Shown piece after piece: positions 1 through 64,000 of a stretch of DNA of 64,000 nt. The translations under genes were made by a program, and so were the position numbers. This DNA is from Candidatus Parcubacteria bacterium (GTDB lineage: Bacteria > Patescibacteriota > Minisyncoccia > Phycocordibacterales > PALSA-1337). How positions within the stretch are numbered: the first letter of the stretch is position 1; the number at the start of each line of letters is the position of its first letter. Below the pieces are notes generated by a model that saw nothing but the letters and a program-made list of their open reading frames with translations, was not told where the DNA came from and searched no databases. The stretch covers positions 54,389 through 118,388 of the forward strand of contig CAVYBN010000007.1 in the NCBI GenBank assembly GCA_963766795.1, read 5' to 3'.

Positions 1-3000
1 ATATAGTCAGGACCGGCGTGCCGGCCAGGTCGGCGCTGTAGCTCATGGGTGTGCCGTTGGCGGAAGTGCCGGAGATCGGCATGTCCACCCAGGTGATCAC
101 GCCTGAATCCTGTGCGAAATTCTCATTGCCCATCTCGAAGTAAGACGCGGAGGTCGAACCGGTATTCCAGTCATATGTGAATGAGCCGTTGCCGAGGTTG
201 AAGCCGCCTTGGAATGTCGAAGTCGAGGTCGTGGCGTCGGCGTTATAGTATCCAGCCGCGATACCGCCGTTGACTCCAAGTTGAAGATACGGCGAAGTCG
301 AAGCGATGCCAAAGAGGCCGTTCGAAGTGATGGTCAAATCCGGCATGGTCGAAGTCGAATACGCGTCGCTCGAAGTGCCGAGATAGAAGTTGCCGCCTTC
401 GGAGCTGAACAGCCAGTGCTTGAGGTTGGCGCCGGCGCCGCTGTCAGTCAGAGCCAATTGACCTTGGAATGTCCCATTGGCGGAAGTCGAAGCTATTTCA
501 AGAGACCAATTCGGAGTGGTGGTGCCGATGCCGACATTGGTTCCATTGTCGTAGATTAAGCTGTTCGCGAATGTGCCGTTGGAGTTCCATTTTGGCAGAT
601 AATTGTTGGTCAATGAAGAGACTGTTGATGAGCCGAGTAGGCCAAGCGAAGAAGTGGCCGACAATGTGTAGCCGCTCAAAGCGTTGCCGAGGAGAAGCTG
701 GCCGTAGTTTGGCGTTGACGACAATCCGGTGCCGCCGGAGGAGATAGCCAGAGCTGAAGCCAGAGACAGTGAATTCGCGGACAATGTGCCGACATTTCCA
801 TTCGTGGCATAAAGATTGGTGGATGAAGCCGTAGTCGCGTAGAAGCTGGTGGTGGTGGCGGCAGTGCCGGTGGCGTTGGTGAAGGTGAAGCTATTCAAAG
901 TGGAAGAGGCGAAGACATACAAGTTCGTCGTCGAAGCAAAGGATGAGCTGATCATCGTCGTTGAAGCGTATGGGAATTGCGAAGCGACTGAAGAAGTCGC
1001 AACAAAGTTCTGTGCCACGACTTGTCCTGCCACTGAAAGCAGTGAGTACGGCGATGTGGTGCCGATGCCGACCGCGCCGTTCTGGATGCCGCCGGAGCCG
1101 TTGGACTGCGCGTAGACGGTCAACAAGGGACTGCTGGCGATAGTGGCCGTATAGCTCTCGGCTACGCCGGCCGCGGCGCTGGATAGCGGCAGATCCACCC
1201 ACGAGACCGTGCCGGCGTCGGTGTCGAAGCTCAAGTTGCCGAGCTGGAGGTTGCTGATGGAAGTCACGCCCGAACCGAACGAATATTGGAGGGCGCCGCC
1301 GCCGACATTGAGCCCGCCGGCGAATGTCGAGGTGGCCGTAGTCGAAGTGGCGTAGAAATCATTGGCCACGACTTCCCCGGCCACCGAGAGCATGTCGTAG
1401 GGCGAAGTCGTGCCGATGCCGACATTGCCGGAGAGATACGAGGTCAAAGCGTTCGGGTCGAACCAGAACTTGGCCGTGGTAGTCGAGGTGTTGCCGATAG
1501 CCAGGATGTCGCTCCCATTCAGGGAATAATTGACGATCTCGCCGGAAACCTGCGAGGTCGTGGTCGCCCACGAGCTCAAGCTTCCGCCGCCGCCGGTGCC
1601 GCAAGCCGCGACGCTGGCCGAAACCGAGCCGTCCGTGCCGACCTGGAGGCATCGGGTCGAAACGCCTGCGAGGCTTTGCAAGACAGTGCTGCCGGAAACG
1701 TTCAAGTTGGTGGTCGAAGCGGTAGTCGCCGTGATCATGGTGGTCGAAGCATAGGCTATTTGCGAAGTCGAAGAAGCGTTGAAACCGTTCTGGAACCAAG
1801 CGATGCCTGTCGTGGCTTGGTCAGTGGCGGCAAAATTGGTCGACGGCGTGAATGGATACGCGAATGTGTCATAGCCTTGCTGTGAACCCCAGTAAGCGGC
1901 GGAAGTCGTGGAGAACGCGGTGATGCCCAAGCTGGAGGTCGCCAATTGCTGCCAGCCGCCGCCCGCGTACGAACCGAGAAGGATACCGGCGGCAGTTGGA
2001 TTGCTAATGCCCGTGCCTCCGCCTGCCGCTGTTAATATTCCGGAGCTGGTGGCATTGAAGGTGAATGAACCGCCTGTGTTGGTGATATATATGCCTGTGG
2101 TGAGGCCGTTATTGGTGGCACCGGTCGTGGTGCCAAGCGTTATGTTCCCTGTCTGCGCCGTTCCGTATGTCTGGGCGATCGTGAGCGAAGTGGTGGCGGA
2201 TTGGAGACAAGTGCCGCCGATGGCGTAGCAGCCGGAGGTGATGTTGTGACCGCCGGCAAAGGTCGAGGTGGCGGTGGTGGTGCCGACGAAGTATCCGGCG
2301 ACGGCGGCATTGCCGAGAGTGGAAGTGCCTTCGACGGAGAGAGCGAAGGTGGGAGACGATGTGCCGATGCCGACATTGGCAATATTGATATAAATATTAG
2401 GTCCCCCACCCGCCAGAGACCAATAGGTCGGGTTACTGCAAGAAGTCCATAATACTCCATCTCCTAAACCAGCTCCAAGACACTTGCTAAAAGAACCTAA
2501 TGAGCCTCCGGAATCAGCCACGGAACCCGAAAGATTAAGTATGTTAGAGACAGTCAGATTGGTGGTCGAGGCATTTACAAATTGAGAGGCTTTCGTGGAG
2601 GTGGCTGTCAAGTACGCGACCGTCGGCGAAGTCGAAGAGATGAACGCGCCGGAATTATTGATGCCGAGCCAGCCTTGGCCGAAGGAGGTCTGGCCGGTGC
2701 CGCCGTACAAAACCCCAATAGATGTCGTGGCCGAGACGACGCCGGAGATCGCTTGGAGCGGTCCGGTCAGAGAGCCGATAACCACAGAACCATTGTTGTT
2801 GACTTCAAACGGCGTGGTCGTACCGTTCGAAGTCGAAGAGCTGATGGCAAACATCGGCGCGGTAGCTGACCAGTTCGGCACGCCGATCGAGAGCGCCGCC
2901 CAAGGAGTCGAGCTTCCGATTCCCACATTGGTTCCGTTGTCGAAGATCAAAGAATTGGTGAAAGTTCCATTGGAGTTCCACTTTGGCAGATAATTATTTG

Positions 3001-3215
3001 TCAGTGAAGAGACGGTTGACGAGCCGAGAAGGCCGAGCGAGCTGGTGGCGGAGAGCGCGTATCCGCTTAGAGCGTTGCCGACCAATAGTTGGCCGTAGTT
3101 CGGCGTTGATGACAATCCCGTGCCGCCACCTGCGGCAGTGAGAATGCCCGAGGTAGTTGCGGACAGAGTAAATGAGCTGCCAGTGTTAGTTATGTATATT
3201 CCAGTTGTGAGCCCG
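1..3215 (-). repeat. Degenerate tandem copies of the repeat modules of the adjacent giant surface-protein gene. Minus-strand translation is protein-like but hops between frames and has no intact ORF. This is either a decayed 3' extension or pseudogenised paralogue, or a repeat-collapse assembly artefact.
   Basis: Blocks ~541-800, ~2040-2230 and ~2940-3130 match 3845-4110 of the giant gene at nucleotide level. Minus-strand translation of 3121-3238, in the frame offset by one from the called ORF, reads TSTGATNNGLTTGIYITNTGSSF.. TGLSSTPNYGQLLVGNALSGY, which matches the internal repeats of the giant protein. The six-frame track shows only short ORFs on either strand here. Confidence 0.5.
2622..2995. 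repeat. Near-identical direct duplicate (~375 bp) of 3472-3845, at an 850 bp period
   Basis: Identical runs are seen by eye (cggtcggcgaagtcgaagagatgaacgcgccggaattattgatgccgagccagcc...). The track ORFs 2595..2993 and 3490..3843 translate identically. Confidence 0.85.
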
Positions 3216-6200
3216 TTATTGGTGGCGCCGGTCGAAGTGCCGAGCCAAATGTTGCCGATCTGGGAAGTTCCGTATGTCTGCGCGATCGTGAGCGAAGTGG
3301 TGGCGGATTGGAGACAAGTGCCACCGATCGAATAGCAACCGCCGGTCAAGTTGAGTCCGTTTGCGAAAGTTGAAGAAGCTGTGGCTGATGTGGCGTTGAA
3401 GATGGAAGCGGAGAGGCCGGCCGGCGAATGTGGAGGTGGCGGTAGTGGAAGTCGAGACGATGTAGTTCACGGTCGGCGAAGTCGAAGAGATGAACGCGCC
3501 GGAATTATTGATGCCGAGCCAGCCTTGGCCGAAGGAGGTCTGGCCGGTGCCGCCGTACAAAACCCCAATAGATGTCGTGGCCGAGACGACGCCGGAGATC
3601 GCTTGGAGCGGTCCGGTCAGAGAGCCGATAACCACAGAACCATTGTTGTTGACTTCAAACGGCGTGGTCGTACCGTTCGAAGTCGAAGAGCTGATGGCAA
3701 ACATCGGCGCGGTAGCTGACCAGTTCGGCACGCCGATCGAGAGCGCCGCCCAAGGAGTCGAGCTTCCGATTCCCACATTGGTTCCGTTGTCGAAGATCAA
3801 AGAATTGGTGAAAGTTCCATTGGAGTTCCACTTTGGCAGATAATTGTTGGTGAGGCTTGAAACCGTTGACGAGCCGAGCAGACCAAGAGAAGAAGTGGCG
3901 CTACAGTGTAATATCCACTCAAAGCGTTGCCGAGGAGAAGCTGGCCGTAGTTTGGCGTATTGAAAGACCGGTGCCGCCGCCGGCCGCAGTGAGAGATTCC
4001 CGAGGTGGTGGCGTTGAAAGCTGAAGGAGCTTCCGGTGTTGGTGATGTATATGCCAGTGGTGAGTCCGTTATTGGTGGCGCCGGTTGAGGTGCCAAGCCA
4101 GATATTCCCCGTCTGCGCCGTTCCGTATGTCTGGGCGAGCGTCATCGAGGTGGTGGCTGACAATATTCCCAAGGACGAAGTCGCGTATTGCGTGTATCCT
4201 CCGACCGCATTGCCGATCAGCAATGACGATGAAGCTATCGAAGTCAGCCCGGTGCCGCCGTAGAGGACGCCGACAGAAGTGGTGGCCGAGACGACGCCGG
4301 CGTTGGCTTGCAAGGGACCGTTCAGCGATGAAGATAGAGTCAACGAATTGGCGCTGACTGAATTCAAAGCACTGGCTCCATTCACCGTCAAGGTTCCGAT
4401 ATTGCCATTAGTCGCGTAAAGGTTAGTTGAAGAAGCTGTGGCCGCGAAGAAATCGGTGGTGGTCGCGGCCGTGCCGGTGGCGTTCACGAAGGTGAAATTC
4501 TGCAGAGTCGAAGAGCCGGTCGAGAGAAGGTTCGGAAATTTCGCCAGACCGCCCACGGTCAGAGTGCCGGTGGCCGTGATGTCCCCGGCCGTCAGGCTTC
4601 CGGAAAAATATCCGTTGCCTTCGACCGTGAGCGGCATGAAGGGCGAGGTCGTGGCGATCCCGAGAAAGCCGAGCGTGGTGTCGAACAGGCTCTGGTAGTC
4701 TCCAAAGACCACATTGCCCTGCGAACCAAGGGAGGTGGAGCTGGCAGCCAAGACGACATTGCCTGAACCATCCGGCCCATATCCTCCTTCTATGTAGACG
4801 GCCCCTCCAAATTCACTGCCTTCTTCACCAACGCCGCCACTGGCGCTTCCGGCATTCCCTCCCAAGAGAGACAGATCACCACCGCCGCCGGCGATGTTGA
4901 AGGCGGCATTGTTAGACGCGTTGCCGCCGTTGCCGCCTTGGATCGTGACCGTGCCTCCCCAGCCGCCATTATTGAAGCCACTCCCGGTAACGACATTCTC
5001 CGAACCGCCGGTGCCGCCGAGGATGTTGACCGGACCGCCTTTGCCGCCGTTGATCTGGCCCGAGCCGGCGTTGGTGCTGACCCCGCCCAAGCCGCCGTTC
5101 AAGATGATCCCGCCGCCAATGCCGGCTATCGGAAAATTGCCGAAAGTGGAATACGAAGTGTTCCCGCCGGTCGCGCCAGTGACCAAGAGCGAAGTGGTGG
5201 CATTGGTGCCGTATTGGGTCGCAACCGACGCTGGTTGCGGGTTATTGATCATCAAGCCGCCGGTCGAGCCGAATAGGTTGAGCGTGAGCGCACCCACGGA
5301 ATTGACGACGGCCGCCAGATAGTCGGTGTTGTCGTACGCGAGATCGAGCTGCGGCACGGCCGAGGAATTGTTCTGGACCGAGAGCTTGGCGTATGGGCTC
5401 GTCGTGCCGATGCCGATATTGTTGGCGTCTTTGGTGGTCGTGCCGAAGACCAGAGTGCTGGTCGAGAAGACATTCGCGCCGTTCGCGCCGTAGAAAGCGG
5501 CCTGGCCGGCCACGCCGGTCTGGACAGAGGATGCGCCGAGCAGACCCAGTGTCGTAGTCGAGACTGACGTCCAATTGGAGCCGTTCCATTGGATCAGGCC
5601 GCCGGTTCCGAGCGATGTCCCGAGGCCGGCCGGAGCGGCGATGGTGGAGGATGAATTGACGAAATAGTTGGCCGAAGTGGTCGAGAAAGCTATGATGCCC
5701 AAGGACGAGGTGGCCATCGAAGAGACCGCGCCGTTGGTTCCGAACAGGATGCCATTCAAAGACGAGGCAAGATTGGTGGCGCCGCTGACCGTGAGCGAAT
5801 TTGCGGATACCGAATTCAAGGCCGACGCTCCATTCACGGTTAATGTTCCGATATTCCCGTTAGTCGCGTAAAGGTTAGTCGAGGAAGCCGTGGCCGCGAA
5901 GAAGCTGGTGGTGGTGGCGGCCGTGCCGGTGGCGTTCGTGAAAGTGAAATTCTGCAGAGTCGAAGAGCCGCTGACAAGGAGATTGCCGAGCGTCGCCAAG
6001 CCGCTCAAGAAAGACTTCTGCGCGTTCGGGTCGAACCAGAATTTGGCCGTGGTGGTGGAAGTGTTGCCGATGGCGATGACGTCGGTCGTGTTGTTGGAAT
6101 AGTTGACCAGTTCGCCGGAGACCTGCGAGGTGGTGGTCGACCACGAGCCGGCCGCGGCGGCGGCTCCGCCGCAACCCAGAGGATTGGCCGCGACCGTGCC

Positions 6201-9014
6201 GTCGGGACCGACTTGGAGACAGCGGATGGTCAAGCCGGTGAGGGCCGAGAGGACGACATTGCCGTTGAAAGTCGCGGAGCCTCCGAAGACATTCGCGCCG
6301 TTGAAAGTCTGGTCTCCGGTGAAGGTGTTGCTGGAAGATGTCTTGGAAATGGTCGATGAGCCGTTCGCGTAGTAGTCAGCCGAAGTCGTCGAGAATGAAA
6401 GGAAGCCCAAGCTCGAAGTGCCGGTCAAAGCGTAAGTGCCGTCCGATTGGCCCATCAACAGGTTGCCGTACGAGGGAGCGCTCGAAAGGCCCGTGCCGCC
6501 GTTGCCGACGGCCAGCGTGCCAGTGGTTGAAGACAGCGGAATCGAGAGATTCAAAGACGATGTCGCGATCGAAGAAACTGCTCCATTGGTCCCGAATAGG
6601 AGGCCGTTCAGAGCGCCGATGGTCAAGGCCGTGGTCGAAGCATACGGCAGTTGCGAAGCCGCGGAAGAAGTCGCGATGAAATTCGAAGCCGTCTGGTTGC
6701 CGGCGACGAAGGAATTGCCTTCGACGGAGAACAGCGCGAATGGCGAGGTCGTGCCGACGCCGACGTTACCGTTGGAGAGGATCGAGAGCACGGTCTGCGA
6801 AGCTTGGCCGAAGAATTCGGCGATCTTGCCGGCGCCGCTCTGCAAAACATTGATAAATGTTCCTGAAGATGAAGTGGCGTTCTGCGCGTCGCTCCGCAGG
6901 AATTGCGATGAATTCAGACCACTCAAAGCCTGCGCGTTGGTTGCCTCGAAGGCCGCCGGCACCGCGCCGAGGATCTTGCGCGGCGACATCTCGCCGTCCC
7001 ATGTCGGAGTCGGAGCGTTGGCCGTGCCGCCGATGTCGACGCCCAGATACAGCGTCTGATTGAAGTTGACGCCCGTGAATGGCGTGGTCGAGCCCAGCAT
7101 CAGGCTGAAAAGCCCGCTCTTCAAGGCCGCGCCTTGGCCATTCGAGACCAGATCATCCTCGGTCCAGATCGGCGCGCCGCCGGACAGCGAGGCGTAGAGC
7201 TTGAACTCGACGTTGTACGAGCCGTCGGCGACCGTGTTGCCCGAAGCGTCCATGAGCTTGCCCTGGTAGTTGATCTCGGGATTGAAAGCGGCGTAAGCGA
7301 TGGGCGAGAACAGCTTGAAGACGAGCGCGAAGATGACGAGAGAGGCGACGACGATGGGGATCGATTGGGAACGATCGCCAACACCGCCGCTCTCTTTCGG
7401 CGACAACACTGTTCCGTCCGAGACCGCTCTGCCTGTCGGCAGAATTGCGGCTCGGTCCGGAACAGTGTTCTCGCCTGCGAGAGCGGCTGACGAAACATTC
7501 TTATCAGTATCTTCGACCATAGCTCTTTGCGCATCGAAAGCCGAGAATTTGGTCGTCTTCCAAGCTGGCGCTTCGGCAATGACAGGATCTTTTTGGATTT
7601 CGGATTTCGGATTTGTCTCGTCCGCCGGCTGGCGGATCGGATTTCGGATTTCGGATTTGTCCGATTCTTGAATCTTGAATCTTGAATCTTGAATCTTCTC
7701 TCCGTTGCCTCCCTTGCCATTCTTGCGCCGCCTCCAGACGATGATCGCGACGATGATCGCGAGCAAGATGGCCGCCAAGATCCAGAGATAATTCCCGAAC
7801 GCGAAACCGGCTGGTAGAGAATTCAGAGCCGCGGCGGTGAAGGCGTCGAGCGAGCCGGAGAGCTGCTTCAAGCCTTGATTCTGATAGTCGAGGATGCTGA
7901 CCGTCAGAGGATATGAGCCGGACCTGCCCAAAGGCCCCATGGTCGCCTCGTAGTAGCTCTTGTCGGCGTTCGGCCGCAGGAGAAAGATGAAAGCTTTGGA
8001 ATGGTCGGCCGGATCGGAGAGGCCGAGCGCGATCGTCTTCAGGATCTGCGGCACGCGGTCGTAGCGCAGGCGGACGGTCAAGTCCTCGGTGCCATTCACG
8101 GAAACGGTGCCGCCGGCTCCGACCGGGATGAGCTTGCCGTCCTGGATGAATTGGAAGTCGAGCAATGACAAGCTGGCGATCATCGGGTCGACGTGCGCGG
8201 CTTGCTGGACATTGACGAAAGGATTCGAGGAGGTGGCCGCGGCGATCTCGCCCGGAAGCGGCATGCGCGCGAATGCCAAGGCGCCGGAAGAGACTATGCC
8301 GTTCATGCCCTCCGCGAAAATGGCGTAATAGTAGGTCACGCCAGCCTTGGCCGTGGCGTCGAAGTATGACTGCTCGGTTCCTTGATATATCGTTTCTCCG
8401 TCAGATTCATTCCCGGGGAAGAACGAGCTCGAACGGATGATCCTGACTTGGATGAAACGGAAGTCGGTCGGGTTCGTCCATAAGAGAGCGATGCCGTTCA
8501 CGAGCGGGGCGGCCGTGAAGCCGGACGGGTTCGGCAAAGGCAGAGTGCCGCCGCTCGAAGAACCGCCCGCGGCTTGTTTATTATTGGCTGGCGGCGTGAC
8601 TGGCGGCACGACCGGAGCGGGCGGAACCGTTTGCTGATAGCCGGCATGTACGGTTTGATCGGCGCTCGCGGAATATCCGGTGGCGACTTCGCCGGCGGTG
8701 TCTTCCGCGCTATAGCTCGCCGACTTCGAATTTCCGCCGCCGAAGTTCACGCTCTCTTCCTGCATCGAATAATGAGGGCTCTGCATCACTTGGGCGTGGG
8801 CGAGAGGAAGAGATGAGAGATTAGAGATAAGAGATAAGAGAAAAGCAAAACTCAAAAGGGAAAAGGCAAGTATTTTGTCACCCCAGCGAAGGCTGGGGTC
8901 CAGGGTATTGCCACCGACGGAATTGGTCGAACCTTGGATTCCCGCCTTCGCGGGAATGACAATAGAAATCGCGGGAATGACAAGCTTTTGAATTATGAGT
9001 TTCGAAATCTTCAT
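3216..9014 (-). CDS. Giant repetitive Gly/Ser/Thr/Asn-rich cell-surface protein. It has a signal peptide and a ~440-aa N-terminal domain ending in a 'LPAGF'-TM-RRRK segment. A linker made of repeat-element insertions follows, then a second signal-peptide-like TM, then a long beta-rich repeat region with recurring GTGLSS.PSYGNLL.G and N(V/I)GIGTTSP..(K)L.V modules. The called C-terminal ~300 codons are out of frame.
   Basis: A 5.8 kb ORF. Translation shows hydrophobic signal-like segments at the N-terminus and again at ~residue 560 (IPIVVASLVIFALVFKLFSPIAYA). Tail-fibre or adhesin-like repeat motifs occur many times. Two segments (SFQRHHLGNLSLRPAAAPVFQYAKLRP... and the final ...RPLRFHLQRHISHSFF...RRHQ) are Arg/His-rich nonsense, typical of wrong-frame read-through in GC-rich DNA. 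Confidence 0.6.
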   Translation of the reverse strand: MKISKLIIQKLVIPAISIVIPAKAGIQGSTNSVGGNTLDPSLRWGDKILAFSLLSFAFLLSLISNLSSLPLAHAQVMQSPHYSMQEESVNFGGGNSKSASYSAEDTAGEVATGYSASADQTVHAGYQQTVPPAPVVPPVTPPANNKQAAGGSSSGGTLPLPNPSGFTAAPLVNGIALLWTNPTDFRFIQVRIIRSSSFFPGNESDGETIYQGTEQSYFDATAKAGVTYYYAIFAEGMNGIVSSGALAFARMPLPGEIAAATSSNPFVNVQQAAHVDPMIASLSLLDFQFIQDGKLIPVGAGGTVSVNGTEDLTVRLRYDRVPQILKTIALGLSDPADHSKAFIFLLRPNADKSYYEATMGPLGRSGSYPLTVSILDYQNQGLKQLSGSLDAFTAAALNSLPAGFAFGNYLWILAAILLAIIVAIIVWRRRKNGKGGNGEKIQDSRFKIQESDKSEIRNPIRQPADETNPKSEIQKDPVIAEAPAWKTTKFSAFDAQRAMVEDTDKNVSSAALAGENTVPDRAAILPTGRAVSDGTVLSPKESGGVGDRSQSIPIVVASLVIFALVFKLFSPIAYAAFNPEINYQGKLMDASGNTVADGSYNVEFKLYASLSGGAPIWTEDDLVSNGQGAALKSGLFSLMLGSTTPFTGVNFNQTLYLGVDIGGTANAPTPTWDGEMSPRKILGAVPAAFEATNAQALSGLNSSQFLRSDAQNATSSSGTFINVLQSGAGKIAEFFGQASQTVLSILSNGNVGVGTTSPFALFSVEGNSFVAGNQTASNFIATSSAASQLPYASTTALTIGALNGLLFGTNGAVSSIATSSLNLSIPLSSTTGTLAVGNGGTGLSSAPSYGNLLMGQSDGTYALTGTSSLGFLSFSTTSADYYANGSSTISKTSSSNTFTGDQTFNGANVFGGSATFNGNVVLSALTGLTIRCLQVGPDGTVAANPLGCGGAAAAAGSWSTTTSQVSGELVNYSNNTTDVIAIGNTSTTTAKFWFDPNAQKSFLSGLATLGNLLVSGSSTLQNFTFTNATGTAATTTSFFAATASSTNLYATNGNIGTLTVNGASALNSVSANSLTVSGATNLASSLNGILFGTNGAVSSMATSSLGIIAFSTTSANYFVNSSSTIAAPAGLGTSLGTGGLIQWNGSNWTSVSTTTLGLLGASSVQTGVAGQAAFYGANGANVFSTSTLVFGTTTKDANNIGIGTTSPYAKLSVQNNSSAVPQLDLAYDNTDYLAAVVNSVGALTLNLFGSTGGLMINNPQPASVATQYGTNATTSLLVTGATGGNTSYSTFGNFPIAGIGGGIILNGGLGGVSTNAGSGQINGGKGGPVNILGGTGGSENVVTGSGFNNGGWGGTVTIQGGNGGNASNNAAFNIAGGGGDLSLLGGNAGSASGGVGEEGSEFGGAVYIEGGYGPDGSGNVVLAASSTSLGSQGNVVFGDYQSLFDTTLGFLGIATTSPFMPLTVEGNGYFSGSLTAGDITATGTLTVGGLAKFPNLLSTGSSTLQNFTFVNATGTAATTTDFFAATASSTNLYATNGNIGTLTVNGASALNSVSANSLTLSSSLNGPLQANAGVVSATTSVGVLYGGTGLTSIASSSLLIGNAVGGYTQYATSSLGILSATTSMTLAQTYGTAQTGNIWLGTSTGATNNGLTTGIYITNTGSSFSFQRHHLGNLSLRPAAAPVFQYAKLRPASPRQRFEWILHCSATSSLGLLGSSTVSSLTNNYLPKWNSNGTFTNSLIFDNGTNVGIGSSTPWAALSIGVPNWSATAPMFAISSSTSNGTTTPFEVNNNGSVVIGSLTGPLQAISGVVSATTSIGVLYGGTGQTSFGQGWLGINNSGAFISSTSPTVNYIVSTSTTATSTFAGRPLRFHLQRHISHSFFNFRKRTQLDRRLLFDRWHLSPIRHHFAHDRADIRNFPDRQHLARHFDRRHQ
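8877..8981. repeat. Family-A palindromic element, inserted in frame at the 5' end of the giant gene (peptide VIPAKAGIQGSTNSVGGNTLDPSLRWGDK). It has an extra partial arm at 8971-8981.
   Basis: gtcaccccagcgaaggctggggtccag ... ttggattcccgccttcgcgggaatgac. The inverted arms match the consensus of the other copies. Confidence 0.8.
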
Positions 9015-9019
9015 AATCG

Positions 9020-10438
9020 TTAATTGACCGCGCTCGTCGAAGTCGCCTTGACCGGCACCAAGACGTACAGGAAGTCGTGCCCGGCCACCGTCCTGAAGAC
9101 CGGTTGGATCACGCCGGTGGTCCCGTCCGGATTCGGCCTTACCGTGACCGCGTCGGAGAACGAATTCTGGATGCTCTTCTCGAGCTTGACCTGATCCGAC
9201 GGCGAACCGGAGGGCGGCAGGATGACCACGCCTCCGTGCTCGGCCGTGACCTTGCCTTGTTCTCCGGGCGGGATCACCGACGAGGCGGGCGGCTCTTCCG
9301 ATCCCACGCCGACATCCGCGCTCTCGTCGACGCCGCCATTCAAAACAACCGTAGCGTTCGCATTCGCACTCGAACCGGCGCTCGAAGAAGCATTCACCGC
9401 ATCCGTGCCGCCGACCGCCAGGCTATTCGAAGGCCGGCTGGAATCATTGCTTGCGATCAGTGACAAGGCGTTCGAAGCCAAGCTGGAAGTCCCCGAGAAC
9501 ATCGAGCTCCAAGCCGAGGCTAGCGTCTCGCCGGCTCCGGCGGCGATATTCTCAATCGATTGGAGCGCGATCTGCGGCAAAGACTGGATGGCCGAAGCGG
9601 CTTCCGCGACATTGGCGGCCGAAGCATTTTCCAAAGACGAGACGCTCGAAGAAATGTCTGCGAACGTTTGAGACGGATGCAGACGGGAATTCCCCATAGC
9701 CGTCATCGCGACCAAGAAGATGACCGCCGCCAATGTCGGCGAGAGCAAAGCATACGGAGAACGGACCGCTGATGCGAATCTTTCTGTCGGAGTCGGAAGA
9801 TACGTCCACTTCCAAGCCGGCGGAGGTTCGACGGCCGGCAATTGTCGATTGATGATCGACGCCTGGGCGCGAGCATCGAGCTTGGAGATCGTGACGCGAG
9901 CGACATCGGCTAGCGTTTCGCGGATAGGGATTGAAGATTGCAGATTGAAGATTGAAGATTCACGATTGACGAATGTTTTGTCATTCCCGTGCAAACGGGA
10001 ATCCAGTGTTTTTTCTCTGATGTCAATCGTTTCACCCTGGATCCCCGCTTTCGCGGGGATGACAGAATTACTTGAAATGAGTGATTTCTGATCTTGAATT
10101 TCGGATTTCGGATTTGTCTCGGATTTCGAATTTCTGATTTCGGATTTTGTGGTCATTTCTGACATCGCAGGCTTGAGGTCAATGATCGTCGAAATTCCCT
10201 CATCAGTGAGGCCGAAAACATCCATCTTTTTGAAGATCGTTTGGTTCGGTTTTATCGACTCTTTTTTGTGACGCAAAATTGAGTTCTCGTCGACGTACCA
10301 GAAGCGTCCGACCATTCTGCAGATCAATTTTCCAGCGCGACAAAGCTGACCGACGTAGTCGTTTGAATATCCGGCTATCTCGGCAGCTCGGCGAGACGAG
10401 ATGTATTGCCTGCCTTCGATAATTAGTGAGTCGCTCAT
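9020..10438 (-). CDS. Membrane protein with an N-terminal excisionase/MerR-like HTH domain, a single TM helix (LAAVIFLVAMTAMG) and a Ser/Ala-rich extracytoplasmic tail. Its stop lies 5 bp before the giant-gene start.
   Basis: The N-terminus (RRAAEIAGYSNDYVGQLCRAGKLICRMVGRFWYV) resembles the small HTH protein at 10938..11189. Hydrophobic stretch at ~residue 225. The C-terminal 230 aa are low-complexity S/A/N-rich. The intergenic distance to 9014 is only 5 bp. Confidence 0.55.
   Translation of the reverse strand: MSDSLIIEGRQYISSRRAAEIAGYSNDYVGQLCRAGKLICRMVGRFWYVDENSILRHKKESIKPNQTIFKKMDVFGLTDEGISTIIDLKPAMSEMTTKSEIRNSKSETNPKSEIQDQKSLISSNSVIPAKAGIQGETIDIREKTLDSRLHGNDKTFVNRESSIFNLQSSIPIRETLADVARVTISKLDARAQASIINRQLPAVEPPPAWKWTYLPTPTERFASAVRSPYALLSPTLAAVIFLVAMTAMGNSRLHPSQTFADISSSVSSLENASAANVAEAASAIQSLPQIALQSIENIAAGAGETLASAWSSMFSGTSSLASNALSLIASNDSSRPSNSLAVGGTDAVNASSSAGSSANANATVVLNGGVDESADVGVGSEEPPASSVIPPGEQGKVTAEHGGVVILPPSGSPSDQVKLEKSIQNSFSDAVTVRPNPDGTTGVIQPVFRTVAGHDFLYVLVPVKATSTSAVN
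9980..10063. repeat. Family-A palindromic element, in frame in the HTH-membrane gene (VIPAKAGIQGETIDIREKTLDSRLHGNDK)
   Basis: gtcattcccgtgcaaacgggaatccag ... ctggatccccgctttcgcggggatgac. Confidence 0.85.
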
Positions 10439-10643
10439 TCGGTGTAATTATACCTTTCATTCTCCTAATATGATTGGGGATAACCCGCTTCGCGGGTTTC
10501 CAACACTGCACTCTGATGTCGTGAATAGAATTAGCATTCACGCGTCCTCGCTTGTGTGGATAAGTGCCATTTTTCCGACCAATTTTTGATCCTACTTCAT
10601 TGTCGATTTCTGACCAAAAAAAATCGTCATTTTCGACCACCAT

Positions 10644-10937
10644 TTTGACCCTCTACAAGCCCCTAGGAGACGCGATAATTTCAAATACAATATTAGCCCA
10701 CATCAAAATCATTTAAAAAGGCATTCTTTAGCTACAATAACCGGGCCGAATCACATAGGTCCGACCTCAGTAAAACATCTGATAGTGTCAGCAAGAAAAA
10801 TATTGACATACCGATCGACGGAGGTCCGACCTGTGTGATTCTAAGTAATCCACTATGTTGATAACTCTTGCTATTTTATGATGAATTATGATGTATAATT
10901 ATCAAGGTTTAATAATCTATCTTAATGCTTCAATTCC
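10644..10937. promoter_or_regulatory. AT-rich divergent intergenic region between the HTH-membrane/giant-protein operon and the small HTH gene. It contains a split inverted pair of the GGTCCGACC hairpin motif (10756-10775 and 10826-10848) flanking a TTGACAT -35-like hexamer.
   Basis: gaatcacatAGGTCCGACCTcag ...(50 bp incl. ttgacat)... ggAGGTCCGACCTgtgtgattc. These are the only non-coding ~300 bp in the first 11 kb. The genes diverge from it. Confidence 0.4.
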
Positions 10938-11189
10938 ATGCCCAATAATAAACTAATTTCGATAAAGGAAGCATCTCAAATGCTCGGCGTGACGCCGCTT
11001 ACGCTCCGGAATTGGGATAAATGCGGAAAATTAAGGGCTATGAGGCATCCTATGAACAATTATAGGGTCTATAAGGCCGAGGAAATCGAGCATTTGCTGG
11101 ATAATATGATGGATCGCAAGCCGGCTTTGTATGTTCCGGAGCGAAAAAAGACTCGTAGGCTTGAAGTAAGGCACCTGGGAGAAGATTGA
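10938..11189 (+). CDS. Small excisionase/MerR-family HTH DNA-binding protein (83 aa)
   Basis: ASQMLGVTPLTLRNWDKCGKLRAMRHPMNNYRVYKAEEIEHLL resembles the excisionase-type HTH (HTH_17-like). It is a paralogue of the N-terminus of the 9020..10438 product. Confidence 0.6.
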   Translation: MPNNKLISIKEASQMLGVTPLTLRNWDKCGKLRAMRHPMNNYRVYKAEEIEHLLDNMMDRKPALYVPERKKTRRLEVRHLGED

Positions 11190-11355
11190 TGCAAGATTCC
11201 ACGCCCTTCGGGCACTTTCTCAAGGTGGGTTTTTAAAAATAGCCGAGAGCTTTAATTCTCGCCTCGCCGAGATATCCACCAACATAGGGCTATCTCGGAT
11301 GCACTTGACAGCGCTTTGTGATAAAATATTGTATAATTAATCCATCGAAAAACAT

Positions 11356-12997
11356 ATGAAATATATACCGGTGATCGGTCTGGAAATACACGCCGAGCTC
11401 AAGACAGCCTCGAAGATGTTCTGCTCCTGCAAGAATGACCCTGACGAGGAAAGGCCTAATTCCAATATCTGCCCCATTTGCCTAGGCCATCCGGGCACTT
11501 TGCCGGTATTGAATCGCGAGGCCATAAAGCACGTGCTAAAGGTCGGTGTGGCAGTCAACGGCAAATTGGCCGACTTCACCGAGTGGGACCGCAAGAACTA
11601 CTTTTATCCGGACATCCCCAAGGGCTATCAGATCAGCCAGTACAAGTATCCGCTTGGTCTCCGACGGCGAGCTTGCCGGCGTCGCGCTCGAGCGCATCCA
11701 CCTCGAAGAAGACACCGCGCGCTCCACTCATGACATCGAGGTCGGACCTCGACACGGAATACCCAGAGGTCCGACCTCTCTAGTCGACTTCAACCGATCG
11801 GGAGTCCCTCTCTTGGAGCTCGTGACCAAGCCTGTCATCCACGACTCTGCGACCGCAGTCAGGTTCGCGAAGGAACTGCAATTGCTCCTGCGCTCTCTCG
11901 GCGCCGGCGACGCGAACATGGAGAAGGGCGAGATGAGAGTCGAAGCGAACGTGTCAGTTAGTAAGATTGATGAAGAGATAGGAGATAAGAGATTAGAGAT
12001 TAGAGAACGGCGGAGTTCGAAGGTGTCTGTCATTCCCGCTGATTCTTTTGTCATCCCCGCGAAAGCGGGGATCCAGAGTCAAACTATTGAAGGTGGTAAT
12101 ACACTGGATTCCCGCGTGCGCGGGAATGACAAAATTAAACTTGGAACGAAAACAGAAGTTAAGAACTTGAATTCATTCAGGTCGGTGGAGAAAGCGATCG
12201 AGTACGAGATCGAACGTCAGACTTCCCTCTTGGAGAAGGGCGAGGCTGTCGTCCAAGAGACTCGAGGATGGGACGACTCGCTCGGCGAAACTTATCCTCA
12301 ACGATCGAAAGAGAGCTCGCACGACTATCGCTACTTCCCTGACCCGGACATACCCAAGATGAAGCTCTCGGAGATCCCGGAGTTCTCGTCCGCTGAATTG
12401 AAGAAGTCCTTGCCAGAGCTGCCGTGGGTTAAACGAGACCGATTCAAGAAAGATCTCGGCATGACCGACAAAGAGGTTTCGGTGTTCGTTGAGAATGATT
12501 TTCTTTCGGCATATTTCGATCAGACGATTAAAGCCACCGGCACAGATAAGAAGATCGTTCGTCTCGTGATCAATTATCTTCTGACCGATTACGTCGCACT
12601 TTTAAAAGGCTCGACTGATTTGAATGGACAACGGCACCAGTTCCATTTGAATCCTCTGTACATCGAGCCGAAACATTTCGCCGAGCTCATTTCAATGGTC
12701 GCCTCCAATGAGATCTCATCCAGAGGCGCCAAAGACTTGCTTGCGATCCTCTTAAAGGAAAAGGATACTTCACCCAAAGTTCTTGCCAAGAAGCACAACC
12801 TCCTCCAAAAGAGCGACGCCGCAGACATCTCGCCGATCATCGAAAAAGTCATCGCAGACAACGCCAAAGTCGCCGCCGAGTTCAAAGCTGGCAAGACTGC
12901 ATCGCTCCAATTCCTGATCGGCCAGGCCATGAAAGCCGCCAAGGGTTCGGCTAATCCGGAGGTAGTCAAGAAGCTTCTCATTGAAAAGCTTGGCTGA
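11356..12997 (+). CDS. gatB: Asp-tRNA(Asn)/Glu-tRNA(Gln) amidotransferase subunit B. It is split by an apparent +1 frameshift near 11655-11665 and carries at least three in-frame repeat insertions.
   Basis: The N-terminus MKYIPVIGLEIHAELKTASKMFCSC...NICPICLGHPGTLPVLN and the later IHLEEDT...YRYFPDPDIP are canonical GatB. The frame-1 ORF 11356..11733 and the frame-2 ORF 11546..12997 overlap, and the conserved sequence continues across them (..QISQYKYPL | VSDGELAGVALERIHLEEDTA). Inserted peptides are HDIEVGPRHGIPRGPTSL, SKIDEEIGDKRLEIRERR and VIPAKAGIQSQTIEGGNTLDSRVRGNDK. Confidence 0.85.
12029..12129. repeat. Family-A palindromic element (with an extra half-arm at 12029-12045), in frame in gatB
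   Basis: gtcattcccgctgattcttttgtcatccccgcgaaagcggggatccag ... ctggattcccgcgtgcgcgggaatgac. Confidence 0.85.
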
Positions 12998-13003
12998 ATC
13001 AGC

Positions 13004-13022
13004 ACACAGGTCGGACCTGCGT
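13004..13022. terminator. Family-B palindromic hairpin (cacacaGGTCGGACCtgcg), 7 bp after the gatB stop. A possible terminator or REP-like element.
   Basis: A perfect GGTCGGACC core with flanking inverted cacaca/tgcg. The same hairpin recurs at 18069-18089, 56147-56166, 63628-63660 and, split, at 10756-10848. Confidence 0.35.
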
Positions 13023-13199
13023 AATCGGGTCATTTCCACCGTTTGACCCGATTATCGCATTGAAAAACATTCATAATCATTGAAAAAGCTCTCATTCACA
13101 GGAGCTTCTTAGTCTGTAAACATTATTAAAGGCGGATATTCCCTGCTTCAAGGGATGTCGGTAAATTTTATCAGCTTCAATCGATTGAAATGCAGAGCA

Positions 13200-13297
13200 G
13201 GAGATGACGCCTGTTCAGGACGGTGCCCCCCGTGCGAACATTTCTGGTATTCGTTTTGTTGTCAAAGTCCTTCACGGGCATGTTCCTACCGCTCTTT
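13200..13297. repeat. Family-D MITE-like element (reverse orientation, one end degenerate), intergenic between gatB and obg
   Basis: ctgttcaggacggtgccccccgtgcgaacatttctggtattcgttttgttgtcaaagtccttcacgggcatgttcctaccgctc aligns with the reverse complement of 56977-57076. Confidence 0.6.
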
Positions 13298-13305
13298 AAT
13301 AACCT

Positions 13306-14295
13306 TCACTGAAGCAGCTTGACCAGCTCTTCCGCCAGCTTCTTGATGGCGCCATCGTCGAGAACGGAGACTTCAAGGATGTTTACGGAGGTTCGACCTC
13401 CGTTTTTCGACATGCCCGCCAATGCCTTTCTAGCTTTTTTGATCGTATTTGAATCGACCAGATCAGTCTTGGTCAAAATGATGACTTCCTTCTTTTCCGT
13501 GAGCCCTTCGCCGAACTTTTCCAATTCTTTGCGGATCACCCGGTATGCAGCCTCGACGTCTTCGTTCTCGAGGGAGATCAGATGCAAGAGCATCTTGGTG
13601 CGCTTAACATGCCGCAGGAATCGATGACCGAGGCCTTTGCCTTCGGAAGCGCCTTCGATCAGTCCGGGAATGTCGGCCAGAATGTAGCCGCCGGGCAAGA
13701 CACCCAGATGCGGGTCGAGCGTGGTGAAGGCATACGACGCGACTTTGGCGCGAGCATGCGTGAGCGCGTTCAGGAGGCTGGATTTGCCGGCGTTCGGCAG
13801 ACCGATGAGACCGGCGTCGGCGATCAAGTTGAGCTCGACTTTGAAGTCGGCCTCATCGCCATTCACGCCGGGCGTGGATTGTTCCGGAGCGACATTCGTA
13901 GAAGCTTTGAAGTATTCGTTCCCGAGACCTCCGCGGCCGCCGTGCAGGATCTTCGAGACTTGGCCGTCTTCGATGAGCTCGACCACGCGGCCGGAATCGA
14001 CGTTGGTGACGATCGAGCCGATAGGCAGATCTATGTAGCGATCCTTGCCAGTCCTGCCCTGTTTGCTCTGGTTGGCTCCGGCAGAGCCGTCGTCGGCATC
14101 GAAGCGCTTGACCGCCTTGTGGCGAGCCAAGATGTTGAAATCGCGCACAGCGCGCACGAAGACATCGCCGCCCTTGCCGCCGTTGCCGCCGGACGCGCCG
14201 GCGAATTCCTTGAATTTCTCGTGCCGCCAGCGCACGACCCCGCCGCCGCCGTCTCCGGCTTTGGCGTGGAACTCTATTTCGTCTATGAGAGCCAT
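13306..14295 (-). CDS. obg: GTPase Obg/CgtA
   Basis: A Gly-rich N-terminal Obg fold (FHAKAGDGGGGVVRWRHEKFKEFAGASGGNGGKGGDV) followed by G1-G4 motifs (GLPNAGKSSLLNAL, DIPGLIEGA, TKTD). Confidence 0.9.
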   Translation of the reverse strand: MALIDEIEFHAKAGDGGGGVVRWRHEKFKEFAGASGGNGGKGGDVFVRAVRDFNILARHKAVKRFDADDGSAGANQSKQGRTGKDRYIDLPIGSIVTNVDSGRVVELIEDGQVSKILHGGRGGLGNEYFKASTNVAPEQSTPGVNGDEADFKVELNLIADAGLIGLPNAGKSSLLNALTHARAKVASYAFTTLDPHLGVLPGGYILADIPGLIEGASEGKGLGHRFLRHVKRTKMLLHLISLENEDVEAAYRVIRKELEKFGEGLTEKKEVIILTKTDLVDSNTIKKARKALAGMSKNGGRTSVNILEVSVLDDGAIKKLAEELVKLLQ

Positions 14296-14325
14296 GGTCG
14301 GCTCATAGTACGCTACTAGAGCGAA

Positions 14326-14814
14326 TTACTCAACTTTTAATTCATGCTCAATGATCTTCGATTGGTACTCCTTGGTCGAAGGCTTGTCGAACAGGAATCT
14401 CCCTTTGAAGCGCTTGCCTTTGAGGAAAAGCGGCATCCAATAGAGATCGTCTGGCCACATGTCCTTGAATGGGATCTCATTTACGTCGAACCATTGCGGC
14501 TTCATCTCTTCGGTTTCGATCGGGTTGCCGGTAAAATCGCTGACCTTGAAGAAGTTGACTTCGACGATCTCCTGATCGCTTTCGAATACGAAATGTATTA
14601 ATCCGACATTCTCCAGACTCAAAGCTTCAATGTGGGCTTCTTCTGAAAGTTCCCTTTTGGCGGCGTCTTCGATGGATTCACCGTCATGGACTTTGCCGCC
14701 GAAGCCGTTCCATCTGCCAGCGCCGAAGCCGCACTTCTTCAGACCCAGAAGGATTTTAGGCGGCTGGTGCACCAAGCACAATGTAGTGATGATCTTTTTA
14801 TTTTCTGTAAACAT
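14326..14814 (-). CDS. NUDIX hydrolase (MutT/8-oxo-dGTPase-like)
   Basis: Nudix box GGKVHDGESIEDAAKRELSEEAHI, in a 162 aa protein. Confidence 0.8.
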   Translation of the reverse strand: MFTENKKIITTLCLVHQPPKILLGLKKCGFGAGRWNGFGGKVHDGESIEDAAKRELSEEAHIEALSLENVGLIHFVFESDQEIVEVNFFKVSDFTGNPIETEEMKPQWFDVNEIPFKDMWPDDLYWMPLFLKGKRFKGRFLFDKPSTKEYQSKIIEHELKVE

Positions 14815-14942
14815 TCTTTTTACCGCACCACGGGCAATGCCATTCTAGCTTCTTTGCCGGTGCGTCGCCGATCGTCCACCATTTATGGCAACGGGCGCAG
14901 GAAAAATGGTGGAGTGATTCGACGGAACGTTTTCCTTTTTTA

Positions 14943-14957
<15 letters not shown>
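14798..14957 (-). CDS. Small zinc-ribbon protein (~53 aa, CxxC...CxxC). Its start overlaps the secA stop.
   Basis: The track ORF 14798..15073 is out of frame with secA over its first 38 codons. The internal ATG at 14955-14957 gives MARENSKKGKRSVESLHHFSCARCHKWWTIGDAPAKKLEWHCPWCGKKNVYRK. Confidence 0.35.
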
Positions 14958-18032
<3,075 letters not shown>

Positions 18033-18068
18033 TAGAGAGCCACTCTAGCACATTTTGAGCGAGAAAAA

Positions 18069-18089
18069 CACACAGGTTCGACCTGTGTG
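18069..18089. terminator. Family-B hairpin (cacacaGGTTCGACCtgtgtg) between the murB stop and the secA start
   Basis: A 21-nt perfect palindrome in the 64 bp murB-secA spacer. Confidence 0.4.
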
Positions 18090-18096
18090 ATCAGAC

Positions 18097-19302
18097 TCAA
18101 TTCACCCAATCGACTTCGCCTTCGATATCGAGATCGGTCTTGTCCTTGACGCGCCGCATGAGCTCTTGCGAAAGGCTGACGACCTCCGCGGCGGAAGCGC
18201 CCGGCACGGCAACTAGGACCAAGGCTTGCTTCTCATAGACGCAAGCCTTGCCCATCTTGAGCCCTTTGACGTCGCAAACCTTATCGAGGACCCAGCCTAG
18301 CGAGACCTTGACTCGGCCGTCCGGCTCCGGAAAGCCCGGCAGGTCCGGATATTTTGCCTTCAAGAACTTGAATCTATCGGCGTCAATGATCGGATTCTTG
18401 AAGAACGAGCCGGCCGTGCCCCAGAGCTTCCAATCCGGCAATTTGCGGGAGCGCACGTCGATGACGGCCTCGCGTACCTGTTTAAGGGTAGGACGCATTG
18501 ATTGATGAGCTGGATTCGCCGACTGCGCCGTTGGATTGATTGCCGGTTGTTTGGCAACCGATCGACCTTTAATAGTTTTTTTGCCAACGAAATAGTCCTG
18601 CAAGTCTTTGTAGTCAATGTTGACATTGCCATTTTTTGAAAGACTGAAATCGACGCGCGTGATGATGTAGCGGCCTCGCTCGCGCTTGAAGAGGCTGTCG
18701 CGGTAAGCAAATCCGCAATCCGCATTCGAAAGCTCGACGAACTCCATCGAGCGCGTGTCCAGCGCGCGCACGCTCGAGATCGTATGAGCCGCTTCCGCGC
18801 CGTACGCTCCGATGTTCTGCACCGGCGTCGCTCCGACCGTGCCGGGAATGGCGGAGAGATTCTCGATGCCGTATAATCCCCGCTCTACAGCCCAGTCCAC
18901 GAGGCCGTCCCATAATTCACCGGCACCGACGGTTATTGTAACTGTGTTGTCATTCCCGCGCATGCGGGAATCCAGTGTATCACTGCTTTCGATTTCAGCA
19001 GTCTGACCCTGGATCCCCGCTTTCGCGGGGATGACAGTTTGTCCCTTGATCCCTGCTATCTCCATCTTAATGACTAATCCTTGGAATCCCTTATCGGAGA
19101 TAAGAACATTCGATCCGCCGCCGAGGACGAATATCGGCAGCTCTTTCTTCTTGGCGAAGCTGACGGCTTCGATCAATTCATCTTCATTCGAAGCACGACA
19201 AAAAAACGCGGCGGAGCCGCCGATCTTGAAAGTGGTGAATTCAGCAAGTTGGATGTTTTCTTTGATAAGCACATCAGTTAAATTCCAAATTCCAGAGATC
19301 AA
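18097..19302 (-). CDS. murB: UDP-N-acetylenolpyruvoylglucosamine reductase MurB, with an in-frame Family-A insertion
   Basis: FAD-binding N-terminus (FTTFKIGGSAAFFCRASNEDELIEAVSFAKKKELPIFVLGGGSNVL) and GTVGATPVQNIGAYG. The insertion VIPAKAGIQGQTAEIESSDTLDSRMRGNDN splits a conserved block. Confidence 0.85.
   Translation of the reverse strand: MISGIWNLTDVLIKENIQLAEFTTFKIGGSAAFFCRASNEDELIEAVSFAKKKELPIFVLGGGSNVLISDKGFQGLVIKMEIAGIKGQTVIPAKAGIQGQTAEIESSDTLDSRMRGNDNTVTITVGAGELWDGLVDWAVERGLYGIENLSAIPGTVGATPVQNIGAYGAEAAHTISSVRALDTRSMEFVELSNADCGFAYRDSLFKRERGRYIITRVDFSLSKNGNVNIDYKDLQDYFVGKKTIKGRSVAKQPAINPTAQSANPAHQSMRPTLKQVREAVIDVRSRKLPDWKLWGTAGSFFKNPIIDADRFKFLKAKYPDLPGFPEPDGRVKVSLGWVLDKVCDVKGLKMGKACVYEKQALVLVAVPGASAAEVVSLSQELMRRVKDKTDLDIEGEVDWVN
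18949..19035. repeat. Family-A palindromic element, in frame in murB
   Basis: gtcattcccgcgcatgcgggaatccag ... ctggatccccgctttcgcggggatgac. Confidence 0.9.
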
Positions 19303-19400
19303 ATCCCAGAAAAATCTCAGAATTCAAATTTCAAATATCATACTGTTTTTTGATCATTGGAATTTGAATTTTTTCTGGAATTTGTGATTTGGATTTTGAA
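19255..19400. repeat. Family-E AT-rich palindromic intergenic element. Its second copy is at 23255-23400.
   Basis: aaatcccagaaaaatctcagaattcaaatttcaaat...ttggaatttgaattttttctggaatttgtgatttggattttgaaatttcaag. The same architecture and about 80% identity occur at 23255-23400. Confidence 0.65.
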
Positions 19401-19654
19401 ATTTCAAGATATGATCTTGCGCCAACTGACGGCGACGGGTGCGAGCTCCAAATATTGTCTAAAATAATGTGAGTACAGCCGTCGCCGTCACTTGGTGCAA
19501 TCCGCGCTCAATTGTACAAAGAATCGGCCGGAAACGCAAAAGGCCGCCAGAGGCGGCGCTTTGCGTTAGACATTTTGGAGAGTGCCCACACTTTCGCACT
19601 CACGCCAGTACTATAGCATGGAGATTGATTATTATCAAGCTCTGCCTGTGCACA

Positions 19655-19900
19655 ACTCCACCGCTTCCTCTCGGCGACAACAGTGTTCCGTCCGAGACCG
19701 CTCTGCCTTTCGACAGAATTGCGGCTCGGTCCGGAACACTGTTCTCGCCTGCGGAAGCGGTTCATGCAAGGCAGAAGCGGAACATGGGATGAAGCGACAT
19801 TGCGAAGGCGCGAAAGGCGCCGAGCACAAGAAATCGTCCCGATGGACATCGGGACGATTTCGGTCGCTGAACCCCATGTTCCGCTTCTGCCTCAAATTAT
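19655..19900. repeat. Composite Family-C palindromic elements. The left half is homologous to 7386-7500 (inside the giant gene). The right half is homologous to 22110-22262.
   Basis: gacaacagtgttccgtccgagaccgctctgcc...ggctcggtccggaacactgttctc (a hairpin), then ggcagaagcggaacatggg...cccatgttccgcttctgcc (a hairpin). Matching copies are listed in the call. Confidence 0.65.
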
Positions 19901-22104
19901 CACTTTTTCGCTGACTGGATCTGCTGGATGGCGGCATCAATCTGCGTCTTGTATTCGGGGTGGGCTTTGGCAAGCTGCTGTAGGGTCGCAATGGCTTGCT
20001 GATTCATGCCAGCCGCGTACTCGGCTTGCGCCAGTTGCGTGCCGGCAGTCAGGTCGGTCGAAGTGGCGGTGAATGACTTCTGGTATATTGCAATGGCTTT
20101 CGAGTAATCCTTGGCGATCATGTAGGCCTGAGCGATCTGCGGAGTTCCGAACAGCGCGGGATCGTCGCCGAAGAGCTGATGCGCCTTGGCTTCTTCCCCA
20201 TTCGCGACCAATGCCAGCACATAAGCAGACTTCACTTCACCGTCTGATGGATCCAGCGCATAGGCCTGCGCCAGAAGCGTCACGGCTTTGGCGATCTCGC
20301 CGCCATTCAGGTAAACATTGGAAAGCTCGAGATCGAGGGATTGCTTGGCCGGAGACAGCTGGTGGGCGGTTTCGAGCAGAGGCTCGGCTTGCGAGAATTG
20401 TCCGATCGAGGCCAGAAATGATCCGCCGAGCGTGTATATGCGCGCGTCCTTCCACGGCGTAGCCGCAATCTGATCCTGGATAGTCTGCATGGCCGAGCCG
20501 AAGAATGCCTGCTTGACCGGTCCGGGAACCTGCTGGCTGCCGATGACATTCCCGGCGCAGGACAGGAGCTGTTCGCGGATCTCTTGATCGGCTCCGTAAA
20601 CATTCACGGACAAGGCCGACTGGAAGAGCGAGGCGTCGGTGATCTGCGGACTGCCGCAGGCTTGAAGAGCCGCGATGAGGCGAGTGTTGGCTTGTATCGG
20701 ACGATAATCGAAGAAATAGAGCGTGAAGACCAAGGCGACGATGACGGCCGGAGCGGCGATGTATTCGACGGATTCGAGCGAGATCTGCTTGTTCCACCAC
20801 GACCACTGGATCGGCTTGCCTGCTCGGAATGAATCCGTGAATGCCAGCGCCGCGAAGAACGGCACATAGCTGGCCAAGTTGTCGAAGACGAAGATATTAT
20901 GCACGGCATAAGCTCCGATCAATCCGGTGAGCACGCTCTTCTCGGCTATCGAAAGCGACGACTTCCAGACGGCATAAAGGAACAAGATGTACAAAGAAAG
21001 ATACGCCAGCAAGCCGACTAGGCCGGAAGCCGTCAGCCAATCGAGATAGACGCTGTGCGCGCGGTCGAACCATTGCTCCTGATTCCACATGTGCGGATTG
21101 TAATAGGCGTTGAAGATGTAGTTGAAATTCTCCTGTCCCCAGCCGAGGATCGGACGGTGCTCCCAGCCGGTCAGCGCCATGTTCCAGATGTAGAGACGCG
21201 CGACTGATTCCGTGTCAGTGAGAGAGATCTTGGTCAAACGGCCGAGGATCTCGTTATTCTTGATGATCGGAGCGTTGCGAGCCGACCAGATGCCGATCCC
21301 AACTATTATGACGCCGATCAAGATGCCTCCGGCGACCTTACGGGAGCGCTTCGATTGGTCACGACCGATGATTGCGTAAATGAAAAGCCCCAACATCAAT
21401 CCGCCAACCCAACCAAGAATAGTGCCGCGAGTATTGGTCTCGAATAAGAGGAAGCTGAAGAAGACAGCCAGTATCGGATAGGCCCACATCAGGAATTTGG
21501 CGTTAGCTATTTTCTTGGCCTTGGCCGTGAAGAAGAGGTACGCGCAAAGGCCGGCATTCCAGAGCATGTACACGGCCATGTAAGCGGCATTGCCGAGCGA
21601 AGCATCGATGCGGCTCGAACCCTGGTGGATGGCCGCCCAGCCGAACAATTGCCATAGGCCGTAGACGCCGACGCACAGCGCCACGAATATCTCGAAGTTG
21701 AGCCAGCGGTGCCACATGCGCCTTCCCGTTTCGCCGGTGCCAAATATGCCGGTCGCCGCCATGAATAAGGCCCAGAGGTGGACGACGGTGATCCAGCCCT
21801 CCATGCGCTCGAAGTTCGACCACATACTGCGGAGCGGATTGACGCCGGCGAGATCTGCGACCAGCGCGACCAGAGCGAAGACGGTCACGCCGATCGTGAG
21901 CGGCGTCAATTTCGGACGATACTTGGCGTCGAGCGCGGAGAGGACCAGCCAAGCCGCGAAAGCGATCTCCACCAGGACGCGGAAATAGAAGGCCTTGCCG
22001 GTGATGAACGGGAAGAAGAACGAATTGGCGACGATCAGCGGGAATATCGGCACTAGGAACAGGGCCGCGATGGCGATGCCGCGCAGGGTTTTTTGTAGAT
22101 TCAT
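19900..22104 (-). CDS. O-antigen ligase (Wzy_C/WaaL/PglL) family polytopic membrane protein with a C-terminal TPR domain. The start is reassigned to MNLQK at 22104.
   Basis: About 12 predicted TM helices and a large loop with conserved Arg/His typical of the Wzy_C family. The C-terminal ~250 aa carry TPR-like repeats (AQAYALDP..., AQAYMIAKDYSKAIAIYQKS, AEYAAGMNQQAIATLQQL). The first 51 called codons lie inside the Family-C repeat and are not protein-like. Confidence 0.7.
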   Translation of the reverse strand: MNLQKTLRGIAIAALFLVPIFPLIVANSFFFPFITGKAFYFRVLVEIAFAAWLVLSALDAKYRPKLTPLTIGVTVFALVALVADLAGVNPLRSMWSNFERMEGWITVVHLWALFMAATGIFGTGETGRRMWHRWLNFEIFVALCVGVYGLWQLFGWAAIHQGSSRIDASLGNAAYMAVYMLWNAGLCAYLFFTAKAKKIANAKFLMWAYPILAVFFSFLLFETNTRGTILGWVGGLMLGLFIYAIIGRDQSKRSRKVAGGILIGVIIVGIGIWSARNAPIIKNNEILGRLTKISLTDTESVARLYIWNMALTGWEHRPILGWGQENFNYIFNAYYNPHMWNQEQWFDRAHSVYLDWLTASGLVGLLAYLSLYILFLYAVWKSSLSIAEKSVLTGLIGAYAVHNIFVFDNLASYVPFFAALAFTDSFRAGKPIQWSWWNKQISLESVEYIAAPAVIVALVFTLYFFDYRPIQANTRLIAALQACGSPQITDASLFQSALSVNVYGADQEIREQLLSCAGNVIGSQQVPGPVKQAFFGSAMQTIQDQIAATPWKDARIYTLGGSFLASIGQFSQAEPLLETAHQLSPAKQSLDLELSNVYLNGGEIAKAVTLLAQAYALDPSDGEVKSAYVLALVANGEEAKAHQLFGDDPALFGTPQIAQAYMIAKDYSKAIAIYQKSFTATSTDLTAGTQLAQAEYAAGMNQQAIATLQQLAKAHPEYKTQIDAAIQQIQSAKK

Positions 22105-22109
22105 GAGAT

Positions 22110-22262
22110 GAATATAGCATGGGCATGAGGCAGAAGCAAAACATGGGGATTCGGCGACCGAAATCGCGCCCTGCTGGGCGCGTTTCTCGTGCTCGGCGCC
22201 TTCGCGCCTCCGCAATGCCGCCTCACCCCATGTTTTGCTTCTGCCTCCAAGCTTCAATTCCT
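22110..22262. repeat. Family-C palindromic element immediately upstream of the ligase-like gene
   Basis: ggcagaagcaaaacatgggg...gcgccgagcac...ccccatgttttgcttctgcc. Its partner is at 19760-19900 on the other side of the same gene. Confidence 0.65.
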
Positions 22263-23231
22263 GGACTTGCGCCTGGCGATCAACTTGTCCGCCAATCTCC
22301 TTATGGGCCGGATTTTCAATGCATACCTCACGATCACGGAATGATGAAAATCGAAAAGATTCATATGGTAATGGTAAAGCAGGACCCAGCGAGCATAGTT
22401 AATGTATTTACTGAAAACGAGCTTGCTGAACGCAAAGGAATATTCACTGGAACCGTTGATGTACGCCGCGCAGATCACGACACCCGAATCTACAGTGCCG
22501 ATCATGCTTTTACATCTCGCCAATGAAAAGAGATCCATGATGAAATCCTCGCCGTTGGTCTCCCTAAAATGGTCTTTAGAATAATGCGAGTCATTCGAGA
22601 TCACCGTACAGCCGATCTCGCGCAGCTTGTCCGACCATATCGCGTTCCATTCTCCGCTGTCGGACGCCAGATATACCCTGCCGCCGGCGTTATCAGCCAT
22701 GAATCCGCGCGCCTCCTCTTCGATGATCTCGTTGATCTTCTTCAACTGGCTCGGGACTATGGCGTACGGCGTTATACAGTCCGTGACTTTGGCGACGAAT
22801 TTATCCGTCATGCGTATGTGGATCCCGAGGCAATCGCTTCCGACCTCGAGCTTATCGATCTTTTGTATGATGCGAGAGATCGGTCTTACCCTTTTATAAC
22901 AGTTTACCCACAGCTTCAAGAATCCCTTATCCGATATGTTCAGGTCCTTCGGCTTGTTGCACCTGACGAATTTCAGGCTCGGTTTGATGCTCGGCTCAAA
23001 GCCGTAGTCTATGCCGTCTAAGGACACATCTTTTACTTCGTCATTCCACGGCTTAGCTTGCAACCCCTCTATCTCGCAGAATTCCAAGAATTCGAAGGGT
23101 CCGGCGTGCGACTTCTCTTCTTTTATGTAAAGAACGGGATCGTTCTTGAGCGTCGCTGCGGCTATGTAAAAAGTCAACAGCTTCAATCTGTCGCAGAAAC
23201 CGTTCCTGATTATCGAGAGGTCAGCGATCAT
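22254..23231 (-). CDS. Hypothetical protein (325 aa), possibly a GT11/GT23-type glycosyltransferase-like fold (weak HIRMTD motif)
   Basis: A long non-overlapping ORF with codon usage like its neighbours. Only a weak resemblance to the fucosyltransferase H.RRGD motif. Confidence 0.3.
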   Translation of the reverse strand: MIADLSIIRNGFCDRLKLLTFYIAAATLKNDPVLYIKEEKSHAGPFEFLEFCEIEGLQAKPWNDEVKDVSLDGIDYGFEPSIKPSLKFVRCNKPKDLNISDKGFLKLWVNCYKRVRPISRIIQKIDKLEVGSDCLGIHIRMTDKFVAKVTDCITPYAIVPSQLKKINEIIEEEARGFMADNAGGRVYLASDSGEWNAIWSDKLREIGCTVISNDSHYSKDHFRETNGEDFIMDLFSLARCKSMIGTVDSGVVICAAYINGSSEYSFAFSKLVFSKYINYARWVLLYHYHMNLFDFHHSVIVRYALKIRPIRRLADKLIARRKSRN

Positions 23232-23254
23232 TTATTTTAACTATTTTAACATGG

Positions 23255-23400
23255 TAAAAATCCCAAATCCCAGAAATCAAACTCCAGAAAAGCTTCAGAA
23301 TTCAAATTCCAAAAAGTCTGCTTTTTGATTATTGTAATTTGAATTTTGAGATTTCTCTGGAACTTGTGATTTGAATTTTGAGATTTTATTAGGAATTAGG
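23255..23400. repeat. Family-E AT-rich palindromic intergenic element (second copy)
   Basis: aaaatcccaaatcccagaaatcaaactccagaaaagcttcagaattcaaattccaaaaagtctgctttttgattattgtaatttgaattttgagatttctctggaacttgtgatttgaattttgag. Confidence 0.65.
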
Positions 23401-23428
23401 TAATTAGGTCAATTAGAAATTCTTGATC

Positions 23429-25363
23429 TTAATTCCTTATATCGTACATACGTGAGTAGTAAGTCTCCTTGTCCTTGAGCAATTCCACTGGTTTGCCCGA
23501 TTCAACAATCTTCCCGCCGTCAAGGACCAGGAGCTGGTCGCTGTGCGCCACGGTCGAGAGGCGATGCGCGATAATGACGATGGTCATCTTGCCTTTCAAT
23601 CCTTCGATCGCCTGCTGTATGTATTTCTCCGACTCGCCGTCGAGCGCGCTAGTAGCCTCATCGAGAAGCAGGATCTCCGGCTTGCGCGCCAAGGCGCGCG
23701 CGATGGCGATGCGCTGGCGCTGACCGCCGGAAAGCCGCGTTCCGCGCTCCCCGACTATGGTATCCAATCCCTCCGGCAATCCGGATACGAAATCTTTCAA
23801 ATAAGCTGCTTCGACGGCGCTTTCGATATCGGCGTCATTCACATTCGAATCATGGAATCGGATATTATTGCTAATCGTGTCGTTCAATAGGAATGCGTCT
23901 TGCGGCACATAAGCGATCGAATGGCGCCACTGCGAAAGATTCGTGACATTGATATCTTTGCCGTCGATCGTAATAATTCCAGCCGTAGGTTTTAACAATC
24001 TCAAAATAAGATCGAACACGGTCGTCTTCCCCGCACCGGACTTGCCGATGATCCCAATGGTATTCCCTTTCGGGACCGTGAATGAGAGCCCTTTGAGCAC
24101 ATATTCGCCGAGCGTTTGCTCTCCAGAACCACTGTTTGCTTTCGTCCAATTTTCTTCAGCTTGCCTCCCTTTAATCTGTTCCTTTTCCGCGTACGCGAAC
24201 GACACGCCTTCAAAACGAAGCTCCTTTTTGAAACTGAAAGGTGTTCCGTCAGTCCCGCGCGCGGGTTCGGCGTAGCGCGCGGCCTGATCGCGGTATTCTA
24301 GCACGCCTTGGACGAACGGCACCGCTCCGCTGATATTCTGGGCATATTGTTGGAGACTTTGGATATAATCGAACATCTTTTGGATTAGATATACCACCGC
24401 CGCCAATGCGCCCAGATTGTAGGCCGTGCGATAGTACGCGAAAGCCACCACCAGCGAGATGAAGACGATGCCTATCGGCTGGATGAACGACACCGTCAAG
24501 TTCTGGATCATGTACTGGCGCATCTGAAGCCTCCGCAACGCTTCAAAATTTCTGGAGGAAAAATCAATGAAAGGCTTCTCATTGCCCGCCGCCTTGATAC
24601 ACTTCATGCCGCCTATGCTCTCGTTGACCTGATGTGAGATCTCCTTATTCAGGCGCTCGGTTTCGGCCGAGTACCGCCGCACCTTGAAAATGAACGGTTT
24701 GAAGACGAAGAAGATGGCCCCTCCAAGGATGAGCGTCATCACGGTGACGGTCTTGGAAATATTCAAGGCCACGATAAGATACATCAGGAAGCCTCCGATT
24801 ATTCCCACGGACGAAGTGACGGTATCCAAAAGGACGCCGCTCTGCGAGACGTCGGTCATGATGACCGTCTCCAGATGCCCCAGCTTCTGCTTCGAAAGAT
24901 AAGGCCAATCGGCCGAGAGCGTCTCGCGGTAGAGCTGGTCCATGGTCTTACGCTGATATCCCGTCCGAATCAGATTACGGATATAATTCAAATAACAGGT
25001 GAGACCGGCGCTGCCGGCGAACATCAGGCAGATGAAGACGAGCAATGATGGCAATGTGAGCGGGATGTGCGCGATCGCGAAAAGGTTCCTGATGAAGTTC
25101 GTGATGGAGTCGGTCCCGATGCGATCAGTGCCGTTGACAAAGAAGGAGAAGAGCGGGATGAGCGCATTCGCCCCGACCGCTTGAAAGAGACCGCTTAAGA
25201 CGCCGAGGACTGAAAGCAAGACGATCTGCTTCTTGTACGCACCGAAGGCGCGCCTGGCCAGCTTTAGAGCGGCCAAGAGACGAGATGCGCCGGATAGGAA
25301 CGGATTACGGTTCGACATGGCCTTATTTATACGCCAAAAACGGTCGCGTGTCCACAAAAGCAA
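23429..25363 (-). CDS. ABC transporter, fused permease/ATP-binding exporter (MsbA-like type I exporter)
   Basis: Six N-terminal TM helices, then an NBD with Walker A GKSGAGKTT, signature LSGGQRQRIAIARAL and Walker B ILLLDEATSALD. A ~35-aa insertion lies in the NBD N-terminus. Confidence 0.9.
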   Translation of the reverse strand: MLLWTRDRFWRINKAMSNRNPFLSGASRLLAALKLARRAFGAYKKQIVLLSVLGVLSGLFQAVGANALIPLFSFFVNGTDRIGTDSITNFIRNLFAIAHIPLTLPSLLVFICLMFAGSAGLTCYLNYIRNLIRTGYQRKTMDQLYRETLSADWPYLSKQKLGHLETVIMTDVSQSGVLLDTVTSSVGIIGGFLMYLIVALNISKTVTVMTLILGGAIFFVFKPFIFKVRRYSAETERLNKEISHQVNESIGGMKCIKAAGNEKPFIDFSSRNFEALRRLQMRQYMIQNLTVSFIQPIGIVFISLVVAFAYYRTAYNLGALAAVVYLIQKMFDYIQSLQQYAQNISGAVPFVQGVLEYRDQAARYAEPARGTDGTPFSFKKELRFEGVSFAYAEKEQIKGRQAEENWTKANSGSGEQTLGEYVLKGLSFTVPKGNTIGIIGKSGAGKTTVFDLILRLLKPTAGIITIDGKDINVTNLSQWRHSIAYVPQDAFLLNDTISNNIRFHDSNVNDADIESAVEAAYLKDFVSGLPEGLDTIVGERGTRLSGGQRQRIAIARALARKPEILLLDEATSALDGESEKYIQQAIEGLKGKMTIVIIAHRLSTVAHSDQLLVLDGGKIVESGKPVELLKDKETYYSRMYDIRN

Positions 25364-25453
25364 TCGGACTACAAACCCATGACTTTATCATTCCACCAGA
25401 GTAAGATAGAGTCACAAGCAATTTCATCCTTTGGACGAAAATGCCTATAGCGC

Positions 25454-26386
25454 ATGAAGAAAGAAAGAAAAACAGTCGTTTTCGCCAAAGACGCCCTCAA
25501 TAAGATGATCGGGGGCGGCTTTGATCTTTTGATCGGAAAGAATATGCCGTCAGGCCATATGTGGCCGCCGACGAATTATAAAAAGCGGAGTCCTTTACGC
25601 TATCGATTCATCGAGAGGCCGCTTGCCGAGCACGGAGTCTTCATTCCGCAGAGATCTCCCAAAGACGGGAGTCAGTTCAAGACATTCAACGACGAACACA
25701 GGATATTGGATGGATTGCTCGATTCCTTGTCTGTACCGATCATCCGGTATTATGTCGACATCGGAGCCGCCGATGGGATCGACATGTCAAATACCTATCT
25801 CCTGGCTGCAAACGGATGGCACGGGCTTTCTATCGAAATGGACGCGAACGCATTCGCGGCATTGTCAGTCACATATCAATGTCTTCCGAATATCGACCTG
25901 GTCCGATCAGGGGTGACTCCTGAAAATATAGCGAGCTTGCTCACATATGCCGAGGTTCCCTCGGACTTCGGCGTATTGAGCCTCGATATCGATGGATACG
26001 ATTTCTATGTCTTGCAAGAGATCTTGAAGGCGCATCGTCCGCAGGTGATCATAGCCGAGATCAATCCATCGATCCCCGCGAGCGTATGCGTCTCTTTGAA
26101 ATATTCGGGATCTTTCTTCTGGACAGGACAGACCTTTGTCGGGATGAGCGTGGCCATGCTCAAAGGGCTGGCCGACGAGCATGATTACGGCATAGTCGAG
26201 GTAAACGGATGCGCGGCATTTTTGATGCCAAACGAGATCATCCGGGGGCATACGAGACTGAGCTTGGAAGAGATGGACGCAAAGATAGTATCAACGAACC
26301 CTGATATCGACCCCGTGCTGCGCAAGGAATTGAACGCGTCTCCGTCAAAGACGCTCGACTATGTTTCGAATGTCCTGTTCAAATAA
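25454..26386 (+). CDS. FkbM-family methyltransferase-like protein
   Basis: YYVDIGAADGIDMSNTYLLAANGWHGLSIE ... LSLDIDGYDFYVLQEIL matches the Methyltransf_21 pattern (DIGAN.G, ..D.EG.E..VL). Confidence 0.5.
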   Translation: MKKERKTVVFAKDALNKMIGGGFDLLIGKNMPSGHMWPPTNYKKRSPLRYRFIERPLAEHGVFIPQRSPKDGSQFKTFNDEHRILDGLLDSLSVPIIRYYVDIGAADGIDMSNTYLLAANGWHGLSIEMDANAFAALSVTYQCLPNIDLVRSGVTPENIASLLTYAEVPSDFGVLSLDIDGYDFYVLQEILKAHRPQVIIAEINPSIPASVCVSLKYSGSFFWTGQTFVGMSVAMLKGLADEHDYGIVEVNGCAAFLMPNEIIRGHTRLSLEEMDAKIVSTNPDIDPVLRKELNASPSKTLDYVSNVLFK

Positions 26387-26420
26387 GAACCGACAGACGG
26401 ATATGTCTTGACCGCCTTAT

Positions 26421-27296
26421 ATGATCACGACGAAACTTAAAAAAGTGATAGAAAACAGGAGAGGCTCGCGCAATCGCGTCGACATCGCGCTTGTTCGGAT
26501 CAAGGACTCTCTGTGGCTTTTTTCGCACAAGACATTGCCATGGATGTCGGATCAGGCCGCGCGGGTGATGCTGCCGTTCTGTGGTAAGAAGCTGCTGCAA
26601 CAGCTCACTCCTTTCGCAGTGACCGGATTCCAAGACAAGATACGGCTCGGCAATCCGTCTGACGGAGGTTATGTAATACCAAAGGATATATTGCCGCTTA
26701 TTCAGTCAGTCTACACATATGGAGTCGAGAATGACGTAAGTTTTGAAGAAGACCTGATAAAGATGGCCTCTGTTCCAGTCAGACTGTATGATCATACCAT
26801 CGATGCTTTGCCGGTAAATAATAAGAATTTCTTTTTCAAGAAGCAAGGGATCGCAAGGAACAAACATGGAGCATTCGACACTTTCAGAAATCACGTGATC
26901 GAGAACGGCGATACGGACAAACGGATCCTCTTAAAGATCGACATAGAGGGACATGAATGGGACGTAATCTCTGACATAATAGATACCGAATATAAGAATA
27001 TAGTAGCGATCATATTAGAGATGCACGGATTTGATCGGTACGCGTACACGCGAAAGTACATCCGTGTCCTGAAAAAGATCAATTCCAGATTCACGCTAGT
27101 CCATATCCATGGGAATAATACATGCGGAGTTATCAAGGTTTCCGGTAAAAAGATACCTATCTTATGCGAATTGACTCTGATCAACAACCGGCTTGTCAGC
27201 GAAAGGAAGGCTCTTAATGAACAGCTTCCTTCTCGCGTAGATCGTCCGAATCAACCGCACTTAGAGGATATAGTCTTGGATTTCTGGAAGAAATAG
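26421..27296 (+). CDS. FkbM-family methyltransferase-like protein (paralogue)
   Basis: LGNPSDGGYVIPKD ... KIDIEGHEWDVISDII. Confidence 0.5.
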   Translation: MITTKLKKVIENRRGSRNRVDIALVRIKDSLWLFSHKTLPWMSDQAARVMLPFCGKKLLQQLTPFAVTGFQDKIRLGNPSDGGYVIPKDILPLIQSVYTYGVENDVSFEEDLIKMASVPVRLYDHTIDALPVNNKNFFFKKQGIARNKHGAFDTFRNHVIENGDTDKRILLKIDIEGHEWDVISDIIDTEYKNIVAIILEMHGFDRYAYTRKYIRVLKKINSRFTLVHIHGNNTCGVIKVSGKKIPILCELTLINNRLVSERKALNEQLPSRVDRPNQPHLEDIVLDFWKK

Positions 27297-27313
27297 TCCT
27301 ATAATCCAGACCT

Positions 27314-27991
27314 ATGACCTACAAAGACAGAGTAAAAAGGTTCGCCAACAAGGTACGCTACGAGAATATCTCGAGCCTGGGCTCATCGGGCTTGAAGATA
27401 TACGCCGTCTGCATCAGGCCTTTCTGGTCAAAAGAACGGAGGCTTTTCTTCGAGGGCAGCCCGCACTTGCCTGAAGGCCAGCTGCATGTCGCAGACCGGC
27501 GCGCCATGTACAAGACCTTAGTCGAGCGCCGGCCAAAGCAGTGCGTAGAGATCGGCATGTGCATGGGCGGAGGTAGCACTTTCTTCATGGCGCTGGCATT
27601 CGAGAAGATCGGTAGCGGCCACGTCGTCAGTACGGAAGCATATAACCCGAACTATCAGACGGCGGTGGAAAGATACCGGAAGGGTCTGCCCGGGCTTGCG
27701 CACAGGATCACCTTCATCAACACTGATTCGACGGAGCCTCTCGTCAAATACGTCAAAGACGGGGTCGGGTCTTTCTTCCTAGACGGAGCCGAGGATGCCG
27801 AGGAGTCCGAAGGACAATACAGGTTCTTCCTTCCCTATTGCCGGAGCGGGGACATATTCATGGCGCATGACTGGCGCTCCGAAAAGATGCGCCTCGTCAG
27901 GCCTCTGGTCGAAGCGGACCCGCGTTGGAAAAAGCTGGTGTCGTTGGAACCGCCGCAGAGCCTCGGATTCGTCATATACATGCGCGAATAA
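27314..27991 (+). CDS. Class-I SAM-dependent O-methyltransferase (TylF/CmcI-like)
   Basis: VEIGMCMGGGSTFF glycine-rich SAM motif. The size (225 aa) fits macrocin-O-MT-like sugar O-methyltransferases. Confidence 0.55.
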   Translation: MTYKDRVKRFANKVRYENISSLGSSGLKIYAVCIRPFWSKERRLFFEGSPHLPEGQLHVADRRAMYKTLVERRPKQCVEIGMCMGGGSTFFMALAFEKIGSGHVVSTEAYNPNYQTAVERYRKGLPGLAHRITFINTDSTEPLVKYVKDGVGSFFLDGAEDAEESEGQYRFFLPYCRSGDIFMAHDWRSEKMRLVRPLVEADPRWKKLVSLEPPQSLGFVIYMRE

Positions 27992-28011
27992 AAGTCATAT
28001 ACTGTCGGCAT

Positions 28012-28998
28012 ATGTCATCGGACGCGCACAGCCGCTCAGAGATCGCTTTCGAGCGCCGACGCTTTGCCGTAAAGCACGCGCTTTTCAGTTTGCGCGCCAA
28101 GATCACCAGCAATTACAAGCCTTCGAGCTATCCCTTTGTATCCGGCGACGGCTTCCGGGCTTTGGCTCGATTAAGATTCGATTCGATTGAGGACGTCGAA
28201 GCGGCTTCAAATGACGCGTCATTCAAAGTCGGCAAAGGAGACATCGTCTTCGTGGCCAACTCCATAGTCAAAGACTTCTTTGAGAAAGTGCATCCCGATA
28301 TATCCGATCCTTACGTCCTCATCACTCATAATGGCGACGATAATGTCAATGAAGATTACTTTAGATTCATCGACAGCAAGATCATCCGATGGTTCGCACA
28401 AAATGTCTTGGTTAGCCACCTAAAAGTGACGCCAATTCCGATAGGATTAGAGAATCTGCATTATTATCAGAACGGCATTATCTCATATTTTAAAGCTATG
28501 CGGAAAAAACTCGAGAAGAACGGCTCGACAAATAATGACCTTGAAAGAAAAGCGCGGATCTTCTATCACTTCAAAGTCAGGACAAATTCAGGCGAGAGAC
28601 AGCCGGCATTTGATTACTTCAATCGTAATCAACTGGCAGAAACGATCGAGGATAAACTATCGCCATGGCTGTATCTCAATAAGCTCTCAAGATATATGTT
28701 CGTGGCTTCTCCGCCAGGGAACGGTGTGGATTGCCACCGAACTTGGGAAGCCTTATATTTAAGGACTATTCCAATCGTTAAAGACTCGCCAGCCATGCGG
28801 TCGTTCACGGAGCTCGGCTTGCCGTTGTGGATAGTCAGAGAATGGAGCGAGCTCGACGGCTTGGCCGAAGACGATCTTGCTCAAAAATATGATATCCTGA
28901 TGAAAACAGCCGATTGGGAAGCTTTGAATATGGATCATTGGACGGCGCTGACAAGGAAAGCCGCTTATTCTAATTATAACGAAAAAGAACATGCCTAA
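28012..28998 (+). CDS. Exostosin(GT47)-like glycosyltransferase (start reassigned to MSSDAHSR)
   Basis: FVASPPGNGVDCHRTWEALYLRTIPIV matches the GT47 C-terminal motif pattern F.L.P.G....R..EAL..G.IPV. Confidence 0.45.
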   Translation: MSSDAHSRSEIAFERRRFAVKHALFSLRAKITSNYKPSSYPFVSGDGFRALARLRFDSIEDVEAASNDASFKVGKGDIVFVANSIVKDFFEKVHPDISDPYVLITHNGDDNVNEDYFRFIDSKIIRWFAQNVLVSHLKVTPIPIGLENLHYYQNGIISYFKAMRKKLEKNGSTNNDLERKARIFYHFKVRTNSGERQPAFDYFNRNQLAETIEDKLSPWLYLNKLSRYMFVASPPGNGVDCHRTWEALYLRTIPIVKDSPAMRSFTELGLPLWIVREWSELDGLAEDDLAQKYDILMKTADWEALNMDHWTALTRKAAYSNYNEKEHA

Positions 28999-29815
28999 AA
29001 AGATCAAAGGGGCGTTGAGGAAAGCTTTTGAAGCACGCAAGGCGGCAATGGCATTTTTGAAGCGCAAATCGCGCAAGATGAAGCGCCTATTCGGCGGCAA
29101 AAAAGGCAAGGGCTATACATTCGCCATCACTTGCGTGAAAAAACCGGTCTATGTAAAAATGGCCATAGACAACGCCAATTCGCTTCATTATTTGAATGAA
29201 AACCATTCATTCGTCATATACGCCGACACCGTCTGCCATGAAGAATTCAAAAGGCTTCGGCATAAGCTCGATTACCCTTCACAAGTGGAATGCCGTGACG
29301 CTTTTGGAACGGTCAAAGGGCCTTGGCAATATTGCAAAGTCGATACGATCATCGACGCCGGCCGCAAAGGCCTCGTCTTTACCGACGCTGACGGCATATG
29401 GCACGATGAGCCGACGATCGATCCGGATAAGGTAACTATCTTGGTCTTGGCGTACGCGATAAGAGACGAACCGCTTGAAAGGCGGACGGCAGAGGCGCTT
29501 TTCGAAGAACAAGGGGCTGTTGATCTCAATCATTACGTGCTCGGCTTCCTTTTTGTCCCAATGTCTATGATGACTGAAGCGTTGGCAAACGACATAAAGA
29601 GATTCACAGGCATTCTTCTTGAGGATCCCCTGGCTTTCCTTGACTGTGAAAAGGATCGTCGCACCATCCATCGTCTGGCCGATGAGCTCGGGGTAAGTAT
29701 CGCGCTCCAGATACATTACAAGGATATCGTGACCCTTAAACAAAGCGACGGGCCGAAGAGCTGCGAGCTGTTGCAATCGCTGTACTATGGATGTAAGAAT
29801 GATGTCATCGAGTGA
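28991..29815 (+). CDS. Hypothetical protein in the glycan cluster (274 aa)
   Basis: A clean ORF with 8-nt overlap with the upstream gene. No recognisable motif. Confidence 0.35.
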   Translation: MPKKIKGALRKAFEARKAAMAFLKRKSRKMKRLFGGKKGKGYTFAITCVKKPVYVKMAIDNANSLHYLNENHSFVIYADTVCHEEFKRLRHKLDYPSQVECRDAFGTVKGPWQYCKVDTIIDAGRKGLVFTDADGIWHDEPTIDPDKVTILVLAYAIRDEPLERRTAEALFEEQGAVDLNHYVLGFLFVPMSMMTEALANDIKRFTGILLEDPLAFLDCEKDRRTIHRLADELGVSIALQIHYKDIVTLKQSDGPKSCELLQSLYYGCKNDVIE

Positions 29816-29839
29816 CAGCCCATCCGTTAAAAACCTCCG

Positions 29840-31051
29840 ATGAAACCCCTATCCGTCAACATCCCCTGCTATAACTGCGCCGATACGCTCGAAGAAGCGG
29901 TCGCTTCGATATACAGGCAGGGATTGAGAGATTTCGAGATCGTCATGGTCGACGACGGATCGACTGACGGCACTCGCGGCGTCATGGAATGCCTCGCCAA
30001 GGAGCATCCCGAGATCAGGCTTTTCTTCCACGAGAAGAACAAAGGGGGCGGAGCGGCTCGGAACACAGCGATCAGGAGCTCCAAACACGATCTGATCTAC
30101 TGCCTAGACAGCGACAACATGCTGGGATCGGATTCCCTCTCGCGCATGGTCGCGATGCAGGAGAAGACCGGCGCAGACGGTATTTCCGTCGGAAGATCGA
30201 CGAAATTCGTCGGGCATGACACGGCGCATGTCTCCTCCGTGAACGACTGGTATAACGGCGATGCCCCGATAGGCTTCGAGAGCCTTTTTGAGGATTCTCC
30301 CGGCAAAGATTGCGGCCTTTATTCGACTTTTCTGCACACGAAGAGAGCCTTCGAAATAACGGGCGGATATCCTGAACACCATGGCTTCGACACTCAAGGC
30401 TTCGCTTTTCGATTCCTGTGCAATGGGCTCGTCGCGCGCGCTTGCAAAGATGCGGGAGACTTCCACAGGGTAAAATACGGGCAAAGCTACTACATACGCG
30501 AACATGCAGCCGGGCGAGTCTCTCTAAATTGGTATCTCGTGTACGCGGAATTCATGTATTTGTTCAGCGAAAGCGCGAAGGAAGTCCTGCTTTCAGCCAG
30601 GTTCGACGACCATGATCATCCGCTGTCAAAAAAAATTTTGGCGTGCAAAGAGAGATTCGCGCCAGAGTATAAATCTCTGATAGTCCCCTACGCGAAAAAG
30701 GCATACCGCGAGCGGATTGCTCGGTCCGGCGGGACGAATCCTTATGACGATTATTGGCTGGGAGAAGAATCTCTGCTCGCCGGCGACTTCATTGCGGCTT
30801 CAGGGCATTTTCTGCGCGCGATCAACGGCGGACTCGACTATCCGCGGGCATGCCTGCGGCTGTTAACGACATTGGAACGGGAACAAACCGGTCAAACTCT
30901 CAAAAAAGACATTGCTTTTGAAGGATGGATCTCCGACGTCTTAGATGCCGACCGAATCACGCCGCCGCTAAAAAATAGCGATAGCCTCTGGACGCGCGCG
31001 ACCCGGAAGATCTCCCGCAAGATCTCGGGATCACGAAACTTAAAGATCTGA
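29840..31051 (+). CDS. GT2-family (GT-A fold) glycosyltransferase
   Basis: LSVNIPCYNCADTLEEAVASIYRQGLRDFEIVMVDDGSTDGT ... DSDNML (DXD). Confidence 0.85.
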   Translation: MKPLSVNIPCYNCADTLEEAVASIYRQGLRDFEIVMVDDGSTDGTRGVMECLAKEHPEIRLFFHEKNKGGGAARNTAIRSSKHDLIYCLDSDNMLGSDSLSRMVAMQEKTGADGISVGRSTKFVGHDTAHVSSVNDWYNGDAPIGFESLFEDSPGKDCGLYSTFLHTKRAFEITGGYPEHHGFDTQGFAFRFLCNGLVARACKDAGDFHRVKYGQSYYIREHAAGRVSLNWYLVYAEFMYLFSESAKEVLLSARFDDHDHPLSKKILACKERFAPEYKSLIVPYAKKAYRERIARSGGTNPYDDYWLGEESLLAGDFIAASGHFLRAINGGLDYPRACLRLLTTLEREQTGQTLKKDIAFEGWISDVLDADRITPPLKNSDSLWTRATRKISRKISGSRNLKI

Positions 31052-31053
31052 AA

Positions 31054-31821
31054 ATGACCATGGGAAAAACGCTAGTCTTGAACATCAGATTCGGCGGCCT
31101 CGGCGATCACCTCTTCTACAGCCACATCCCGCGCATCGCTAAGGAGACCGGCACTTATGGCAACGTATACGTCTCCAACCGCTCCGAATTCCGGTCGCCA
31201 GAATATAAACGACTGATATGGGAGAAGAATCCATTCGTGGACGGATTCTCCGATGAGCCGGACACCCAGTTCATCCGCGACATCTCCGAGTTCGAGAAGG
31301 ATCCTATCCATTACAACATCCTCGATACGCTCATGTTCATGCTTGGACTAGACGACGGCAAACGGTTCCATGAGCCGGAGCTATACTACGAGCCCAAGTT
31401 GCGCGCTGACGTGGCAGACGCCGATCTTTATGACCCGAATTATGTCTCGAATATAGGCGAGTTCAGCTCCACTGATCTGGCAAGATGCATGTGGAAGCTT
31501 GGCCTCGCACCCAACGCTCAAATGGCCATGCGCGACCGGAGCATTCCTCTGCCGATCGAAAGGACCGCCACAGCAAAAGACCTTGAGGATTTCTGCGACA
31601 TCGTAAATTCTTGCCATTCTCTATGTTGCCTGACCAGCGGCACGGCCACGCTGGCGGCCGCTCTAGGCAAACCGGCAGTGGCATTCTACGGCGCAGGCCA
31701 ATCAAGAAGATTCCATCATTCGAAGCTACACAGATATGTGTATGTGCCGCAAAGGCCCTTAGCGCGGGCGAGAAGAGCCTTAAGAGGCTGCCTTGGGCGA
31801 TTGCGCGGAAGATTGCGGTGA
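31054..31821 (+). CDS. GT9 (heptosyltransferase)-like glycosyltransferase, short form
   Basis: An N-terminal GGLGDHL and a C-terminal SGTATLAAALGKPAVAFYG resemble GT9 motifs. Confidence 0.45.
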   Translation: MTMGKTLVLNIRFGGLGDHLFYSHIPRIAKETGTYGNVYVSNRSEFRSPEYKRLIWEKNPFVDGFSDEPDTQFIRDISEFEKDPIHYNILDTLMFMLGLDDGKRFHEPELYYEPKLRADVADADLYDPNYVSNIGEFSSTDLARCMWKLGLAPNAQMAMRDRSIPLPIERTATAKDLEDFCDIVNSCHSLCCLTSGTATLAAALGKPAVAFYGAGQSRRFHHSKLHRYVYVPQRPLARARRALRGCLGRLRGRLR

Positions 31822-31872
31822 TTGTTAGAATGATATACTAAACGGGCTGAAATAAAAAAGCATATCAATATC

Positions 31873-32706
31873 ATGATCATCCTTGAAATGGAAGGCGGGC
31901 TCGGCAACCAGATGTTCCAATATGCGTTTGGGAAAGCTTGTTCGGTCAAGCTGAAAGAGCCGTTATTCCTCGACTTGAGCTGGTACAGGAATAAGCACAG
32001 CAAAAGGAAATTTCTGTTGGGTAAAATGAATGTGTCTTTCGACCGCTCTTCCAAGAACCTCTTCTATGTCAAGATATTGCGGCTGGTCAAGAATCCGTCG
32101 GTTTTGAAAGACAACGGATTCTTTGAAGAGAAGAATCTGGGCATTAACGGCAATATCATTCTTGATGGGTTTTGGGAATCGTACAAGTATTTCGAGGACA
32201 TTGTAGGCGAGGTCAAAAAAGAATTCGTGCTAAAAAAACCGTCGGATAGGTTCATCGAGCTTTCAAAGGAGATAAGACCGGATTCGATTGCGATACATGT
32301 CCGGCGCGGCGATTTCCTGGCGCTGACCGACAGCAGGCATCAAAATGGCGTTCCATATTACACGAAAGCTGTTGAATACATCGTGCGAAATAAGAACCTG
32401 ACGAATCCGCAGATCACGATCTTTTCAGATGACCCTAAATGGTGCAAAGAAAAACTGGGATCATTAGCAGGGCAACCAACCGAAGTCTTCGGAGAAAAGC
32501 TGGATTCCGACGCGGAGGAATTGATGCTGATGTCCCTATATGGCAATCAGATCATCTCCAACAGCACTTTTTCCTGGTGGTCAGCTTATTTGAATCCTAG
32601 TCCGGACAAGACGGTCGTCATGCCGAATAATTGGTTCACGGATTCGCTGACAAACCAAAGACATCTTGCCGGGATTCGCGTGCCGGGATGGACAGTGCTT
32701 GAATAG
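31873..32706 (+). CDS. Alpha-1,2-fucosyltransferase (GT11)
   Basis: GGLGNQMFQYAFG and AIHVRRGDFL are the hallmark GT11 motifs I and II. Confidence 0.8.
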   Translation: MIILEMEGGLGNQMFQYAFGKACSVKLKEPLFLDLSWYRNKHSKRKFLLGKMNVSFDRSSKNLFYVKILRLVKNPSVLKDNGFFEEKNLGINGNIILDGFWESYKYFEDIVGEVKKEFVLKKPSDRFIELSKEIRPDSIAIHVRRGDFLALTDSRHQNGVPYYTKAVEYIVRNKNLTNPQITIFSDDPKWCKEKLGSLAGQPTEVFGEKLDSDAEELMLMSLYGNQIISNSTFSWWSAYLNPSPDKTVVMPNNWFTDSLTNQRHLAGIRVPGWTVLE

Positions 32707-32731
32707 CGGTTATGCTAGACTGTGATAATCA

Positions 32732-33685
32732 ATGACCGCTGAATCCAAACAACTCGATACTCCAGTACTATTCCTCATCTTCAATAGGCCGGATGCGACA
32801 AAGCTGGTCTTCAAAAAGATACAGCAGGTCCGTCCCAAGAAGCTGTTCGTTGCAGCGGACGGCCCACGAGAAAGCGTCGAGAGCGACAAGGAAAGATGCG
32901 CGGGGGCGCGAAAGATCGTGGAACTGATCGACTGGCCGTGCGAACTTCATACGCTGTTCCAAGAAAGGAACAACGGAGCTGGGTTGGGATCGGCCAAGGC
33001 GATAGACTGGTTCTTTGGGCATGTCGAGGAAGGCATCGTGCTCGAAGACGACGATATCCCTGATCTCTCCTTTTTCCGTTTCTGTTCCGACCTGCTCGCA
33101 CGTTACAGAGACGACGACAAGGTCATGATGGTGAGCGGAGACAATTTCCTGTTCGACAGAAAAAAGATCCATGAAAGCTATTATTTTTCCATCTATCCCA
33201 TGCAATGGGGATGGGCCACATGGCGACGAGCTTGGAAAAAATATGATTACAAAATCAGCACTTTGCCTGATTTTATCGCCAAAGATACGATATCTTCAGT
33301 TCTGCAAAAACCGATCCAAAAAAAGTATTGGATGGACATCTTCCAAAAAATGTACGGCGGCACGCGAAAAGACGCTTGGGACTATCAATGGGCATACGCC
33401 ATGTGGCGCAATGGAGGATTATGCGCTGCACCGAGCAAGAATCTTGTCTCGAATATAGGATATTCAAAGGATGCTACCCATACCACGGACACGAGAAGCA
33501 GACTGGCCAATGTGCCGGCATTAGAGATGGCGTTCCCGTTGGACCATCCGACCGTGAAAGAGCCTGACAGAAAGGCAGATGATCTCTTGTTCTATACATA
33601 TTATGGCCGGAATCTGACGCTGGAGAGGAGATCCAAGGATCAGATCAGGAAGATGTTAAGGAGATATCTGAAAATCAATATATGA
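32732..33685 (+). CDS. Nucleotide-diphospho-sugar transferase (GT-A-like)
   Basis: VLFLIFNRPDATKLVFKKIQQVRPKKLFVAADGPRE resembles a widespread GT-A family N-terminus. LEDDD is an acidic motif. Confidence 0.45.
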   Translation: MTAESKQLDTPVLFLIFNRPDATKLVFKKIQQVRPKKLFVAADGPRESVESDKERCAGARKIVELIDWPCELHTLFQERNNGAGLGSAKAIDWFFGHVEEGIVLEDDDIPDLSFFRFCSDLLARYRDDDKVMMVSGDNFLFDRKKIHESYYFSIYPMQWGWATWRRAWKKYDYKISTLPDFIAKDTISSVLQKPIQKKYWMDIFQKMYGGTRKDAWDYQWAYAMWRNGGLCAAPSKNLVSNIGYSKDATHTTDTRSRLANVPALEMAFPLDHPTVKEPDRKADDLLFYTYYGRNLTLERRSKDQIRKMLRRYLKINI

Positions 33686-34644
33686 CCTGCGAAATATGCG
33701 GCGGAAATATCTTTCTTTCAATCAAAGGCCTCTTCGACGACCGCTACGGATATCCGAGGCTCTTTGACATTTACCGTTGCACTTTCTGCAAGAGCTTCCA
33801 GACCGAGCCGCGATTAAAAACGGTGGAGGTCGGACCACTGTATACTGATTATTATCCCCGTAAGAATATCGACCCCGTGGCGATTAAAGCTCGCGCTGGA
33901 GCATTCAAACTATCCGGTGCTTTTGATCGTTGGTTCTCTGGCGAACATCGAGTACATCATCTCTTGCCGGCGATATCACATTCAAACATCGATAGGTCCA
34001 AAGTCCTCGACATCGGCTGCGGCGACGGCTCTTCCCTATTGGAATTAAAATACTTGGGCTACGACGCCTATGGCATCGAGACTGATCTTAATGTGGCCAA
34101 AGTCCGCGACGCTTTGGATTTAAATATCCACATCGGTACAATCGAAGATGCGCCGTTCCCAGAGCATTCATTCGACTACATAATCGCCAATCAAGTGGTC
34201 GAGCATGTGGTAGATCTCGATAGTTTTTGCGTTTCAATTAAAAGGTTTCTGATTCCTAATGGGATCGTAATCTTATCGACGCCAAATGCCAAAAGCATTT
34301 TCCGAATGTTCTACGGCCGTCGCTGGATGCACTGGCATATTCCCTACCACCAGCAGATCTTGAGCGCCAGAGGGCTTGAAATCCTATTGAATTGCCGCGG
34401 ATTGAAAACAGCCAAAATCAAGACGCTCAGCCCTGCTTCATGGACGATGCATGAGCTCAATCGTTTACGATTCAAGGCTGAGCTCGGCAAGAAGAACCCG
34501 TTTTGGACAGACCCCAAAAGCATACGCTCGACGCTTGCTGGCAAGATCGGCCGTAAAGTGGCATTCTATGGATTGCAAACCATCGGCAAGGTTGCAGACT
34601 TATTAGGATACGGAAATTGTATGATAGTGTACGCAACATGCTAA
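33682..34644 (+). CDS. Class-I SAM-dependent methyltransferase with an N-terminal CxxC...CxxC zinc ribbon
   Basis: CEICGG...CTFCKS, then VLDIGCGDGSSLLEL (motif I) and IIANQVVEHVVD. Confidence 0.75.
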   Translation: MTCEICGGNIFLSIKGLFDDRYGYPRLFDIYRCTFCKSFQTEPRLKTVEVGPLYTDYYPRKNIDPVAIKARAGAFKLSGAFDRWFSGEHRVHHLLPAISHSNIDRSKVLDIGCGDGSSLLELKYLGYDAYGIETDLNVAKVRDALDLNIHIGTIEDAPFPEHSFDYIIANQVVEHVVDLDSFCVSIKRFLIPNGIVILSTPNAKSIFRMFYGRRWMHWHIPYHQQILSARGLEILLNCRGLKTAKIKTLSPASWTMHELNRLRFKAELGKKNPFWTDPKSIRSTLAGKIGRKVAFYGLQTIGKVADLLGYGNCMIVYATC

Positions 34645-35462
34645 CCATTTTCACCATCCCCAAGCCATTCACCGACCCTCATATCCGCGTGATCCAGCGA
34701 AACGCGATTCAGAGCTGGAAAAAGCTCCATCCGGACATAGAGATCCTTCTTCTCGGGAACGAAGCCGGCACGGCCGATGCGGCACGCGAATTCGGCGTGA
34801 GACATATTCCGGATATCGCTAAGAATGAGTACGGCACTCCGTTCGTCAATTCGGCATTCGAGACTGCGCGGAGGATCGCGAGCCACGATATCATCATGTA
34901 CGCCAACACGGACATCATCTTGCTTTCCAATCTCATCCAGACATTGCCGCGCCTTCCGGCAAAGGATTTCCTGGCCATCGGCCGCAGGATCAATCTGGAT
35001 GTCGACCGTGAACTCGATTTTGAGGATCCCGAATGGAAAACCAAGCTCAAGGACGAAGCCGCAAACAGCGGAGTGCTCCATTCCTGGGCCGGGATCGACT
35101 ATTTCATCTTCAACGGGGATCCGTTTAAGGACATGCCGGCTTTCGTCGTCGGCCGGCCAGCCTGGGACAATTGGACCGTCGGCAAATCGAGACGGACTCT
35201 CCGATACACCATAGACGCCACGGCCTGCATCACGGCCATCCACGAGAGCCACGAATACACACAGAATCTCTTAGGCCACAAGAAGCACACCAACCCGGAG
35301 GCCGTCAGCAACAAGAGATTCATCAAGGATCACGTCCACACCTTCACCATCGAAGACGCAAACTGGAGATTGACGCAGGATGGATTGAAAAGAAACTATC
35401 TTTATTGGCTACCCTTCGTTAAGCGCTATTTGAAACACTTACTTAAAAAAATTAGCCACTAG
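34617..35462 (+). CDS. Hypothetical protein, possibly a GT-A-like transferase
   Basis: A clean ORF overlapping the upstream stop. The start may be MLTIFTIP at 34638. Confidence 0.35.
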   Translation: MYDSVRNMLTIFTIPKPFTDPHIRVIQRNAIQSWKKLHPDIEILLLGNEAGTADAAREFGVRHIPDIAKNEYGTPFVNSAFETARRIASHDIIMYANTDIILLSNLIQTLPRLPAKDFLAIGRRINLDVDRELDFEDPEWKTKLKDEAANSGVLHSWAGIDYFIFNGDPFKDMPAFVVGRPAWDNWTVGKSRRTLRYTIDATACITAIHESHEYTQNLLGHKKHTNPEAVSNKRFIKDHVHTFTIEDANWRLTQDGLKRNYLYWLPFVKRYLKHLLKKISH

Positions 35463-35465
35463 TAT

Positions 35466-36365
35466 CTAGTTTCTGACCGCGCGTATGTTCTTGAAATCGT
35501 CTCCTTTGGCCGGGAAGCTTTTTACGAACTTCTCGAAATCAGACGGCGGCAGAGGCACGAGCTCCCGCTTGTCCTCGTCTATGACCGACAGTGACAAGCC
35601 TTGATCGCGGAGCTTCTCCAGAAGCTCGATAGGACTGCGAGAGAGCCCCTGTATCGCCTTCGGATTGAATTCCGAGAATAAAACTAGATTGCGGTTGGCA
35701 GCCAAGGTCTCGCGCATGCCGTCTATCGCCAAAATCTCCGCGCCTTCGATATCCATCTTGATGATATCCACCTTGGGAGAGCCCTGTCGCTTGAGAGAGC
35801 TGTCTAATGTGTCGCATGCCACTTCAGCCTCCCCGAGCTGATGGCGGTTGTTCGCGAATGAATGCAGGCCGCTGTGAGCGTCCGCCAAGAACAATGTGCG
35901 CGCGCCGGCTCTGTCCGAAAGCGCCAGCTTCACGGCAGTGGCCCAGGAGAATCCGTTCTTGGCGATGTTTTTTTCAAGGATGGCAAAATTCTTTTCTTCC
36001 GGCTCATAAGCGAACACCCGCCCGGTCGGGCCAACGCGCCCGGCCGCGATCACGGTGTAGTATCCGATATTGGCTCCCATGTCGACTACAGTCATTCCGG
36101 GCCTGACATCCTTCCTGAAGAGCTCGACCTCGAACGGGTCGTGCGCGCCAAATGCCAAGGCTCCGGAGCTGCCTACATCATACTTGTCCAGAAAGACTTC
36201 GCCTTCCTCTATCTTGACCGAGTCCGGCATCATGGCGCTGATAGCTTTATTGGCCATCCAACGCAATGGCCTCGGCTTGCAGATGGTGATGTAGAAAAAT
36301 CTGACTGCCGATGGCGACAGACAAAGGATGAGCTTTTTCAGCGAAGAGGCGAGACGACGTTTCAT
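35466..36365 (-). CDS. FkbM-family methyltransferase
   Basis: VVDMGANIGYYT ... VFAYEPEEKNF ... DIIKMDIEGAEILAIDGM (canonical Methyltransf_21). Confidence 0.8.
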   Translation of the reverse strand: MKRRLASSLKKLILCLSPSAVRFFYITICKPRPLRWMANKAISAMMPDSVKIEEGEVFLDKYDVGSSGALAFGAHDPFEVELFRKDVRPGMTVVDMGANIGYYTVIAAGRVGPTGRVFAYEPEEKNFAILEKNIAKNGFSWATAVKLALSDRAGARTLFLADAHSGLHSFANNRHQLGEAEVACDTLDSSLKRQGSPKVDIIKMDIEGAEILAIDGMRETLAANRNLVLFSEFNPKAIQGLSRSPIELLEKLRDQGLSLSVIDEDKRELVPLPPSDFEKFVKSFPAKGDDFKNIRAVRN

Positions 36366-38668
36366 TTGAATGAATAGACTTTCAAGCCGCCAGTCTCGTA
36401 GACTTCGCGGAGGATCTTATACTGATCCATCTTCCAGCTCGGATCCTTGACCGTGTCCCAAACGACATAATCCACGCGATACTTCCTGATATCCTTGGTA
36501 AAGCCGTCCGCAAATATGTTGTCAGGCGTGAATAAGATCCTCTCCTTAGGCAATAAGTAACTTCCAGCCAAGTATTCCCAAACGACGTTATCGAAGGTAT
36601 AGATCGGAACCAGCGCCGAAATATCTTCATTGGCGAACACGACGCTCTGCGGCGTTGAACTGGCGTTAAGCCATTTCATCAAAGGCATATAGCGCTGATC
36701 GAAGGCGACGCTGTCATGCCAATGGACATATGATGAATAGCTGACGAATGCATTGGCCCCGAATGAAACGAGCGTGATCGCGATGATGGCAACCATGGCT
36801 AGCATCCGGCGGTTTTTGAGGATATGTAAAAGGACATAGATGAGAACGATCGTGAATATCGGCACGTTGAAATACCAATGATAGTGGCCTTCTTGCAAGA
36901 GATGCCCGGTGATGACCTGCTGATTGATCACGACGAAAGCGGTGGCGAGAAGGCCGAGCAGGAACCAATCGGTTTGCGAGCGCCCGAATCCAGATAAGCG
37001 CTTCTTCAAGAAAAGATATCCGATGAAAATGGCGAGCGTGATGCAACCGGCGACGCTTACGAACGGAATATGGGACATGACCAGCTTCAGGCTGTCGGCA
37101 AAATCGGCATAATACGGGCTCCGGGTCACGGCGATCATGTCATATATGAAATAGGAACCTACGACAATGCCGATGAACATCGATGCCGCAAGCTTGGCGG
37201 CATCTTTACGTCGTCTAGCCAGGAAGAGCCCCGCGATGAAGACGGCGGCCAGAGCGGCGATGAAGGTCATATCAAAGATATACACATAGAAAGATGCTCC
37301 GAATACGAACCCGAGACAGATATACCATTTCCATTTATGTTCCTTGAGGGCGATGAAAAGCAGGTTGAGGTACGAGAAGAAGAAGATCGAGCTGAATTGC
37401 GGATATATGGGACGAGAATATGTTGTGAATCCCCAGAAGCTCGGGTATGCCGTGTCCAACCGCAGGAGATGCGGGATATCCGGCGCGTTCATGAAATTAT
37501 AGCCGAGCATGACAGCACACATGGCCACAATCGACCATGCGCGCTTTCCGGTCATTCTGAAGAACAGCAGATAGATGAGGAAGGCTACAATGGCCGGAAG
37601 AAGGAACTTATAGATCAGGGCCAAGACGGGCACCGAGAGATTGAAGATGATCCCAGGCACGGCCAAGATAGGATCTGCCAGACTGAAGCTTCCCGGTGGC
37701 ACGGAGTATTTATCTTCATATATGAACGGATTAAACGAAATGTCTCCTGCGTAGGCCTCGTGGATTCGCGCCAGATAATACGGTTCGGCATCGCCTTTCA
37801 TCATATACAGGCCTTGATATGACGAGCCGAGGCTTTGGATGAAGATGAACTGGGGACCGACCGTGGCAATCCCGATCAGCACGGCGAAGACGATGGCCCA
37901 GATGTGTTTTTTTATAAATGACCGGCATTTAAAAGAAGATTTATCGCCATACGCCCCGATTATAAGATTATTCTTGATCTTCATAAGCTCCCAGAAGCCG
38001 AAGATGTACGAGCCCAAGTTGACAGAATTCCCGGCCGGATTGTCCCACTTGACTTCGATCTCCTGGATGACGAGGCCTTTGGTCTGGGCGATAGCGACCA
38101 GCTCGGTATCGAAGCCGAAACGGTCGATGGTCTGCGTTTGGAAGACCGGCTCCGCTGCGGCCGCGGTGAACAATTTGAATCCGCGGATGGTGTCGTATAT
38201 GTTCGGCGTCACCAGCGACCGGATGATCACCTTGCAGACCTTGCCAAGAGCGCGCCGGTACCACTGATTATCGTCGCGTGCGTGTGAGCCCGGCAATTCT
38301 ATGGAACCGATCACAATATCCGCTCCGGCTTCGATATGCTTCTGGAACCGGTCGAAATTATCTATAGTGATGGAATTATCCGCATCCATGAAAAGACGGA
38401 GCTTGCCGCGAGCCAACAGCATCCCCTGCTTCACCACCGCTCCTTTGCCGCGATTGCGATCGTTCTCGACGACCTCAAGATGCTTGAATTTCCTGCCGAA
38501 ACCTCTCACAAAATCCGCCGTACCGTCGGAAGAACCGTCGTCGACCACGATGACTTCGGCCTTAAAAGGCTTTCCCTTCAGGTACGCGGCTATACTATCC
38601 AAGGTAGCGCCGATGCGCGCCTTCTCGTTATAGGCAGGAATGACTATGGATAGGTAGATATCAGGCAT
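36362..38668 (-). CDS. Bifunctional-looking protein. It has an N-terminal GT2 polyprenyl-phosphate glycosyltransferase (GtrB/DPM1-like) domain fused to a large polytopic membrane domain of at least 12 TM helices (GT-C/YfhO-like).
   Basis: SIVIPAYNEKARIGATLDSI ... EVIVVDDGSSDGT ... FMDADNS, then ~500 aa of hydrophobic helices. Confidence 0.75.
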   Translation of the reverse strand: MPDIYLSIVIPAYNEKARIGATLDSIAAYLKGKPFKAEVIVVDDGSSDGTADFVRGFGRKFKHLEVVENDRNRGKGAVVKQGMLLARGKLRLFMDADNSITIDNFDRFQKHIEAGADIVIGSIELPGSHARDDNQWYRRALGKVCKVIIRSLVTPNIYDTIRGFKLFTAAAAEPVFQTQTIDRFGFDTELVAIAQTKGLVIQEIEVKWDNPAGNSVNLGSYIFGFWELMKIKNNLIIGAYGDKSSFKCRSFIKKHIWAIVFAVLIGIATVGPQFIFIQSLGSSYQGLYMMKGDAEPYYLARIHEAYAGDISFNPFIYEDKYSVPPGSFSLADPILAVPGIIFNLSVPVLALIYKFLLPAIVAFLIYLLFFRMTGKRAWSIVAMCAVMLGYNFMNAPDIPHLLRLDTAYPSFWGFTTYSRPIYPQFSSIFFFSYLNLLFIALKEHKWKWYICLGFVFGASFYVYIFDMTFIAALAAVFIAGLFLARRRKDAAKLAASMFIGIVVGSYFIYDMIAVTRSPYYADFADSLKLVMSHIPFVSVAGCITLAIFIGYLFLKKRLSGFGRSQTDWFLLGLLATAFVVINQQVITGHLLQEGHYHWYFNVPIFTIVLIYVLLHILKNRRMLAMVAIIAITLVSFGANAFVSYSSYVHWHDSVAFDQRYMPLMKWLNASSTPQSVVFANEDISALVPIYTFDNVVWEYLAGSYLLPKERILFTPDNIFADGFTKDIRKYRVDYVVWDTVKDPSWKMDQYKILREVYETGGLKVYSFK

Positions 38669-38810
38669 GAAATATCCAGTATTTATATATGAAAAAGCTC
38701 TCTAGCGCAACCAAGCCGGTAGCTATGACGAAGGCTATCACAGCCGACATCAAGTACCGCAAGCCGGTGAATCTGGTCAAGATATACATCAAGGCCACGG
38801 CTATGCTCAT
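38661..38810 (-). pseudogene. GtrA-like C-terminal fragment (49 aa from the first ATG, extendable to ~72 aa with CTG/TTG starts). Its stop overlaps the start of the GT2-membrane gene in an ATGCCTGA overlap.
   Basis: Minus-strand translation gives MSIAVALMYILTRFTGLRYLMSAVIAFVIATGLVALESFFIYKYWIFHA. The last ~60 nt are ~85% identical to the 3' end of the FemAB::GtrA gene at 42205-42270 (...LVALGSFFVYKYWIFTRRAS). It is too short for the ORF track. Confidence 0.35.
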
Positions 38811-38860
38811 GCAGGAGGTGATTGCAAAAAACAGCCCTTGTGATAGAGTCCCTTTCAGAT

Positions 38861-39325
38861 ATGAATAAAAATAAAATAGCCCTCATCCAAGGCGCATTTG
38901 ACCTTCTCAATTATGGTCACGTCCGCGCGCTCGGCGCAGCCAGACACGTTGCCGCGCATGTCATAGTCGCCCTGAATGGCGACGGGCTCATCAATAACAA
39001 CGGCCGTTGGAGCTACAAGGACAGCAGGCCTGTCCTGCCATGGTGGCAAAGGAAAGCCATACTAATGTCGCTCCGATCCGTCGATCGGGTCGTTCCGGCT
39101 CACACATTCAGCCCTCTCGAGCTGTTGAAGAGATACAAGGCCGACGTATACGTCGTAGGCCTGGAATGGAAGCACACGAAGCAAGCCGAGATCGAATATA
39201 TGATGGAATCAGGAGGGAGGATCATCTGGACGCCGCGATACAAAGGCGTCATCTCGACAACCCATATAAAGCTCATGCTCCTCGAGGAGGCTCAAAGGGC
39301 GAGCGTCAAAGCCGCTTCACGATAG
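38861..39325 (+). CDS. Cytidylyltransferase-like nucleotidyltransferase (RfaE-domain-II / TagD-like)
   Basis: IALIQGAFDLLNYGHVRAL contains the (H/Y)xGH nucleotidyltransferase motif. 155 aa. The start is set at MNKNK. Confidence 0.7.
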   Translation: MNKNKIALIQGAFDLLNYGHVRALGAARHVAAHVIVALNGDGLINNNGRWSYKDSRPVLPWWQRKAILMSLRSVDRVVPAHTFSPLELLKRYKADVYVVGLEWKHTKQAEIEYMMESGGRIIWTPRYKGVISTTHIKLMLLEEAQRASVKAASR

Positions 39326-39387
39326 ACCCGCGAAATAGGCGGGATATGCACAACATTTACGGGCGTCCCTGCGGATGCCCGTCATTT

Positions 39388-40572
39388 TTATGCTGTGGCC
39401 TCCCCCGTGATGAACCGCAGGATCCTTTTTGCACGATTGTCCCATGTCAGCGGCTCGACATCGGCGCGGGCTTTTTTTGACAGAGCGGCTGCACGAGCCG
39501 GGTCTTTGAGGATGCCTATAAGCCCGCGCGCGAGGCCTTCTGCATCGTCGGGGGGCACCAGCACAGAATTGCCTTCATTCAAGATCTCGCGCAAAGACGG
39601 CAGGTCTGAAGCCACGATCGGAATCCCGCTTGCCATGTATTCGAAGAGCTTGATCGGCGACGTATATCTCACGGACTCCTCGCTCCGGGCGCTGTTCGGC
39701 AGCAAGAGAGCGTCGGCGGATCGGAGATAGCGCGGGATGATCTTGCGGTCGCGATAGCCGATGAAGTCCATGTTCATGATCTTTCGACGAGCAACGACAT
39801 GGCGATAATCCGCGACGTCTTCAGCACTGCCGCCGACGATGACGAAGCGCATGTCCTGAATAGCGCTTGGCACAGCCGGGATGCTCTTACCCATGATCTC
39901 TGCGGCATCGACGAGAGTATCGACGCCTTTCCAACCGTAGAGAAAACCAGAATATAAGGCGATCTTCTTATCAGCCGGCAATCCCAATTCCTTTCGTAAG
40001 GCTTGTCTCTCGTCAGTGAATGAGAACTCAGCCAGATCGATGCCATTCGGCAGAGGCAGGACGTCGTTGAAGCCGTTCGCTTTGAATTCATCGGCCACGC
40101 CGCGGGAGTTGGTCACGAACTTCTTGACCCGCCTCAGTGAAAAGAAGAACATCTTTTTTTTCAGAAGGATGCGATGCGCTTCATAGACTGTCTCGAAACC
40201 GAGGGCGCTCAAAAGGACCGCTGTGGCAAATTCACGGGTATACATGAGAGTCCTTTTCCTAGACATGAAGAGCACGCGTGCGAAAACCGAAAATGTGAAT
40301 GTGACAAGCTGAACCCAGTAAGCCAGCCATTCTAGGCGATCGAACATATCGATGCTAGGCACATAGGTTATCTGGAAACCCTTACGGATGCGGTAAAAGC
40401 TGTAGGCGTCTTCGGCGATCGCGTTGTGCCGCCGCGGCACGATCAATTCGATATCCGCTCCGGCAGCGGCAAAAGCTTCGCACATCTTGGCAATCTGCAA
40501 GCCGTGGGCCTTCTCCGTGGGCATCCGGACATTGCTGACGTACAAGATCTTTTTTGCCAGAGACCGGCTCAT
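39388..40572 (-). CDS. GT4-family glycosyltransferase
   Basis: The C-terminal EESVRYTSPIKLFEYMASGIPIVASDLPSLREIL matches the GT4 E..K..E.MA.G.PVV motif. Confidence 0.85.
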   Translation of the reverse strand: MSRSLAKKILYVSNVRMPTEKAHGLQIAKMCEAFAAAGADIELIVPRRHNAIAEDAYSFYRIRKGFQITYVPSIDMFDRLEWLAYWVQLVTFTFSVFARVLFMSRKRTLMYTREFATAVLLSALGFETVYEAHRILLKKKMFFFSLRRVKKFVTNSRGVADEFKANGFNDVLPLPNGIDLAEFSFTDERQALRKELGLPADKKIALYSGFLYGWKGVDTLVDAAEIMGKSIPAVPSAIQDMRFVIVGGSAEDVADYRHVVARRKIMNMDFIGYRDRKIIPRYLRSADALLLPNSARSEESVRYTSPIKLFEYMASGIPIVASDLPSLREILNEGNSVLVPPDDAEGLARGLIGILKDPARAAALSKKARADVEPLTWDNRAKRILRFITGEATA

Positions 40573-41138
40573 ATATCGCGCTCGGGCATGGCTACGCAGA
40601 TCAGGTTCGGATTCTCGATTCGGAATAAAGCCGGCAGATATTTCAAGAGCATACCGCGGCTGGATGTGAAGTGCAGATTATGGAAACGTGTGATATAGCC
40701 GACCTGACGCAAGCTGAACTCAAGACTCTCCTTATCCCAGATGAAATAATGGCGGCCATGCTCCGGCAGATATGTCTTGGCTTCGTTGTCGAAGCCGCGC
40801 CTGTTCGGGACGACGATGAGCAGCCTGCCGCCAGCGGAAAGGATTCCTTTGACTCGCAGGGCGAGACCTAGAGGGTCCTTTATGTGCTCGAAGACATGAT
40901 TGATTATGACCAGATCGAATTTGCCCTGGAGATGCAGGTCTTCAAGGTCCTCCTTTACGAAAGCGACTCTGGGGTCCAGCCGAACGGGCTTATTATAGAG
41001 ATCCACGCCCACGATCTTCTCTAGATGGGGGTATCGCGAAGCGATATCGTTGATGAGCTTGCCATCTCCGCACCCGAGCTCGGCCAAGCTTTTCTTCCCG
41101 GCTACCAGTTTGTCTATTATTTTTAGGAGTGATTCCAT
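40569..41138 (-). CDS. Class-I SAM-dependent methyltransferase
   Basis: LAELGCGDGKLINDI ... FDLVIINHVFEHIKDP. Confidence 0.8.
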   Translation of the reverse strand: MESLLKIIDKLVAGKKSLAELGCGDGKLINDIASRYPHLEKIVGVDLYNKPVRLDPRVAFVKEDLEDLHLQGKFDLVIINHVFEHIKDPLGLALRVKGILSAGGRLLIVVPNRRGFDNEAKTYLPEHGRHYFIWDKESLEFSLRQVGYITRFHNLHFTSSRGMLLKYLPALFRIENPNLICVAMPERDI

Positions 41139-42190
41139 ATGTCTCTGAAAGCTTCAGCGAGCTTCCGCGCCATTTCGCTTGTCGAAAGCCGCTCTTCCGC
41201 TGATCGCCGCGCATGGCGCGCCAGCCGCTCCGCCAGAGCCTTGTCATCCAGCATGGCCAGCTTGGCTGCTATGTCTTTTGGACTGCGGAAGTCGACCAGC
41301 AAAGCGTCCGAACCGTCCGTGACATAATCAGTGATGTACGCCTTCCTCGAAGCGATGATCGGCAGGCCGCTCGCCATGGCTTCGACCAAGACGGTCTGTC
41401 CGGAACAATCGGATCCGTCGCCGTGACCATCGTCGTGCGTAATGAGGAGAAGCGCCGCGGCTTCGGCAAATTTAGCATAGACTTGCGCTTGCGGCAAATC
41501 GAGATGCACGCGCACATTCGGCGGGATATCCTGGAGATCCGAGAGATTTCTCTGACTACAGGCAAATTCGAATCGCCTGTGCGGAAGCATCCGAGCCGCG
41601 TCCGCCACTGTGCCATAATCCCTCCCGTTGTCCCTGCCAGCCGACAAGATAGAGCTCTTCCGCCCGGAATAAACCGGCTTGTGAAAGCGGACATCCACAC
41701 CGAGAGGTACGAAGAAGATACGGCCTTGGAACGACGGCAGAGCCTCCTCAAGATGCGCCTTTTGCACACGCGAAAGGCAGACGACGCCGTCAGCCCCGCC
41801 GATCAGCCAGCGCAACAATCGCCGTTTCAGAGGCCTGTCTCGATTGGCCCCTAGCACGCGGCCGAGGCTGATATCCAAAAGCACGAACTTGGTTTTCAAC
41901 CGGAAGAGCCGCTTCAGGAACAGGCCGTACAACAACGAAGATCCGAATATCAGGTCGTATCTGTCAGACAAAGAGAAACTGGCGATCAGAAGGAGATGCT
42001 TCAAACGGAACGGCATGATCGAGTCAAGGCATCCGATAACAGGGATATCGCTGAACTCTTTAAACTCGGCTTCGATATCGGATCCCGAAAGTTGGTCGAG
42101 GCCGTAGAATTGCGTGTCAGGATAATCGACACTGATCTCGCCTTTGAACTTATCCTTGCGCGAACCTGAATAAAGATAGAGGACTTTCAT
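41123..42190 (-). CDS. GT4-family glycosyltransferase
   Basis: GQTVLVEAMASGLPIIASRKAYITDYV in the GT4 C-terminal domain. Confidence 0.8.
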   Translation of the reverse strand: MKVLYLYSGSRKDKFKGEISVDYPDTQFYGLDQLSGSDIEAEFKEFSDIPVIGCLDSIMPFRLKHLLLIASFSLSDRYDLIFGSSLLYGLFLKRLFRLKTKFVLLDISLGRVLGANRDRPLKRRLLRWLIGGADGVVCLSRVQKAHLEEALPSFQGRIFFVPLGVDVRFHKPVYSGRKSSILSAGRDNGRDYGTVADAARMLPHRRFEFACSQRNLSDLQDIPPNVRVHLDLPQAQVYAKFAEAAALLLITHDDGHGDGSDCSGQTVLVEAMASGLPIIASRKAYITDYVTDGSDALLVDFRSPKDIAAKLAMLDDKALAERLARHARRSAEERLSTSEMARKLAEAFRDIWNHS

Positions 42191-42202
42191 GTATATATCG
42201 GC

Positions 42203-43252
42203 TCAAGAAGCCCGACGGGTGAATATCCAGTATTTATATACAAAAAAGCTGCCGAGCGCAACCAAGCCGGCGGCAATGACTTGAGAGAGGATGTACCACA
42301 AGCCGAAAGCGTCGGTGAAGATGTAAACCAAGAGCGTATTCACGCACAGATTGAAAATCGAAACGCCGAGGTATTTGCCGGCTTGGCGGTGCATGCCGTC
42401 GGTGGCGCGATCTCTGAATGTCCAGAATTTTTGCAGGAAGAAGCTGACTCCGAAAGCGATGATGAAAGCGACCACGGCCGAGGCGAGGTACCACAGGCCG
42501 GCGAATCTCGTGAACGCGTACAGCAAGCCGATATCCACCGCAGCAGCAGTGCCGCCGGAGACGAGGTATCGGAATATCTGCTGGCGATGCGACCATAGGC
42601 CAGCCAATCGCGGCGAGATCTTGCCGAGCCGCAGGCCGAAGTTGTGTGTTTTGGTGGACATGAATGATTTGAGACGATAGCTTGGCGAGCCGGACTTGGC
42701 ATTGAAGATGTAGAATCTCTTAGCTCCGAAGCCTTCTTTGAAATGATTGTGTGAATCATCACTGATCGTTGAAGGACCGAGATCGAGCCAGTGGATGCCC
42801 TTTTCAATCGACCATTTGACCAGTTCGTCATAAAGGCGGTCATTCACGGCATGGTCCCAATAAGAAGGATCGGAGATATTGAACATCAGCAAGGCGTATT
42901 CGCTTGAAACCAAACAATAATTCACACCAACCAATTTACCAGGCTTCGATTCGTTAGCATTCGATCCGCCGCCTTTCAATTCCTCGCCGCGGTCGAACAA
43001 CGAAATCGTCACCACGCTTTCACTAAAAGCTTTTTCAAGGTCTGCGAACCATTCACGGCTTCTTGGCTTGCTTTTCAAGCGTTCCATTGATATTGAATAC
43101 AATGCATAGAAATCTTTCGGAACTGCGCCGATCTTCAAAGTGAATAAATTCTTATAAGATTTCCTGACCAGATTCCGCGTCTTGCCTTCATAAAGACCGA
43201 AGCGCTTTTCAGGATCATTCACGCCTTTCAAATCAAGCGCGTAATTAATCAT
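42203..43252 (-). CDS. FemAB/Acetyltransf_6-like (GNAT-fold) domain fused to a C-terminal GtrA-family 4-TM domain. The start is reassigned to MINYAL.
   Basis: The first 69 called codons are Ser/Arg-rich nonsense overlapping the upstream ORF. The GNAT-like core (WDHAVNDRLYDELVKWSIEKGIHWLDLGPS) is followed by a GtrA signature (VSGGTAAAVDIGLLYAFTRFAGLWYLASAVVAFIIAFGVSFFLQKFWTF). Confidence 0.5.
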   Translation of the reverse strand: MINYALDLKGVNDPEKRFGLYEGKTRNLVRKSYKNLFTLKIGAVPKDFYALYSISMERLKSKPRSREWFADLEKAFSESVVTISLFDRGEELKGGGSNANESKPGKLVGVNYCLVSSEYALLMFNISDPSYWDHAVNDRLYDELVKWSIEKGIHWLDLGPSTISDDSHNHFKEGFGAKRFYIFNAKSGSPSYRLKSFMSTKTHNFGLRLGKISPRLAGLWSHRQQIFRYLVSGGTAAAVDIGLLYAFTRFAGLWYLASAVVAFIIAFGVSFFLQKFWTFRDRATDGMHRQAGKYLGVSIFNLCVNTLLVYIFTDAFGLWYILSQVIAAGLVALGSFFVYKYWIFTRRAS

Positions 43253-43517
43253 TCGAGTTCCCGGATTGAACGGGACTGAAACTGTTGAACTGAACATTCT
43301 TATAGCGGTTCTTGATTGAGTTAATCGCTGATTCGAATTCAACCGGCTTCGCTTCGAATGCCAGCGAATAGAACCATTTGAAACCGCCGGCGAAATATTC
43401 CTTGCCATCGGTGAAGACAGGAATAGCGGAATGGTCGCCATTAACCGGCGCGACGCCATAAGCGTTTTTCAGATAATCGAGCGTCTTCTGCTCTTTAATG
43501 AGGCCAGTGATATGCAT
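43245..43517 (-). CDS. Small protein (90 aa) overlapping the FemAB::GtrA start by 8 nt (ATGATTAA). It may be the detached N-terminal lobe of the FemAB-like domain.
   Basis: Protein-like translation (MHITGLIKEQKTLDYLKNAYGVAPVNGDHSAIPVFTDGKEYFAGGFKWFYSLAFEAK...). Its frame differs by one from the downstream gene. Confidence 0.4.
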   Translation of the reverse strand: MHITGLIKEQKTLDYLKNAYGVAPVNGDHSAIPVFTDGKEYFAGGFKWFYSLAFEAKPVEFESAINSIKNRYKNVQFNSFSPVQSGNSND

Positions 43518-43518
43518 G

Positions 43519-44379
43519 TTATTTCTTCCTTCGAAGCAGTCTTTTAATGGCTAGGTATCGGCGTGATTTGGCTACTTTGCACTTGAATTCAGCCATTGAA
43601 GTAGTCGCAGAAATCGCCATGCGCGGCAATTCCAAAGGATTCACCTGCGAACCATTCGACTGCGGCTCGATGATCTTTTCTTTAACAGTGACCGCCGATT
43701 GGAATCGAAGCGAGGAAACGATCTCAATCGTCTCATTTGAGTACTTGCCATACGGATACGCAAAACAAACAACAGGTTTTCCAGTGATGCCTTCGATCAT
43801 TTGTTTCGATTGCGATATGTCTTTCAACGCGTCTTCCCTGTTCATGTCTCTCAAAATACCGTGCGAATGCCCGTGCGGCATGATCTCGACCAAGCCTCCG
43901 TTCGAAAGCTCTCTGATTTGGTCGATGTCCATGACAGACAGAGAAGAAGCAACGATTGGAGTCGAGCTGCCCGCATTGAGATTGACGGCATCGGCGCTGG
44001 CGGTAGCTGGCAAATCGCCTTTTTTCAAGGTGAATTCTTTTCCGATGTATGCCGTTGAAATAAATATCGTGGCTGGAGTCGAATGCTTTTTGAGTATCGG
44101 CAAGGCTTCATTGAAATTATCCTCATATCCATCATCGAATGTGACTGCGACGGCATTCACTGGCAAAGTACCTGATCTCAATCGTGAGGCGAATTCGGAG
44201 AGCCTCAAGCATTCGCGGCCTGACGATTTCAAGAATGACATTTGTTTTTCAAACTCTTCCGGAGTGACTGTGAATTGCGCGCGATTGTGGCCTATCGAGT
44301 GGTACATCAAGATCACGGGCGCCGGATCGCCGGCTGGCGCGAAAACTGAAATTATTTTCCAGAAGATATTTTTAATCAT
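43519..44379 (-). CDS. Polysaccharide deacetylase (CE4, NodB homology domain)
   Basis: VAVTFDDGYEDNF (motif 1, TFDDG), MPHGHSHGIL (His motif), CFAYPYG. Confidence 0.85.
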   Translation of the reverse strand: MIKNIFWKIISVFAPAGDPAPVILMYHSIGHNRAQFTVTPEEFEKQMSFLKSSGRECLRLSEFASRLRSGTLPVNAVAVTFDDGYEDNFNEALPILKKHSTPATIFISTAYIGKEFTLKKGDLPATASADAVNLNAGSSTPIVASSLSVMDIDQIRELSNGGLVEIMPHGHSHGILRDMNREDALKDISQSKQMIEGITGKPVVCFAYPYGKYSNETIEIVSSLRFQSAVTVKEKIIEPQSNGSQVNPLELPRMAISATTSMAEFKCKVAKSRRYLAIKRLLRRKK

Positions 44380-44439
44380 GACGGCATTTTATTTGTAACC
44401 AAAACTTTGCACTTTGCATTTTGCACTTCTCATTTATTG

Positions 44440-45084
44440 TTAGCCTGCAATCGGCTCCAGTGTGAAGAAATGATGGTACTGATTCTCGAACGGCACGAAT
44501 TCGCGACGGATGATGAAATGCTGTTTAATAGCTTTTCTGATCGTAGCCGGAGAATATCCCTTCTTGCCGATCTCCCAATAGTGCTGGCCATTCCAAGAAT
44601 GTTGCCGAGGAAATGGAGCTTTAAAAGCGAACTTGATCTCCGGAACAAACGGTAATTTGAGCAGGAATCTAAAAGCCGGACCGAAATGCGGCAAGCTGAT
44701 GACTGCCCCATTCTTAGCCACGCGGGCGATCTCTGCCAATGCATGCGGGAATTTCTCGAACGGGAGATGTTCGAGGACTTCGAAGACGCAAACGACATCG
44801 AAAGACTTATCTGGAAAAGGCAGGGCTTCGGCGCTACCGACCACGTCCGGATTTAAATCAGCGGCGATATCCAAGCTCGTATATTCGATATCCGTATTAT
44901 TCTTTATGAAACTGCAAAAAACGCGGTCGCCGACGCCGATCTCCAGGATCGAGCGCGGCTGGAAAGCCATGGCCTCATCGAGCTGATGGAAATAGCTCGC
45001 CCAGCGCTCCGGCCGCGCGTAGGCCTTGAGATCATAAGCTTTCTTGTCGACCTGCTTGCTTTGCACGATTTTGGGGAATCGCAT
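44440..45084 (-). CDS. Class-I SAM-dependent methyltransferase
   Basis: ILEIGVGDRVF ... FDVVCVFEVLEHLP. Confidence 0.75.
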   Translation of the reverse strand: MRFPKIVQSKQVDKKAYDLKAYARPERWASYFHQLDEAMAFQPRSILEIGVGDRVFCSFIKNNTDIEYTSLDIAADLNPDVVGSAEALPFPDKSFDVVCVFEVLEHLPFEKFPHALAEIARVAKNGAVISLPHFGPAFRFLLKLPFVPEIKFAFKAPFPRQHSWNGQHYWEIGKKGYSPATIRKAIKQHFIIRREFVPFENQYHHFFTLEPIAG

Positions 45085-45088
45085 GTGA

Positions 45089-46318
45089 TTATCCTAGCAT
45101 GACCTCGCTCAACTTTCTTACGACCGTCCTGACGTCGAAATCAGCTCGGGCTTTGTCTTTCAGATAAGCAGCGATTGTCGTGCGATCAGTCTGCCACAAG
45201 GCCTTGATCTTGTCTGACAAATCCAACGGATCTTGGAATTTGAAGATGAGCTTATCCGCGTACTGGCCAAAAACAGCCTTAAATGCCTCATTTGAAACTA
45301 ACGGCAGACAGCCGGCGGCCATGCCTTCCAATACGACTTTATCGATGCCACCGGTCGGCGTCAGATTTATATTAAAATCATTGCCAAGATAATAAGCCGC
45401 TATCTCTGATTGCGGCACGGCGTGATTGAAATGCACCCTGTCTTGCAATCCCTTAGACTTGACCGATTCCTTGAGCTCATTGAAATATGAATCATCATCA
45501 GCCGTCACCGGCGAACCGACGATATCGCAATGAACTTCAGTTCTTTCGCGTCTCAACAGGCCGACTGCTTCAATCAGCGTCTCCAAATTCTTGATGCGCG
45601 TGATTCGGCCGATGCTCACTAAGCGCAAATTTTGATGAGAATGAGAGAGGGGCGCGTCATGCCCATGAAGGACATTGCCAACAGAATGAATGCCAGGCGA
45701 ATCAGAAAGGGGGAACAGTCCTGAATGGGCATGACGCGCCCCTCGAGCAAAGCTTTCAACGTCGATCCCGTGGCCGATAATATGGAGTTTTTTAGTCTTC
45801 AGCCCGAAGCTCTCCGGAGCGGCCGTGAATATCTCGTCGGAAAGGCAAGCGGCGAGCCTCAATTGGAGATGCACGGCGCGATGCGTGTACCACAGCCCGA
45901 TCTTCTTATTCCACGCTTTCCATAATAGGCCGCCAAGGATGACGTATATCTGATTCATGTGCACGAAGACGGCGTCGTAATTATTTCGCTCGCGGCAAAT
46001 GATCGAGATGAAGCGTGCAGCGTATCGAAGCCGGTCACTGAAGCTTGAAGCTAGAAGCTGGGAGCTAGGAGCTTGAAAAGTATCAGCTTCAAATTTTGAT
46101 TTTTGACTTGCAATTTTGCCTTTTGCCTTTTGCCTTTTGACTTTTTCCTTGCCGAGCGACAGCACGCGCACATTTGCCGGCAATTCGTGCTTACCTTCTT
46201 CAAGGCATACTACGATGACCGAATCGAAATGCTTGGTGAATTCTATGATCCAGCCATGAAAAAAACCGAGGATAGGGTCGTCGCGATCGACTTTTTGAGT
46301 GCAGATTAAGAGACGCAT
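45089..46318 (-). CDS. GT4-family glycosyltransferase carrying two in-frame repeat insertions (a Family-D element and an agctgggagct-type element)
   Basis: GGIDKVVLEGMAAGCLPLVSN. The inserted peptides are QKAKGKIASQKSKFEADTFQAPSSQLLASSFS (46040-46150) and a segment spanning 45646-45743. Confidence 0.8.
   Translation of the reverse strand: MRLLICTQKVDRDDPILGFFHGWIIEFTKHFDSVIVVCLEEGKHELPANVRVLSLGKEKVKRQKAKGKIASQKSKFEADTFQAPSSQLLASSFSDRLRYAARFISIICRERNNYDAVFVHMNQIYVILGGLLWKAWNKKIGLWYTHRAVHLQLRLAACLSDEIFTAAPESFGLKTKKLHIIGHGIDVESFARGARHAHSGLFPLSDSPGIHSVGNVLHGHDAPLSHSHQNLRLVSIGRITRIKNLETLIEAVGLLRRERTEVHCDIVGSPVTADDDSYFNELKESVKSKGLQDRVHFNHAVPQSEIAAYYLGNDFNINLTPTGGIDKVVLEGMAAGCLPLVSNEAFKAVFGQYADKLIFKFQDPLDLSDKIKALWQTDRTTIAAYLKDKARADFDVRTVVRKLSEVMLG
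45646..45743. repeat. Family-D MITE-like element with 18-bp terminal inverted repeats, in frame inside a GT4 gene
   Basis: gaggggcgcgtcatgccc ... gggcatgacgcgcccctc. The internal sequence aligns with 56977-57076. Confidence 0.75.
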
Positions 46319-46321
46319 ATC

Positions 46322-47188
46322 TTATTTCTTTGATCGGCGTGGGATTTCTGCGCCGTAAACGCCCTTTAATAGGTCGAGATCCTTCTTGGACGATTTCAAT
46401 AATTCCACATTCTTGTCGCGAATGGCTTCAAGAACCATGAGGCCTGCCTTATCTTTCATCCTCTCTCCAAAGAATCGCGTGAAGGCCTCGAAGTCTTTGA
46501 TGAAACAGTGGCCGCCAGCGCCGCGACCGCTCTTATGGACCGGATTCAGATAACGGTGCGAGGAGATCATTGGATCGGCACGGAAGGAGGCCATGAGCAT
46601 ATCCCAATCCATAGCATGCCTATGAGCGATGTCATAGAGCATGTTCGAGAAGACGACTGAAATGTATCCGTGGATGTTGTGCGCATATTTGATGAACTCT
46701 GCTTCGTCAGACGAACAAATGAGACTGTACGGGGCATGCGGCAGAATTGATAGCACGCGTTTGGCAGCGACGCGATGAGCCGCATCATTCTTCGGCATGC
46801 CGACGATATTACGATCGGGATTGGCGGCGTCTTGCGCGGCAGTCCTTTCTGACAAGAATTCCGGCGAATCAAGGACGATGCGATCCGGGTAGGCCTTTTG
46901 GATCGCGCGAGTCGTGCCCATGATGAGCGTGGATTTGATGACAGCGATCTTGCCTTTTCCCACGAGCTTGACGGCACTTTTGACAATGCTCGAATCAAAG
47001 CCCTTGGGTGTGGTCGGAGTCGGTACAGCGATGAATACCACGTCACAGCCTGAAATCAAGCGTTTATTGCCCTTATAGGCTTTTTCCAGGCCATATCTGA
47101 CGGTTTTATAGCCGCGTTTTTCGAAATCGTCGGCATAATTCCTGCCGATCCAGCCTTGGCCGATGAAGCCGATCGTTGGTTTTTTCAT
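46322..47188 (-). CDS. UDP-glucose/GDP-mannose dehydrogenase-family protein, short form (288 aa, NAD-binding plus central domain only)
   Basis: IGFIGQGWIG Rossmann motif, VVFIAVPTP and SPEFLSE resemble UGDH family motifs. It lacks about 120 C-terminal residues of canonical UGDH. Confidence 0.55.
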   Translation of the reverse strand: MKKPTIGFIGQGWIGRNYADDFEKRGYKTVRYGLEKAYKGNKRLISGCDVVFIAVPTPTTPKGFDSSIVKSAVKLVGKGKIAVIKSTLIMGTTRAIQKAYPDRIVLDSPEFLSERTAAQDAANPDRNIVGMPKNDAAHRVAAKRVLSILPHAPYSLICSSDEAEFIKYAHNIHGYISVVFSNMLYDIAHRHAMDWDMLMASFRADPMISSHRYLNPVHKSGRGAGGHCFIKDFEAFTRFFGERMKDKAGLMVLEAIRDKNVELLKSSKKDLDLLKGVYGAEIPRRSKK

Positions 47189-47283
47189 GGGTGAATACTA
47201 CCTAAAATAGGCCTTTGATTCAAGAGATTTGATTGGCCGGCGAGGATTACGATTGAGGACCGGAGATCGTACGCTGCCGCATA

Positions 47284-48492
47284 TCAATGTTGCATGCCGA
47301 TCGCCTCAGTAATGGCTTCAGCTACCCTTTCTGATTCCGGCTCAACAATGATGGCTCCGACTTCACCGGCGACTCCGACATCCGTTGAAACGATCTTGCA
47401 TCCGGCGGCTTGAGCTTCGACTAATGACATTCCATAGCCTTCGAATAAGGAAACATTTAAGAACAAGTCGGCGGTCTTGTAATACGAGATCAGCGTGGTT
47501 TTGTCGGCCCAATCTTCGAAGACGACCGACTCACCGGCTTGTGGCTCTCCGCCAGCTGGCGGACCACCATTTGAGCCACGATCATCGCCAGTTCCAATCA
47601 ATCCCAATTGTTTTGCGATCCCTCTGAGCTTCGCCTCCTGCGAACCGCGGCCGACAATGACAAGCCCGGCCTTCGGAATCTTCTTAACGACTTCCTTGAA
47701 AGCCTCGATCGCCATGCCGATGTTCTTCTCTGGTTCCAACCGCGAAGCCATCAAAATGATCTTTTTGAATTGCGGATATTTCTTGCGCAGATCAGCGTTT
47801 GAATCGATTGGTATACTCTTAATCGAATCAGTGTCGACAGCGATCGGCCTGACTGCGATCTTAGTCGAATCGATCCCGACGGTTTCAACCAGATATTTTT
47901 TGATCCTATCTGAAACGACGCGGATAGAATCAGCTTTGCGCACATACGACAGCGCCAGAGCTTTGCGGATCTTATTGGTTAGATTGAACGGATAATAAGG
48001 GCTGCCGATGTCCTCATGGATCTGGATCTCCAATGGCAAGTTGAATCGCTTCTTTAGAGAAACTCCGGCCATGGCCGTCAACGAAGCGTCTTGGCAAGTC
48101 ATCTCCGTGATGCCGCGCTTCTCGATGATGAATCTGCCGAGGCTGATCGCGTCGAAAGGATACAATGATTTGAATCGAGAGCGCGTGGAGTATGCCCAGC
48201 AGTTGGGAGAAATAACGGATTCAGAATTTATGATTTTCAAACTGTCACCCCCGCGAAGGCGGGGGTCCAGTGTATTACCACTGACATAATCGTTGTGACC
48301 CTGGATTCCCGCTTTCGCGGGAATGACACAAAAATTTCGTCTTGCAAAGACGATGATGTGAACTTCACCCCAATCTTTGGCATATGCGATCTGTCGCGCA
48401 CGCACAGAACTGCCCTCTTCAAAGATAGACCGATCAGTCGAGATCATCAGCAATCTTCGATTGGTCTTGGTTGTGGACTGATTGGGAGGCAT
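47284..48492 (-). CDS. GT4-family glycosyltransferase with an in-frame Family-A insertion
   Basis: LFEGYGMSLVEAQAAGCKIVSTDVG. Insertion VIPAKAGIQGHNDYVSGNTLDPRLRGGDS. Confidence 0.85.
   Translation of the reverse strand: MPPNQSTTKTNRRLLMISTDRSIFEEGSSVRARQIAYAKDWGEVHIIVFARRNFCVIPAKAGIQGHNDYVSGNTLDPRLRGGDSLKIINSESVISPNCWAYSTRSRFKSLYPFDAISLGRFIIEKRGITEMTCQDASLTAMAGVSLKKRFNLPLEIQIHEDIGSPYYPFNLTNKIRKALALSYVRKADSIRVVSDRIKKYLVETVGIDSTKIAVRPIAVDTDSIKSIPIDSNADLRKKYPQFKKIILMASRLEPEKNIGMAIEAFKEVVKKIPKAGLVIVGRGSQEAKLRGIAKQLGLIGTGDDRGSNGGPPAGGEPQAGESVVFEDWADKTTLISYYKTADLFLNVSLFEGYGMSLVEAQAAGCKIVSTDVGVAGEVGAIIVEPESERVAEAITEAIGMQH
48244..48327. repeat. Family-A palindromic element, in frame in the GT4 gene
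   Basis: gtcacccccgcgaaggcgggggtccag ... ctggattcccgctttcgcgggaatgac. Confidence 0.85.
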
Positions 48493-48621
48493 GATAATCA
48501 GGTAATTTTTAATTTTTCAATTTTTAATTTTTAAATAATGATCAAATGATCGAATTTCCAATGAAAAATTAGGACATTAAAAATTATTTAAAAATTCAAA
48601 AATTAATAATTCAAAAATTGT

Positions 48622-49674
48622 TTAACGCTCCATGGCGTCTTTCTTGCGTTGCTTTCGAACCCGCTTCCAGACACTGACGATCTCGCTCCCTATCTCTTCC
48701 CAAGTGTGGACGAACTTGAATGCACGGACATTATCGGCTTGGGCGGCGCGATTGGCTGGATCTGACAGCCAGACGATCTTGTCAGAAATATCCTTCGGAT
48801 CCTGCGGGTCAACGAATACGGCGCATTCACGGACTCGATCGGCGATGCCGGTCTCCTTCGTCAAGATGAAAGGCGTGCCGACGCGGATGGCATCAAAGAT
48901 GAGATTCGGGCTGATATCGCCGAGCGAAGCCAAGATGACCGCGTACGAGCGGTGGATCTTCTCGACGAAGCTGTCATAGACGGCCTTGCCGCAATCGAGC
49001 TCGATGTCGTCAAGGCCGCGGCGCCCGAGCGTGGCGCGAGCGTCCGCGAAGGCATCCTTCAGGAGGTCGACGTTCTTCCATTTGAGCGGACGGGTGCCGG
49101 CCACGAACATGCGGTTCTCCGGCTCGACTGGCTTTTCGCGCGGACCGCAGAAGTTCTCGACGAGAAAGCTTTTCCTGTGATCGAGCCCGTAAGCCTTCTC
49201 GAATATGCCCATCTGCCAGTCTGTGCTGAAGATGACCGCGGCCGCCTTGCGGAGAGCCGCGCCTCCCCATTTGAAGACAGGCTTCTCTTTGCCGGACAGC
49301 TTGTCCATCCTCGTCGCATATAAGTCCTTAAATAAGACGAGATCGCCTGTCCGTTCGACGTAAGTCTCCCACAGAAAATCTCCGCCGGTGCGGATGATAT
49401 ATCGCTTGCCCATCATCCTGCAGGCCCACATCGTCGGTACGGCCGCGCTCCAGGTGTCTAGGACGAGGATGAGATCGGCGTTCCAGCCTTTGCGCATGAC
49501 CTTGTTCATGTAAAGGACGTGGCGGATGCCGGGCGGCGCGGCGCGCTCCCAGCGGAAAGCCGCGACTTTGACCTGATGGCCCTGCTTGCGCCAGGTCTCA
49601 TAGAGATTGCGGGCATACTGGGCGGGGCCGCCGATGTCGGGCGGATATATGCCGGAGGCGATTAAAATCTTCAT
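48622..49674 (-). CDS. GT4-like glycosyltransferase
   Basis: The N-terminus ILIASGIYPPDIGGPAQYARNL is typical of the GT4 N-domain. The C-terminal motif is weaker. Confidence 0.65.
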   Translation of the reverse strand: MKILIASGIYPPDIGGPAQYARNLYETWRKQGHQVKVAAFRWERAAPPGIRHVLYMNKVMRKGWNADLILVLDTWSAAVPTMWACRMMGKRYIIRTGGDFLWETYVERTGDLVLFKDLYATRMDKLSGKEKPVFKWGGAALRKAAAVIFSTDWQMGIFEKAYGLDHRKSFLVENFCGPREKPVEPENRMFVAGTRPLKWKNVDLLKDAFADARATLGRRGLDDIELDCGKAVYDSFVEKIHRSYAVILASLGDISPNLIFDAIRVGTPFILTKETGIADRVRECAVFVDPQDPKDISDKIVWLSDPANRAAQADNVRAFKFVHTWEEIGSEIVSVWKRVRKQRKKDAMER

Positions 49675-50849
49675 TCTTTCAGTGTAGCAGAATCGAAGAC
49701 AGCTTTCATCTTATTCGCGATCGCCTTCCACTGGTACTTTTCCTCGACCATCTTCCTCGCATTTTTGACGATATATTCGCGCGACTCTTTGTCTTTCATG
49801 AGCTTCTCGACTTTCTGCGCGATCGAGCGCGTGTTGTCGACTTCGCAGAAGAGACCGGTCTCGCCGTCTTTCAAGAAATCCGGGATGCCGCCGACCGGCG
49901 TCGCGATGACGGGAATGCCAGCCGCCATAGCTTCCAAGAATGAGTTTCCGAGGCCTTCGGAGCGCGACGGGCGGATGAAGATGTCGGATGCTTTCAAATA
50001 AGCAGGCAGATTCGAGTGCGAAACAAAACCAATGAAGAGAACACGGTCAGATTCTTTCGAATTCAAACCGAGCTTGATCGCCTGCGCTTTCAAATCATTT
50101 TCAAGAGCGCCTGCGCCAAGGACAATCAATTTAATATTCGCCGGCAAGTATTGAAGCGCGCTCACGATATCGTCGACGGCGTTCTTGTGAACCAATCGCG
50201 AAGCTGTCACCAAGAAGACATCGTCGGCTTTTTTGCCAAGCTCCTCTTTTAAGGCCATGGCAATGGCCGTATTCTCGCTGGAAAATAGCCTGTAGTCGAC
50301 GCCATTCGGGATTATTTCAATTGGACAGGTCGCACCCATTTGTTTCGACCAATCGGCCAAAAAAGACGATATGGCCGTGATATGGTCAGCGCTCTTGAAG
50401 ATCTTGGCGAAGAGGAATTTGAATATGCCTTCGCGCCTCTCGAAATTATCGCCTTCTTGAATGGTCAGAACCATCGGCACTTTTGGATGGACGAGCTTGA
50501 ATAGGTACGCGGCAAAACCGGCATAGCTGGCCATGATCGGCCAGACCGCGTCGTACGGCTGTTTGCGATTCAAGCTCAAAGCCTTGAAGAAAGCCGCGAA
50601 TGGAAAAAGCAGTTTTGACAACGGCAATATCCTCGAGCTCTTTGTGTTGTGGCCGAACCACGGCGCGCCGACGCGGTAGACATTCACATTCCCGACGCGT
50701 TCAAAAACTGGCGCTTGCTTGCGCAGAGTGACCATGTCGAAAGCGCATTCACTGGGATCGATGCGGTCGGTGATCTCCTTCACGGCCACTTCCGCCCCGC
50801 CGACGTAGCGAGGGTAATAGGCCAGCGAGAATATGAGGATGCGGCGCAT
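49671..50849 (-). CDS. GT4-family glycosyltransferase
   Basis: FIRPSRSEGLGNSFLEAMAAGIPVIATPVGGIPDFL. Confidence 0.85.
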   Translation of the reverse strand: MRRILIFSLAYYPRYVGGAEVAVKEITDRIDPSECAFDMVTLRKQAPVFERVGNVNVYRVGAPWFGHNTKSSRILPLSKLLFPFAAFFKALSLNRKQPYDAVWPIMASYAGFAAYLFKLVHPKVPMVLTIQEGDNFERREGIFKFLFAKIFKSADHITAISSFLADWSKQMGATCPIEIIPNGVDYRLFSSENTAIAMALKEELGKKADDVFLVTASRLVHKNAVDDIVSALQYLPANIKLIVLGAGALENDLKAQAIKLGLNSKESDRVLFIGFVSHSNLPAYLKASDIFIRPSRSEGLGNSFLEAMAAGIPVIATPVGGIPDFLKDGETGLFCEVDNTRSIAQKVEKLMKDKESREYIVKNARKMVEEKYQWKAIANKMKAVFDSATLKE

Positions 50850-50942
50850 AGTACCAATAGTAAATAGTAAAGAGAAAATAGTAAATAGCTGGAAATTTTC
50901 TGATCTTTTTTACTATTTACTATTTCATATTTACTATCTCTT

Positions 50943-51242
50943 TTACTCCACTTTCAAGACCTTCTTCAGCACTTCTTCCGGCACTTCGCCGGGTTTGGCC
51001 GGTGAAGAAGCCGACGATTGAGATGCGGGCGCAGACGAAGAAGATGGGGCCGTTGATTTAGCTACAGGCGGAACCGATGCAGGTGAAGCTGGAACCATGG
51101 CAGCCGGATTCGAATCAGCGATCGGCATCAACGGATCTGACTTCAATGGTTGCGATTGCGGTGCTGGTGAAACGGCTGACGGTTTGGCCAGCGCGGCCGC
51201 GAGAGCGCTGCGGAGGTCGTTGACATTCTTAACCGTCGGCAC
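50943..51242 (-). CDS. Pro/Ala/Ser-rich low-complexity protein (99 aa). It may be the same gene as 51369..51779 in a shifted frame.
   Basis: Compositionally biased PASV-rich sequence ending ...EVPEEVLKKVLKVE. Confidence 0.3.
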   Translation of the reverse strand: MPTVKNVNDLRSALAAALAKPSAVSPAPQSQPLKSDPLMPIADSNPAAMVPASPASVPPVAKSTAPSSSSAPASQSSASSPAKPGEVPEEVLKKVLKVE

Positions 51243-51368
51243 TTTCGGATCTATGCGCGGCGCGGGCGGCTTTGGAGCCAGTGAAGAAAGAGAGACTGGC
51301 TTTGATGGCTCGACAGGCGACGATTGCGATGCAGTCGGAATGGAAGCCTTTGAATTGGAAGTTGGAGC

Positions 51369-51779
51369 TCACAGATTGGCTGGGAGCGGCGAGTGGGCCG
51401 GTTTTAAATCGACTGTCGGAACCGAGGCTTTCGAATCGGCCATAATCGGCTTCTGTGCAATCACTTGATTCAAGACAACAAACGGCTTGTGAGTCACACC
51501 TGCATTCGAGGCGGGCGAGGCAGAGCTTCCGAAGAGCCGAGGACTGTCCGAGCGAGCAGAGATCGAAGCCTTTAAAGAAGGGTTTGCGTCAGCCGCGCCT
51601 TCTTTGTCATCCCCGCGAAAGCGGGGATCCAGTGTCTTTGTTGTTTGACCCTGGATTCCCGCTTGCGCCTTCGCTTCGCTTCGGCTTGCGGGAATGACAA
51701 CAACATCCTTCGCGGGACTGCTTCGAATCTCTGCCTTCTTCACCGTCGGCTCATGGAACTTGACTATCCCCTCCTCCAC
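51369..51779 (-). CDS. Pro/Ala/Ser-rich low-complexity protein containing a Family-A element in frame. It overlaps the VirD4-like gene end by 29 nt.
   Basis: VIPASRSEAKAQAGIQGQTTKTLDPRFRGDDK, then S/P/A-rich sequence. Confidence 0.3.
   Translation of the reverse strand: MEEGIVKFHEPTVKKAEIRSSPAKDVVVIPASRSEAKAQAGIQGQTTKTLDPRFRGDDKEGAADANPSLKASISARSDSPRLFGSSASPASNAGVTHKPFVVLNQVIAQKPIMADSKASVPTVDLKPAHSPLPANL
51606..51698. repeat. Family-A palindromic element (a variant with a ~25-bp insert in the right arm)
   Basis: gtcatccccgcgaaagcggggatccag ... ctggattcccgcttgcgccttcgcttcgcttcggcttgcgggaatgac. Confidence 0.8.
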
Positions 51780-53031
51780 TTCTGCGCGCGGCTTCGGAGA
51801 ACTGCTCGCGCGAAGCGGCGATGATGTCCGTGAAATACGACGTGCTCGGATGCGCGATCGGCGGCAGAGTCATGGCCGAGAATGGCGGCGAAGTCAGGCC
51901 GTCGATCATCAGCTTCAGGTATATCTGCGCAAAGCCCAGATTGACCAGATCCTCGATCTCGAACTGCGGCGTGAACTCATTCTCGAGCATCTCCGCGTCG
52001 TTGGCACCGATGCGGAAGAGGATCATCGTGCCGACGTTGCCGAAGACCGCCGGCCGCACGAACTCGTCCATCTGCTCGACGTATTGGTGGGCGATGGTCA
52101 GGTTGAGCTTGTATTTGCGGGCTTCGGACAGGATGTCCGCGAATGACGCGTTGGCGAAGTTCTGGAATTCGTCGACGAACAGATAGAAGTTCGGCAGCAT
52201 CTTCATGACGCGGTCCGGCACGTCGGCGCGCGACATCGCCGCCAGGTATATCTTGGTCACCAGAAGTCCCCCGAGGAGCTTCATGTTCTCGTCGCCGATC
52301 TTGCCCTTGGACAGGTTGATGATCATGATCTTCTTCTTGTCCATGGCCTCGCGGAAATCGAACGACGAATGCGGCTGGCCGATCATGTTCCTGATCAGCG
52401 GGTTGGCCGTGAATTGTCCGACCTTATTCTGGATGGCCGGCACGGCCTCGGCGGCCTGACGCTCGGTGTAGCTGGCGAACTCCTTGGTCCAGAAAGCTTT
52501 CACTGAAGGGTCTTTTATGTATGAGACGATGTCATTCCTGTATGCCTTGTCCGAGAGCATCCTATTCACGCCCAAAAGAGTCGAGCCCGGTGCTTCGAGG
52601 AGCGCCAGGAGAGTATTGGTCAGAATGTATTCCATGCGAGCCGACCAAGCGTCTACCCAGATCTTCTTGAAAGTGCTCATCAGGCCGGAGACGACCAGAT
52701 GGCGCTTGTCGGGATCGATCGATTCGAGGACGTTGAATGAGATCGGGTATTCGGTGTCGAAAGGCGCGATGTAAATGACATCGCGGATGCGGGACTGCGG
52801 CACATATTCCATGAGGAGGTCGGCGGTCTTGCCGTGCGGGTCGATGAAGCACATGCCCTCGCCGTTCTGGATATCCTGGACGGCCATGTTCTCGAGCAAG
52901 GTGGATTTGCCCATGCCGGTCTTGCCGATGACATAGACGTGGCGGGTGCGATCCTTGGCCTTGATGCCGAACTTCACCCGCTTGTTGCGGGCATCCGTCT
53001 CGGCGAAATATGTGATCTTATTCTCGTCCAT
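51751..53031 (-). CDS. Soluble VirD4/TraD/TraG-like (TrwB_AAD_bind or HerA/FtsK-like) P-loop ATPase
   Basis: Walker A VIGKTGMGKST, Walker B LFVDEFQNF, and a coupling-protein-like AHQYVEQM...GNVGTMILFRIG block. No N-terminal TM segment. Confidence 0.65.
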   Translation of the reverse strand: MDENKITYFAETDARNKRVKFGIKAKDRTRHVYVIGKTGMGKSTLLENMAVQDIQNGEGMCFIDPHGKTADLLMEYVPQSRIRDVIYIAPFDTEYPISFNVLESIDPDKRHLVVSGLMSTFKKIWVDAWSARMEYILTNTLLALLEAPGSTLLGVNRMLSDKAYRNDIVSYIKDPSVKAFWTKEFASYTERQAAEAVPAIQNKVGQFTANPLIRNMIGQPHSSFDFREAMDKKKIMIINLSKGKIGDENMKLLGGLLVTKIYLAAMSRADVPDRVMKMLPNFYLFVDEFQNFANASFADILSEARKYKLNLTIAHQYVEQMDEFVRPAVFGNVGTMILFRIGANDAEMLENEFTPQFEIEDLVNLGFAQIYLKLMIDGLTSPPFSAMTLPPIAHPSTSYFTDIIAASREQFSEAARRSGGGDSQVP

Positions 53032-53273
53032 TCGAGGTTATTTTAACATAAAATCGGCCGGAAATGGCATCCACTTAAGTATGGCATAAACAGAAACCCG
53101 CGACTCATTGCTGAGCCGCGGGGCAAATCCGTGAAAGTTTTGAGCTTGCGCTCGCGGTTCTTTCGACCGAGTGGGTATAGCCACTATTCACTTAACGAAG
53201 TCAACATTCATCGTCTTGTGATAAGTTCGGAAATAAACCGCGACATTACTTTCGTACCAATATGGTTTCGTTA

Positions 53274-53561
53274 CTAGAAGTTGCACGCCTGCGACTTGGT
53301 CATCGTAATCATCATCCAAGTGGAGGATGATGCTCTGACCAATATTGACGCGAGACACAGCCGTCGAGAAATCGTGTACTCTTTACCTTTCACAGTGATA
53401 TAGGTGTTAATCCGTCCACTGCTGTGGGAAGTAATAATGACATTCTCAACCACTGCTCCTATTACCTTTGCAAAACCATTCAGCTCCAGGAAGAGCCGTG
53501 GGGGTAAGCGTTTTGTATCTCGAAGAAGACCAAGCCTCATGGGTTTGTTTTTAATTTTCAA
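53274..53561 (-). CDS. Small hypothetical protein (95 aa) in a low-GC island
   Basis: An isolated ORF divergent from 53829..54074. No motif recognised. Confidence 0.3.
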   Translation of the reverse strand: MKIKNKPMRLGLLRDTKRLPPRLFLELNGFAKVIGAVVENVIITSHSSGRINTYITVKGKEYTISRRLCLASILVRASSSTWMMITMTKSQACNF

Positions 53562-53828
53562 GTGGATTTCGCTTTCTTTTGTTGTATATGTTTTATTGTT
53601 GTGTAGTTAAATCTAGCTCTCAAAAGGCAAATTTCACCTTTTTGGAGCCAGATTCATACCGTTCTCAATGACCTTATCTTACTAATTCAAGTATAGCACA
53701 ATTGAGTAAATAAGTCAATACTTTGACGATTTCGTCAAATATGTGTCGTTATGTGGCTCTGTTGAGGCGTAGAAGTGGGGTTTATGATTTTTTGCAAAAG
53801 CGCATATAAATATGCTATCATTCTAGCA
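53562..53828. promoter_or_regulatory. AT-rich divergent intergenic region with a perfect 16-bp palindrome, TTGACGATTTCGTCAA (53723-53738), a candidate operator
   Basis: The palindrome lies ~90 bp upstream of the 53829 start and ~160 bp upstream of the divergent 53561 start. Confidence 0.35.
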
Positions 53829-54074
53829 ATGAACAGCAATCTCCAAAAAGAGCTTGAATATTTTAAGGCGCATCAAGACGAACTCGTAAAACGATACGAG
53901 GGCAAATTCGTCATTATCAAAGACCAGAAAATCGAGGGGGTATATGGCACCGAGATCGAGGCATACACCGAAGCTCAGAAGAGGTTCGAGCTTGGAACAT
54001 TCATGATCCAACAGTGCCTCGCCGGTAAGGAGAGCTATACTCAGTCTTTTCACTCAAGAGTATCATTCCCTTAA
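53829..54074 (+). CDS. Small protein (81 aa), DUF5678-like, a family with unknown function
   Basis: MNSNLQKELEYFKAHQDELVKRYEGKFVIIKDQKIEGVYGTEIEAYTEAQKRFELGTFMIQQC follows the ...Y.GKWV.I.D.KV... E.Y..A.KKF pattern of that family. Confidence 0.4.
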   Translation: MNSNLQKELEYFKAHQDELVKRYEGKFVIIKDQKIEGVYGTEIEAYTEAQKRFELGTFMIQQCLAGKESYTQSFHSRVSFP

Positions 54075-54682
54075 TCGAATATGCATCATGCTTTCGTACC
54101 ATCTGCGCATGATCACAATGTGATGGAGGGCGGGAATAGAGAACAAAGGAGAGCGCTCAAATCTAAAAGACGATAAGCTTTTTGCATGAAAAACTAAACC
54201 CCCGTCCATGTACATCGGCACGGGGCTTTCCGGCATCTTCCAGCGCCGGGTTAATATTATGTGCAAAGAATTGAAACCGGCTAGACCATCATGCGTTGCG
54301 ACCTTCCATTTCCGCCGGCCATTTGCGCAAACACCTGCGAAGAGACCTCCCGGCGCATCGAAAGCCTGATGCCTCCTCCGGATTTTGACTCCAAAACCGC
54401 TTGTGCTTGGAGCCTCGATTGAAGTTCGACCCTCGTTCGCAGCGTCGGCGAAAGCCCTGGGCGATTGCCGTCTTCACGATCGTTCAGTTGACAATCGCTG
54501 GTCCCATCTCCGAATGTTATCTCTTGGCATAAACGTTATAATTCGGTTTCAAATCCCACCGCACCGTCCTGCGATCGAGAAAATGGAGGACATCTGGCAT
54601 CCATGCCAGACGATCTCGACTGCATCAGCGCCATGTAGAATCTATCCGGGGTAGAATCATACAACTTATTGTAAGAATAGCA

Positions 54683-54710
54683 AGCCACTAGCGACTAGGT
54701 GCTAGTGGCT
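54683..54710. terminator. Perfect 10-bp-stem hairpin (agccactagc-gactaggt-gctagtggct) spanning the stop of the DUF4015-like gene
   Basis: The inverted repeat is read directly from the sequence. It lies at the boundary between the low-GC island and the flanking gene. Confidence 0.3.
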
Positions 54711-55897
54711 ACTGTCGCCGGCATCAATTCCGGGATGTTGTAGACGCTTGCCGCGTTCCAGAGCATCCAGCCTGACAGACCGGAATCGTAGACCGCCTGC
54801 TTCTCGGACTCGACCGCGGACGGCGGATACAGAGCCTTGTAATCGAAAGCCTGCAGCCAAGGACGTAACTTGTCCGGCGTCGATGAAGCCGCGACAGCCC
54901 GTTCGACCGCGCGTGTCATGGTGAATCTGACTATGGAATACGGATCAGCGGCCGGATTCGCGTAGCCGTCGAAGCCGTCGATGAAATGAGAAGGATAGAC
55001 CATCTGGTCCACGAAGTCGAAATACGGCAGAGCATCTTCCATGACTTGGCCTATCCCCATGTCGTCGGTATTCACTGTCGTCTGGCCGAATAAGTCGGCG
55101 GAGATCTTTATTCCTGTATGTGAATCGATCGTCGGTTGCAATTGTGAATGTAAGTATGAGAAAAACTCTTTGATGACCGCGACTTTAGTCGTCGAGGCCG
55201 GCAGAGCGAAGTGCGCGTCGGACATGTCTCCGTCTGACGGGAATCGGATGTAGTCGAAATTGATCTCGTCGAAGCCGATCGAGTAAGATTCTTTGGCTAT
55301 AGCTACGATGTAGTCCCAGTAGGGCTTGCTATCGGGGTCGACATAAGACAGTCCGCTCTTGTCCGTCCACGGTCGGCTCGGATGAGACAGGCTGGCCACG
55401 GCAGATTCCGGATGCGCGTTCGAATACAACGGATCCTGAAAAACTGTGATCCGGCCGATCGCGTAGATCCCTTTGTCGTGCAATTCTTGGACGAATTCAG
55501 GCAGATCAATTATGCGACAACCATTGCCTCCGTGAGGCACGGCGACTGAAGTCGAAGCGTATGACACTGTGCCGCTATAATCCTTGATATCGATGACCAT
55601 GGAATTGATCTCGGTGCCAGCCAATTCATTGACGACCTTGTCGCGCAGCTTCGATTCGCTCCCGGTGCAGGCGGTGATATATACGGCCTTGACGGGAATC
55701 GGAGTCGGGATGTGGACAACCGCTGGTTTCACTGGAATGACTGGGGCTTCAATGGCCGCAGCTTTTAAAGCATCACTGGAATCCGCGTAAGAGACGCGGC
55801 TCCAAGCCGGCCAGCTCATTGCCATCGTCATGCCGGCGGAAATCGCTCCTACGGCCAAAATAAGGGCTAGAATAGGCATCAGCCATTTGTTCCGCAT
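54695..55897 (-). CDS. DUF4015-type putative glycoside hydrolase (TIM-barrel, GHL10-like) with an N-terminal signal/anchor
   Basis: MRNKWLMPILALILAVGAISAG signal-like N-terminus. AVYITACTG...INSMVIDIK...IGRITVFQDP...FDEINFDYIRFP matches the conserved blocks of this family. Confidence 0.55.
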   Translation of the reverse strand: MRNKWLMPILALILAVGAISAGMTMAMSWPAWSRVSYADSSDALKAAAIEAPVIPVKPAVVHIPTPIPVKAVYITACTGSESKLRDKVVNELAGTEINSMVIDIKDYSGTVSYASTSVAVPHGGNGCRIIDLPEFVQELHDKGIYAIGRITVFQDPLYSNAHPESAVASLSHPSRPWTDKSGLSYVDPDSKPYWDYIVAIAKESYSIGFDEINFDYIRFPSDGDMSDAHFALPASTTKVAVIKEFFSYLHSQLQPTIDSHTGIKISADLFGQTTVNTDDMGIGQVMEDALPYFDFVDQMVYPSHFIDGFDGYANPAADPYSIVRFTMTRAVERAVAASSTPDKLRPWLQAFDYKALYPPSAVESEKQAVYDSGLSGWMLWNAASVYNIPELMPATVATST

Positions 55898-55901
55898 AGA
55901 T

Positions 55902-56123
55902 TCATTTGGCTGAAACATCAGAAGGAGTGATTTTATGCTCGGCGTAAGACATCGCGGAAGGATCATCCTTGGTTGCATTCACCGGCTTCAATCGATAGGC
56001 CAAGAAAACGACGAGAAGCCCGCTCAAACACGCCAAAACCGGTTTCCAATCAGAGGGAAAGCCCAAGAATGGCAGGACCGCCAACCAGACTCCGAAGACC
56101 ATCAAGACTTGGCGTTGGGACAT
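55902..56123 (-). CDS. Small two-TM membrane protein (73 aa)
   Basis: MVFGVWLAVLPFLGF and LACLSGLLVVFLAY hydrophobic helices. It is packed tightly between neighbours. Confidence 0.4.
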   Translation of the reverse strand: MSQRQVLMVFGVWLAVLPFLGFPSDWKPVLACLSGLLVVFLAYRLKPVNATKDDPSAMSYAEHKITPSDVSAK

Positions 56124-56135
56124 GGGATGATTGTA

Positions 56136-56951
56136 TCACACAGGTCGCACCTGTGTATTCGAAACTATGACCACGAATTCTCCCCTGACTTTATCCGGAC
56201 GCGCTTCGAAGTATGCCTTGATTTCAATTGGCGTGCCAGCCACGACTTCTTCAAATATTTTTGTCAGTTCGCGGCAAATCGTTACCTTCTTAATCGCATT
56301 CTCAAAAGGAACTTTGGCCAGACCTTTGCGATTCTTAGAAGCAGATTTCGAGTGCGTATCAATAGTGGTGGGATCTAAATGCTCATCAATCGCAACCTGA
56401 CCTAAATGCTTTGCAAGCGAATCGAGGGTCTTGATTATTCGGTGCGGCGATTCATAGAAGACCATCGTGCGTTCCGAAGCGGCTATTTCTTTGAAGAGAG
56501 TTTCTCGGCCCTTCTTGTGCGGCAAAAATCCCAGGAATGTTAAGTCTGCGCATGGCACGCCGGCTATCGATAGAGCGGCAGTCAATGCTGACGGACCTGG
56601 CACTGATTCGATCTTGATCGTCCCAGCATTGATTTCAATCGACAATTCACGGCGAATGCGTGCCACCAATTCAGCACCAGGATCGGAGATGCCAGGCGTA
56701 CCGGCGTCTGAAACTAACGCTAAATTTTTTCCTTCCTTTAAGAGGCCGATTATTTCATCGACGCGCGAGAGCTGGCTATGCGTGTGGTACGACAATGTGT
56801 GGACTTTAATGCTATGCCGATCAAGCAGCCGCTTGGTCATGCGAGTGTCTTCGCAGAGAATCACGTCCGCCGATGCTAAGACTTTAAGGGCCCGAAGAGT
56901 TATGTCTTCGAGATTGCCTATGGGCGTGCCGATGATTGAAAGCGTAGCCAT
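56136..56951 (-). CDS. rsmI: 16S rRNA (cytidine1402-2'-O)-methyltransferase RsmI
   Basis: LSIIGTPIGNLEDITLRALKVLASADVILCEDTR ... SDAGTPGISDPG ... tetrapyrrole-methylase fold motifs. A Family-B hairpin overlaps its last codons. Confidence 0.9.
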   Translation of the reverse strand: MATLSIIGTPIGNLEDITLRALKVLASADVILCEDTRMTKRLLDRHSIKVHTLSYHTHSQLSRVDEIIGLLKEGKNLALVSDAGTPGISDPGAELVARIRRELSIEINAGTIKIESVPGPSALTAALSIAGVPCADLTFLGFLPHKKGRETLFKEIAASERTMVFYESPHRIIKTLDSLAKHLGQVAIDEHLDPTTIDTHSKSASKNRKGLAKVPFENAIKKVTICRELTKIFEEVVAGTPIEIKAYFEARPDKVRGEFVVIVSNTQVRPV

Positions 56952-56976
56952 GCGAATACTCTAGCATATCCAGTAG

Positions 56977-57076
56977 GAGCGAGAGAAACATGCCCGTGAA
57001 GGACTTTGCCAACAAAACGAATACCAGGAATATTGGCACGGGGGCACCGTCCTGAATGGGCATGTTTCTCTCGCTC
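56977..57076. repeat. Family-D MITE-like element with 19-bp perfect terminal inverted repeats, intergenic
   Basis: gagcgagagaaacatgccc ... gggcatgtttctctcgctc. Confidence 0.8.
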
Positions 57077-57122
57077 ATGCAGCCTCTGTCTTAGAAATAA
57101 ATCCTGTGGTAAGGTAATATCC

Positions 57123-58490
57123 ATGGAACAGCCGAAACAGACCGTCATATATGTGACCCGCGAGATCGAGCGAGCCATGGGAATGGCCCCGAACGAGCAT
57201 TACCGCATCGTCGCCAACCGCACGCCTTACGGCGAAACCATTAAAAAGCAATACCCCGATTTCGTCACGCTCGTCGAAAGCCCGACGCCCAAGCTCCTTG
57301 GCACCGGCGAACTTCTGGACCATCCAAAAACTGCCGCTGTCTATGAAGAGATCGCTAATTCTTTTATCACCCCCGCGAAGGCAACGGTCCAGGATCGATC
57401 TGCTGATTCTCCTGTCATCCCCGCGAAAGCGGGGATCCAGGGTCAGACCACTGGAAATGGTAATACACTGGATTCCCGTTTTCACGGGAATGACAAAACG
57501 ATTCCCAATTTCCTCGTCTTCAAGAACACCGCGCGCATCGAGCCGATTGCGCACGCGCACGGCTGGAAGCTCGTGAATCCTCTGGCGTCGCTCTCGGAGC
57601 AAGTCGAGAACAAGATCAGCCAAGTCGCGTGGCTCGAAAATTCAGCCGAATACTATCTGCCGAAGCATCAGGTAGGACCGCTCAAGAGGATGACTTGGAC
57701 CGGCGAGCCCTTCGTCCTCCAATGGGGCCACGGTCACACCGGCGACGGCACCATCCTCGTCAATTCGCAGGCAGAGCTCGACAAGTGGAAGGCGCGATTC
57801 CCCTATCGCATGACGCGCGTGAGCGCTCTCGTGAGCGGCCCTTCATTCACGGTCAACGCACTGGTCGCCGGCGACGATGTCCTCATCGGCAACCCGAGCT
57901 ATCAGATCACCGGCATGGCGCCGTTCACCGACAGCCGCTTCGCCACCGTCGGCAATGACTGGAGCGCGGTCCGCAACATCCTCTCCGAAGCCGAGCTGCG
58001 TTCGATCGAGAATCTGGCCAAAGACATCGGCATGCGTCTCAAAGACAGCGGTTGGCGCGGCCTCTATGGCGTGGACATCATGCGCGACGACGAACGCGGC
58101 CGTATCTTCCTCATCGAAGTCAATGCCCGCCAGCCCGCTTCCACGCCTTTCGAGTCATTCTTACAGGAATCAGAGCGCGTCAAGGGAGCTGCCGGTTTGA
58201 CAATATTTGAAGCTCATTTGAAGGCCTTGCTCGGCGAAGCCATCACCGAACCTTTGATCAAGATCAAAGACGGTTCGCAGATCATCCAGCGCGTCACCAA
58301 TGCCGTCAGGTCAGTGCCTGCCAACGCAGCCAGTGCTCTTGAATCAGCCGGCTATCAAGTCGTTTCTTACGCCAACACTGAACTGAACGCCGACCTCCTG
58401 CGCATTCAGTCCATGAATGGCATCATGGCTGGACATGATGTGTTCAATGAGAAAGGAAAGGAGATCGTCAAGATCGTTTCAAGTAAATAA
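57123..58490 (+). CDS. ATP-grasp family ligase with an in-frame Family-A insertion near the N-terminus
   Basis: RIFLIEVNARQP(A) is the ATP-grasp C-terminal catalytic motif. Insertion VIPAKAGIQGQTTGNGNTLDSRFHGNDK. The start is reassigned from 57006 to the ATG at 57123 because the upstream codons lie in the Family-D element. Confidence 0.65.
   Translation: MEQPKQTVIYVTREIERAMGMAPNEHYRIVANRTPYGETIKKQYPDFVTLVESPTPKLLGTGELLDHPKTAAVYEEIANSFITPAKATVQDRSADSPVIPAKAGIQGQTTGNGNTLDSRFHGNDKTIPNFLVFKNTARIEPIAHAHGWKLVNPLASLSEQVENKISQVAWLENSAEYYLPKHQVGPLKRMTWTGEPFVLQWGHGHTGDGTILVNSQAELDKWKARFPYRMTRVSALVSGPSFTVNALVAGDDVLIGNPSYQITGMAPFTDSRFATVGNDWSAVRNILSEAELRSIENLAKDIGMRLKDSGWRGLYGVDIMRDDERGRIFLIEVNARQPASTPFESFLQESERVKGAAGLTIFEAHLKALLGEAITEPLIKIKDGSQIIQRVTNAVRSVPANAASALESAGYQVVSYANTELNADLLRIQSMNGIMAGHDVFNEKGKEIVKIVSSK
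57368..57494. repeat. Family-A palindromic element with an extra partial left arm (57368-57395)
   Basis: cacccccgcgaaggcaacggtccagg...gtcatccccgcgaaagcggggatccag ... ctggattcccgttttcacgggaatgac. Confidence 0.85.
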
Positions 58491-58559
58491 AGCCATTCTT
58501 CATTCGCAGATTCGCCATTCGTAGCATTCGCATTGGATTCGTAGATTAGCATTATATAT

Positions 58560-59393
58560 ATGAACACCAAGACCCTCACACCGCGCGCTCTGTCAGTCAT
58601 CGACCAGTACCTTCATTTCAAGGTCGGCGCCGGCCTGTCTGCCGGCAGACAGGCCGTCTGCTCCGTTCCCTATTTCAATAACAAGACGGTCAGAGCCAGA
58701 GCTTCGCTTCGCGCCGAGATCGGCAAGGGCAGTCCCAAGGATATTTACGACGAGGCGCAAGCCATGCTAATCAAACAACATGTTTCGATCGACACACTTG
58801 CCGATGAATCATTGAAAAAGATGCTCGCTGATAATAACATCGGCATCGATTGTTCAGGTTTCGCTTATTATGTCCTCAATGCTGAAAGCGCTGAAGCTGG
58901 CAAAGGGCCGCTTGATAAGCACATCTCATTCGTTAATTGCAAAGGGATCCTCGGCAAGATGCGCGCAAAGTTCAGGCCGGCCGAGAATTGCGACGTCACT
59001 ACGCTCGCAGACGATAAGAACAGCCGGATCATTCCTTTAAATGAAACTTCACCTGGAGACATTGTCACTATGATTGGCGATCAATCGTCCTCTCCTCTAA
59101 TCTCCAATCTCCAATCTCCAATCTCTAGTGAACGTGATCATATTTTAATCATCCACCAAGTCGACTATCAGAACTTCTCGGCCTTCAAGCTCTATTATTC
59201 GCACGCTGTCGCTTATCCCGAGGATGGGCTTTATGGCAGCGGAGTAAAGCAAGGAACCGTTGAGATCACTGACTCCAAGAAAACGTTAACCGAGCAGGAA
59301 TGGATCGAGAACGGCAAGAGCGGCGATGCCAACCGCATCTATTTGCGTGCATTGAAATCGAAGACGGAATTACGTCGTTTGAAGTGGCTCTAA
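58560..59393 (+). CDS. NlpC/P60 (C40)-like cysteine peptidase candidate
   Basis: GIDCSGFAYYVLN (catalytic-Cys context), PGDIVTM and HILIIHQV (His) in Cys...His order. It contains a (ctccaat)n microsatellite-encoded SPLISNLQSPISS. Confidence 0.45.
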   Translation: MNTKTLTPRALSVIDQYLHFKVGAGLSAGRQAVCSVPYFNNKTVRARASLRAEIGKGSPKDIYDEAQAMLIKQHVSIDTLADESLKKMLADNNIGIDCSGFAYYVLNAESAEAGKGPLDKHISFVNCKGILGKMRAKFRPAENCDVTTLADDKNSRIIPLNETSPGDIVTMIGDQSSSPLISNLQSPISSERDHILIIHQVDYQNFSAFKLYYSHAVAYPEDGLYGSGVKQGTVEITDSKKTLTEQEWIENGKSGDANRIYLRALKSKTELRRLKWL

Positions 59394-59414
59394 CATCGTG
59401 GTATTGTTTGAGGA

Positions 59415-60542
59415 ATGATAAGCATCCTCCAAGGCACGGCCGACCTGGCCTATATCCTCGGTTTTGCGCTGGTCGGCGCCGTCATAGCTTTCCTGTGGGC
59501 GCCGCTCCTTACCAAAGCACTGTACCGATTCAAGGTCATCAAAGCTCCCAAGACCGAGCTTGTGGCCCTCGGTTCGCAGGCATACAAAGCCAACACGCCG
59601 GTCATGGGCGGCTTGCTCGTCATCATCACGGTCGCGCTCGTCACCTACCTCTTCAACTGGTCGCGCTCATTCACGTACGTGCCGATCGGCGTGATGCTCA
59701 TCTCCGCGGCTTTGGGCGCCGTCGACGACCTCATGAATGTCTACGGCGTCGAACGGCGTTCGCGCAAATTCGGCCATGTCCTGACGCTTATCCGAGTCCA
59801 TCATGACTGGAAGATGCGCGTCTGGTACGCGCTCACCCTGCCCTGGACGGCTTTCAAGCGCCTGTCGGTCTGGTTCGGCTCGCGGCCCGGCAAGGGCGTC
59901 TTCGTGCATGAGAAGCTCATCCTGCAATTCATCGCCGGAGCCATCACCGCCTGGTGGGTCTACGAGAAGCTCGGGCCGGCCTGGCACTTCATCTACTTCT
60001 CGTTCGGCTACTCCGTCAATGCCGGCTGGCTGATCGTGCCGATCATGGTCCTGGTCGTGATGTTCACCGCTAATGCCGTCAATATCGCCGATGGCATGGA
60101 CGGCCTCTCCGGCGGCATGCTCATCACCACCTTCAGCGCGCTCACATTCCTGTCATGGATCAACGGCTTCGGCGAGATCGCCATCCTGAATGCCACCACA
60201 GTGGGCGCTCTGGCGGCTTACACCTATTTCAACATCAAGCCGGCGCGCTTCATGATGGGCGACATTGGCTCACTGGGCCTTGGTGCGCTCCTGGCTGTGA
60301 ATGCCCTAGCCATCGGCGAGCTAGGCTCGCTCTTCTTCTTGGGCTTCATGTTCTATATCGAGGCCTTTTCGGTCATCATCCAGGTCGGCTCGCGCTACGC
60401 ATTCGGCCGCAAGGTCTTCCGCATGGCGCCTCTTCATCACCACTTCGAGCTCAAAGGCTGGAGCGAGGAGAAGACCGTCATGCGCTTCTGGGTCATCCAT
60501 TTCATCTTCGTGGTCTTCGGATTCTGGTTGGCGCTCCACTAA
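59415..60542 (+). CDS. mraY: Phospho-N-acetylmuramoyl-pentapeptide transferase MraY
   Basis: NTPVMGGLLVI, AVDDLMNV, NAVNIADGMDGL, FMGDIGSLGLGALLA and PLHHHFEL conserved MraY blocks. Ten TM helices. Confidence 0.85.
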   Translation: MISILQGTADLAYILGFALVGAVIAFLWAPLLTKALYRFKVIKAPKTELVALGSQAYKANTPVMGGLLVIITVALVTYLFNWSRSFTYVPIGVMLISAALGAVDDLMNVYGVERRSRKFGHVLTLIRVHHDWKMRVWYALTLPWTAFKRLSVWFGSRPGKGVFVHEKLILQFIAGAITAWWVYEKLGPAWHFIYFSFGYSVNAGWLIVPIMVLVVMFTANAVNIADGMDGLSGGMLITTFSALTFLSWINGFGEIAILNATTVGALAAYTYFNIKPARFMMGDIGSLGLGALLAVNALAIGELGSLFFLGFMFYIEAFSVIIQVGSRYAFGRKVFRMAPLHHHFELKGWSEEKTVMRFWVIHFIFVVFGFWLALH

Positions 60543-60643
60543 AAGTATAAAGGTATAAAAGAAGAAAGGTATAAAGGTATAATCGCAACATCGCTTCTCG
60601 CATACTTTTATACTTAAATACCTTAATACTTTTATACTTATTC

Positions 60644-61327
60644 ATGACTTACCTTCACTGGGACGAAACAACAATCATCGACTTCTCCGAGAAGAATATT
60701 TCCGCCATGTACGACTGTGGCTATGTTTTCACGCGTATCGGTAAAGGAGTGATGCAACAGACGCGCTCGGTGCGCATCGATTTGAGCAAGTTCGAATTGA
60801 CGAGCGAGAATCGGCGCATCCTAAAAAAGGCTGCCCTTGATGGATTTGAGACGATTTCAACACCTTGGGCACATTACGATCTGCGTGTCGGTAAGCTAGC
60901 TAAGGATTTTTATACTGCCAAATTTGGTCCGAATATCATGAGCGCCTTTAAAGTGAAAGAAATGATGACTAATCCTGCGCGCAACAATTTTAATGAAGTG
61001 CTCATATTCTCAAGCGATTCAACGGCGATTGGTTGGACTATCTGTTACAAAAATACCGAGCTCCTTCATTATTCGTATCCCTTCTATGATTTAAATGTGT
61101 CGTCAAAAGATATGGGACTTGGCATGATGATCCGCGCGATTCAATATGCAAGGGATTCTGACGTGAAATACGCCTACCTCGGATCCCTTCAGCGCCCCGG
61201 CGACACCTATAAGCTCCAATTCGCAGGCCTGGAATGGTTCGACGGCGGGCCTGATGGTTCGAATAAGTGGTCGACAGATATTGATAGAGCGAAAAGAATC
61301 CTATCATCTGCTACTCTTGAATCCTGA
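60644..61327 (+). CDS. ATE_C-domain (arginyl/leucyl-tRNA--protein transferase, Bpt/Ate1-like) aminoacyl-tRNA-dependent transferase candidate
   Basis: LIFSSDSTAIGWTICYKNTELLHYSYPFYD...KYAYLGSLQRPGDTYKLQFAGLEWFDG matches the ATE_C pattern (..D.lsdglS.VY.fydP....SLG...yvYLGY......YK..F.P.E). There is no Cys-rich ATE_N. Confidence 0.5.
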   Translation: MTYLHWDETTIIDFSEKNISAMYDCGYVFTRIGKGVMQQTRSVRIDLSKFELTSENRRILKKAALDGFETISTPWAHYDLRVGKLAKDFYTAKFGPNIMSAFKVKEMMTNPARNNFNEVLIFSSDSTAIGWTICYKNTELLHYSYPFYDLNVSSKDMGLGMMIRAIQYARDSDVKYAYLGSLQRPGDTYKLQFAGLEWFDGGPDGSNKWSTDIDRAKRILSSATLES

Positions 61328-61330
61328 ATC

Positions 61331-62761
61331 ATGAATCTTGAATCTTCTCAAAACCTGCCTGAACACATCCACGTCATCGGCATTTGCGGCGTGGCAACGA
61401 GCGCTTTAGCCATAGCTTTCCACAAGGCCGGCGTCAAAGTCACCGGCTCCGACAAAGGCTTCTTCCCGCCGGTCTCGACCGAGCTTGAAAAAGCCGGCAT
61501 CCCCTTCTACGCCGGCTGGCATCCTGAAAAAATCGCAGAGAATGGCATGCCTGATCTCATCATCGCCGGTGCCAGCGGTACGAGCTTGTCCAATCCAGAG
61601 ATCATGTACACGAAGGAAAAAGGCATTTCTCTTCTTTCGTTCGCAGAAGCCATCGGAAAATATGTCGTAAGAAAAAATTCCGTCGTTTGCACTGGAACTT
61701 GGGGCAAGACGACGATTTCGGCCTTGCTTTCATTTATCTTGTCGGAAGCCGGCATGAGGCCGAGCTATTTCACCGGCGGTGTTTCGCTATCACATCCGAC
61801 AGGGGTTATTTCCGATTCAGACTGGAGCGTCGTCGAAGGAGACGAATATCAAGTCTCGATCTCCGACCACCGCCCAAAATTCGTCTATTATGCCCCAACA
61901 CATCTTCTGTTAACTTCAGTCTCCTGGGACCATGCGGACCTGTATCCGACTGAAAAGAGTTATTTCGATACATTCGAAAAGCTCGTTAAAGAAGTCCCAA
62001 AAAATGGCTGCATCGTGGCTTGTATTGACAACGAAGGCGTTCAAAGAACATTAAAGAGTGCGAACGATTTGACCACAGGCCGCAAGGTCGTAAAATATGG
62101 CCGAAATGAATCAGCCGATTATTCATATCATTCACTGACACAAACAGAGAATGGCCTGCGTTTCCAGATAAGCAATGGCAATGAATGCTATGAGATAGTC
62201 TCTCCGATGCTCGGCGGCTTCAATGCGCAGAATATCACGGCGGCTTTCGCCATGGCACGCACGATCGGAATACCAGCCGACAAGATCATCGCCTCCATCA
62301 AGAACTTCAGAGGCATCAAGCGCCGCTTTGAGAAACGATTTGAAGGCGAGATCACTGTCTTCGATTGCCATGCTCCCACACCGGAAAAAGCTTCTGCCGT
62401 CCTGAAAGAATTACGCGCGATCTATAGTGGCAAGATCATCGCCATCTTTGAGCCGAACATCGGTGGCCGTGAACGCGAAGCAGCCGCTAAGTATTCGAAT
62501 GCTTTCAAAGATGCCGACACTGTGCTCATCCCGCGTCTGACAAAGCTGAAAGTTGCCGAAAATGATTCGAATCAACCGATGGAAGGTATTGAATTAGCCA
62601 CGGTCATTTCAAAGACTCACAAAGACTGTCATTGCATCGAAGACGACGCCGAGCTCGTTGAAACGGCCGTATCTCAAACAAAAAAAGGAGACATCATCGT
62701 CTTCCTGGGCTCGCATGGATTCAGAGGAATGATAGAAGAAACGGTGAAGAGATTGGCTTGA
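61331..62761 (+). CDS. mpl: Mur-ligase family enzyme closest to Mpl (UDP-MurNAc:L-Ala-gamma-D-Glu-meso-DAP ligase). MurC cannot be excluded.
   Basis: HIHVIGICGVATSALAIAFHKAGVKVTGSDKGFFPPVSTELEKAGIPFYAGWHPEKI and GDEYQVSISDHRPKFVYYAPTHLLLTSVSWDHADLY align block for block with E. coli Mpl ([72 protein letters not shown]). Confidence 0.75.
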   Translation: MNLESSQNLPEHIHVIGICGVATSALAIAFHKAGVKVTGSDKGFFPPVSTELEKAGIPFYAGWHPEKIAENGMPDLIIAGASGTSLSNPEIMYTKEKGISLLSFAEAIGKYVVRKNSVVCTGTWGKTTISALLSFILSEAGMRPSYFTGGVSLSHPTGVISDSDWSVVEGDEYQVSISDHRPKFVYYAPTHLLLTSVSWDHADLYPTEKSYFDTFEKLVKEVPKNGCIVACIDNEGVQRTLKSANDLTTGRKVVKYGRNESADYSYHSLTQTENGLRFQISNGNECYEIVSPMLGGFNAQNITAAFAMARTIGIPADKIIASIKNFRGIKRRFEKRFEGEITVFDCHAPTPEKASAVLKELRAIYSGKIIAIFEPNIGGREREAAAKYSNAFKDADTVLIPRLTKLKVAENDSNQPMEGIELATVISKTHKDCHCIEDDAELVETAVSQTKKGDIIVFLGSHGFRGMIEETVKRLA

Positions 62762-62768
62762 TTCCTTT

Positions 62769-62852
62769 GTCATTCCCGCGAAAGCGGGAATCCAGGGTAC
62801 TACCACAAACGCCCGTAGTCATACACTGGACCCCCGCTTTCGCGGGGGTGAC
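62769..62852. repeat. Family-A palindromic element, intergenic (convergent gene ends)
   Basis: gtcattcccgcgaaagcgggaatccag ... ctggacccccgctttcgcgggggtgac. Confidence 0.85.
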
Positions 62853-62860
62853 AAAGTTGT

Positions 62861-63058
62861 CTATTTTCCTTCATCGACGATCACAGTTTTGACCTCATTG
62901 TCCGCCGTGATCTCCTTGACCAGGAGCGTCATACCGCAGTGGTTGCATTCGATGACCATGCCGGCCGCGATATTCGGATAGCGCGAAAGGTCGAGGACAT
63001 TCTTGCATTCCGGGCAGACGCAGACCAGCTTTGATGATTCGGACCTTTGTTGGATCAT
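62861..63058 (-). CDS. Small zinc-ribbon protein with a LysW-like fold (65 aa)
   Basis: CPECKNVLDLSRYPNIAAGMVIECNHCGMTLLVKEITADNE is a CxxC-18-CxxC ribbon like the LysW/ArgW carriers. The C-terminus ends ...VDEGK rather than a terminal Glu. Confidence 0.35.
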   Translation of the reverse strand: MIQQRSESSKLVCVCPECKNVLDLSRYPNIAAGMVIECNHCGMTLLVKEITADNEVKTVIVDEGK

Positions 63059-63097
63059 TGCCTTTCAATAATAGCGAAAATACGATAGCATGGCAAT

Positions 63098-64000
63098 ATG
63101 AATAAGTCAGCAAAAGACGCTTCGGATGGTGCGAAGGCCGCTCCTATTACGCCGCTTGAAGCCTATCCCAAGCTGGCAAAAGCCATAGGCGTCAATCAAT
63201 TGTTCTTCAAGCGCGAGGACCTGCATCCTTACGGCTCTCACAAAGGCCGCTCCATTCCGGTCATGATCGACCATTATTTGAAGGCCGGTGAGCGCCGATT
63301 CGCCATCTCTTCGTCTGGAAACGCGGCATTGGCGGCGGCACTTTATGTTGCTGTCATTCCCGCAAAAGCGGGAATCCAGGGTCTAGCTGCTGAAAACAAT
63401 CCGATCAGCCTCGATATCTTCATCGGCCAGCATGCCGCGCCGCACAAAGCGCAACGATTGAAAGAACTCGCTGACGAGCATATCCGCGTCCTCATCAAAG
63501 AGCGGCCATTGCAAGCCTTGACGCAGGCCGTGAATGAGAGCGCGCGGAGTTTGAGGCAATCGACTGACGATCTGGCTTTGATCGGTTATGAATCTTTGGC
63601 ACAGGAATTAGCGGCAGCAACAGCACGGAGGTCGGACCTCCGTAGGTCGGACCTAAGTATCTTCATCGGCACTTCTTCCGGCACCACGGCTCAAGCTTTG
63701 GCTGCATATTTCTTAAAAGAAAAGCTCCCCATCCAAATCCACATCGTCCAGACTTCTTCATGCCATCCTTTGGCGGACGCATTCGAATCGTACGATGGAC
63801 CAGACGAAGCTTCACTGGCTGATGCCATCGTTGACATGACCGCGCGGCGCAAAGAAGCTCTGATCCCGCTCATCAAAAAGAGCGGCGGCCGTGCCTGGGT
63901 CGCAACTAATGACGACATCAAAGCCGCACAGGAACTGACGCTCAAGAATACTGGCTTGGAGATATCCACTAACAGCGCGTTATCAGTAGCTGGAGCGATG
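63098..64000 (+). CDS. Fold-type-II PLP-dependent enzyme (threonine synthase/dehydratase-like), partial: it runs off the window end. It contains a Family-A half-element in frame.
   Basis: FFKREDLHPYGSHKGRS (PLP-lysine context) and SSSGNAALAAAL. The frame is open from the ATG at 63098 to the window edge. Insertion VIPAKAGIQG at 63353-63380. Confidence 0.5.
   Translation, partial: MNKSAKDASDGAKAAPITPLEAYPKLAKAIGVNQLFFKREDLHPYGSHKGRSIPVMIDHYLKAGERRFAISSSGNAALAAALYVAVIPAKAGIQGLAAENNPISLDIFIGQHAAPHKAQRLKELADEHIRVLIKERPLQALTQAVNESARSLRQSTDDLALIGYESLAQELAAATARRSDLRRSDLSIFIGTSSGTTAQALAAYFLKEKLPIQIHIVQTSSCHPLADAFESYDGPDEASLADAIVDMTARRKEALIPLIKKSGGRAWVATNDDIKAAQELTLKNTGLEISTNSALSVAGAM

Follow-up and report, generated by a model that had tools for sequence, protein, structure and literature searches.

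A soluble TrwB/VirD4-like coupling ATPase of Patescibacteria, encoded with a motif-bearing disordered tail by one interrupted gene

The stretch of DNA analysed here (the window, 64,000 nt of a 157.8-kb contig of a Candidatus Parcubacteria bacterium) carries three open reading frames (ORFs) on its minus strand between positions 50943 and 53031 that, read against orthologous sequences, are pieces of one 695-codon gene and not separate genes. Its core is a soluble coupling ATPase of the TrwB/VirD4 type, as judged by sequence and predicted fold, and is followed by a long disordered tail. Tentatively, and a little short of an even chance, we favour the reading that this single gene encodes one half, the cytoplasmic motor, of a type IV coupling protein (T4CP) that has been split and domesticated, is anchored by DUF8128 and feeds a T4SS.

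T4CP homologues are nearly universal in Patescibacteria and almost never lie beside virB4. They were counted in 2,918 of 3,035 genomes, or 96% as against 80% for VirB4, with only 148 of 5,713 homologues near virB4 (PMC12102498). Members of the class Paceibacteria, the lineage of the window, commonly have a VirB4 T4SS elsewhere in the genome (PMC12102498, Table S1).

Results

One gene with two lesions

The region had been read as a 426-aa ATPase followed by two ORFs rich in Pro, Ala and Ser (PAS) in shifted, overlapping frames. The PAS-richness stands, as does the Family-A element in one of these ORFs, but the mutual shift does not: the ORFs at 51369..51779 and 50943..51242 share a frame, with only one in-frame TGA between them (51369-51371). 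The sole change of frame falls between the ATPase ORF and the tail, at a 1-nt insertion in 'TTC TCC G AAG' (51795-51797), which is also the single gap in a DNA alignment with L081, the 99%-identical relative used for DNA-level comparison. As read, the ATPase ORF goes on for 14 out-of-frame codons to a TGA at 51751-51753.

In tblastn, the 740-aa orthologue P0004 matches 53031-51796 in frame -2 and 51794-50946 in frame -3. Both P0004 and P0002 make the switch at 51796/51794 and span the three ORFs, broken only by this switch and a single stop. An intact single ORF of 568-780 aa is found in 76 of 78 related loci; L041 is also broken, and P0015 has an independent frameshift close to the same core/tail junction. 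The original prediction had offered two readings of the PAS-rich ORFs. A separate disordered partner protein is contradicted by tblastn, which makes them the tail of the ATPase gene, whereas a C-terminal extension is borne out by the alignment of P0004 through the region and by the intact loci. The gene and its borders are laid out as follows, from upstream to downstream.

53097..53122, minus strand: terminator-like GC-rich hairpin with a T run (consensus scan, pattern match only)
51751..53031, minus strand: 426-aa ATPase ORF, as read
51796..53031, minus strand: ATPase core of 412 codons, a TrwB/VirD4-like nucleotide-binding domain with an inserted all-alpha domain (Pfam, AF2, Foldseek)
51795..51797, minus strand: site of the 1-nt insertion (TCG to TCCG) that shifts the frame (DNA alignment with L081, tblastn)
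51372..51794, minus strand: tail part 1, comprising junction helix, PAS-rich linker and HKPF motif (alignment of 117 full-length orthologues)
51369..51371, minus strand: in-frame TGA, a nonsense codon in the tail, aligned with a Ser of P0004 (three-frame translation)
50946..51368, minus strand: tail part 2, comprising conserved motif, linker and terminal peptide (same alignment)
50943-50945, minus strand: stop codon TAA (sequence)
50857..50937, no strand assigned: AT-rich inverted repeat of 29 nt, past the tail stop codon and ahead of the next gene, which starts at 50849 (repeat search)

If the sequence is accurate, the strain would make a tail-less 426-aa ATPase; alternatively, both lesions would be assembly errors at the junction of conserved core and variable tail. 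No record was found that matches the 426-aa product exactly. For the window itself, the practical gain is a corrected annotation, in which three ORFs become one interrupted gene.

Two other explanations of the interruptions were set aside. UGA recoding (genetic code 25) is ruled out, as 15 of the 36 long ORFs of the window end in TGA and the code is standard. Programmed frameshifting is unlikely, since direct inspection of the sequence shows no slippery sequence at TTCTCCGAAG.

The terminator-like hairpin lies 65 nt upstream of the ATG and sets the gene apart from small upstream ORFs (53188-53561), which have neither a homologue among the fetched loci nor a Pfam match; a second frameshift there was not established.

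A TrwB-like core that lacks a membrane helix

The Walker A and B motifs and the AHQ block attributed to the 426-aa protein were all located.

52903-52926, minus strand: Walker A, GKTGMGKS, aa 36-43 (sequence)
52162-52182, minus strand: Walker B, LFVDEFQ, aa 284-290, with VDEF at aa 286-289 (sequence)
52072-52095, minus strand: AHQ block, IAHQYVEQ, aa 313-320 (sequence)

Across 55 diverse homologues, G36, G39, G41 and K42 never vary, and conservation of D287 and E288 is 90% or higher. The assignment as a VirD4/TraD-like coupling-type ATPase is upheld by profile searches and by fold. The 426-aa ORF passes the Pfam gathering scores of TrwB_AAD_bind (29.8 against 20.5, covering aa 24-324), DUF87 (28.8 against 23.2), TraG-D_C (24.7 against 22) and T4SS-DNA_transf (22.9 against 20.1), whereas FtsK_SpoIIIE fails (13.1 bits against a cut-off of 24). 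The NCBIfam curated equivalogs (TraD, CD1115) are missed by a wide distance (45.8 bits against 366, 39.2 against 250 and 37.5 against 647), and TIGR00929 (VirB4) scores 13.2 bits against 643, the N-terminal domain of VirB4 being absent. An NCBIfam match to CedD was set aside, as it covers the P-loop region only and is to a membrane-anchored archaeal HerA/VirB4-like ATPase.

The AF2 monomer model of the core has a pLDDT of 94 and a pTM of 0.91. In it the helices of the all-alpha domain fall between the two Walker motifs, at about aa 107-231. Foldseek ranks TrwB at the top (E 1e-14, TM 0.61-0.64, about 414 columns including the all-alpha domain), ahead of HerA, Cag-beta, DotL and VirB4.

The predicted lack of a membrane anchor also holds, with a maximum Kyte-Doolittle 19-residue mean of 1.18 as compared with 1.9-3.0 in anchored paralogues. 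The N-terminal transmembrane domain of a T4CP is absent, Walker A beginning at residue 36, and there is no transmembrane segment of the FtsK/SpoIIIE kind. The transmembrane helix is borne instead by DUF8128 proteins, either fused or encoded upstream.

A disordered tail with conserved short motifs

Pro, Ala and Ser make up 47.5% of the downstream stretch as compared with 18.9% of the core. The tail is normally 170-350 aa long and disordered, with three or four conserved short linear motifs, the terminal EVPEEVLKKVLKVE among them.

51747-51794, minus strand: conserved junction helix KPRAEVEEGIVKFHEP (117-orthologue alignment)
51606..51698, minus strand: Family-A palindromic element, 93 nt (31 codons), in frame in the tail, VIPASRSEAKAQAGIQG..LDPRFRGDD (orthologue comparison)
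51462-51491, minus strand: HKPF motif (117-orthologue alignment)
51186-51302, minus strand: conserved motif KPVSLSSLAPKPPAPRIDPKVPTVKNVNDLRSALAAALA (117-orthologue alignment)
50946-50990, minus strand: terminal amphipathic peptide GEVPEEVLKKVLKVE (hydrophobic moment 0.54)

Motif conservation in tail part 2 is 0.5-0.9 over the 117 orthologues, and differences from L081 in its motif region are mostly synonymous. The terminal motif is still present in P0170, a 54%-identical relative. Two motifs, [IV]SLxxL and an LRSALAAAL-like one, are common to the window protein and its relatives in the clade whose ATPase and DUF8128 genes are split. The Family-A element is present in P0004 and absent from P0002 and P0003; its half-site GCGGGAATCCAG is found 18 times in the window, where 0.48 occurrences would be expected. 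Natural tail-less forms of 415-456 aa exist in other lineages.

A highly conserved gene among cell-envelope genes

The ATPase is among the most conserved proteins of its neighbourhood, at the level of MraY. Median identity to 77 relatives is 78.8% for the core, 77.9% for MraY, 58.8% for RsmI and 46% for DUF4015. Homologues number more than 8000, of which the best 120 are 84-99% identical. Between the core and that of L081 there are 59 synonymous and 8 non-synonymous differences (dN/dS 0.033).

In Paceibacteria-type Patescibacteria the gene is chromosomal, syntenic and vertically inherited, and its conserved neighbours are cell-envelope genes (DUF4015, RsmI, MraY, Mur ligases and glycosyltransferases). 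As first noted, the 64-kb window has no relaxase, VirB4 or pilin. The flanks of about 10 kb, proposed as the place to look for VirB-like partners, contain no T4SS gene or relaxase in any of the 78 loci; DUF8128, HARE-HTH, VirB4 and VirB6 are likewise missing from the window and these flanks, and no NurA or other nuclease adjoins the gene in the 78 loci. The idea of a minimal DNA-uptake or attachment apparatus is not supported as first put; the gene sits among cell-envelope housekeeping genes.

Location beside a T4SS and/or relaxase, as expected of a T4CP, is seen only in distant relatives. One is L089, an integrase-bearing element in which the ATPase adjoins a Replic_Relax gene. The other is an Embleya plasmid cluster with the order PrgI, ATP-binding protein, a T4CP made of DUF8128 plus the core (29.6% identity), replication-relaxation protein and NlpC/P60. 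The closest plasmid relative, from Sulfitobacter (40% identity), is flanked by transposases and gives no information.

DUF8128 and HARE-HTH proteins as candidate partners

In other Patescibacteria, the orthologue lies directly downstream of genes for a stand-alone DUF8128 protein and a sigma-region-4/HARE-HTH protein, or is fused to DUF8128. For 22 of 45 soluble ATPases of metagenome loci, the gene directly upstream encodes a stand-alone DUF8128 protein, mostly at a distance of 2-38 nt, and a HARE-HTH gene precedes it in 17 of those 22. The DUF8128 protein has one transmembrane helix and an alpha/beta domain in about 430-470 aa. The window core is 52-56% identical to P0153 and P0187, ATPases encoded downstream of stand-alone DUF8128. 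Next to orthologues at this level of identity, the upstream gene is homologous over its full length to the N-terminal part of the fused paralogues (E 7e-44 and 8e-16), and the window clade nests inside the split clade in a neighbour-joining tree drawn without support values.

By tblastn, neither DUF8128 nor the sigma-region-4/HARE-HTH gene is present in the window or in L001-L081. A HARE-HTH/DUF8128 pair with no adjacent ATPase does occur in two Paceibacteria lineages, L175 (Ca. Paceibacterota) and L176-L179 (Ca. Nomurabacteria), at the same MnmA-flanked position in both. There it sits among BipA, YceG, MnmA and ribosomal genes, and its stand-alone DUF8128 is 66-81% conserved among the best 120 matches. 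In Paceibacteria-type lineages the ATPase (window clade) and the DUF8128/HARE-HTH pair (the two Nomurabacteria-type lineages) are at separate loci, the overlap of window-type ATPase and orphan DUF8128 being at the level of taxon labels only. The likely membrane partner of the window ATPase is a DUF8128 protein encoded at another locus.

Discussion

Counts of unlinked T4CP homologues are already in the literature. What is new here is that the ATPases of this family pair with a DUF8128 membrane module, either split from it or fused to it, that this pair is usually preceded by a DNA-binding protein with two HTH domains, that the ATPase and the DUF8128/HARE-HTH pair are at separate loci in Paceibacteria-type lineages, and that the ATPase is conserved like MraY and has a motif-studded disordered tail. 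With these four additions, what was an annotation label becomes a hypothesis of three components that can be tested.

In the split coupling protein that we tentatively prefer, the core would form a hexameric ATP-driven ring, by analogy with TrwB, held at the membrane by the separately encoded DUF8128 protein. DUF8128 is proposed as the anchor because it is fused to the same ATPase in the paralogues and the Embleya cluster and is encoded directly upstream of the orthologue in other Patescibacteria. The ring would feed a polymer substrate towards the patescibacterial T4SS encoded elsewhere. This substrate would most likely be DNA presented by the co-operonic sigma-region-4/HARE-HTH protein, or possibly proteins, and adaptors or partners may dock on the tail motifs, much as on the C-terminal extensions of DotL and TraD. 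Several observations do not sit easily with a split coupling protein: none of the expected partner genes lies near the gene in the 78 loci, its conserved neighbours being cell-envelope genes; conservation at the level of MraY is unusual for a coupling protein; and T4CP homologues occur in more genomes than VirB4 does. Moreover, Tn-seq of Ca. Southlakia epibionticum found the t4cp homologue not essential and the T4SS essential (PMC12102498).

The extreme conservation of the ATPase speaks for an exapted housekeeping translocase, which we consider possible but unlikely. Here the conjugation-derived ATPase, DUF8128 and HARE-HTH would have taken up an essential chromosomal or envelope job independent of the T4SS, for example importing DNA for nucleotide salvage, handling the chromosome at division or exporting an envelope polymer. 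The strictly chromosomal and vertical synteny beside peptidoglycan and glycan genes agrees with this, as does the placement of the HARE-HTH/DUF8128 pair among BipA, YceG, MnmA and ribosomal genes. T4CP homologues occur in more genomes than VirB4 and seldom lie near it, and the authors who reported this raise exaptation themselves, as something that "cannot be ruled out" (PMC12102498). However, synteny inside one class counts for little, nothing was found that ties the ATPase directly to any of these processes, and the nearest contexts of a characterised type (Embleya, L089) are conjugation-like. ComEC-dependent transformation was reported not to be essential in Southlakia (PMC12857230).

A broader form, in our view rather unlikely, is that the ATPase, the orphan DUF8128 and the HARE-HTH protein make up a vertically inherited, Patescibacteria-wide machine that descends from a conjugative coupling protein and works with no relaxase and independently of the VirB4 T4SS. 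Such a machine might be a DNA translocase that acquires host DNA or handles the chromosome, with the tail as a partner-recruiting hub. If so, its MraY-level conservation would mark the ATPase as a core component of the episymbiotic cell, perhaps an essential one.

The frameshift and the nonsense codon are independent lesions and could instead mean that the gene is on its way out in this strain and that the core ORF is intact in looks only; the broken L041 and the frameshifted P0015 would fit. We regard such decay as improbable. Both lesions are in the tail and none is in the 412-codon core, which is under the low dN/dS given above, the tail motifs beyond the lesions are intact at the amino-acid level, and tail-less forms are natural in other lineages. 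The insertion also falls exactly at the boundary between conserved and hypervariable sequence, a typical spot for metagenome assembly errors.

A HerA-type repair helicase or FtsK-like pump, that is, a soluble hexameric dsDNA translocase acting with a nuclease or in chromosome segregation, is very improbable and does not displace the coupling-protein reading, for although DUF87 (the HerA central domain) passes, HerA 4d2i turns up in sequence and fold searches and the PADLOC HerA and mad8 models match, TrwB is the better fold match over its full length including the all-alpha domain (TM 0.61-0.64 against 0.53-0.54), no nuclease is adjacent in the 78 loci, FtsK_SpoIIIE stays below its cut-off and the FtsK membrane domain is absent.

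Comparison with known systems

The fused T4CPs of the Embleya sp. NBC_00896 plasmid (WP_331738717.1) and of the patescibacterial paralogues have the same core (30% and 45-57% identity, respectively) joined to a DUF8128 module with an 'ELAxxxHLP' signature. The window protein corresponds to their ATPase half only, the DUF8128 half probably being a separate gene at another locus in its lineage. The Embleya gene is accompanied by PrgI, a second ATPase, a replication-relaxation protein and NlpC/P60, whereas the window gene is not.

TrwB (R388), VirD4 and TraD share with the window protein a RecA-like domain into which an all-alpha domain is inserted, both Walker motifs and an HQ block, at about 16% sequence identity. 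Unlike them, it has no N-terminal transmembrane domain, a long PAS-rich disordered tail and MraY-level conservation, and its gene is not on a mobile element and has no relaxase or mating-pair genes nearby. In DotL and the F-plasmid TraD, a C-terminal extension of the coupling ATPase binds adaptors or accessory proteins. The window tail differs from these in being low-complexity Pro/Ala/Ser with three or four motifs and no sequence similarity, so the likeness is by analogy only.

The HerA/VirB4 branch of the FtsK-HerA superfamily has the P-loop core in common with the window protein, which also passes DUF87. The model of a fused paralogue aligns with full-length TrwK/VirB4 over 850-890 columns (E 1e-15) but with a TM of only 0.29-0.32, and its ATPase domain is nearer to TrwB (TM normalised to target 0.62-0.68).

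The T4CP TraJ of pIP501 is likewise a coupling ATPase that has no membrane domain, and it is proposed to need a separately encoded membrane protein, TraI, as its anchor in order to localise (PMC12857230). TraI is small with two transmembrane helices, whereas DUF8128 proteins are about 430-470 aa long and have a large alpha/beta domain.

One interrupted gene with a motif-bearing tail

Three open reading frames (ORFs) lie within 50943-53031:

51751..53031, minus strand, ATPase ORF, 426 aa
51369..51779, minus strand, second ORF, Pro/Ala/Ser (PAS)-rich, 136 aa
50943..51242, minus strand, third ORF, PAS-rich, 99 aa

This region is one interrupted gene, not three. The protein search returned >8000 homologues, the best 120 of which are all from Patescibacteria, share 84-99% identity over 97% of the query and are nearly always 580-740 aa long. 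The orthologue tails carry the following motifs:

Motif 1, right after the core: SREQFxxPRAEVEEEIVKFHEP, then a PAS-rich linker
Motif 2, after the PAS-rich linker: HKPF
Motif 3: KPVSLSSLAPKP..(R/K)(V/I)DPKVPTxKNVxDLKSALAAVL, then a second linker
Motif 4, terminal: KEVPE(D/E)VLKKVLKV(D/E)

Every one of them is encoded in the window, spread across its three ORFs, and Pro, Ala and Ser make up 47.5% of the region 3' of the ATPase ORF. With the 740-aa orthologue P0004 as query, tblastn matches frame -2 over 53031-51796 and frame -3 over 51794-50946, and DNA alignment with a 99%-identical relative (L081) reveals a single extra base at 51795-51797 ('TTC TCC G AAG'). The original prediction placed the two PAS-rich ORFs in mutually shifted, overlapping frames, but they share one frame and their sole separator is TGA 51369-51371, an ordinary stop codon that terminates 15 of 36 long ORFs in the window. 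It had also considered them as either a partner protein or a C-terminal extension; they are the extension, not a separate partner. The protein rebuilt across both lesions has 695 aa. An intact ORF of 568-780 aa is present in 76 of 78 loci, and only the window and one other locus (L041) are interrupted.

The frameshift and the nonsense codon both fall within the tail. Comparison with L081 over the 412 codons of the core (51796-53031) gives 59 synonymous and 8 non-synonymous differences (dN/dS = 0.033), indicating strong purifying selection, and the tail motif 3' of both lesions is still conserved in amino acids, with mostly synonymous differences. Given this constraint on the core and the preserved motif, the lesions either arose very recently or are errors of assembly. 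The insertion site is the exact boundary between the near-identical core and the hypervariable tail, and such junctions are a typical trouble spot of metagenome assembly. The homologue P0015 has an independent frameshift close to the same junction. More distant lineages have forms of 415-456 aa that naturally lack the tail, so the truncated window protein could still be functional.

In soluble orthologues from other lineages, a treble-clef zinc finger (PF23477) replaces part of the PAS linker (P0153 aa 447-482 and P0187 aa 586-616; L083, L085), and these tails retain [IV]SLxxL and LRSLL-like motifs.

Fold of the ATPase core

Three motifs noted earlier are present in the 426-aa protein: Walker A at aa 36-43 (GKTGMGKS), Walker B at aa 286-289 (VDEF) and the AHQ block (IAHQYVEQ). 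It exceeds the Pfam gathering scores of TrwB_AAD_bind, DUF87, TraG-D_C and T4SS-DNA_transf, while NCBIfam matches to TraD, CD1115 and CedD are all sub-threshold; TrwB is the top match in a PDB sequence search (E = 8e-6). As predicted, there is no membrane anchor, the maximum 19-residue hydropathy being 1.18 compared with 1.9-3.0 in anchored paralogues. The AF2 model of the core (pLDDT 94, pTM 0.91) consists of a nucleotide-binding domain into which helices are inserted at ~aa 107-231. In a Foldseek search of the PDB, TrwB ranks first (E = 1e-14, TM 0.61-0.64, ~414 columns), followed by HerA (TM 0.53-0.54) and then Cag-beta, DotL and VirB4. This ranking therefore supports a coupling-type ATPase at the level of the modeled fold and not the alternative of a HerA/NurA-type protein.

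The ATPase also matches the C-terminal half of PHROG phrog_5156 (824 positions, 'unknown function'; E = 5.8e-58), with relatives in Bacillus phage G (gp156) and other large Bacillus phages, and the PADLOC model mad8 (methylation-associated defence; E = 7e-16).

Split and fused forms with DUF8128

An exhaustive family search gave 22,065 cluster representatives at E < 1e-3, of which 5,990 are below 1e-30. Many are 730-1,100-aa proteins with the same core at the C terminus (45-57% identity), whose N-terminal 300-450 aa contain a single transmembrane helix plus a domain entered as PF26449 (DUF8128). In soluble orthologues of 52-56% identity, the gene directly upstream encodes a stand-alone DUF8128 protein related to the N-terminal part of the fused paralogues (E = 7e-44 and 8e-16), preceded by a gene for a protein with sigma-70 region-4 HTH and HARE-HTH domains. 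Across 80 metagenome loci, a stand-alone DUF8128 gene on the same strand lies directly upstream of 22 of 45 soluble ATPases, in most cases with a 2-38 nt gap; the HARE-HTH gene precedes 17 of these 22 pairs and is directly upstream of 14 of 49 fused genes. No mention of DUF8128 was found in the literature searched.

A neighbor-joining tree, which carries no support values, places the window clade within the soluble, split clade. The window and the 80 genome loci contain neither DUF8128 nor HARE-HTH. The order BipA, HARE-HTH, DUF8128, YceG, MnmA, without the ATPase, is seen in two Paceibacteria lineages (L175, Ca. Paceibacterota; L176-L179, Ca. Nomurabacteria); in other lineages the ATPase is located between DUF8128 and MnmA. 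This orphan DUF8128 is 66-81% identical across its 120 best matches. On the simplest reading of these gene orders, HARE-HTH, DUF8128 and the ATPase would once have formed an operon, which the ATPase gene left in the window lineage.

In one Paceibacterota genome, a small N_methyl (type IV pilin-like) gene sits between the HARE-HTH and orphan DUF8128 genes (L175:9487-9816). Another contig carries two fused paralogues of 925 and 782 aa (L082:1783-4560 and L082:9067-11415) with Peptidase_M23 and DUF5671 genes between them, possibly the remnant of a cluster resembling a type IV secretion system (T4SS) in a patescibacterial genome.

Outside Patescibacteria, relatives of the core (23-40% identity) occur on plasmids and in some phages, with hosts including Streptomyces, Embleya, Rhodococcus, Bacillus and haloarchaea. 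In an 812-aa protein of an Embleya plasmid, the core (29.6% identity) follows an N-terminal part that resembles DUF8128 (E = 1.8e-12 to the comparison protein P0186). Its gene is flanked on one side by a PrgI-family protein and a second ATPase and on the other by a replication-relaxation protein and an NlpC/P60 hydrolase, making up a monoderm conjugation-type cluster. A tandem version of the ATPase lies within an integrase-bearing element, adjoining a Replic_Relax gene. A fused paralogue model (pLDDT 88.8) aligns with full-length TrwK/VirB4 over 850-890 columns at a TM of only 0.29-0.32, and its ATPase part with TrwB at 0.62-0.68, normalised to the target.

Conservation and neighborhood

All 80 species-level genomes in which a close relative occurs are Patescibacteria, labeled Taylorbacteria, Nomurabacteria, Yonathbacteria, Zambryskibacteria and Parcubacteria, among others; these lineages belong to class Paceibacteria (Table S1, PMC12102498). 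The neighborhood is syntenic and chromosomal. DUF4015 lies upstream of the ATPase in 61 of 78 loci, together with a small membrane protein, RsmI, an ATP-grasp protein, MraY, a FemAB-like protein and a Mur ligase; glycosyltransferases lie downstream, with SecA and MurB further out. A terminator-like hairpin and an AT-rich inverted repeat flank the gene:

53097-53122, terminator-like hairpin, upstream
50857-50937, AT-rich inverted repeat, downstream

No VirB4, relaxase or pilin gene was found in the window, as had been stated; VirB6 and competence genes were likewise absent there, and none of these was found within ~10 kb of the gene in relatives.

A T4SS-independent housekeeping role is the main rival to a coupling function, and the housekeeping gene contexts favor it. 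So does conservation: median identity to the window copy is 78.8% for the core, equal to MraY (77.9%) and far above RsmI (58.8%), the ATP-grasp protein (47.5%) and DUF4015 (46%). A published survey counted 5,713 VirD4-type coupling protein (T4CP) homologues, spread over 2,918 of 3,035 Patescibacteria genomes and in only 148 cases near virB4, with VirB4 in 2,417 genomes and relaxases almost absent (Quinonero-Coronel et al. 2025, PMC12102498); that T4CP homologues are more widespread than VirB4 also fits the rival. In Ca. Southlakia epibionticum the t4cp homologue is non-essential and the T4SS essential, and the authors state that exaptation cannot be excluded (PMC12102498).

Against L081, dS is 0.25 for the core (51796-53031/L081:3937-5172), about four times below that of neighboring rsmI in the same genome pair (1.0; 56391-56982/L081:794-1385), which suggests synonymous-site constraint (high expression) or recent recombination between relatives. 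Just upstream of the ATPase, 53188-53561 (minus strand) contains two overlapping small ORFs of 95 and 56 aa, for which neither a homologue nor a Pfam match was found; the syntenic P0004 locus has a 146-aa DUF7736 gene at roughly this position, and the pair may be a second split gene.

Family-A element and base composition

The tail contains an in-frame copy of the Family-A palindromic repeat, shared with P0004 and absent from the homologues P0002 and P0003. The half-site GCGGGAATCCAG, encoding ..AGIQ../..DPRFRGDD.., occurs 18 times over 8934-63379 compared with 0.48 expected, mostly within ORFs (the 472-aa ORF, GatB, SecA twice, MurB, the ATP-grasp protein and the ATPase tail). Since the tail copy, exactly 93 nt long, occurs in some 95-99%-identical orthologues and is missing from others, the sequences point to an element that was recently mobile and whose in-frame insertion is tolerated. 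Separately, window 1-10500 has a GC content of 56-60% compared with ~50% elsewhere (46.6% in bin 10001-12000).

51606-51698, Family-A element in the ATPase tail, 93 nt, in frame
9995/10048, 12065/12115, 15570/15623, 17313/17366, 18964/19020, 51621/51662, 57429/57479, Family-A half-site pairs
3216-9014, minus strand, 1932-aa ORF in the high-GC segment, without Pfam match
9020-10438, minus strand, 472-aa ORF in the high-GC segment, without Pfam match

Proposed mechanism and comparison with coupling proteins

The family to which this interrupted gene belongs is already annotated and has been counted in the literature; the observation originally made is confirmed in part, and the interpretation given with it is supported in part. 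In the coupling model, the core would form a hexameric ATP-driven ring held at the membrane by DUF8128, and the ring would hand a substrate, most likely DNA to which the HTH protein binds, to a patescibacterial T4SS encoded elsewhere. On the model of DotL and TraD, the tail motifs may serve for docking. Being strongly amphipathic (hydrophobic moment 0.54), similar to the FtsA membrane-targeting helix, the terminal peptide could just as well tether the protein to the membrane.

A comparable arrangement is the coupling ATPase TraJ of pIP501, whose proposed anchor, according to a T4SS review, is a separate membrane protein, TraI (PMC12857230). Compared with canonical coupling proteins, the window gene differs in its lack of a transmembrane domain, its tail with short linear motifs and, as gene order suggests, its split DUF8128 partner.

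Follow-up and report, generated by a model that had tools for sequence, protein, structure and literature searches.

Does the AT-rich interval between a VirD4-like gene and a DUF4015 gene, at positions 53032 to 54694 of the window, hold a working toxin-antitoxin (TA) or defence module or only the remains of a mobile element? The window is the whole 64,000-nucleotide stretch of the Candidatus Parcubacteria contig analysed here. An earlier note had read the interval as a TA, defence or mobile-remnant module made of small divergent paired genes under a perfect palindromic operator. The mobile-remnant part of that proposal is retained, and the TA and defence parts found no match among known models. 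The locus is probably a decayed remnant of a mobile gene cassette, with an intact DUF5678 gene, a deleted protease partner and a second gene that is broken. With its partner protease deleted and its other small gene broken, it does not amount to a working TA or defence module. The locus itself is ordinary genome debris and does not change views of CPR biology; the intact cassettes found elsewhere are the more interesting lead. The features of the interval are listed in Table 1.

Table 1. Features of the interval between the VirD4-like and DUF4015 genes, in window coordinates
Feature	Position	Strand	Basis
Intrinsic-terminator-like hairpin	53097..53122	-	11-bp stem, 8 G-C pairs, then UUUCUGUUUA; terminator scan
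Frameshifted copy (pseudogene or locally mis-assembled gene) of rare family P0052/P0054	53188..53540	-	Frameshift-aware alignment
Sigma-70-like promoter candidate for the broken gene	53690..53718	-	TTGACT, 17 nt, TG-TATACT; promoter scan
Imperfect inverted repeat TTTGACGA-TT-TCGTCAAA	53722..53739	.	Sequence check
DUF5678 cassette promoter	53792..53821	+	TTGCAA, 18 nt, TG-c-TATCAT; promoter scan
Intact DUF5678 gene, 81 aa	53829..54074	+	Pfam PF18929, homologues, dN/dS
31-codon stump of retropepsin-like aspartic protease gene	54081..54176	+	MHHAF joined to VPSAHDHNVMEGGNREQRRALKSKRR; tblastn/blastn vs L001
Non-coding spacer, host-like GC 0.517	54177..54694	.	No ORF homologue, no RNA
DUF4015 terminator hairpin	54683..54710	-	Terminator scan; overlaps stop codon 54695-54697

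Composition and extent of the insert

In 500-bp windows, the GC content is 0.454 at 53001-53500 and 0.384 at 53501-54000, compared with a mean of 0.525 for the window. The block from 53097 to 54176 has a GC content of 0.426 (z = -2.35), a value reached by 1.1% of the 1080-bp windows, and only one other region is equally low in GC (about 9841-11660). The 518 bp at 54177-54694 are host-like in composition. The AT-rich island drawn by the earlier note over 53032-54694 is thus real for 53032-54176, with the insert proper at 53097-54176, and does not extend over 54177-54694; the compositional deviation of a horizontal islet is confined to 53097-54176. A change in codon style was also claimed, and the third-position GC content of the DUF5678 gene (0.55) is indeed below that of 36 long ORFs (0.64 ± 0.08), although the shift is modest. 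The interval contains only small ORFs, as had been noted. The further short ORFs listed by the earlier note have no homologues: the concatenated ORFs of 54063-54694 matched none of 5.8 billion proteins. Elsewhere, the window is tiled with long intact ORFs of up to 1,932 aa.

No RNA gene was detected in 52500-55200 (Rfam scan, E ≤ 1) or in the common spacer of about 550 bp of eight related loci (Rfam). Among the spacers of the relatives, only close pairs share any protein or DNA element and none resembles the window; when 54177-54694 was compared with 80 related loci, the sole similarity was a weak 41-nt match near the DUF4015 stop. Together with the 65 bp at 53032-53096, these 518 bp give 583 bp, compared with a median gap of 572 bp in the relatives. 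Judged by its GC content and the similarity in size, 54177-54694 is probably the lineage's own fast-evolving DUF4015/VirD4-like spacer and not an insert. The hairpin at 54683-54710, which had been described as marking the far boundary of the island, does exist (10-bp stem, -20.2 kcal/mol, z = -2.96), but it overlaps the minus-strand stop codon of the DUF4015 gene and is therefore assigned to that gene as its terminator. As a whole, the interval is probably best explained as a composite of an AT-rich foreign insert of about 1.08 kb (53097-54176) and a host-like non-coding spacer of about 0.5 kb.

The DUF5678 gene and its promoter

The 81-aa ORF had been called DUF5678-like, which was confirmed: its product matches PF18929 over residues 18 to 60 with 24.0 bits (cut-off, 23.2; E = 3.4e-5) and has 51 full-length homologues, the best of which, in the locus L001, is 90% identical. 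A further 424 relatives were found in metagenome contigs. Compared with L001, the closest relative, the gene has a dN/dS of 0.055 (dS, 0.76), which suggests that it is under purifying selection. The AlphaFold2 (AF2) model (pLDDT 78.6) predicts an alpha-alpha-beta-beta-alpha-beta core followed by a conserved but disordered C-terminal tail, and a search of the PDB returned no fold match, DNA-binding folds included.

The -10 box of the predicted promoter is followed by the ATG after only 7 nt, with no Shine-Dalgarno sequence, which makes a leaderless mRNA probable. A block consisting of TATGCTATC(A/C)T, 7 nt and ATG is common to the window and L001, and similar -10-like boxes lie 7 to 10 nt before the ATG in two other loci (L005 and L007). 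DNA homology to other cassettes begins at 53788-53808.

Intact DUF5678-retropepsin cassettes in other genomes

Cassettes were defined as a DUF5678 gene followed within about 20 nt, on the same strand, by a gene for a PF13650/PF13975 protein of 180 to 200 aa. In 66 of 76 evaluable metagenome loci, a full retropepsin-like protease of about 185 aa is encoded a few bases 3' of DUF5678, and a PF13650/PF13975 protein of 181 to 202 aa follows it in all eight further genomic contexts examined. One of these eight, L097, has a second, partnerless DUF5678 copy as well. The two genes of intact cassettes are separated by about 4 to 20 nt or overlap slightly. The full-length proteases score 29 to 40 bits against PF13650 (Asp_protease_2; cut-off, 24.3), carry the motif WDTGAT or YDTGAT, and fall below the cut-offs of NCBIfam models TIGR03698 and TIGR02281. 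In 11 of 11 other loci, the cassette has a higher AT content than the DNA around it. Its contexts include CPR genomes, phages (with capsid, adaptor and terminase genes) and elements with a recombinase, and it also occurs as a bare insertion between core genes, for example SLT and L31.

Judged by this gene order, the real partner of DUF5678 is the downstream retropepsin-like protease and not the divergent ORF. Their physical linkage is observed directly in these loci, and from it we infer a functional relation. The two genes would be translationally coupled, and the small protein would act on the protease or be its target, in the role of inhibitor, neutraliser or substrate, by way of the conserved disordered tail at residues 64-81 (PG-x-ESYTQ[ST]FHSR). 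The pair would behave as a selfish, phage-associated two-gene module that hops among phages, integrative elements and chromosomal spacers. We suggest, very tentatively, that it is an undescribed class of addiction or phage-conflict module, widespread among CPR bacteria and the phages that infect them, in which the protease is harmful and the DUF5678 tail neutralises it, the window holding an effector-deleted allele whose orphan gene confers immunity. A literature search on DUF5678, PDC-M08 and links between prokaryotic retropepsins and antitoxins found no published function for DUF5678 or the cassette, a paper on RimB being its one relevant result. The two tightly linked genes form a mobile cassette that is wholly uncharacterised and that occurs in hundreds of copies, in metagenomes from groundwater and sediment as well as on phage contigs. 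As bacterial clan AA proteases are few and little understood, a defined partner protein is a direct experimental handle.

Deletion of the protease in the window

In the window, DUF5678 is followed by a 31-codon ORF only. This stump consists of the first 4 to 5 codons of a protease gene joined in frame to the last 26 to 27; residues 155 to 181 of the L001 protease, encoded at 6253-6801 of that locus, match 54093-54173 at 93% (tblastn). The window and L001 are collinear, with 84 to 86% DNA identity, over the promoter, the DUF5678 gene and the two ends of the protease gene, and the blastn offsets give an in-frame deletion of 450 bp (150 codons) with a 4-nt overlap at the junction at 54092-54096 (TTTC/TTTT microhomology). 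Membership in clan AA was judged by the motif hydrophobic-hydrophobic-D-[TS]-G-[AS] within a retropepsin domain of about 90 residues, and nothing in the window qualifies, since the deletion covers the entire catalytic domain together with its D-T-G-A motif. This deletion between TTT(C/T) microhomologies removed the body of a homodimer-type protease. The module is dead in the window, which can yield no more than an orphan DUF5678 protein and a 31-aa peptide that lacks the catalytic domain.

The orphan may nevertheless owe its retention to a benefit of its own, for instance in immunity or "anti-addiction", by neutralising the retropepsin-like proteases of incoming phages and mobile elements that carry the intact cassette. 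The DUF5678 gene is intact, with a conserved promoter and the low dN/dS given above; the protease was removed cleanly and DUF5678 was spared; phage contigs carry intact cassettes; and DUF5678 genes with a missing or broken partner recur (L126, L143, L163, the L167 group and the second copy in L097). However, the low dN/dS may reflect selection before a recent deletion, and the tail of the stump looks conserved as well. The orphan may thus have a neutralising role, but we consider retention for this reason rather unlikely.

A broken gene on the minus strand

The 95-aa protein of the earlier note is a frame artefact. The ORFs at 53274-53561 (minus strand, 95 aa) and 53188-53358 (56 aa) are two frames of one multiply frameshifted gene, whose homologues align across several frames. 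The merged-frame query matches protein P0052 across the frame junction (E = 6e-29) and also P0054; both belong to a very rare family of 110 to 119 aa. In a frameshift-aware alignment, 100 of 110 residues are identical to P0052, and nine frame corrections are needed, comprising seven 1-nt and two 2-nt insertions, in addition to three extra codons. Programmed frameshifting was rejected because the nine sites share no common or slippery motif.

The family is rare: P0052 has no relatives in JGI metagenome contigs, and a word-indexed search returned P0052 alone. The long repetitive proteins also retrieved with the merged ORF (P0053 and P0055 to P0059) are translated tandem repeats or unrelated repeat proteins and were not counted as homologues. 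The broken gene has no family match in Pfam, NCBIfam, PHROG or PADLOC; the weak matches of the minus-strand ORF to DUF5564 (E = 0.04), BrxA (E = 0.03) and two PHROGs (E > 0.1) were dismissed as noise. An AF2 model of P0052, built from two sequences only, is all-beta with a core pLDDT of about 80. Its top 50 Foldseek matches in the PDB are mostly OB domains (TiaS, SSB, RPA, LysRS, ExoVII and PolC), and these matches to a two-sequence model are weak (E = 0.008 to 0.1, TM about 0.4). The core of the family is accordingly only predicted to be OB-fold-like.

Both ends of a transcription unit can be recognised. The promoter candidate has 10 of 12 consensus matches with an extended -10 element and would drive the broken gene. 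The hairpin at 53097-53122 (-25.2 kcal/mol, z = -4.57, with none of 200 shuffles folding as well) lies 66 nt past the stop of the broken gene and upstream of the VirD4-like start at 53031, a position in which it would end the minus-strand transcript. The insert would carry a small OB-fold-like gene, equipped with a promoter and a terminator, that becomes readable only after nine frame corrections.

Alternatively, the frameshifts in 53188-53540 may be assembly or sequencing errors, for example from an unpolished long-read patch in a strain-variable AT-rich spot; the gene would then be an intact OB-fold-like gene of about 113 aa divergent from DUF5678, and the loss of the protease would stand unchanged. 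The robust frame changes each amount to a net +1 insertion, none of them in a homopolymer, and the in-frame residues are 91% identical to P0052. With an amino acid divergence of 9%, the substitutions are too few for so many indels, which makes an error plausible. The promoter and strong terminator are still present, and gatB, an essential gene elsewhere in the window, has a single +1-type break as well. However, the window is elsewhere tiled with long intact ORFs, no small indels occur in the alignment of L001 with the DUF5678 cassette only 250 bp away, and nine errors per 350 bp limited to one gene would be unusual. The insertion-only frame changes fit a local assembly error as well as they fit real decay, but on balance we regard the error reading as somewhat unlikely. 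A possible local assembly problem, as seen in the insertion-only frameshifts and the broken gatB, concerns any user of the contig.

Acquisition at a variable junction

The gene order rsmI, 73-aa ORF, DUF4015, VirD4-like and glycosyltransferase is kept in most of 80 related Patescibacteria loci, in which the DUF4015-to-VirD4 gap ranges from 24 to 5,618 bp around the median given above. None of the 80 has a homologue of DUF5678, the protease or the minus-strand ORF in protein comparisons, and none has DNA similarity to the insert. Since no genome with the same gene order carries any part of it, the insert was acquired and is not core; conserved presence at the syntenic position across the lineage, the observation that would have contradicted the earlier claim of horizontal acquisition, was looked for in these 80 loci and not seen. 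A foreign insert of about 1.08 kb would thus have entered a hypervariable spacer between the genes for a DUF4015 glycosyl-hydrolase-like protein and a VirD4/TrwB-like ATPase, both of them syntenic core genes, in a Paceibacteria/Taylorbacteria-type CPR genome. The junction stands out as variable within Paceibacteria genomes that are compact elsewhere.

The insert resembles the small genomic islets found at variable core-gene junctions in its deviant GC content, its absence from relatives, the variable length of the junction and its gene remnants. It differs from them in lacking integration hallmarks: there is no tRNA gene in the whole window, no integrase or recombinase ORF inside or adjoining the interval, and no target duplication, convincing flanking direct repeat, conserved terminal repeat or IS element at the insert. 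A 23-nt inverted repeat (53777-53799/54180-54202) exactly brackets the cassette remnant. It was not accepted as a terminal repeat, since L001, L005 and L007 have no equivalent and the region contains many comparable repeats.

That the block was present in the ancestor of the lineage and disappeared from the sampled relatives, instead of having been gained here, is very unlikely. A short ENA contig of 3275 bp from sample ERZ1426829, which carries P0052, is arranged similarly: a divergent gene of 78 aa lies upstream at a distance of 293 bp (288 bp in the window), and a long gene lies downstream at 155 bp (157 bp in the window). Part of the block may therefore be present in at least one further population. 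Ancestry is made unlikely by the absence of the block from all 80 related species, by its deviant GC content, by the occurrence of the same cassette in unrelated contexts including phages, and by the position of the closest DUF5678 DNA (86% identity) in a different genomic context.

The palindrome and the divergent gene pair

The operator proposed by the earlier note was a perfect 16-bp palindrome. The sequence at 53723-53738 is TTGACGA-TT-TCGTCAA, with the reverse complement TTGACGAAATCGTCAA; it is an imperfect inverted repeat in which a 2-nt spacer separates arms of 7 bp, or of 8 bp when 53722-53739 is taken. The window contains 51 repeats of this kind (8-bp arms, spacer of up to 10), or 0.8 per kb, and 4% of shuffles of the 267-bp intergenic region give such a repeat (local p of about 0.04 to 0.06), so it is not clearly above chance. 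It adjoins the -35 box of the minus-strand promoter, lies about 54 bp upstream of the -35 box of DUF5678 and outside the DNA common to homologous cassettes, and is absent upstream of DUF5678 in other loci. The perfect palindromic operator is thus not confirmed.

The strongest form of the TA proposal is that the divergent 95-aa and 81-aa proteins are a live TA or abortive-infection pair controlled by this repeat in a shared promoter region. Promoter-like sites do occur divergently on both strands with the inverted repeat between them, and the region is AT-rich and acquired. Nevertheless, a live pair is extremely unlikely. The 95-aa ORF is an artefact, its true homologues P0052 and P0054 aligning across several frames; the conserved partner of DUF5678 is the downstream protease; and the repeat, which is imperfect and not significant, falls outside the DNA conserved among cassettes. 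The pair was also sought elsewhere, and a P0052-like gene occurs in none of 80 DUF5678 metagenome loci, so the two genes are unlinked there. The small divergent paired genes of the earlier note are thus a frame artefact of an unrelated broken gene and a gene whose partner is a protease. The products of the window have no toxin, antitoxin or defence homology in Pfam, NCBIfam, PHROGs or PADLOC, and the only PADLOC-DB v2 hit, to BrxA (E = 0.029, 12.6 bits), was not significant and was dismissed. The locus is therefore better read as the remnant of a mobile cassette.

Comparison with known systems

Like type II TA modules and orphan antitoxins, the cassettes are small, mobile, AT-rich, coupled two-gene units on phages, integrative elements and chromosomal spacers. 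The DUF5678 protein, like type II antitoxins, has a folded core and a conserved disordered tail, and the window resembles orphan-antitoxin remnants in having lost the presumed effector and retained its small partner. In contrast to type II systems, the cassette lacks toxin or antitoxin homology, a DNA-binding fold and a conserved operator, and its large partner is a protease-family protein instead of a classical type II toxin. Adjacent, co-oriented and co-transcribed small genes are missing from the window, where the 95-aa ORF is divergent and the downstream partner is deleted, as are an antitoxin DNA-binding domain and a conserved operator palindrome.

PDC-M08 is, to our knowledge, an unvalidated phage-defence candidate of PADLOC, and the literature search found no mention of it. 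None of the 51 DUF5678 proteins matched a PDC-M08 component or another relevant PADLOC model. The full-length proteases of related loci match PDC-M08B over most of the model length, although weakly (18 to 28 bits, E = 3e-7 to 5e-4), and the window itself has no match.

According to a paper on RimB of the RimABK system (PMC11957791), the bacterial A2-type peptidases known so far are few and rely on further protein factors; RimB partners the ATP-grasp enzyme RimK and trims polyglutamate on RpsF. The cassette differs from this system in that its partner is a DUF5678 protein of about 80 aa with no RimK, and in the window the protease domain is deleted. The intact cassettes nevertheless resemble RimB, a cytoplasmic single-domain clan AA protease with a dedicated partner encoded nearby.

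Setting and origin of the islet

The locus at 53032-54694 is an ordinary decaying islet, flanked by a VirD4/TrwB-like ATPase gene and a DUF4015 gene (see the table) in a window of GC 0.525 whose long ORFs tile densely. The earlier note had taken the whole interval as an AT-rich island, and its observations are borne out in part. A dip is present in the block 53097-54176 (GC 0.426, z = -2.35; as low in only 1.1% of windows of the same size), and two windows in 53001-54000 have GC contents of 0.454 and 0.384, but the dip ends near 54176, and 54177-54694 has a GC of 0.517. The proposed change in codon style is present but mild, since the 81-aa gene has a GC3 of 0.55, only some 1 SD under the average for 36 long ORFs (0.64 ± 0.08). 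The hairpin at 54683-54710, previously read as the island boundary, is real (-20.2 kcal/mol, z = -2.96), but it overlaps the stop codon of the minus-strand DUF4015 gene and is the terminator of that gene. The only other part of the window as AT-rich as the insert (1,080-bp windows with GC ≤ 0.44), at approximately 9841-11660, holds an excisionase-like gene (the MerR/HTH_17-type gene of the table), adjoins a broken gatB, and may be a second islet.

A scan with one genome per species retrieved 543 relatives of the ATPase, and the best 80 (70 to 91% identity), which are Patescibacteria MAGs labeled Taylorbacteria, Paceibacterota, Parcubacteria, or similar, served as comparison loci. The order rsmI/73-aa ORF/DUF4015/VirD4-like/(99-aa ORF)/glycosyltransferase is kept in most of them. 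No homologue of the DUF5678 gene, the protease, or the broken gene (E ≤ 1e-3) and none of the interval's DNA (blastn, tblastx) was found in these 80 loci, and this synteny check (0/80) bears out the suggestion that the insert was acquired and is not core. The gap between DUF4015 and VirD4 ranges from 24 to 5,618 bp in 64 relatives (median, 572 bp), and its content is conserved solely in close pairs. Most relatives (L012-L089) have a spacer of about 450 to 800 bp, unusually long for compact CPR genomes, in which no conserved protein or Rfam match was found; a few instead have additional genes there, spanning 1.1 to 5.6 kb (Mur ligase-like, nucleotidyltransferase, NUDIX-like). In the window, the 518-bp segment of host GC and the 65 bp that precede the VirD4-like gene sum to 583 bp, and from this size and the GC we infer that they are the lineage's own spacer and that 53097-54176 is the insert. 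No homologue was found for ORFs in 54063-54694, and the right part had no similarity to related loci except for a weak match of 41 nt adjoining the stop codon of DUF4015. Neither an Rfam nor a tRNA match was found in the interval, nor an integrase or flanking repeat that would indicate the means of arrival.

Features of the islet and of the surrounding window
Feature	Position	Strand	Remarks
VirD4/TrwB-like ATPase gene, 426 aa	51751-53031	minus	PF10412, PF01935, PF12696, PF02534
Terminator of broken gene	53122-53097	minus	Strong, z = -4.57
Promoter-like site of broken gene	53718-53690	minus	10/12 with TG
DUF5678 gene, 81 aa	53829-54074	+	Above Pfam threshold
Protease stump	54081-54176	+	After DUF5678 stop; ATG CAT CAT GCT TTC / GTA CCA TCT ... 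TAA
DUF4015 gene, 427 aa	54695-55978	minus	DUF4015, 276 bits
MerR/HTH_17-type gene, 83 aa	10938-11189
gatB	11356-12997	+	Single +1-type frameshift near 11655
gatB, first ORF	11356-11733	+	GatB_N profile positions 2-96
gatB, second ORF	11546-12997	+	GatB_N positions 101-211 and GatB_Yqey domain
Palindromic repeat copies	~8934, 9980-10063, 12049-12130, 15555-15639, 17297-17382, 19009, 48301, 51605-51662, 57413-57494, 62768, 63352
ORFs with in-frame repeat	gatB; 57006-58490; 9020-10438; 51369-51779		gatB; 494 aa; 472 aa; 136 aa

Remnant of a DUF5678-protease cassette

The 81-aa ORF noted earlier as DUF5678-like passes the Pfam threshold and has 51 homologues, the best (in locus L001) being 90% identical. 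The stump that follows it encodes MHHAF fused to VPSAHDHNVMEGGNREQRRALKSKRR, in which the L001 protease is represented by its first 5 and its last 27 residues (93% identity by tblastn). In DNA alignments with L001, 53788-54095 pairs with 5960-6267 (86%) and 54092-54168 with 6714-6790 (84%). Between these two alignments the offset shifts by exactly 450 bp (150 codons), and they share 4 nt at a TTTC/TTTT microhomology. The protease gene has thus lost its whole catalytic domain in a clean in-frame internal deletion. The DUF5678 gene compared with that of L001 has a dS of 0.76, a dN of 0.042, and a dN/dS of 0.055, and the stump tail is conserved to a similar degree, so the divergence arose mostly under selection and the deletion may be recent.

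Similarity to all other cassettes starts just 20 to 40 bp 5' of the ATG (53788-53808), and DNA similarity never runs beyond the cassette on either side. The block upstream of DUF5678 is promoter-like (TTGCAA, 18 nt, TG-c-TATCAT), with a -10 box ending 7 nt 5' of the ATG and no Shine-Dalgarno sequence. This arrangement is common to L001 and two further CPR loci (L005 and L007), which suggests that the DUF5678 mRNA is leaderless.

The genomic places of seven DUF5678 homologues were analyzed together with a scan of viral contigs. In every independent context, a gene of 181 to 202 aa comes next on the same strand, separated from DUF5678 by about 4 to 20 nt or overlapping it slightly. These partners all pass Pfam Asp_protease_2, carry a D-T-G-A/S motif, and mostly pass gag-asp_proteas (exceptions, L001 and the second L005 copy). 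The cassette was found in a phage structural module (capsid, SU10-type adaptor), on a contig that has a terminase-like gene, in elements that carry a serine recombinase or integrase, and as a bare insertion of two genes between core genes (SLT and L31; UvrC/SecG and RNase J). Its AT content exceeds that of the flanking DNA in 11 of 11 loci. Profile searching of metagenome contigs gave 424 DUF5678 relatives; among the best 80, the protease gene lies directly downstream in 66 of 76 evaluable loci, is disrupted in 3, and is absent from 7, 2 of which have <200 bp of downstream sequence. A literature search found no paper on DUF5678 in prokaryotes.

In one CPR genome, L005 carries two paralogous pairs (64 aa + 140 aa, 4418-5045; 82 aa + 186 aa, 6001-6814) within 2.4 kb amid core genes. 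The Deltaproteobacteria contig L097 (748-1571 and 1910-2552) has, besides a complete pair, a second DUF5678 gene with an NTP_transf_2 (MNT-type nucleotidyltransferase) gene in the protease's place. Partner proteases on phages and elements (L092 5509-6117, L095 5258-5824, L098 1937-2497) end in a SEC-C zinc-binding motif, where CPR versions (L001, L005, L007, L093) have a basic tail, which is what remains of the protease in the window's stump. In metagenome locus L126 (4001-4801), a protease similar over its full length is split into short ORFs after an intact DUF5678 gene, an independent case of protease decay.

The broken minus-strand gene

The 95-aa ORF (53274-53561) was merged conceptually with the 56-aa ORF that overlaps it (53188-53358), and the merged sequence served as query in a HMMER search of 1.84 billion representatives at full sensitivity. 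Two proteins were true relatives, P0052 (110 aa, E = 6e-29) and P0054 (119 aa), and both alignments span the frame junction; the other matches, translated repeats or unrelated repeat proteins, were rejected. In a frameshift-aware alignment, 53540-53191 matches 100 of the 110 residues of P0052 once seven 1-nt and two 2-nt insertions are skipped, with three extra codons, and the gene properly begins with the ATG at 53540. Whether through decay or assembly artefact, the 95-aa protein of the earlier note does not exist.

The robust frame changes are all net +1, with none in homopolymers and just 9% amino acid divergence. Neutral decay is expected to yield mostly deletions and substitutions, so this pattern is odd for it and fits uncorrected insertion errors; gatB is likewise split by one +1-type break, either a genuine disruption of this essential gene or an indel introduced in assembly. 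However, the remaining ORFs are long and intact and the neighboring cassette aligns with L001 without small indels, which argues against a general error problem, and a local assembly artefact is a possible but rather doubtful source of the frameshifts.

The P0052 family is extremely rare, with no relative besides P0052 itself in a 5.8-billion-protein index and none found in JGI metagenome contigs. Its AF2 model, built on an alignment of just 2 sequences, is an all-beta barrel (core pLDDT, ~80) for which OB-fold domains are consistently the top PDB matches, with weak scores. On its own contig, P0052 lies 293 bp from a divergent 78-aa gene on the upstream side and 155 bp from a long gene on the downstream side, a spacing that resembles the 288 and 157 bp in the window. 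A P0052-like gene is absent from all 80 DUF5678 loci examined, so the two are not a conserved pair. The palindrome at 53723-53738, described as perfect, is imperfect (TTGACGA-TT-TCGTCAA); repeats of its quality occur at 0.8 per kb across the window and arise in about 4 to 6% of shuffled versions of the 267-bp intergenic sequence. With an imperfect palindrome, an artefactual 95-aa product, and no locus of 80 holding the pair, a toxin-antitoxin pair with an operator is unsupported, and the alternative of a mobile remnant is supported.

Possible function of the intact cassette

In this genome, the locus yields no more than an orphan DUF5678 protein and a peptide of 31 aa, perhaps with a transcript of the broken gene. 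In intact cassettes, the two genes would form a translationally coupled pair, in which the small protein may interact with the protease via its C-terminal tail; this tail is predicted to be disordered (pLDDT <50), and G66, Y70, T71, and S76 are nearly invariant. Such pairs may be selfish or phage-conflict modules. In a set of loci collected via DUF5678, the small gene has been kept and the protease lost here and at a few other loci, which is what effector/neutralizer logic predicts. Dedicated partners are also a feature of known bacterial retropepsin-like enzymes such as RimB (PMC11957791). Full-length partner proteases weakly resemble the PADLOC candidate PDC-M08B (18 to 28 bits), and DUF5678 proteins match no defence model. 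The intact DUF5678-retropepsin cassette is a reasonable experimental target.

Other features of the window

A palindromic repeat with at least 11 copies in the window, but none in the studied interval, translates as VIPAKAGIQ...LDSR(F/L)(R/H)GNDK from one strand and as PAFAGMT from the opposite one. Four or more of the copies lie in frame within long ORFs, which recalls the Rickettsia-type palindromic elements inside genes. The first 3,200 nt (1-3200) have no long ORF, a GC of 0.53 to 0.62, and a strongly positive GC skew, and may hold the gene for a large structural RNA, e.g., 23S rRNA.

Follow-up and report, generated by a model that had tools for sequence, protein, structure and literature searches.

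The locus raises the question of what a Mur ligase resembling the recycling enzyme Mpl does beside mraY, in the company of genes for an ATP-grasp ligase, a putative peptidase and an aminoacyl-tRNA transferase-like protein. Coordinates below are positions in the 64,000-nt stretch of DNA that was analysed (the window). The five open reading frames listed in an earlier, sequence-only reading all exist on the + strand, and the linkage of all five to peptidoglycan precursor synthesis that it proposed is supported. Two further members lie just downstream, a LysW-like zinc-ribbon gene and a ThrC-like PLP gene, and the addition of a carrier and a PLP enzyme to the five-gene set changes the mechanistic picture. 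We propose, with a probability of about 0.5, that the seven genes make up a module for peptidoglycan precursors, conserved among CPR bacteria of the classes Paceibacteria and Microgenomatia, which in the division/cell-wall (dcw) cluster takes the positions of murC and murD.

Seven genes of the window

The first gene (57123..58490, + strand) encodes an ATP-grasp carboxylate-amine ligase (Pfam ATP-grasp_3, 28.2 bits, cutoff 23.2) whose AF2 model shows an ATP-grasp fold with a pLDDT of 90. The earlier suggestion of a D-Ala-D-Ala-ligase type did not hold, as structure comparison leads to the PurK/PylC/L-amino-acid-ligase type. A palindromic repeat (57356..57497, families D1/D3 and I1/I2) sits in frame in the variable linker of this gene; it encodes ...VIPAKAGIQ...LDSRFHGNDK..., aligns with a gap in all orthologues, and residues 96-118 have a pLDDT below 50.

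The second gene (58560..59393, + strand) encodes a cytoplasmic NlpC/P60-clan Cys-His protein, with no signal peptide by inspection, that is a putative gamma-glutamyl isopeptidase. The window copy has no significant Pfam match (NLPC_P60, 15 bits, cutoff 23), and in a PDB profile search it matched LytE around the catalytic Cys without reaching significance (E 0.7). Among 25 orthologues, NLPC_P60 is nevertheless the top weak match in 23 (best 5e-5), CHAP and Amidase_6 also being found, and C98, S99 and H194 are invariant. The clan includes gamma-D-Glu-diamino-acid endopeptidases of recycling, such as YkfC.

MraY, the phospho-MurNAc-peptide translocase, follows (59415..60542, + strand; PF00953, 84.9 bits, 7.7e-24). 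It scores 163 bits against TIGR00445, under the cutoff of 192, and its identity across 80 species is 62-88%, mostly 75-84%. Elsewhere in the window, MurB (18097..19302, - strand; FAD_binding_4 and MurB_C domains, tblastn with the L107 MurB 8e-29) provides pathway context through UDP-MurNAc synthesis.

The ATE/Bpt-fold protein (60644..61327, + strand) has the aminoacyl-tRNA transferase fold that had been read from its ATE_C domain, and its structural neighbours include FemX, FemA and MprF. ATE1 and Bpt carry an ATE_N-type Cys cluster, whereas this protein lacks their Cys-rich N-terminal signature, since it has no conserved Cys. Compared with the ATE1/Bpt aminoacyl-tRNA-protein transferases and the tRNA-dependent transferases FemX, MurM and MprF, it falls far under family cutoffs (36 bits versus 170 or more), has no match to the FemAB Pfam family, and is always encoded beside peptidoglycan genes and not beside N-degron components. 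Translational coupling ties the gene either to an upstream murE or to a downstream Mpl-like gene. The family is small (385 representatives among 1.84 billion proteins) and need not always partner an Mpl-type ligase, because relatives on high-GC soil and peat metagenome contigs adjoin alr without an Mpl-like neighbour.

The ligase itself (61331..62761, + strand), a MurC/Mpl-family enzyme predicted to act on UDP-MurNAc, starts 3 nt past the ATE-like stop codon and has the three Mur_ligase domains (N, M and C), as do the Mpl proteins of E. coli, Psychrobacter arcticus (3HN7) and N. meningitidis (3EAG). That it is nearer to Mpl than to MurC, as the sequence-only reading had it, was confirmed by pairwise BLAST (177 bits and 30% identity to E. 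coli Mpl, 109 bits and 27% to MurC), by a neighbour-joining tree that places it beside Mpl with 87% bootstrap support, and by Mpl proteins being its best pairwise and PDB matches. It shares with Mpl features otherwise found only there: a 7-residue insert where Mpl has (S/T)AFFDKRSK, which retains the D, R and K and is in none of 11 MurC structures tested, the N-domain PPxS motif (here FPPVS), EPxx in the C-domain and a GFxG C-terminus (compared also with PMC3060825). The NCBIfam HMMs point the opposite way, with murC at 244 and mpl at 200, each under its own cutoff (388.7 for mpl, TIGR01081). The substrates of Mpl include L-Ala-D-Glu as well as longer peptides (PMC3060825). The CPR ligase keeps only 3 of 9 motif residues, with the AHHP and EPRSNT peptide-site residues changed, and its peptide substrate is probably different. 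Mpl also belongs to a recycling context, whereas the CPR ligase belongs to the essential dcw/mraY context, and to our knowledge Mpl is not known in the phyla that carry it.

A complete palindromic repeat unit with two 42-nt arms (62759..62856; inverted repeat I3, family D1/D3) separates the ligase gene from the convergent LysW-like gene and is possibly a bidirectional terminator. The LysW-like zinc ribbon (62861..63058, - strand), putatively of amino-group-carrier type, has an invariant C-terminal tail, ...VDEGK, and is present at 63 of 80 related loci. Zn_ribbon_LysW is the top Pfam family in all 24 members (best 3.5e-8), and the Microgenomatia proteins are above the cutoff (36-48 bits), with an NCBIfam LysW/ArgW match of 2e-9. 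Two observations count against a carrier: the window copy is under the Pfam cutoff (18 versus 27 bits), and the conserved tail, acidic and Lys-containing, ends in Lys whereas known LysW ends in Glu.

Last comes a fold-type-II PLP enzyme of the threonine-synthase/dehydratase type (63098..64000, + strand, running past the window end), recognised by 64% tblastn identity to a conserved neighbour family and present in 62 loci. A repeat is inserted in frame at 63343-63390. Its L107 orthologue matches PALP at 2.4e-49, and NCBIfam threonine synthase/dehydratase matches are far under cutoffs.

Gene order in two classes

The ATP-grasp, P60-like, MraY, ATE-like and ligase genes are syntenic in about 70-80 species-level Paceibacteria genomes, and the seven-gene set is clustered in about 80 species, the window included. 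The five-gene arrangement is far from chance. Synteny within Paceibacteria alone proves little, however, because the whole 20-kb neighbourhood, including unrelated genes such as rsmI, DUF4015, a VirD4-like gene, radC and pyruvate kinase, is equally syntenic. The idea that the accessory genes are unrelated neighbours without common function, held together by slow genome rearrangement, could draw on this but is strongly disfavoured, as the six accessory and ligase genes come together again, differently ordered, within the dcw clusters of a second class, at only 23-36% protein identity and with overlapping or near-abutting reading frames.

That second class is Microgenomatia, where four dcw clusters on contigs of 84-331 kb were read from murE or ftsI through ftsZ. 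Their order is ftsI-murE-ATElike-MplLike-murB-murA-(ddl)-murF-mraY-P60like-LysWlike(-)-PLP-ATPgrasp-ftsW-murG-...-ftsA-ftsZ, one locus being partly reshuffled. No murC or murD occurs in the four clusters so read, and their only Mur ligases are MurE, MurF and the Mpl-like enzyme. The ATE-like and Mpl-like genes adjoin murB, the normal place of murC. The block of P60-like, LysW-like, PLP and ATP-grasp genes lies between mraY and ftsW, the normal place of murD in an adjacency (mraY-murD-ftsW) that is usually very stable. The ATP-grasp gene directly precedes ftsW: in L173 and L175 its stop overlaps the start of ftsW, and in L176 it lies 4 nt upstream. Beyond the clusters read, we infer that murC and murD are absent from the remainder of module-bearing genomes; they and murI may also lie outside the dcw cluster.

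The clusters contain murF, mraY, murA, murB, ftsW and murG, murE wherever that part was read, and ddl in three of four, so the notion of a broadly missing murC-F set was not upheld, and the ATP-grasp enzyme was rejected as a substitute for Ddl. MurE scores 367-412 bits (cutoff 257) and MurF 243-288 bits, at or just under its NCBIfam cutoff of 288.6. In Paceibacteria, murE is found in a genome that bears the operon and murF in its sister genomes (PMC4508563, Table S1). Published lists of OD1 core genes include murA, B, E, F, G and J and omit murC and murD, and FemAB-type genes are reported missing from the operon-bearing clade (PMC4508563); the argument is weakened by the omission of mraY from the same list.

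A candidate route to the stem peptide

Two scenarios had been raised: salvage of stem peptides, or partial synthesis off UDP-MurNAc followed by attachment in one step. The second fits best, since the four dcw clusters lack murC and murD and both slots are filled by these genes. We put at about even odds that L-Ala-D-Glu, with which the stem begins, is provided by the module along a route that runs partly off the nucleotide with the help of a carrier and of tRNA; for this route we infer the following substrates and order of steps. First, the ATP-grasp enzyme would load glutamate onto the LysW-like carrier at its acidic tail, which ends in Lys, and the PLP enzyme would supply or generate the D-configuration. 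Second, the ATE-like enzyme would transfer L-Ala from Ala-tRNA to an N-terminal Glu with a free alpha-amino group, which is the kind of acceptor used by the ATE/Bpt family. Third, the NlpC/P60-like enzyme would cut the gamma-glutamyl isopeptide link, and the Mpl-type ligase would join the released peptide en bloc to UDP-MurNAc. Finally, canonical MurE, Ddl/MurF and MraY would complete the lipid-linked precursor; in a variant, MurE and MurF would also act ahead of the Mpl-type ligation. Against the PLP step, we know of no racemase or epimerase in the ThrC-like subfamily.

Known systems offer partial parallels. In LysW/LysX/LysK systems an ATP-grasp enzyme loads the carrier and a hydrolase releases the product. 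The LysW of lysine/arginine biosynthesis in Thermus, Sulfolobus and Thermococcus (PF21344; NCBIfam LysW/ArgW) is likewise a small CxxC...CxxC zinc ribbon whose C-terminal tail is acidic, and its gene accompanies those for an ATP-grasp ligase and for a hydrolase that can cleave gamma-glutamyl amides. The tail of that LysW, however, is EDWGE, not EEEK or VDEGK. LysX is a RimK/LysX-type ATP-grasp enzyme, whereas that of the module is structurally nearer to PurK, PylC and L-amino-acid ligases, a point against the proposal. Release is by the M20 enzyme LysK rather than by a putative NlpC/P60 enzyme, LysZ, LysY and LysJ have no homologues in the module, and the CPR gene stands in a cell-wall context. 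Archaeal pseudomurein synthesis (pMurC/D/E) also brings an ATP-grasp enzyme and a MraY homologue together with Mur-type ligases, and its peptide is built off the muramyl sugar and joined later, as proposed here. Its NCBIfam models match the module weakly (78 bits or less versus cutoffs of 450-610), its makers are archaea whereas module carriers are bacteria with MurA and MurB, and we know of no carrier protein or tRNA-dependent enzyme in it. Xanthomonas MurD2/MurL, where L-Glu is ligated and then epimerised on the nucleotide, provides a precedent for a rewired D-Glu step and a MurI bypass, but retains MurC and a MurD paralogue, acts throughout on UDP-MurNAc, and is not known to involve a carrier, ATP-grasp or tRNA-dependent step.

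Competing explanations and significance

Possible, though with the odds against it, is a canonical Mur pathway with divergent enzymes and accessory decoration. The ligase may be this lineage's MurC, adding L-Ala, because its gene occupies the murC slot beside murB, and the higher murC HMM score agrees with this. MurD would be encoded elsewhere or be a divergent MurD-like neighbour, such as the gene found about 3 kb downstream at 56 of 80 Paceibacteria loci. The ATE-like protein would be a FemX analogue that adds a branch residue to the nucleotide precursor at the amine of position 3, and the ATP-grasp, PLP, LysW-like and P60-like proteins would serve in making or attaching a further amino acid of a side chain or bridge. 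FemX, FemA and MprF among the structural neighbours, the alr-linked relatives in another lineage and the reported absence of FemAB-type genes from the C7867 clade, which has the operon (PMC4508563), are all favourable, and scores under curated cutoffs are general for CPR proteins, MraY here included. Nevertheless, murD is missing from its normally fixed position in all four dcw clusters, the MurD-like gene, the only one near the Paceibacteria cluster, apparently lacks equivalents of E157, H183 and K198 (Mg-ligand and carbamyl-Lys), the Mpl-only insert speaks against MurC, and the carrier protein and isopeptidase are left without a role.

Salvage is improbable. Imported host or own muropeptides or peptides would be trimmed by the P60-like enzyme, repaired by the ATP-grasp and ATE-like enzymes and re-attached to UDP-MurNAc by the Mpl-type ligase, giving an auxotrophic episymbiont its main, or an additional, supply of D-amino acids and diamino acid. 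The Mpl-type signatures, the recycling endopeptidases of the NlpC/P60 clan and the lack of amino-acid biosynthesis in CPR bacteria (PMC4508563) are compatible with this scenario, which found no specific support. In neither lineage was a permease, AmpD-type amidase or LD-carboxypeptidase seen within the cluster or close to it. Moreover, bona fide murE and ddl, with murF at about cutoff, in the same clusters argue that positions 3-5 are made de novo, and the LysW-like carrier, the tRNA-dependent transferase and the positional replacement of murD would all go unexplained.

No description of the preferred carrier- and tRNA-assisted module was found in the searchable literature. If true, it would represent an undescribed start to an otherwise textbook cell-wall peptide pathway in two large CPR groups, in which the usual genes for the first two peptide steps have apparently been replaced by a recycling-type ligase, a tRNA-dependent transferase, a small carrier and three helper enzymes.

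The cluster and its Mpl-like ligase

The five co-directional ORFs placed by the sequence-only reading at 57123-62761 on the + strand were confirmed, with gaps of 69, 21, 101 and 3 nt between successive frames. They encode an ATP-grasp protein, an NlpC/P60-like Cys-His protein (P60-like), MraY, a protein resembling ATE/Bpt-fold aminoacyl-tRNA transferases (ATE-like) and a Mur ligase of the MurC/Mpl family (61331-62761, +), and the names carried by homologues include Candidatus Taylorbacteria, Paceibacterota and Parcubacteria, which places the organism in the Paceibacteria, a class of CPR bacteria. MraY matches PF00953 (Glycos_transf_4) at 84.9 bits and, as its best family, TIGR00445 at 163 bits, below the equivalog cutoff of 192. 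Two adjacent genes were missed in the first reading: one for a 65-aa zinc-ribbon putative carrier (LysW-like; 62861-63058, minus) and one for a PLP fold-type-II enzyme resembling threonine synthase (ThrC-like; 63098 to the window end, +). An exact look-up matched the ligase only to a 4.7-kb Logan contig and gave no record for the LysW-like protein. The rest of the 64-kb window includes murB (18097-19302, minus) and a large cluster of glycosyltransferase and methyltransferase genes; neither a second Mur ligase nor ddl, alr, murA, ftsW or murG was found in it.

The ligase had been described as closer to Mpl than to MurC, which most tests bear out, the exception being the NCBIfam scores. It is a three-domain Mur ligase that matches E. 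coli Mpl at 177 bits (30% identity over 475 residues) and E. coli MurC at 109 bits (27%), and its top sequence match in the PDB is the Mpl structure 3HN7 of P. arcticus. In alignments it shares with Mpl, and not with MurC, the stretch GICG...FPPVS (YPPMS in Mpl), a GFxG C-terminus, an EPxx motif at the place where MurC has QPHR, and a 7-residue insert, EYQVSISDHRPKF. This insert falls at the exact site of the middle-domain motif (S/T)AFFDKRSK, described as present in Mpl only and not in MurC-F (Das et al., PMC3060825); the ligase segment, VSISDHRPK, has the length of the Mpl motif and conserves only its D, R and K. In the PDB this middle-domain segment finds the two Mpl structures first, and all 11 MurC chains, including those of T. 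maritima, Mycobacterium and Pseudomonas, lack the insert and align 5-6 residues shorter. In a neighbor-joining tree built on a small reference set (three Mpl, four MurC, with MurD as outgroup), 87% of 300 bootstraps place the ligase with Mpl. The NCBIfam models rank differently: the ligase scores 244.1 bits with TIGR01082 (murC; curated cutoff 335.1) and 200.3 bits with TIGR01081 (mpl; equivalog cutoff 388.7), and its Microgenomatia orthologues 235-268 and 221-233 bits, respectively. This murC-over-mpl ranking was not adopted as the identity of the ligase because it conflicts with the tree, the indels and the pairwise scores, and because the mpl model is built on a narrow set of taxa. Its low TIGR01081 score, far short of the cutoff, and the retention of just three motif residues show that the ligase is not a canonical Mpl.

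Several other features of the window deserve mention. The divergent rsmI/ATP-grasp region contains, at 56977-57076, an inverted repeat (arms of 34 nt, 85% complementary, around a 32-nt loop) that may be a regulatory structure, and the 101-nt spacer that separates mraY from the ATE-like gene contains an 8-nt unit (AAAGGTATAA-like) in four tandem copies (60541-60582). A palindromic repeat element of ~95 nt (arms of ~42 nt, core TGTCATTCCCGCGAAAGCGGGAATCCAGGGT) is intergenic 3' of the ligase gene (62759-62856) and lies in frame within the ATP-grasp gene (57356-57497), where it adds ...VIPAKAGIQ...LDSRFHGNDK..., and within the PLP gene (63343-63390), where it adds ...VIPAKAGIQ...; both in-frame insertions are missing from orthologues. 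The region 25454-50849 is a surface-polysaccharide locus. It encodes a long succession of glycosyltransferases (GT1/GT4, GT2, GT11) together with several methyltransferases, a polysaccharide deacetylase, a UDP-glucose dehydrogenase that looks truncated and, at 42203-43459 (minus), a fusion of GtrA with a GNAT domain (FemAB-like Acetyltransf_6). A VirD4/TraD-like type IV coupling protein (51751-53031, minus) is 74-91% identical in ~44 related species, more than the cell-wall enzymes are; its ORF of 426 aa, against an orthologue median of ~647 aa, points to a truncated or frameshifted gene or to an alternative start. Finally, positions 1-10438 have a markedly higher G+C content (0.56-0.60 vs ~0.50) and a positive GC skew, and the 1932-aa and 472-aa proteins encoded there have no Pfam match.

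Partner proteins of the ligase

The ATE-like protein (227 aa) has the GNAT-type aminoacyl-tRNA transferase fold, and to that extent its first designation as an ATE_C-type protein stands; it falls below the Pfam and NCBIfam cutoffs and lacks the Cys-rich ATE_N region. Its score with ATE_C (PF04377) is 22.9 bits, just under the cutoff of 25, and its matches to NCBIfam arginyltransferase models are weak (36 bits against 170 for NF002346, the cutoffs being at least 170). Among 25 orthologues no column that is invariant or nearly so contains Cys, and ATE_N is not matched. An ordinary N-end-rule Bpt was rejected for want of a conserved Cys, because scores are far below cutoffs and because the family is tiny and its genes, across four lineages, adjoin alr, murE, mraY or the gene of the Mpl-like ligase. 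A third contig set has the ATE-like gene downstream of murE. In a fourth, consisting of 58 high-GC metagenome loci (L111, L114-L144, L146-L172; a soil or peat source is a guess from the sample set), it directly follows an alanine racemase gene in 41 loci, the racemase being bona fide (TIGR00492, 341 bits). In 23 of the 58 a PurD-like ATP-grasp gene lies ~2.5 kb upstream, so that a PLP enzyme, an ATP-grasp and an ATE-like protein again recur together (examples at L122:4648-5835 and L169:7516-8319).

Other relatives of the family were also met. At two loci of another CPR lineage (L089:6240-8568 and L090:320-2660), a class IIb aminoacyl-tRNA synthetase, LysRS-looking by motif inspection, is encoded immediately 3' of the ATE-like gene, which could point to the donor aminoacyl-tRNA or be coincidental. 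P0282, an 809-aa protein from a representative search, appears by eye to fuse an N-terminal ATE-like domain to a PEP-utilising-enzyme module with a PPDK_N-type nucleotide-binding region and a mobile His domain, and may be a Rosetta-stone hint at a partner activity. Three distant relatives were uninformative: P0276 (eukaryote-like context), P0235 (CHAT-protein context) and P0176 (beside a gene whose resemblance to lysRS rests on motif inspection only).

For the 277-aa P60-like protein, no family is matched significantly in the window copy (NLPC_P60, PF00877, 15 bits; cutoff 23), and NLPC_P60 recurs as a weak Pfam match in 23 of 25 orthologues (best E 5e-5). C98 (in a DCSGF-type motif), S99 and H194 never vary and H215 hardly does, the Microgenomatia copies share these motifs, and no signal peptide was seen by inspection.

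The small zinc-ribbon protein of the window scores 18.0 bits with Zn_ribbon_LysW (PF21344), below the 27-bit gathering cutoff; this is the best family for all 24 zinc-ribbon proteins tested from the clade (best E 3.5e-8), and the Microgenomatia proteins exceed the cutoff at 36-48 bits. These matches point to a protein of the LysW family. LysW/ArgW carriers end in ...EDWGE, whose terminal Glu is the attachment site, whereas the tails found here are VDEGK in Paceibacteria and EEEK, or in one case EEKG, in Microgenomatia.

The ATP-grasp protein was assigned to its family correctly (Pfam ATP-grasp_3, 28.2 bits; cutoff 23.2), but of the two types first suggested for it, D-Ala-D-Ala ligase or peptide ligase, the former did not hold. 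It has no Ddl family match, Ddl ranks low structurally, and a role as Ddl substitute was dropped because a bona fide ddl is present in the same clusters. By analogy with LysW/ArgW systems, in which a partner ATP-grasp enzyme loads the carrier covalently, it may be the loading partner; its gene is always in the cluster, but its type is not that of LysX/RimK.

Gene order in two CPR classes

A scan of one genome per species returned 80 Paceibacteria loci (L002-L081), nearly all of which keep the order rsmI(-) / ATP-grasp, P60-like, MraY, ATE-like, ligase. The downstream neighbors are also kept: the LysW-like gene in 63 of the 80 loci, its product always ending in ...VDEGK, and the PLP gene in 62. 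Genome C7867-002 carries the operon (L021); murE has been reported in this genome and murF in sister genomes (PMC4508563). In the same study by Nelson and Stegen, the table of OD1 core genes includes murA, B, E, F, G and J and does not list murC or murD; these gaps are weak evidence because mraY is also missing from that table. Synteny within Paceibacteria was rejected as functional proof by itself, since the entire 20-kb neighborhood is syntenic in this clade, obviously unrelated genes included, and a second lineage was therefore sought.

A sister branch of the ATE-like family, used as query against a metagenome collection, recovered contigs with murE upstream of the ATE-like gene and an Mpl-like ligase gene downstream, which run on into full division/cell-wall (dcw) clusters. 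A protein search with the ATP-grasp of these contigs identified the lineage as Microgenomatia (names include Shapirobacteria, Woesebacteria and Gottesmanbacteria). Four long loci (L173-L176) were read with gene calls. L173 and L176 have the order ftsI (L173 only), murE, ATE-like, Mpl-like, murB, murA, (ddl), murF, mraY, P60-like, LysW-like(-), PLP, ATP-grasp, ftsW, murG, ..., ftsA, ftsZ; L175 matches it from the ATE-like gene on, and L174 holds the same genes reshuffled. Read from murE or ftsI to ftsZ, the four clusters contain murE, murF and mraY, and ddl in three, and neither murC nor murD; MurE, MurF and the Mpl-like protein are their sole Mur ligases. MurE scores 367-412 bits (NCBIfam cutoff 257), MurF 243-288 bits, at or just below its cutoff of 288.6, and Ddl, MurA and MurB are above theirs. 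The mraY-murD-ftsW junction is normally invariant, and murC normally lies beside murB. Here the junction is occupied by the P60-like/LysW-like/PLP/ATP-grasp block, whose ATP-grasp frame overlaps or nearly abuts ftsW, and the ATE-like and Mpl-like pair adjoins murB. That the six non-canonical genes cluster in both classes, although their products are just 23-36% identical and the gene order differs, is good evidence that they share a function in peptidoglycan precursor synthesis.

The Microgenomatia MurE proteins are 406-410 aa long and begin at profile position ~89-92 (L173:178-1410, L174:3153-4373 and, at a further Microgenomatia locus, L107:3537-4760). To judge from the profile, they lack N-terminal domain 1 (~88 positions), the UDP-binding domain; a mis-called start is excluded because the upstream gene ends too near (75 nt in L173). 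MurF is likewise shortened in L107 and L173, and not in L174.

A candidate start to the stem peptide

On these comparisons, the module may supply positions 1-2 of the stem peptide in place of MurC and MurD, to which we assign a probability of about one half. How it would do so is more tentative: a route dependent on a carrier protein and on tRNA may possibly replace MurC, MurD and perhaps glutamate racemase in the two CPR classes. No description of the module was found in the searchable literature, whose coverage leaves out most subscription-journal papers.

In the proposed scheme, each component is kept to the chemistry typical of its family. First, the ATP-grasp enzyme would load Glu onto the tail of the LysW-like carrier, where the conserved Lys suggests a gamma-Glu/epsilon-Lys link that leaves the alpha-amine free. 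Second, the ThrC-like PLP enzyme would epimerise the tethered Glu to the D-configuration. The ATE-like protein would then add L-Ala, from Ala-tRNA, to this N-terminal Glu, an acceptor of the kind that ATE/Bpt enzymes use, and the P60-like protein, of a family specialised in gamma-D-glutamyl amide bonds, would act as an isopeptidase and free L-Ala-D-Glu from the carrier. Finally, the Mpl-type ligase would join the released peptide en bloc to UDP-MurNAc, after which MurE, Ddl/MurF and MraY would act as usual; characterised Mpl enzymes do take L-Ala-D-Glu, though poorly (PMC3060825). A variant would use canonical LysW chemistry, the alpha-amine of Glu being bound to a carrier carboxylate; in it MurE and perhaps MurF would extend the carrier-bound peptide before its release, alanylation and en-bloc ligation, which would fit the absence of domain 1 from Microgenomatia MurE. 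A stronger form of the carrier route would likewise have this shortened MurE, and perhaps MurF, act on the carrier-bound peptide.

An accessory function is the best-placed alternative, although we consider it unlikely. The ligase would then be a divergent MurC in the murC slot, MurD would be encoded elsewhere, and the remaining genes would build a branch or bridge, with the ATE-like protein as a FemX analogue. The Mpl-like gene does have a MurC-type dcw position in L107, L173, L175 and L176, where murB and murA come next, and then ddl in the loci that have it. Moreover, 56 of the 80 Paceibacteria loci have a divergent MurD-like gene ~3-5 kb 3' of the ligase gene, beyond the window end (for example L007:13354-14685, minus), which scores 134 bits with TIGR01087 (cutoff 212). 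In a low-identity alignment with E. coli MurD, its product retains the P-loop, N271, R302 and D317 and apparently lacks equivalents of the Mg ligands E157/H183 and of K198, the carbamylated residue; its catalytic activity may be altered or lost. The ATE-like protein has neither a FemAB (PF02388) match nor the two-GNAT-domain architecture (~330-420 aa) of FemXAB/MurM, and a FemAB-type gene is reported absent from the C7867-002 clade (PMC4508563, main text).

Muropeptide salvage, which the sequence-only reading had entertained, found no specific support and appears improbable: no amidase and no transporter came to light, and de novo synthesis evidently provides positions 3-5. A chance juxtaposition of the genes is effectively excluded by their clustering in the second lineage.

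Antibiotics have a major target in the cytoplasmic Mur pathway (MurA-F, MraY), which is considered almost universal. If MurC and MurD are indeed replaced, two CPR classes, which account for a large share of bacterial diversity, may start stem-peptide synthesis without these enzymes. The combination of a LysW-type carrier, an N-degron-family transferase and a recycling-type ligase would, if true, be a new biochemical solution to an essential step and, should the carrier route hold, a fundamentally different start to the peptidoglycan stem peptide. LysW-like carriers and ATE/Bpt-fold enzymes would both gain a new cellular role, and Mpl-type recycling ligases would be evolutionarily linked to de novo synthesis. 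Genome-based claims of a complete canonical peptidoglycan pathway in CPR bacteria would then call for caution. The module offers a concrete and testable way into the cell-wall chemistry of organisms nearly all of which are uncultured.
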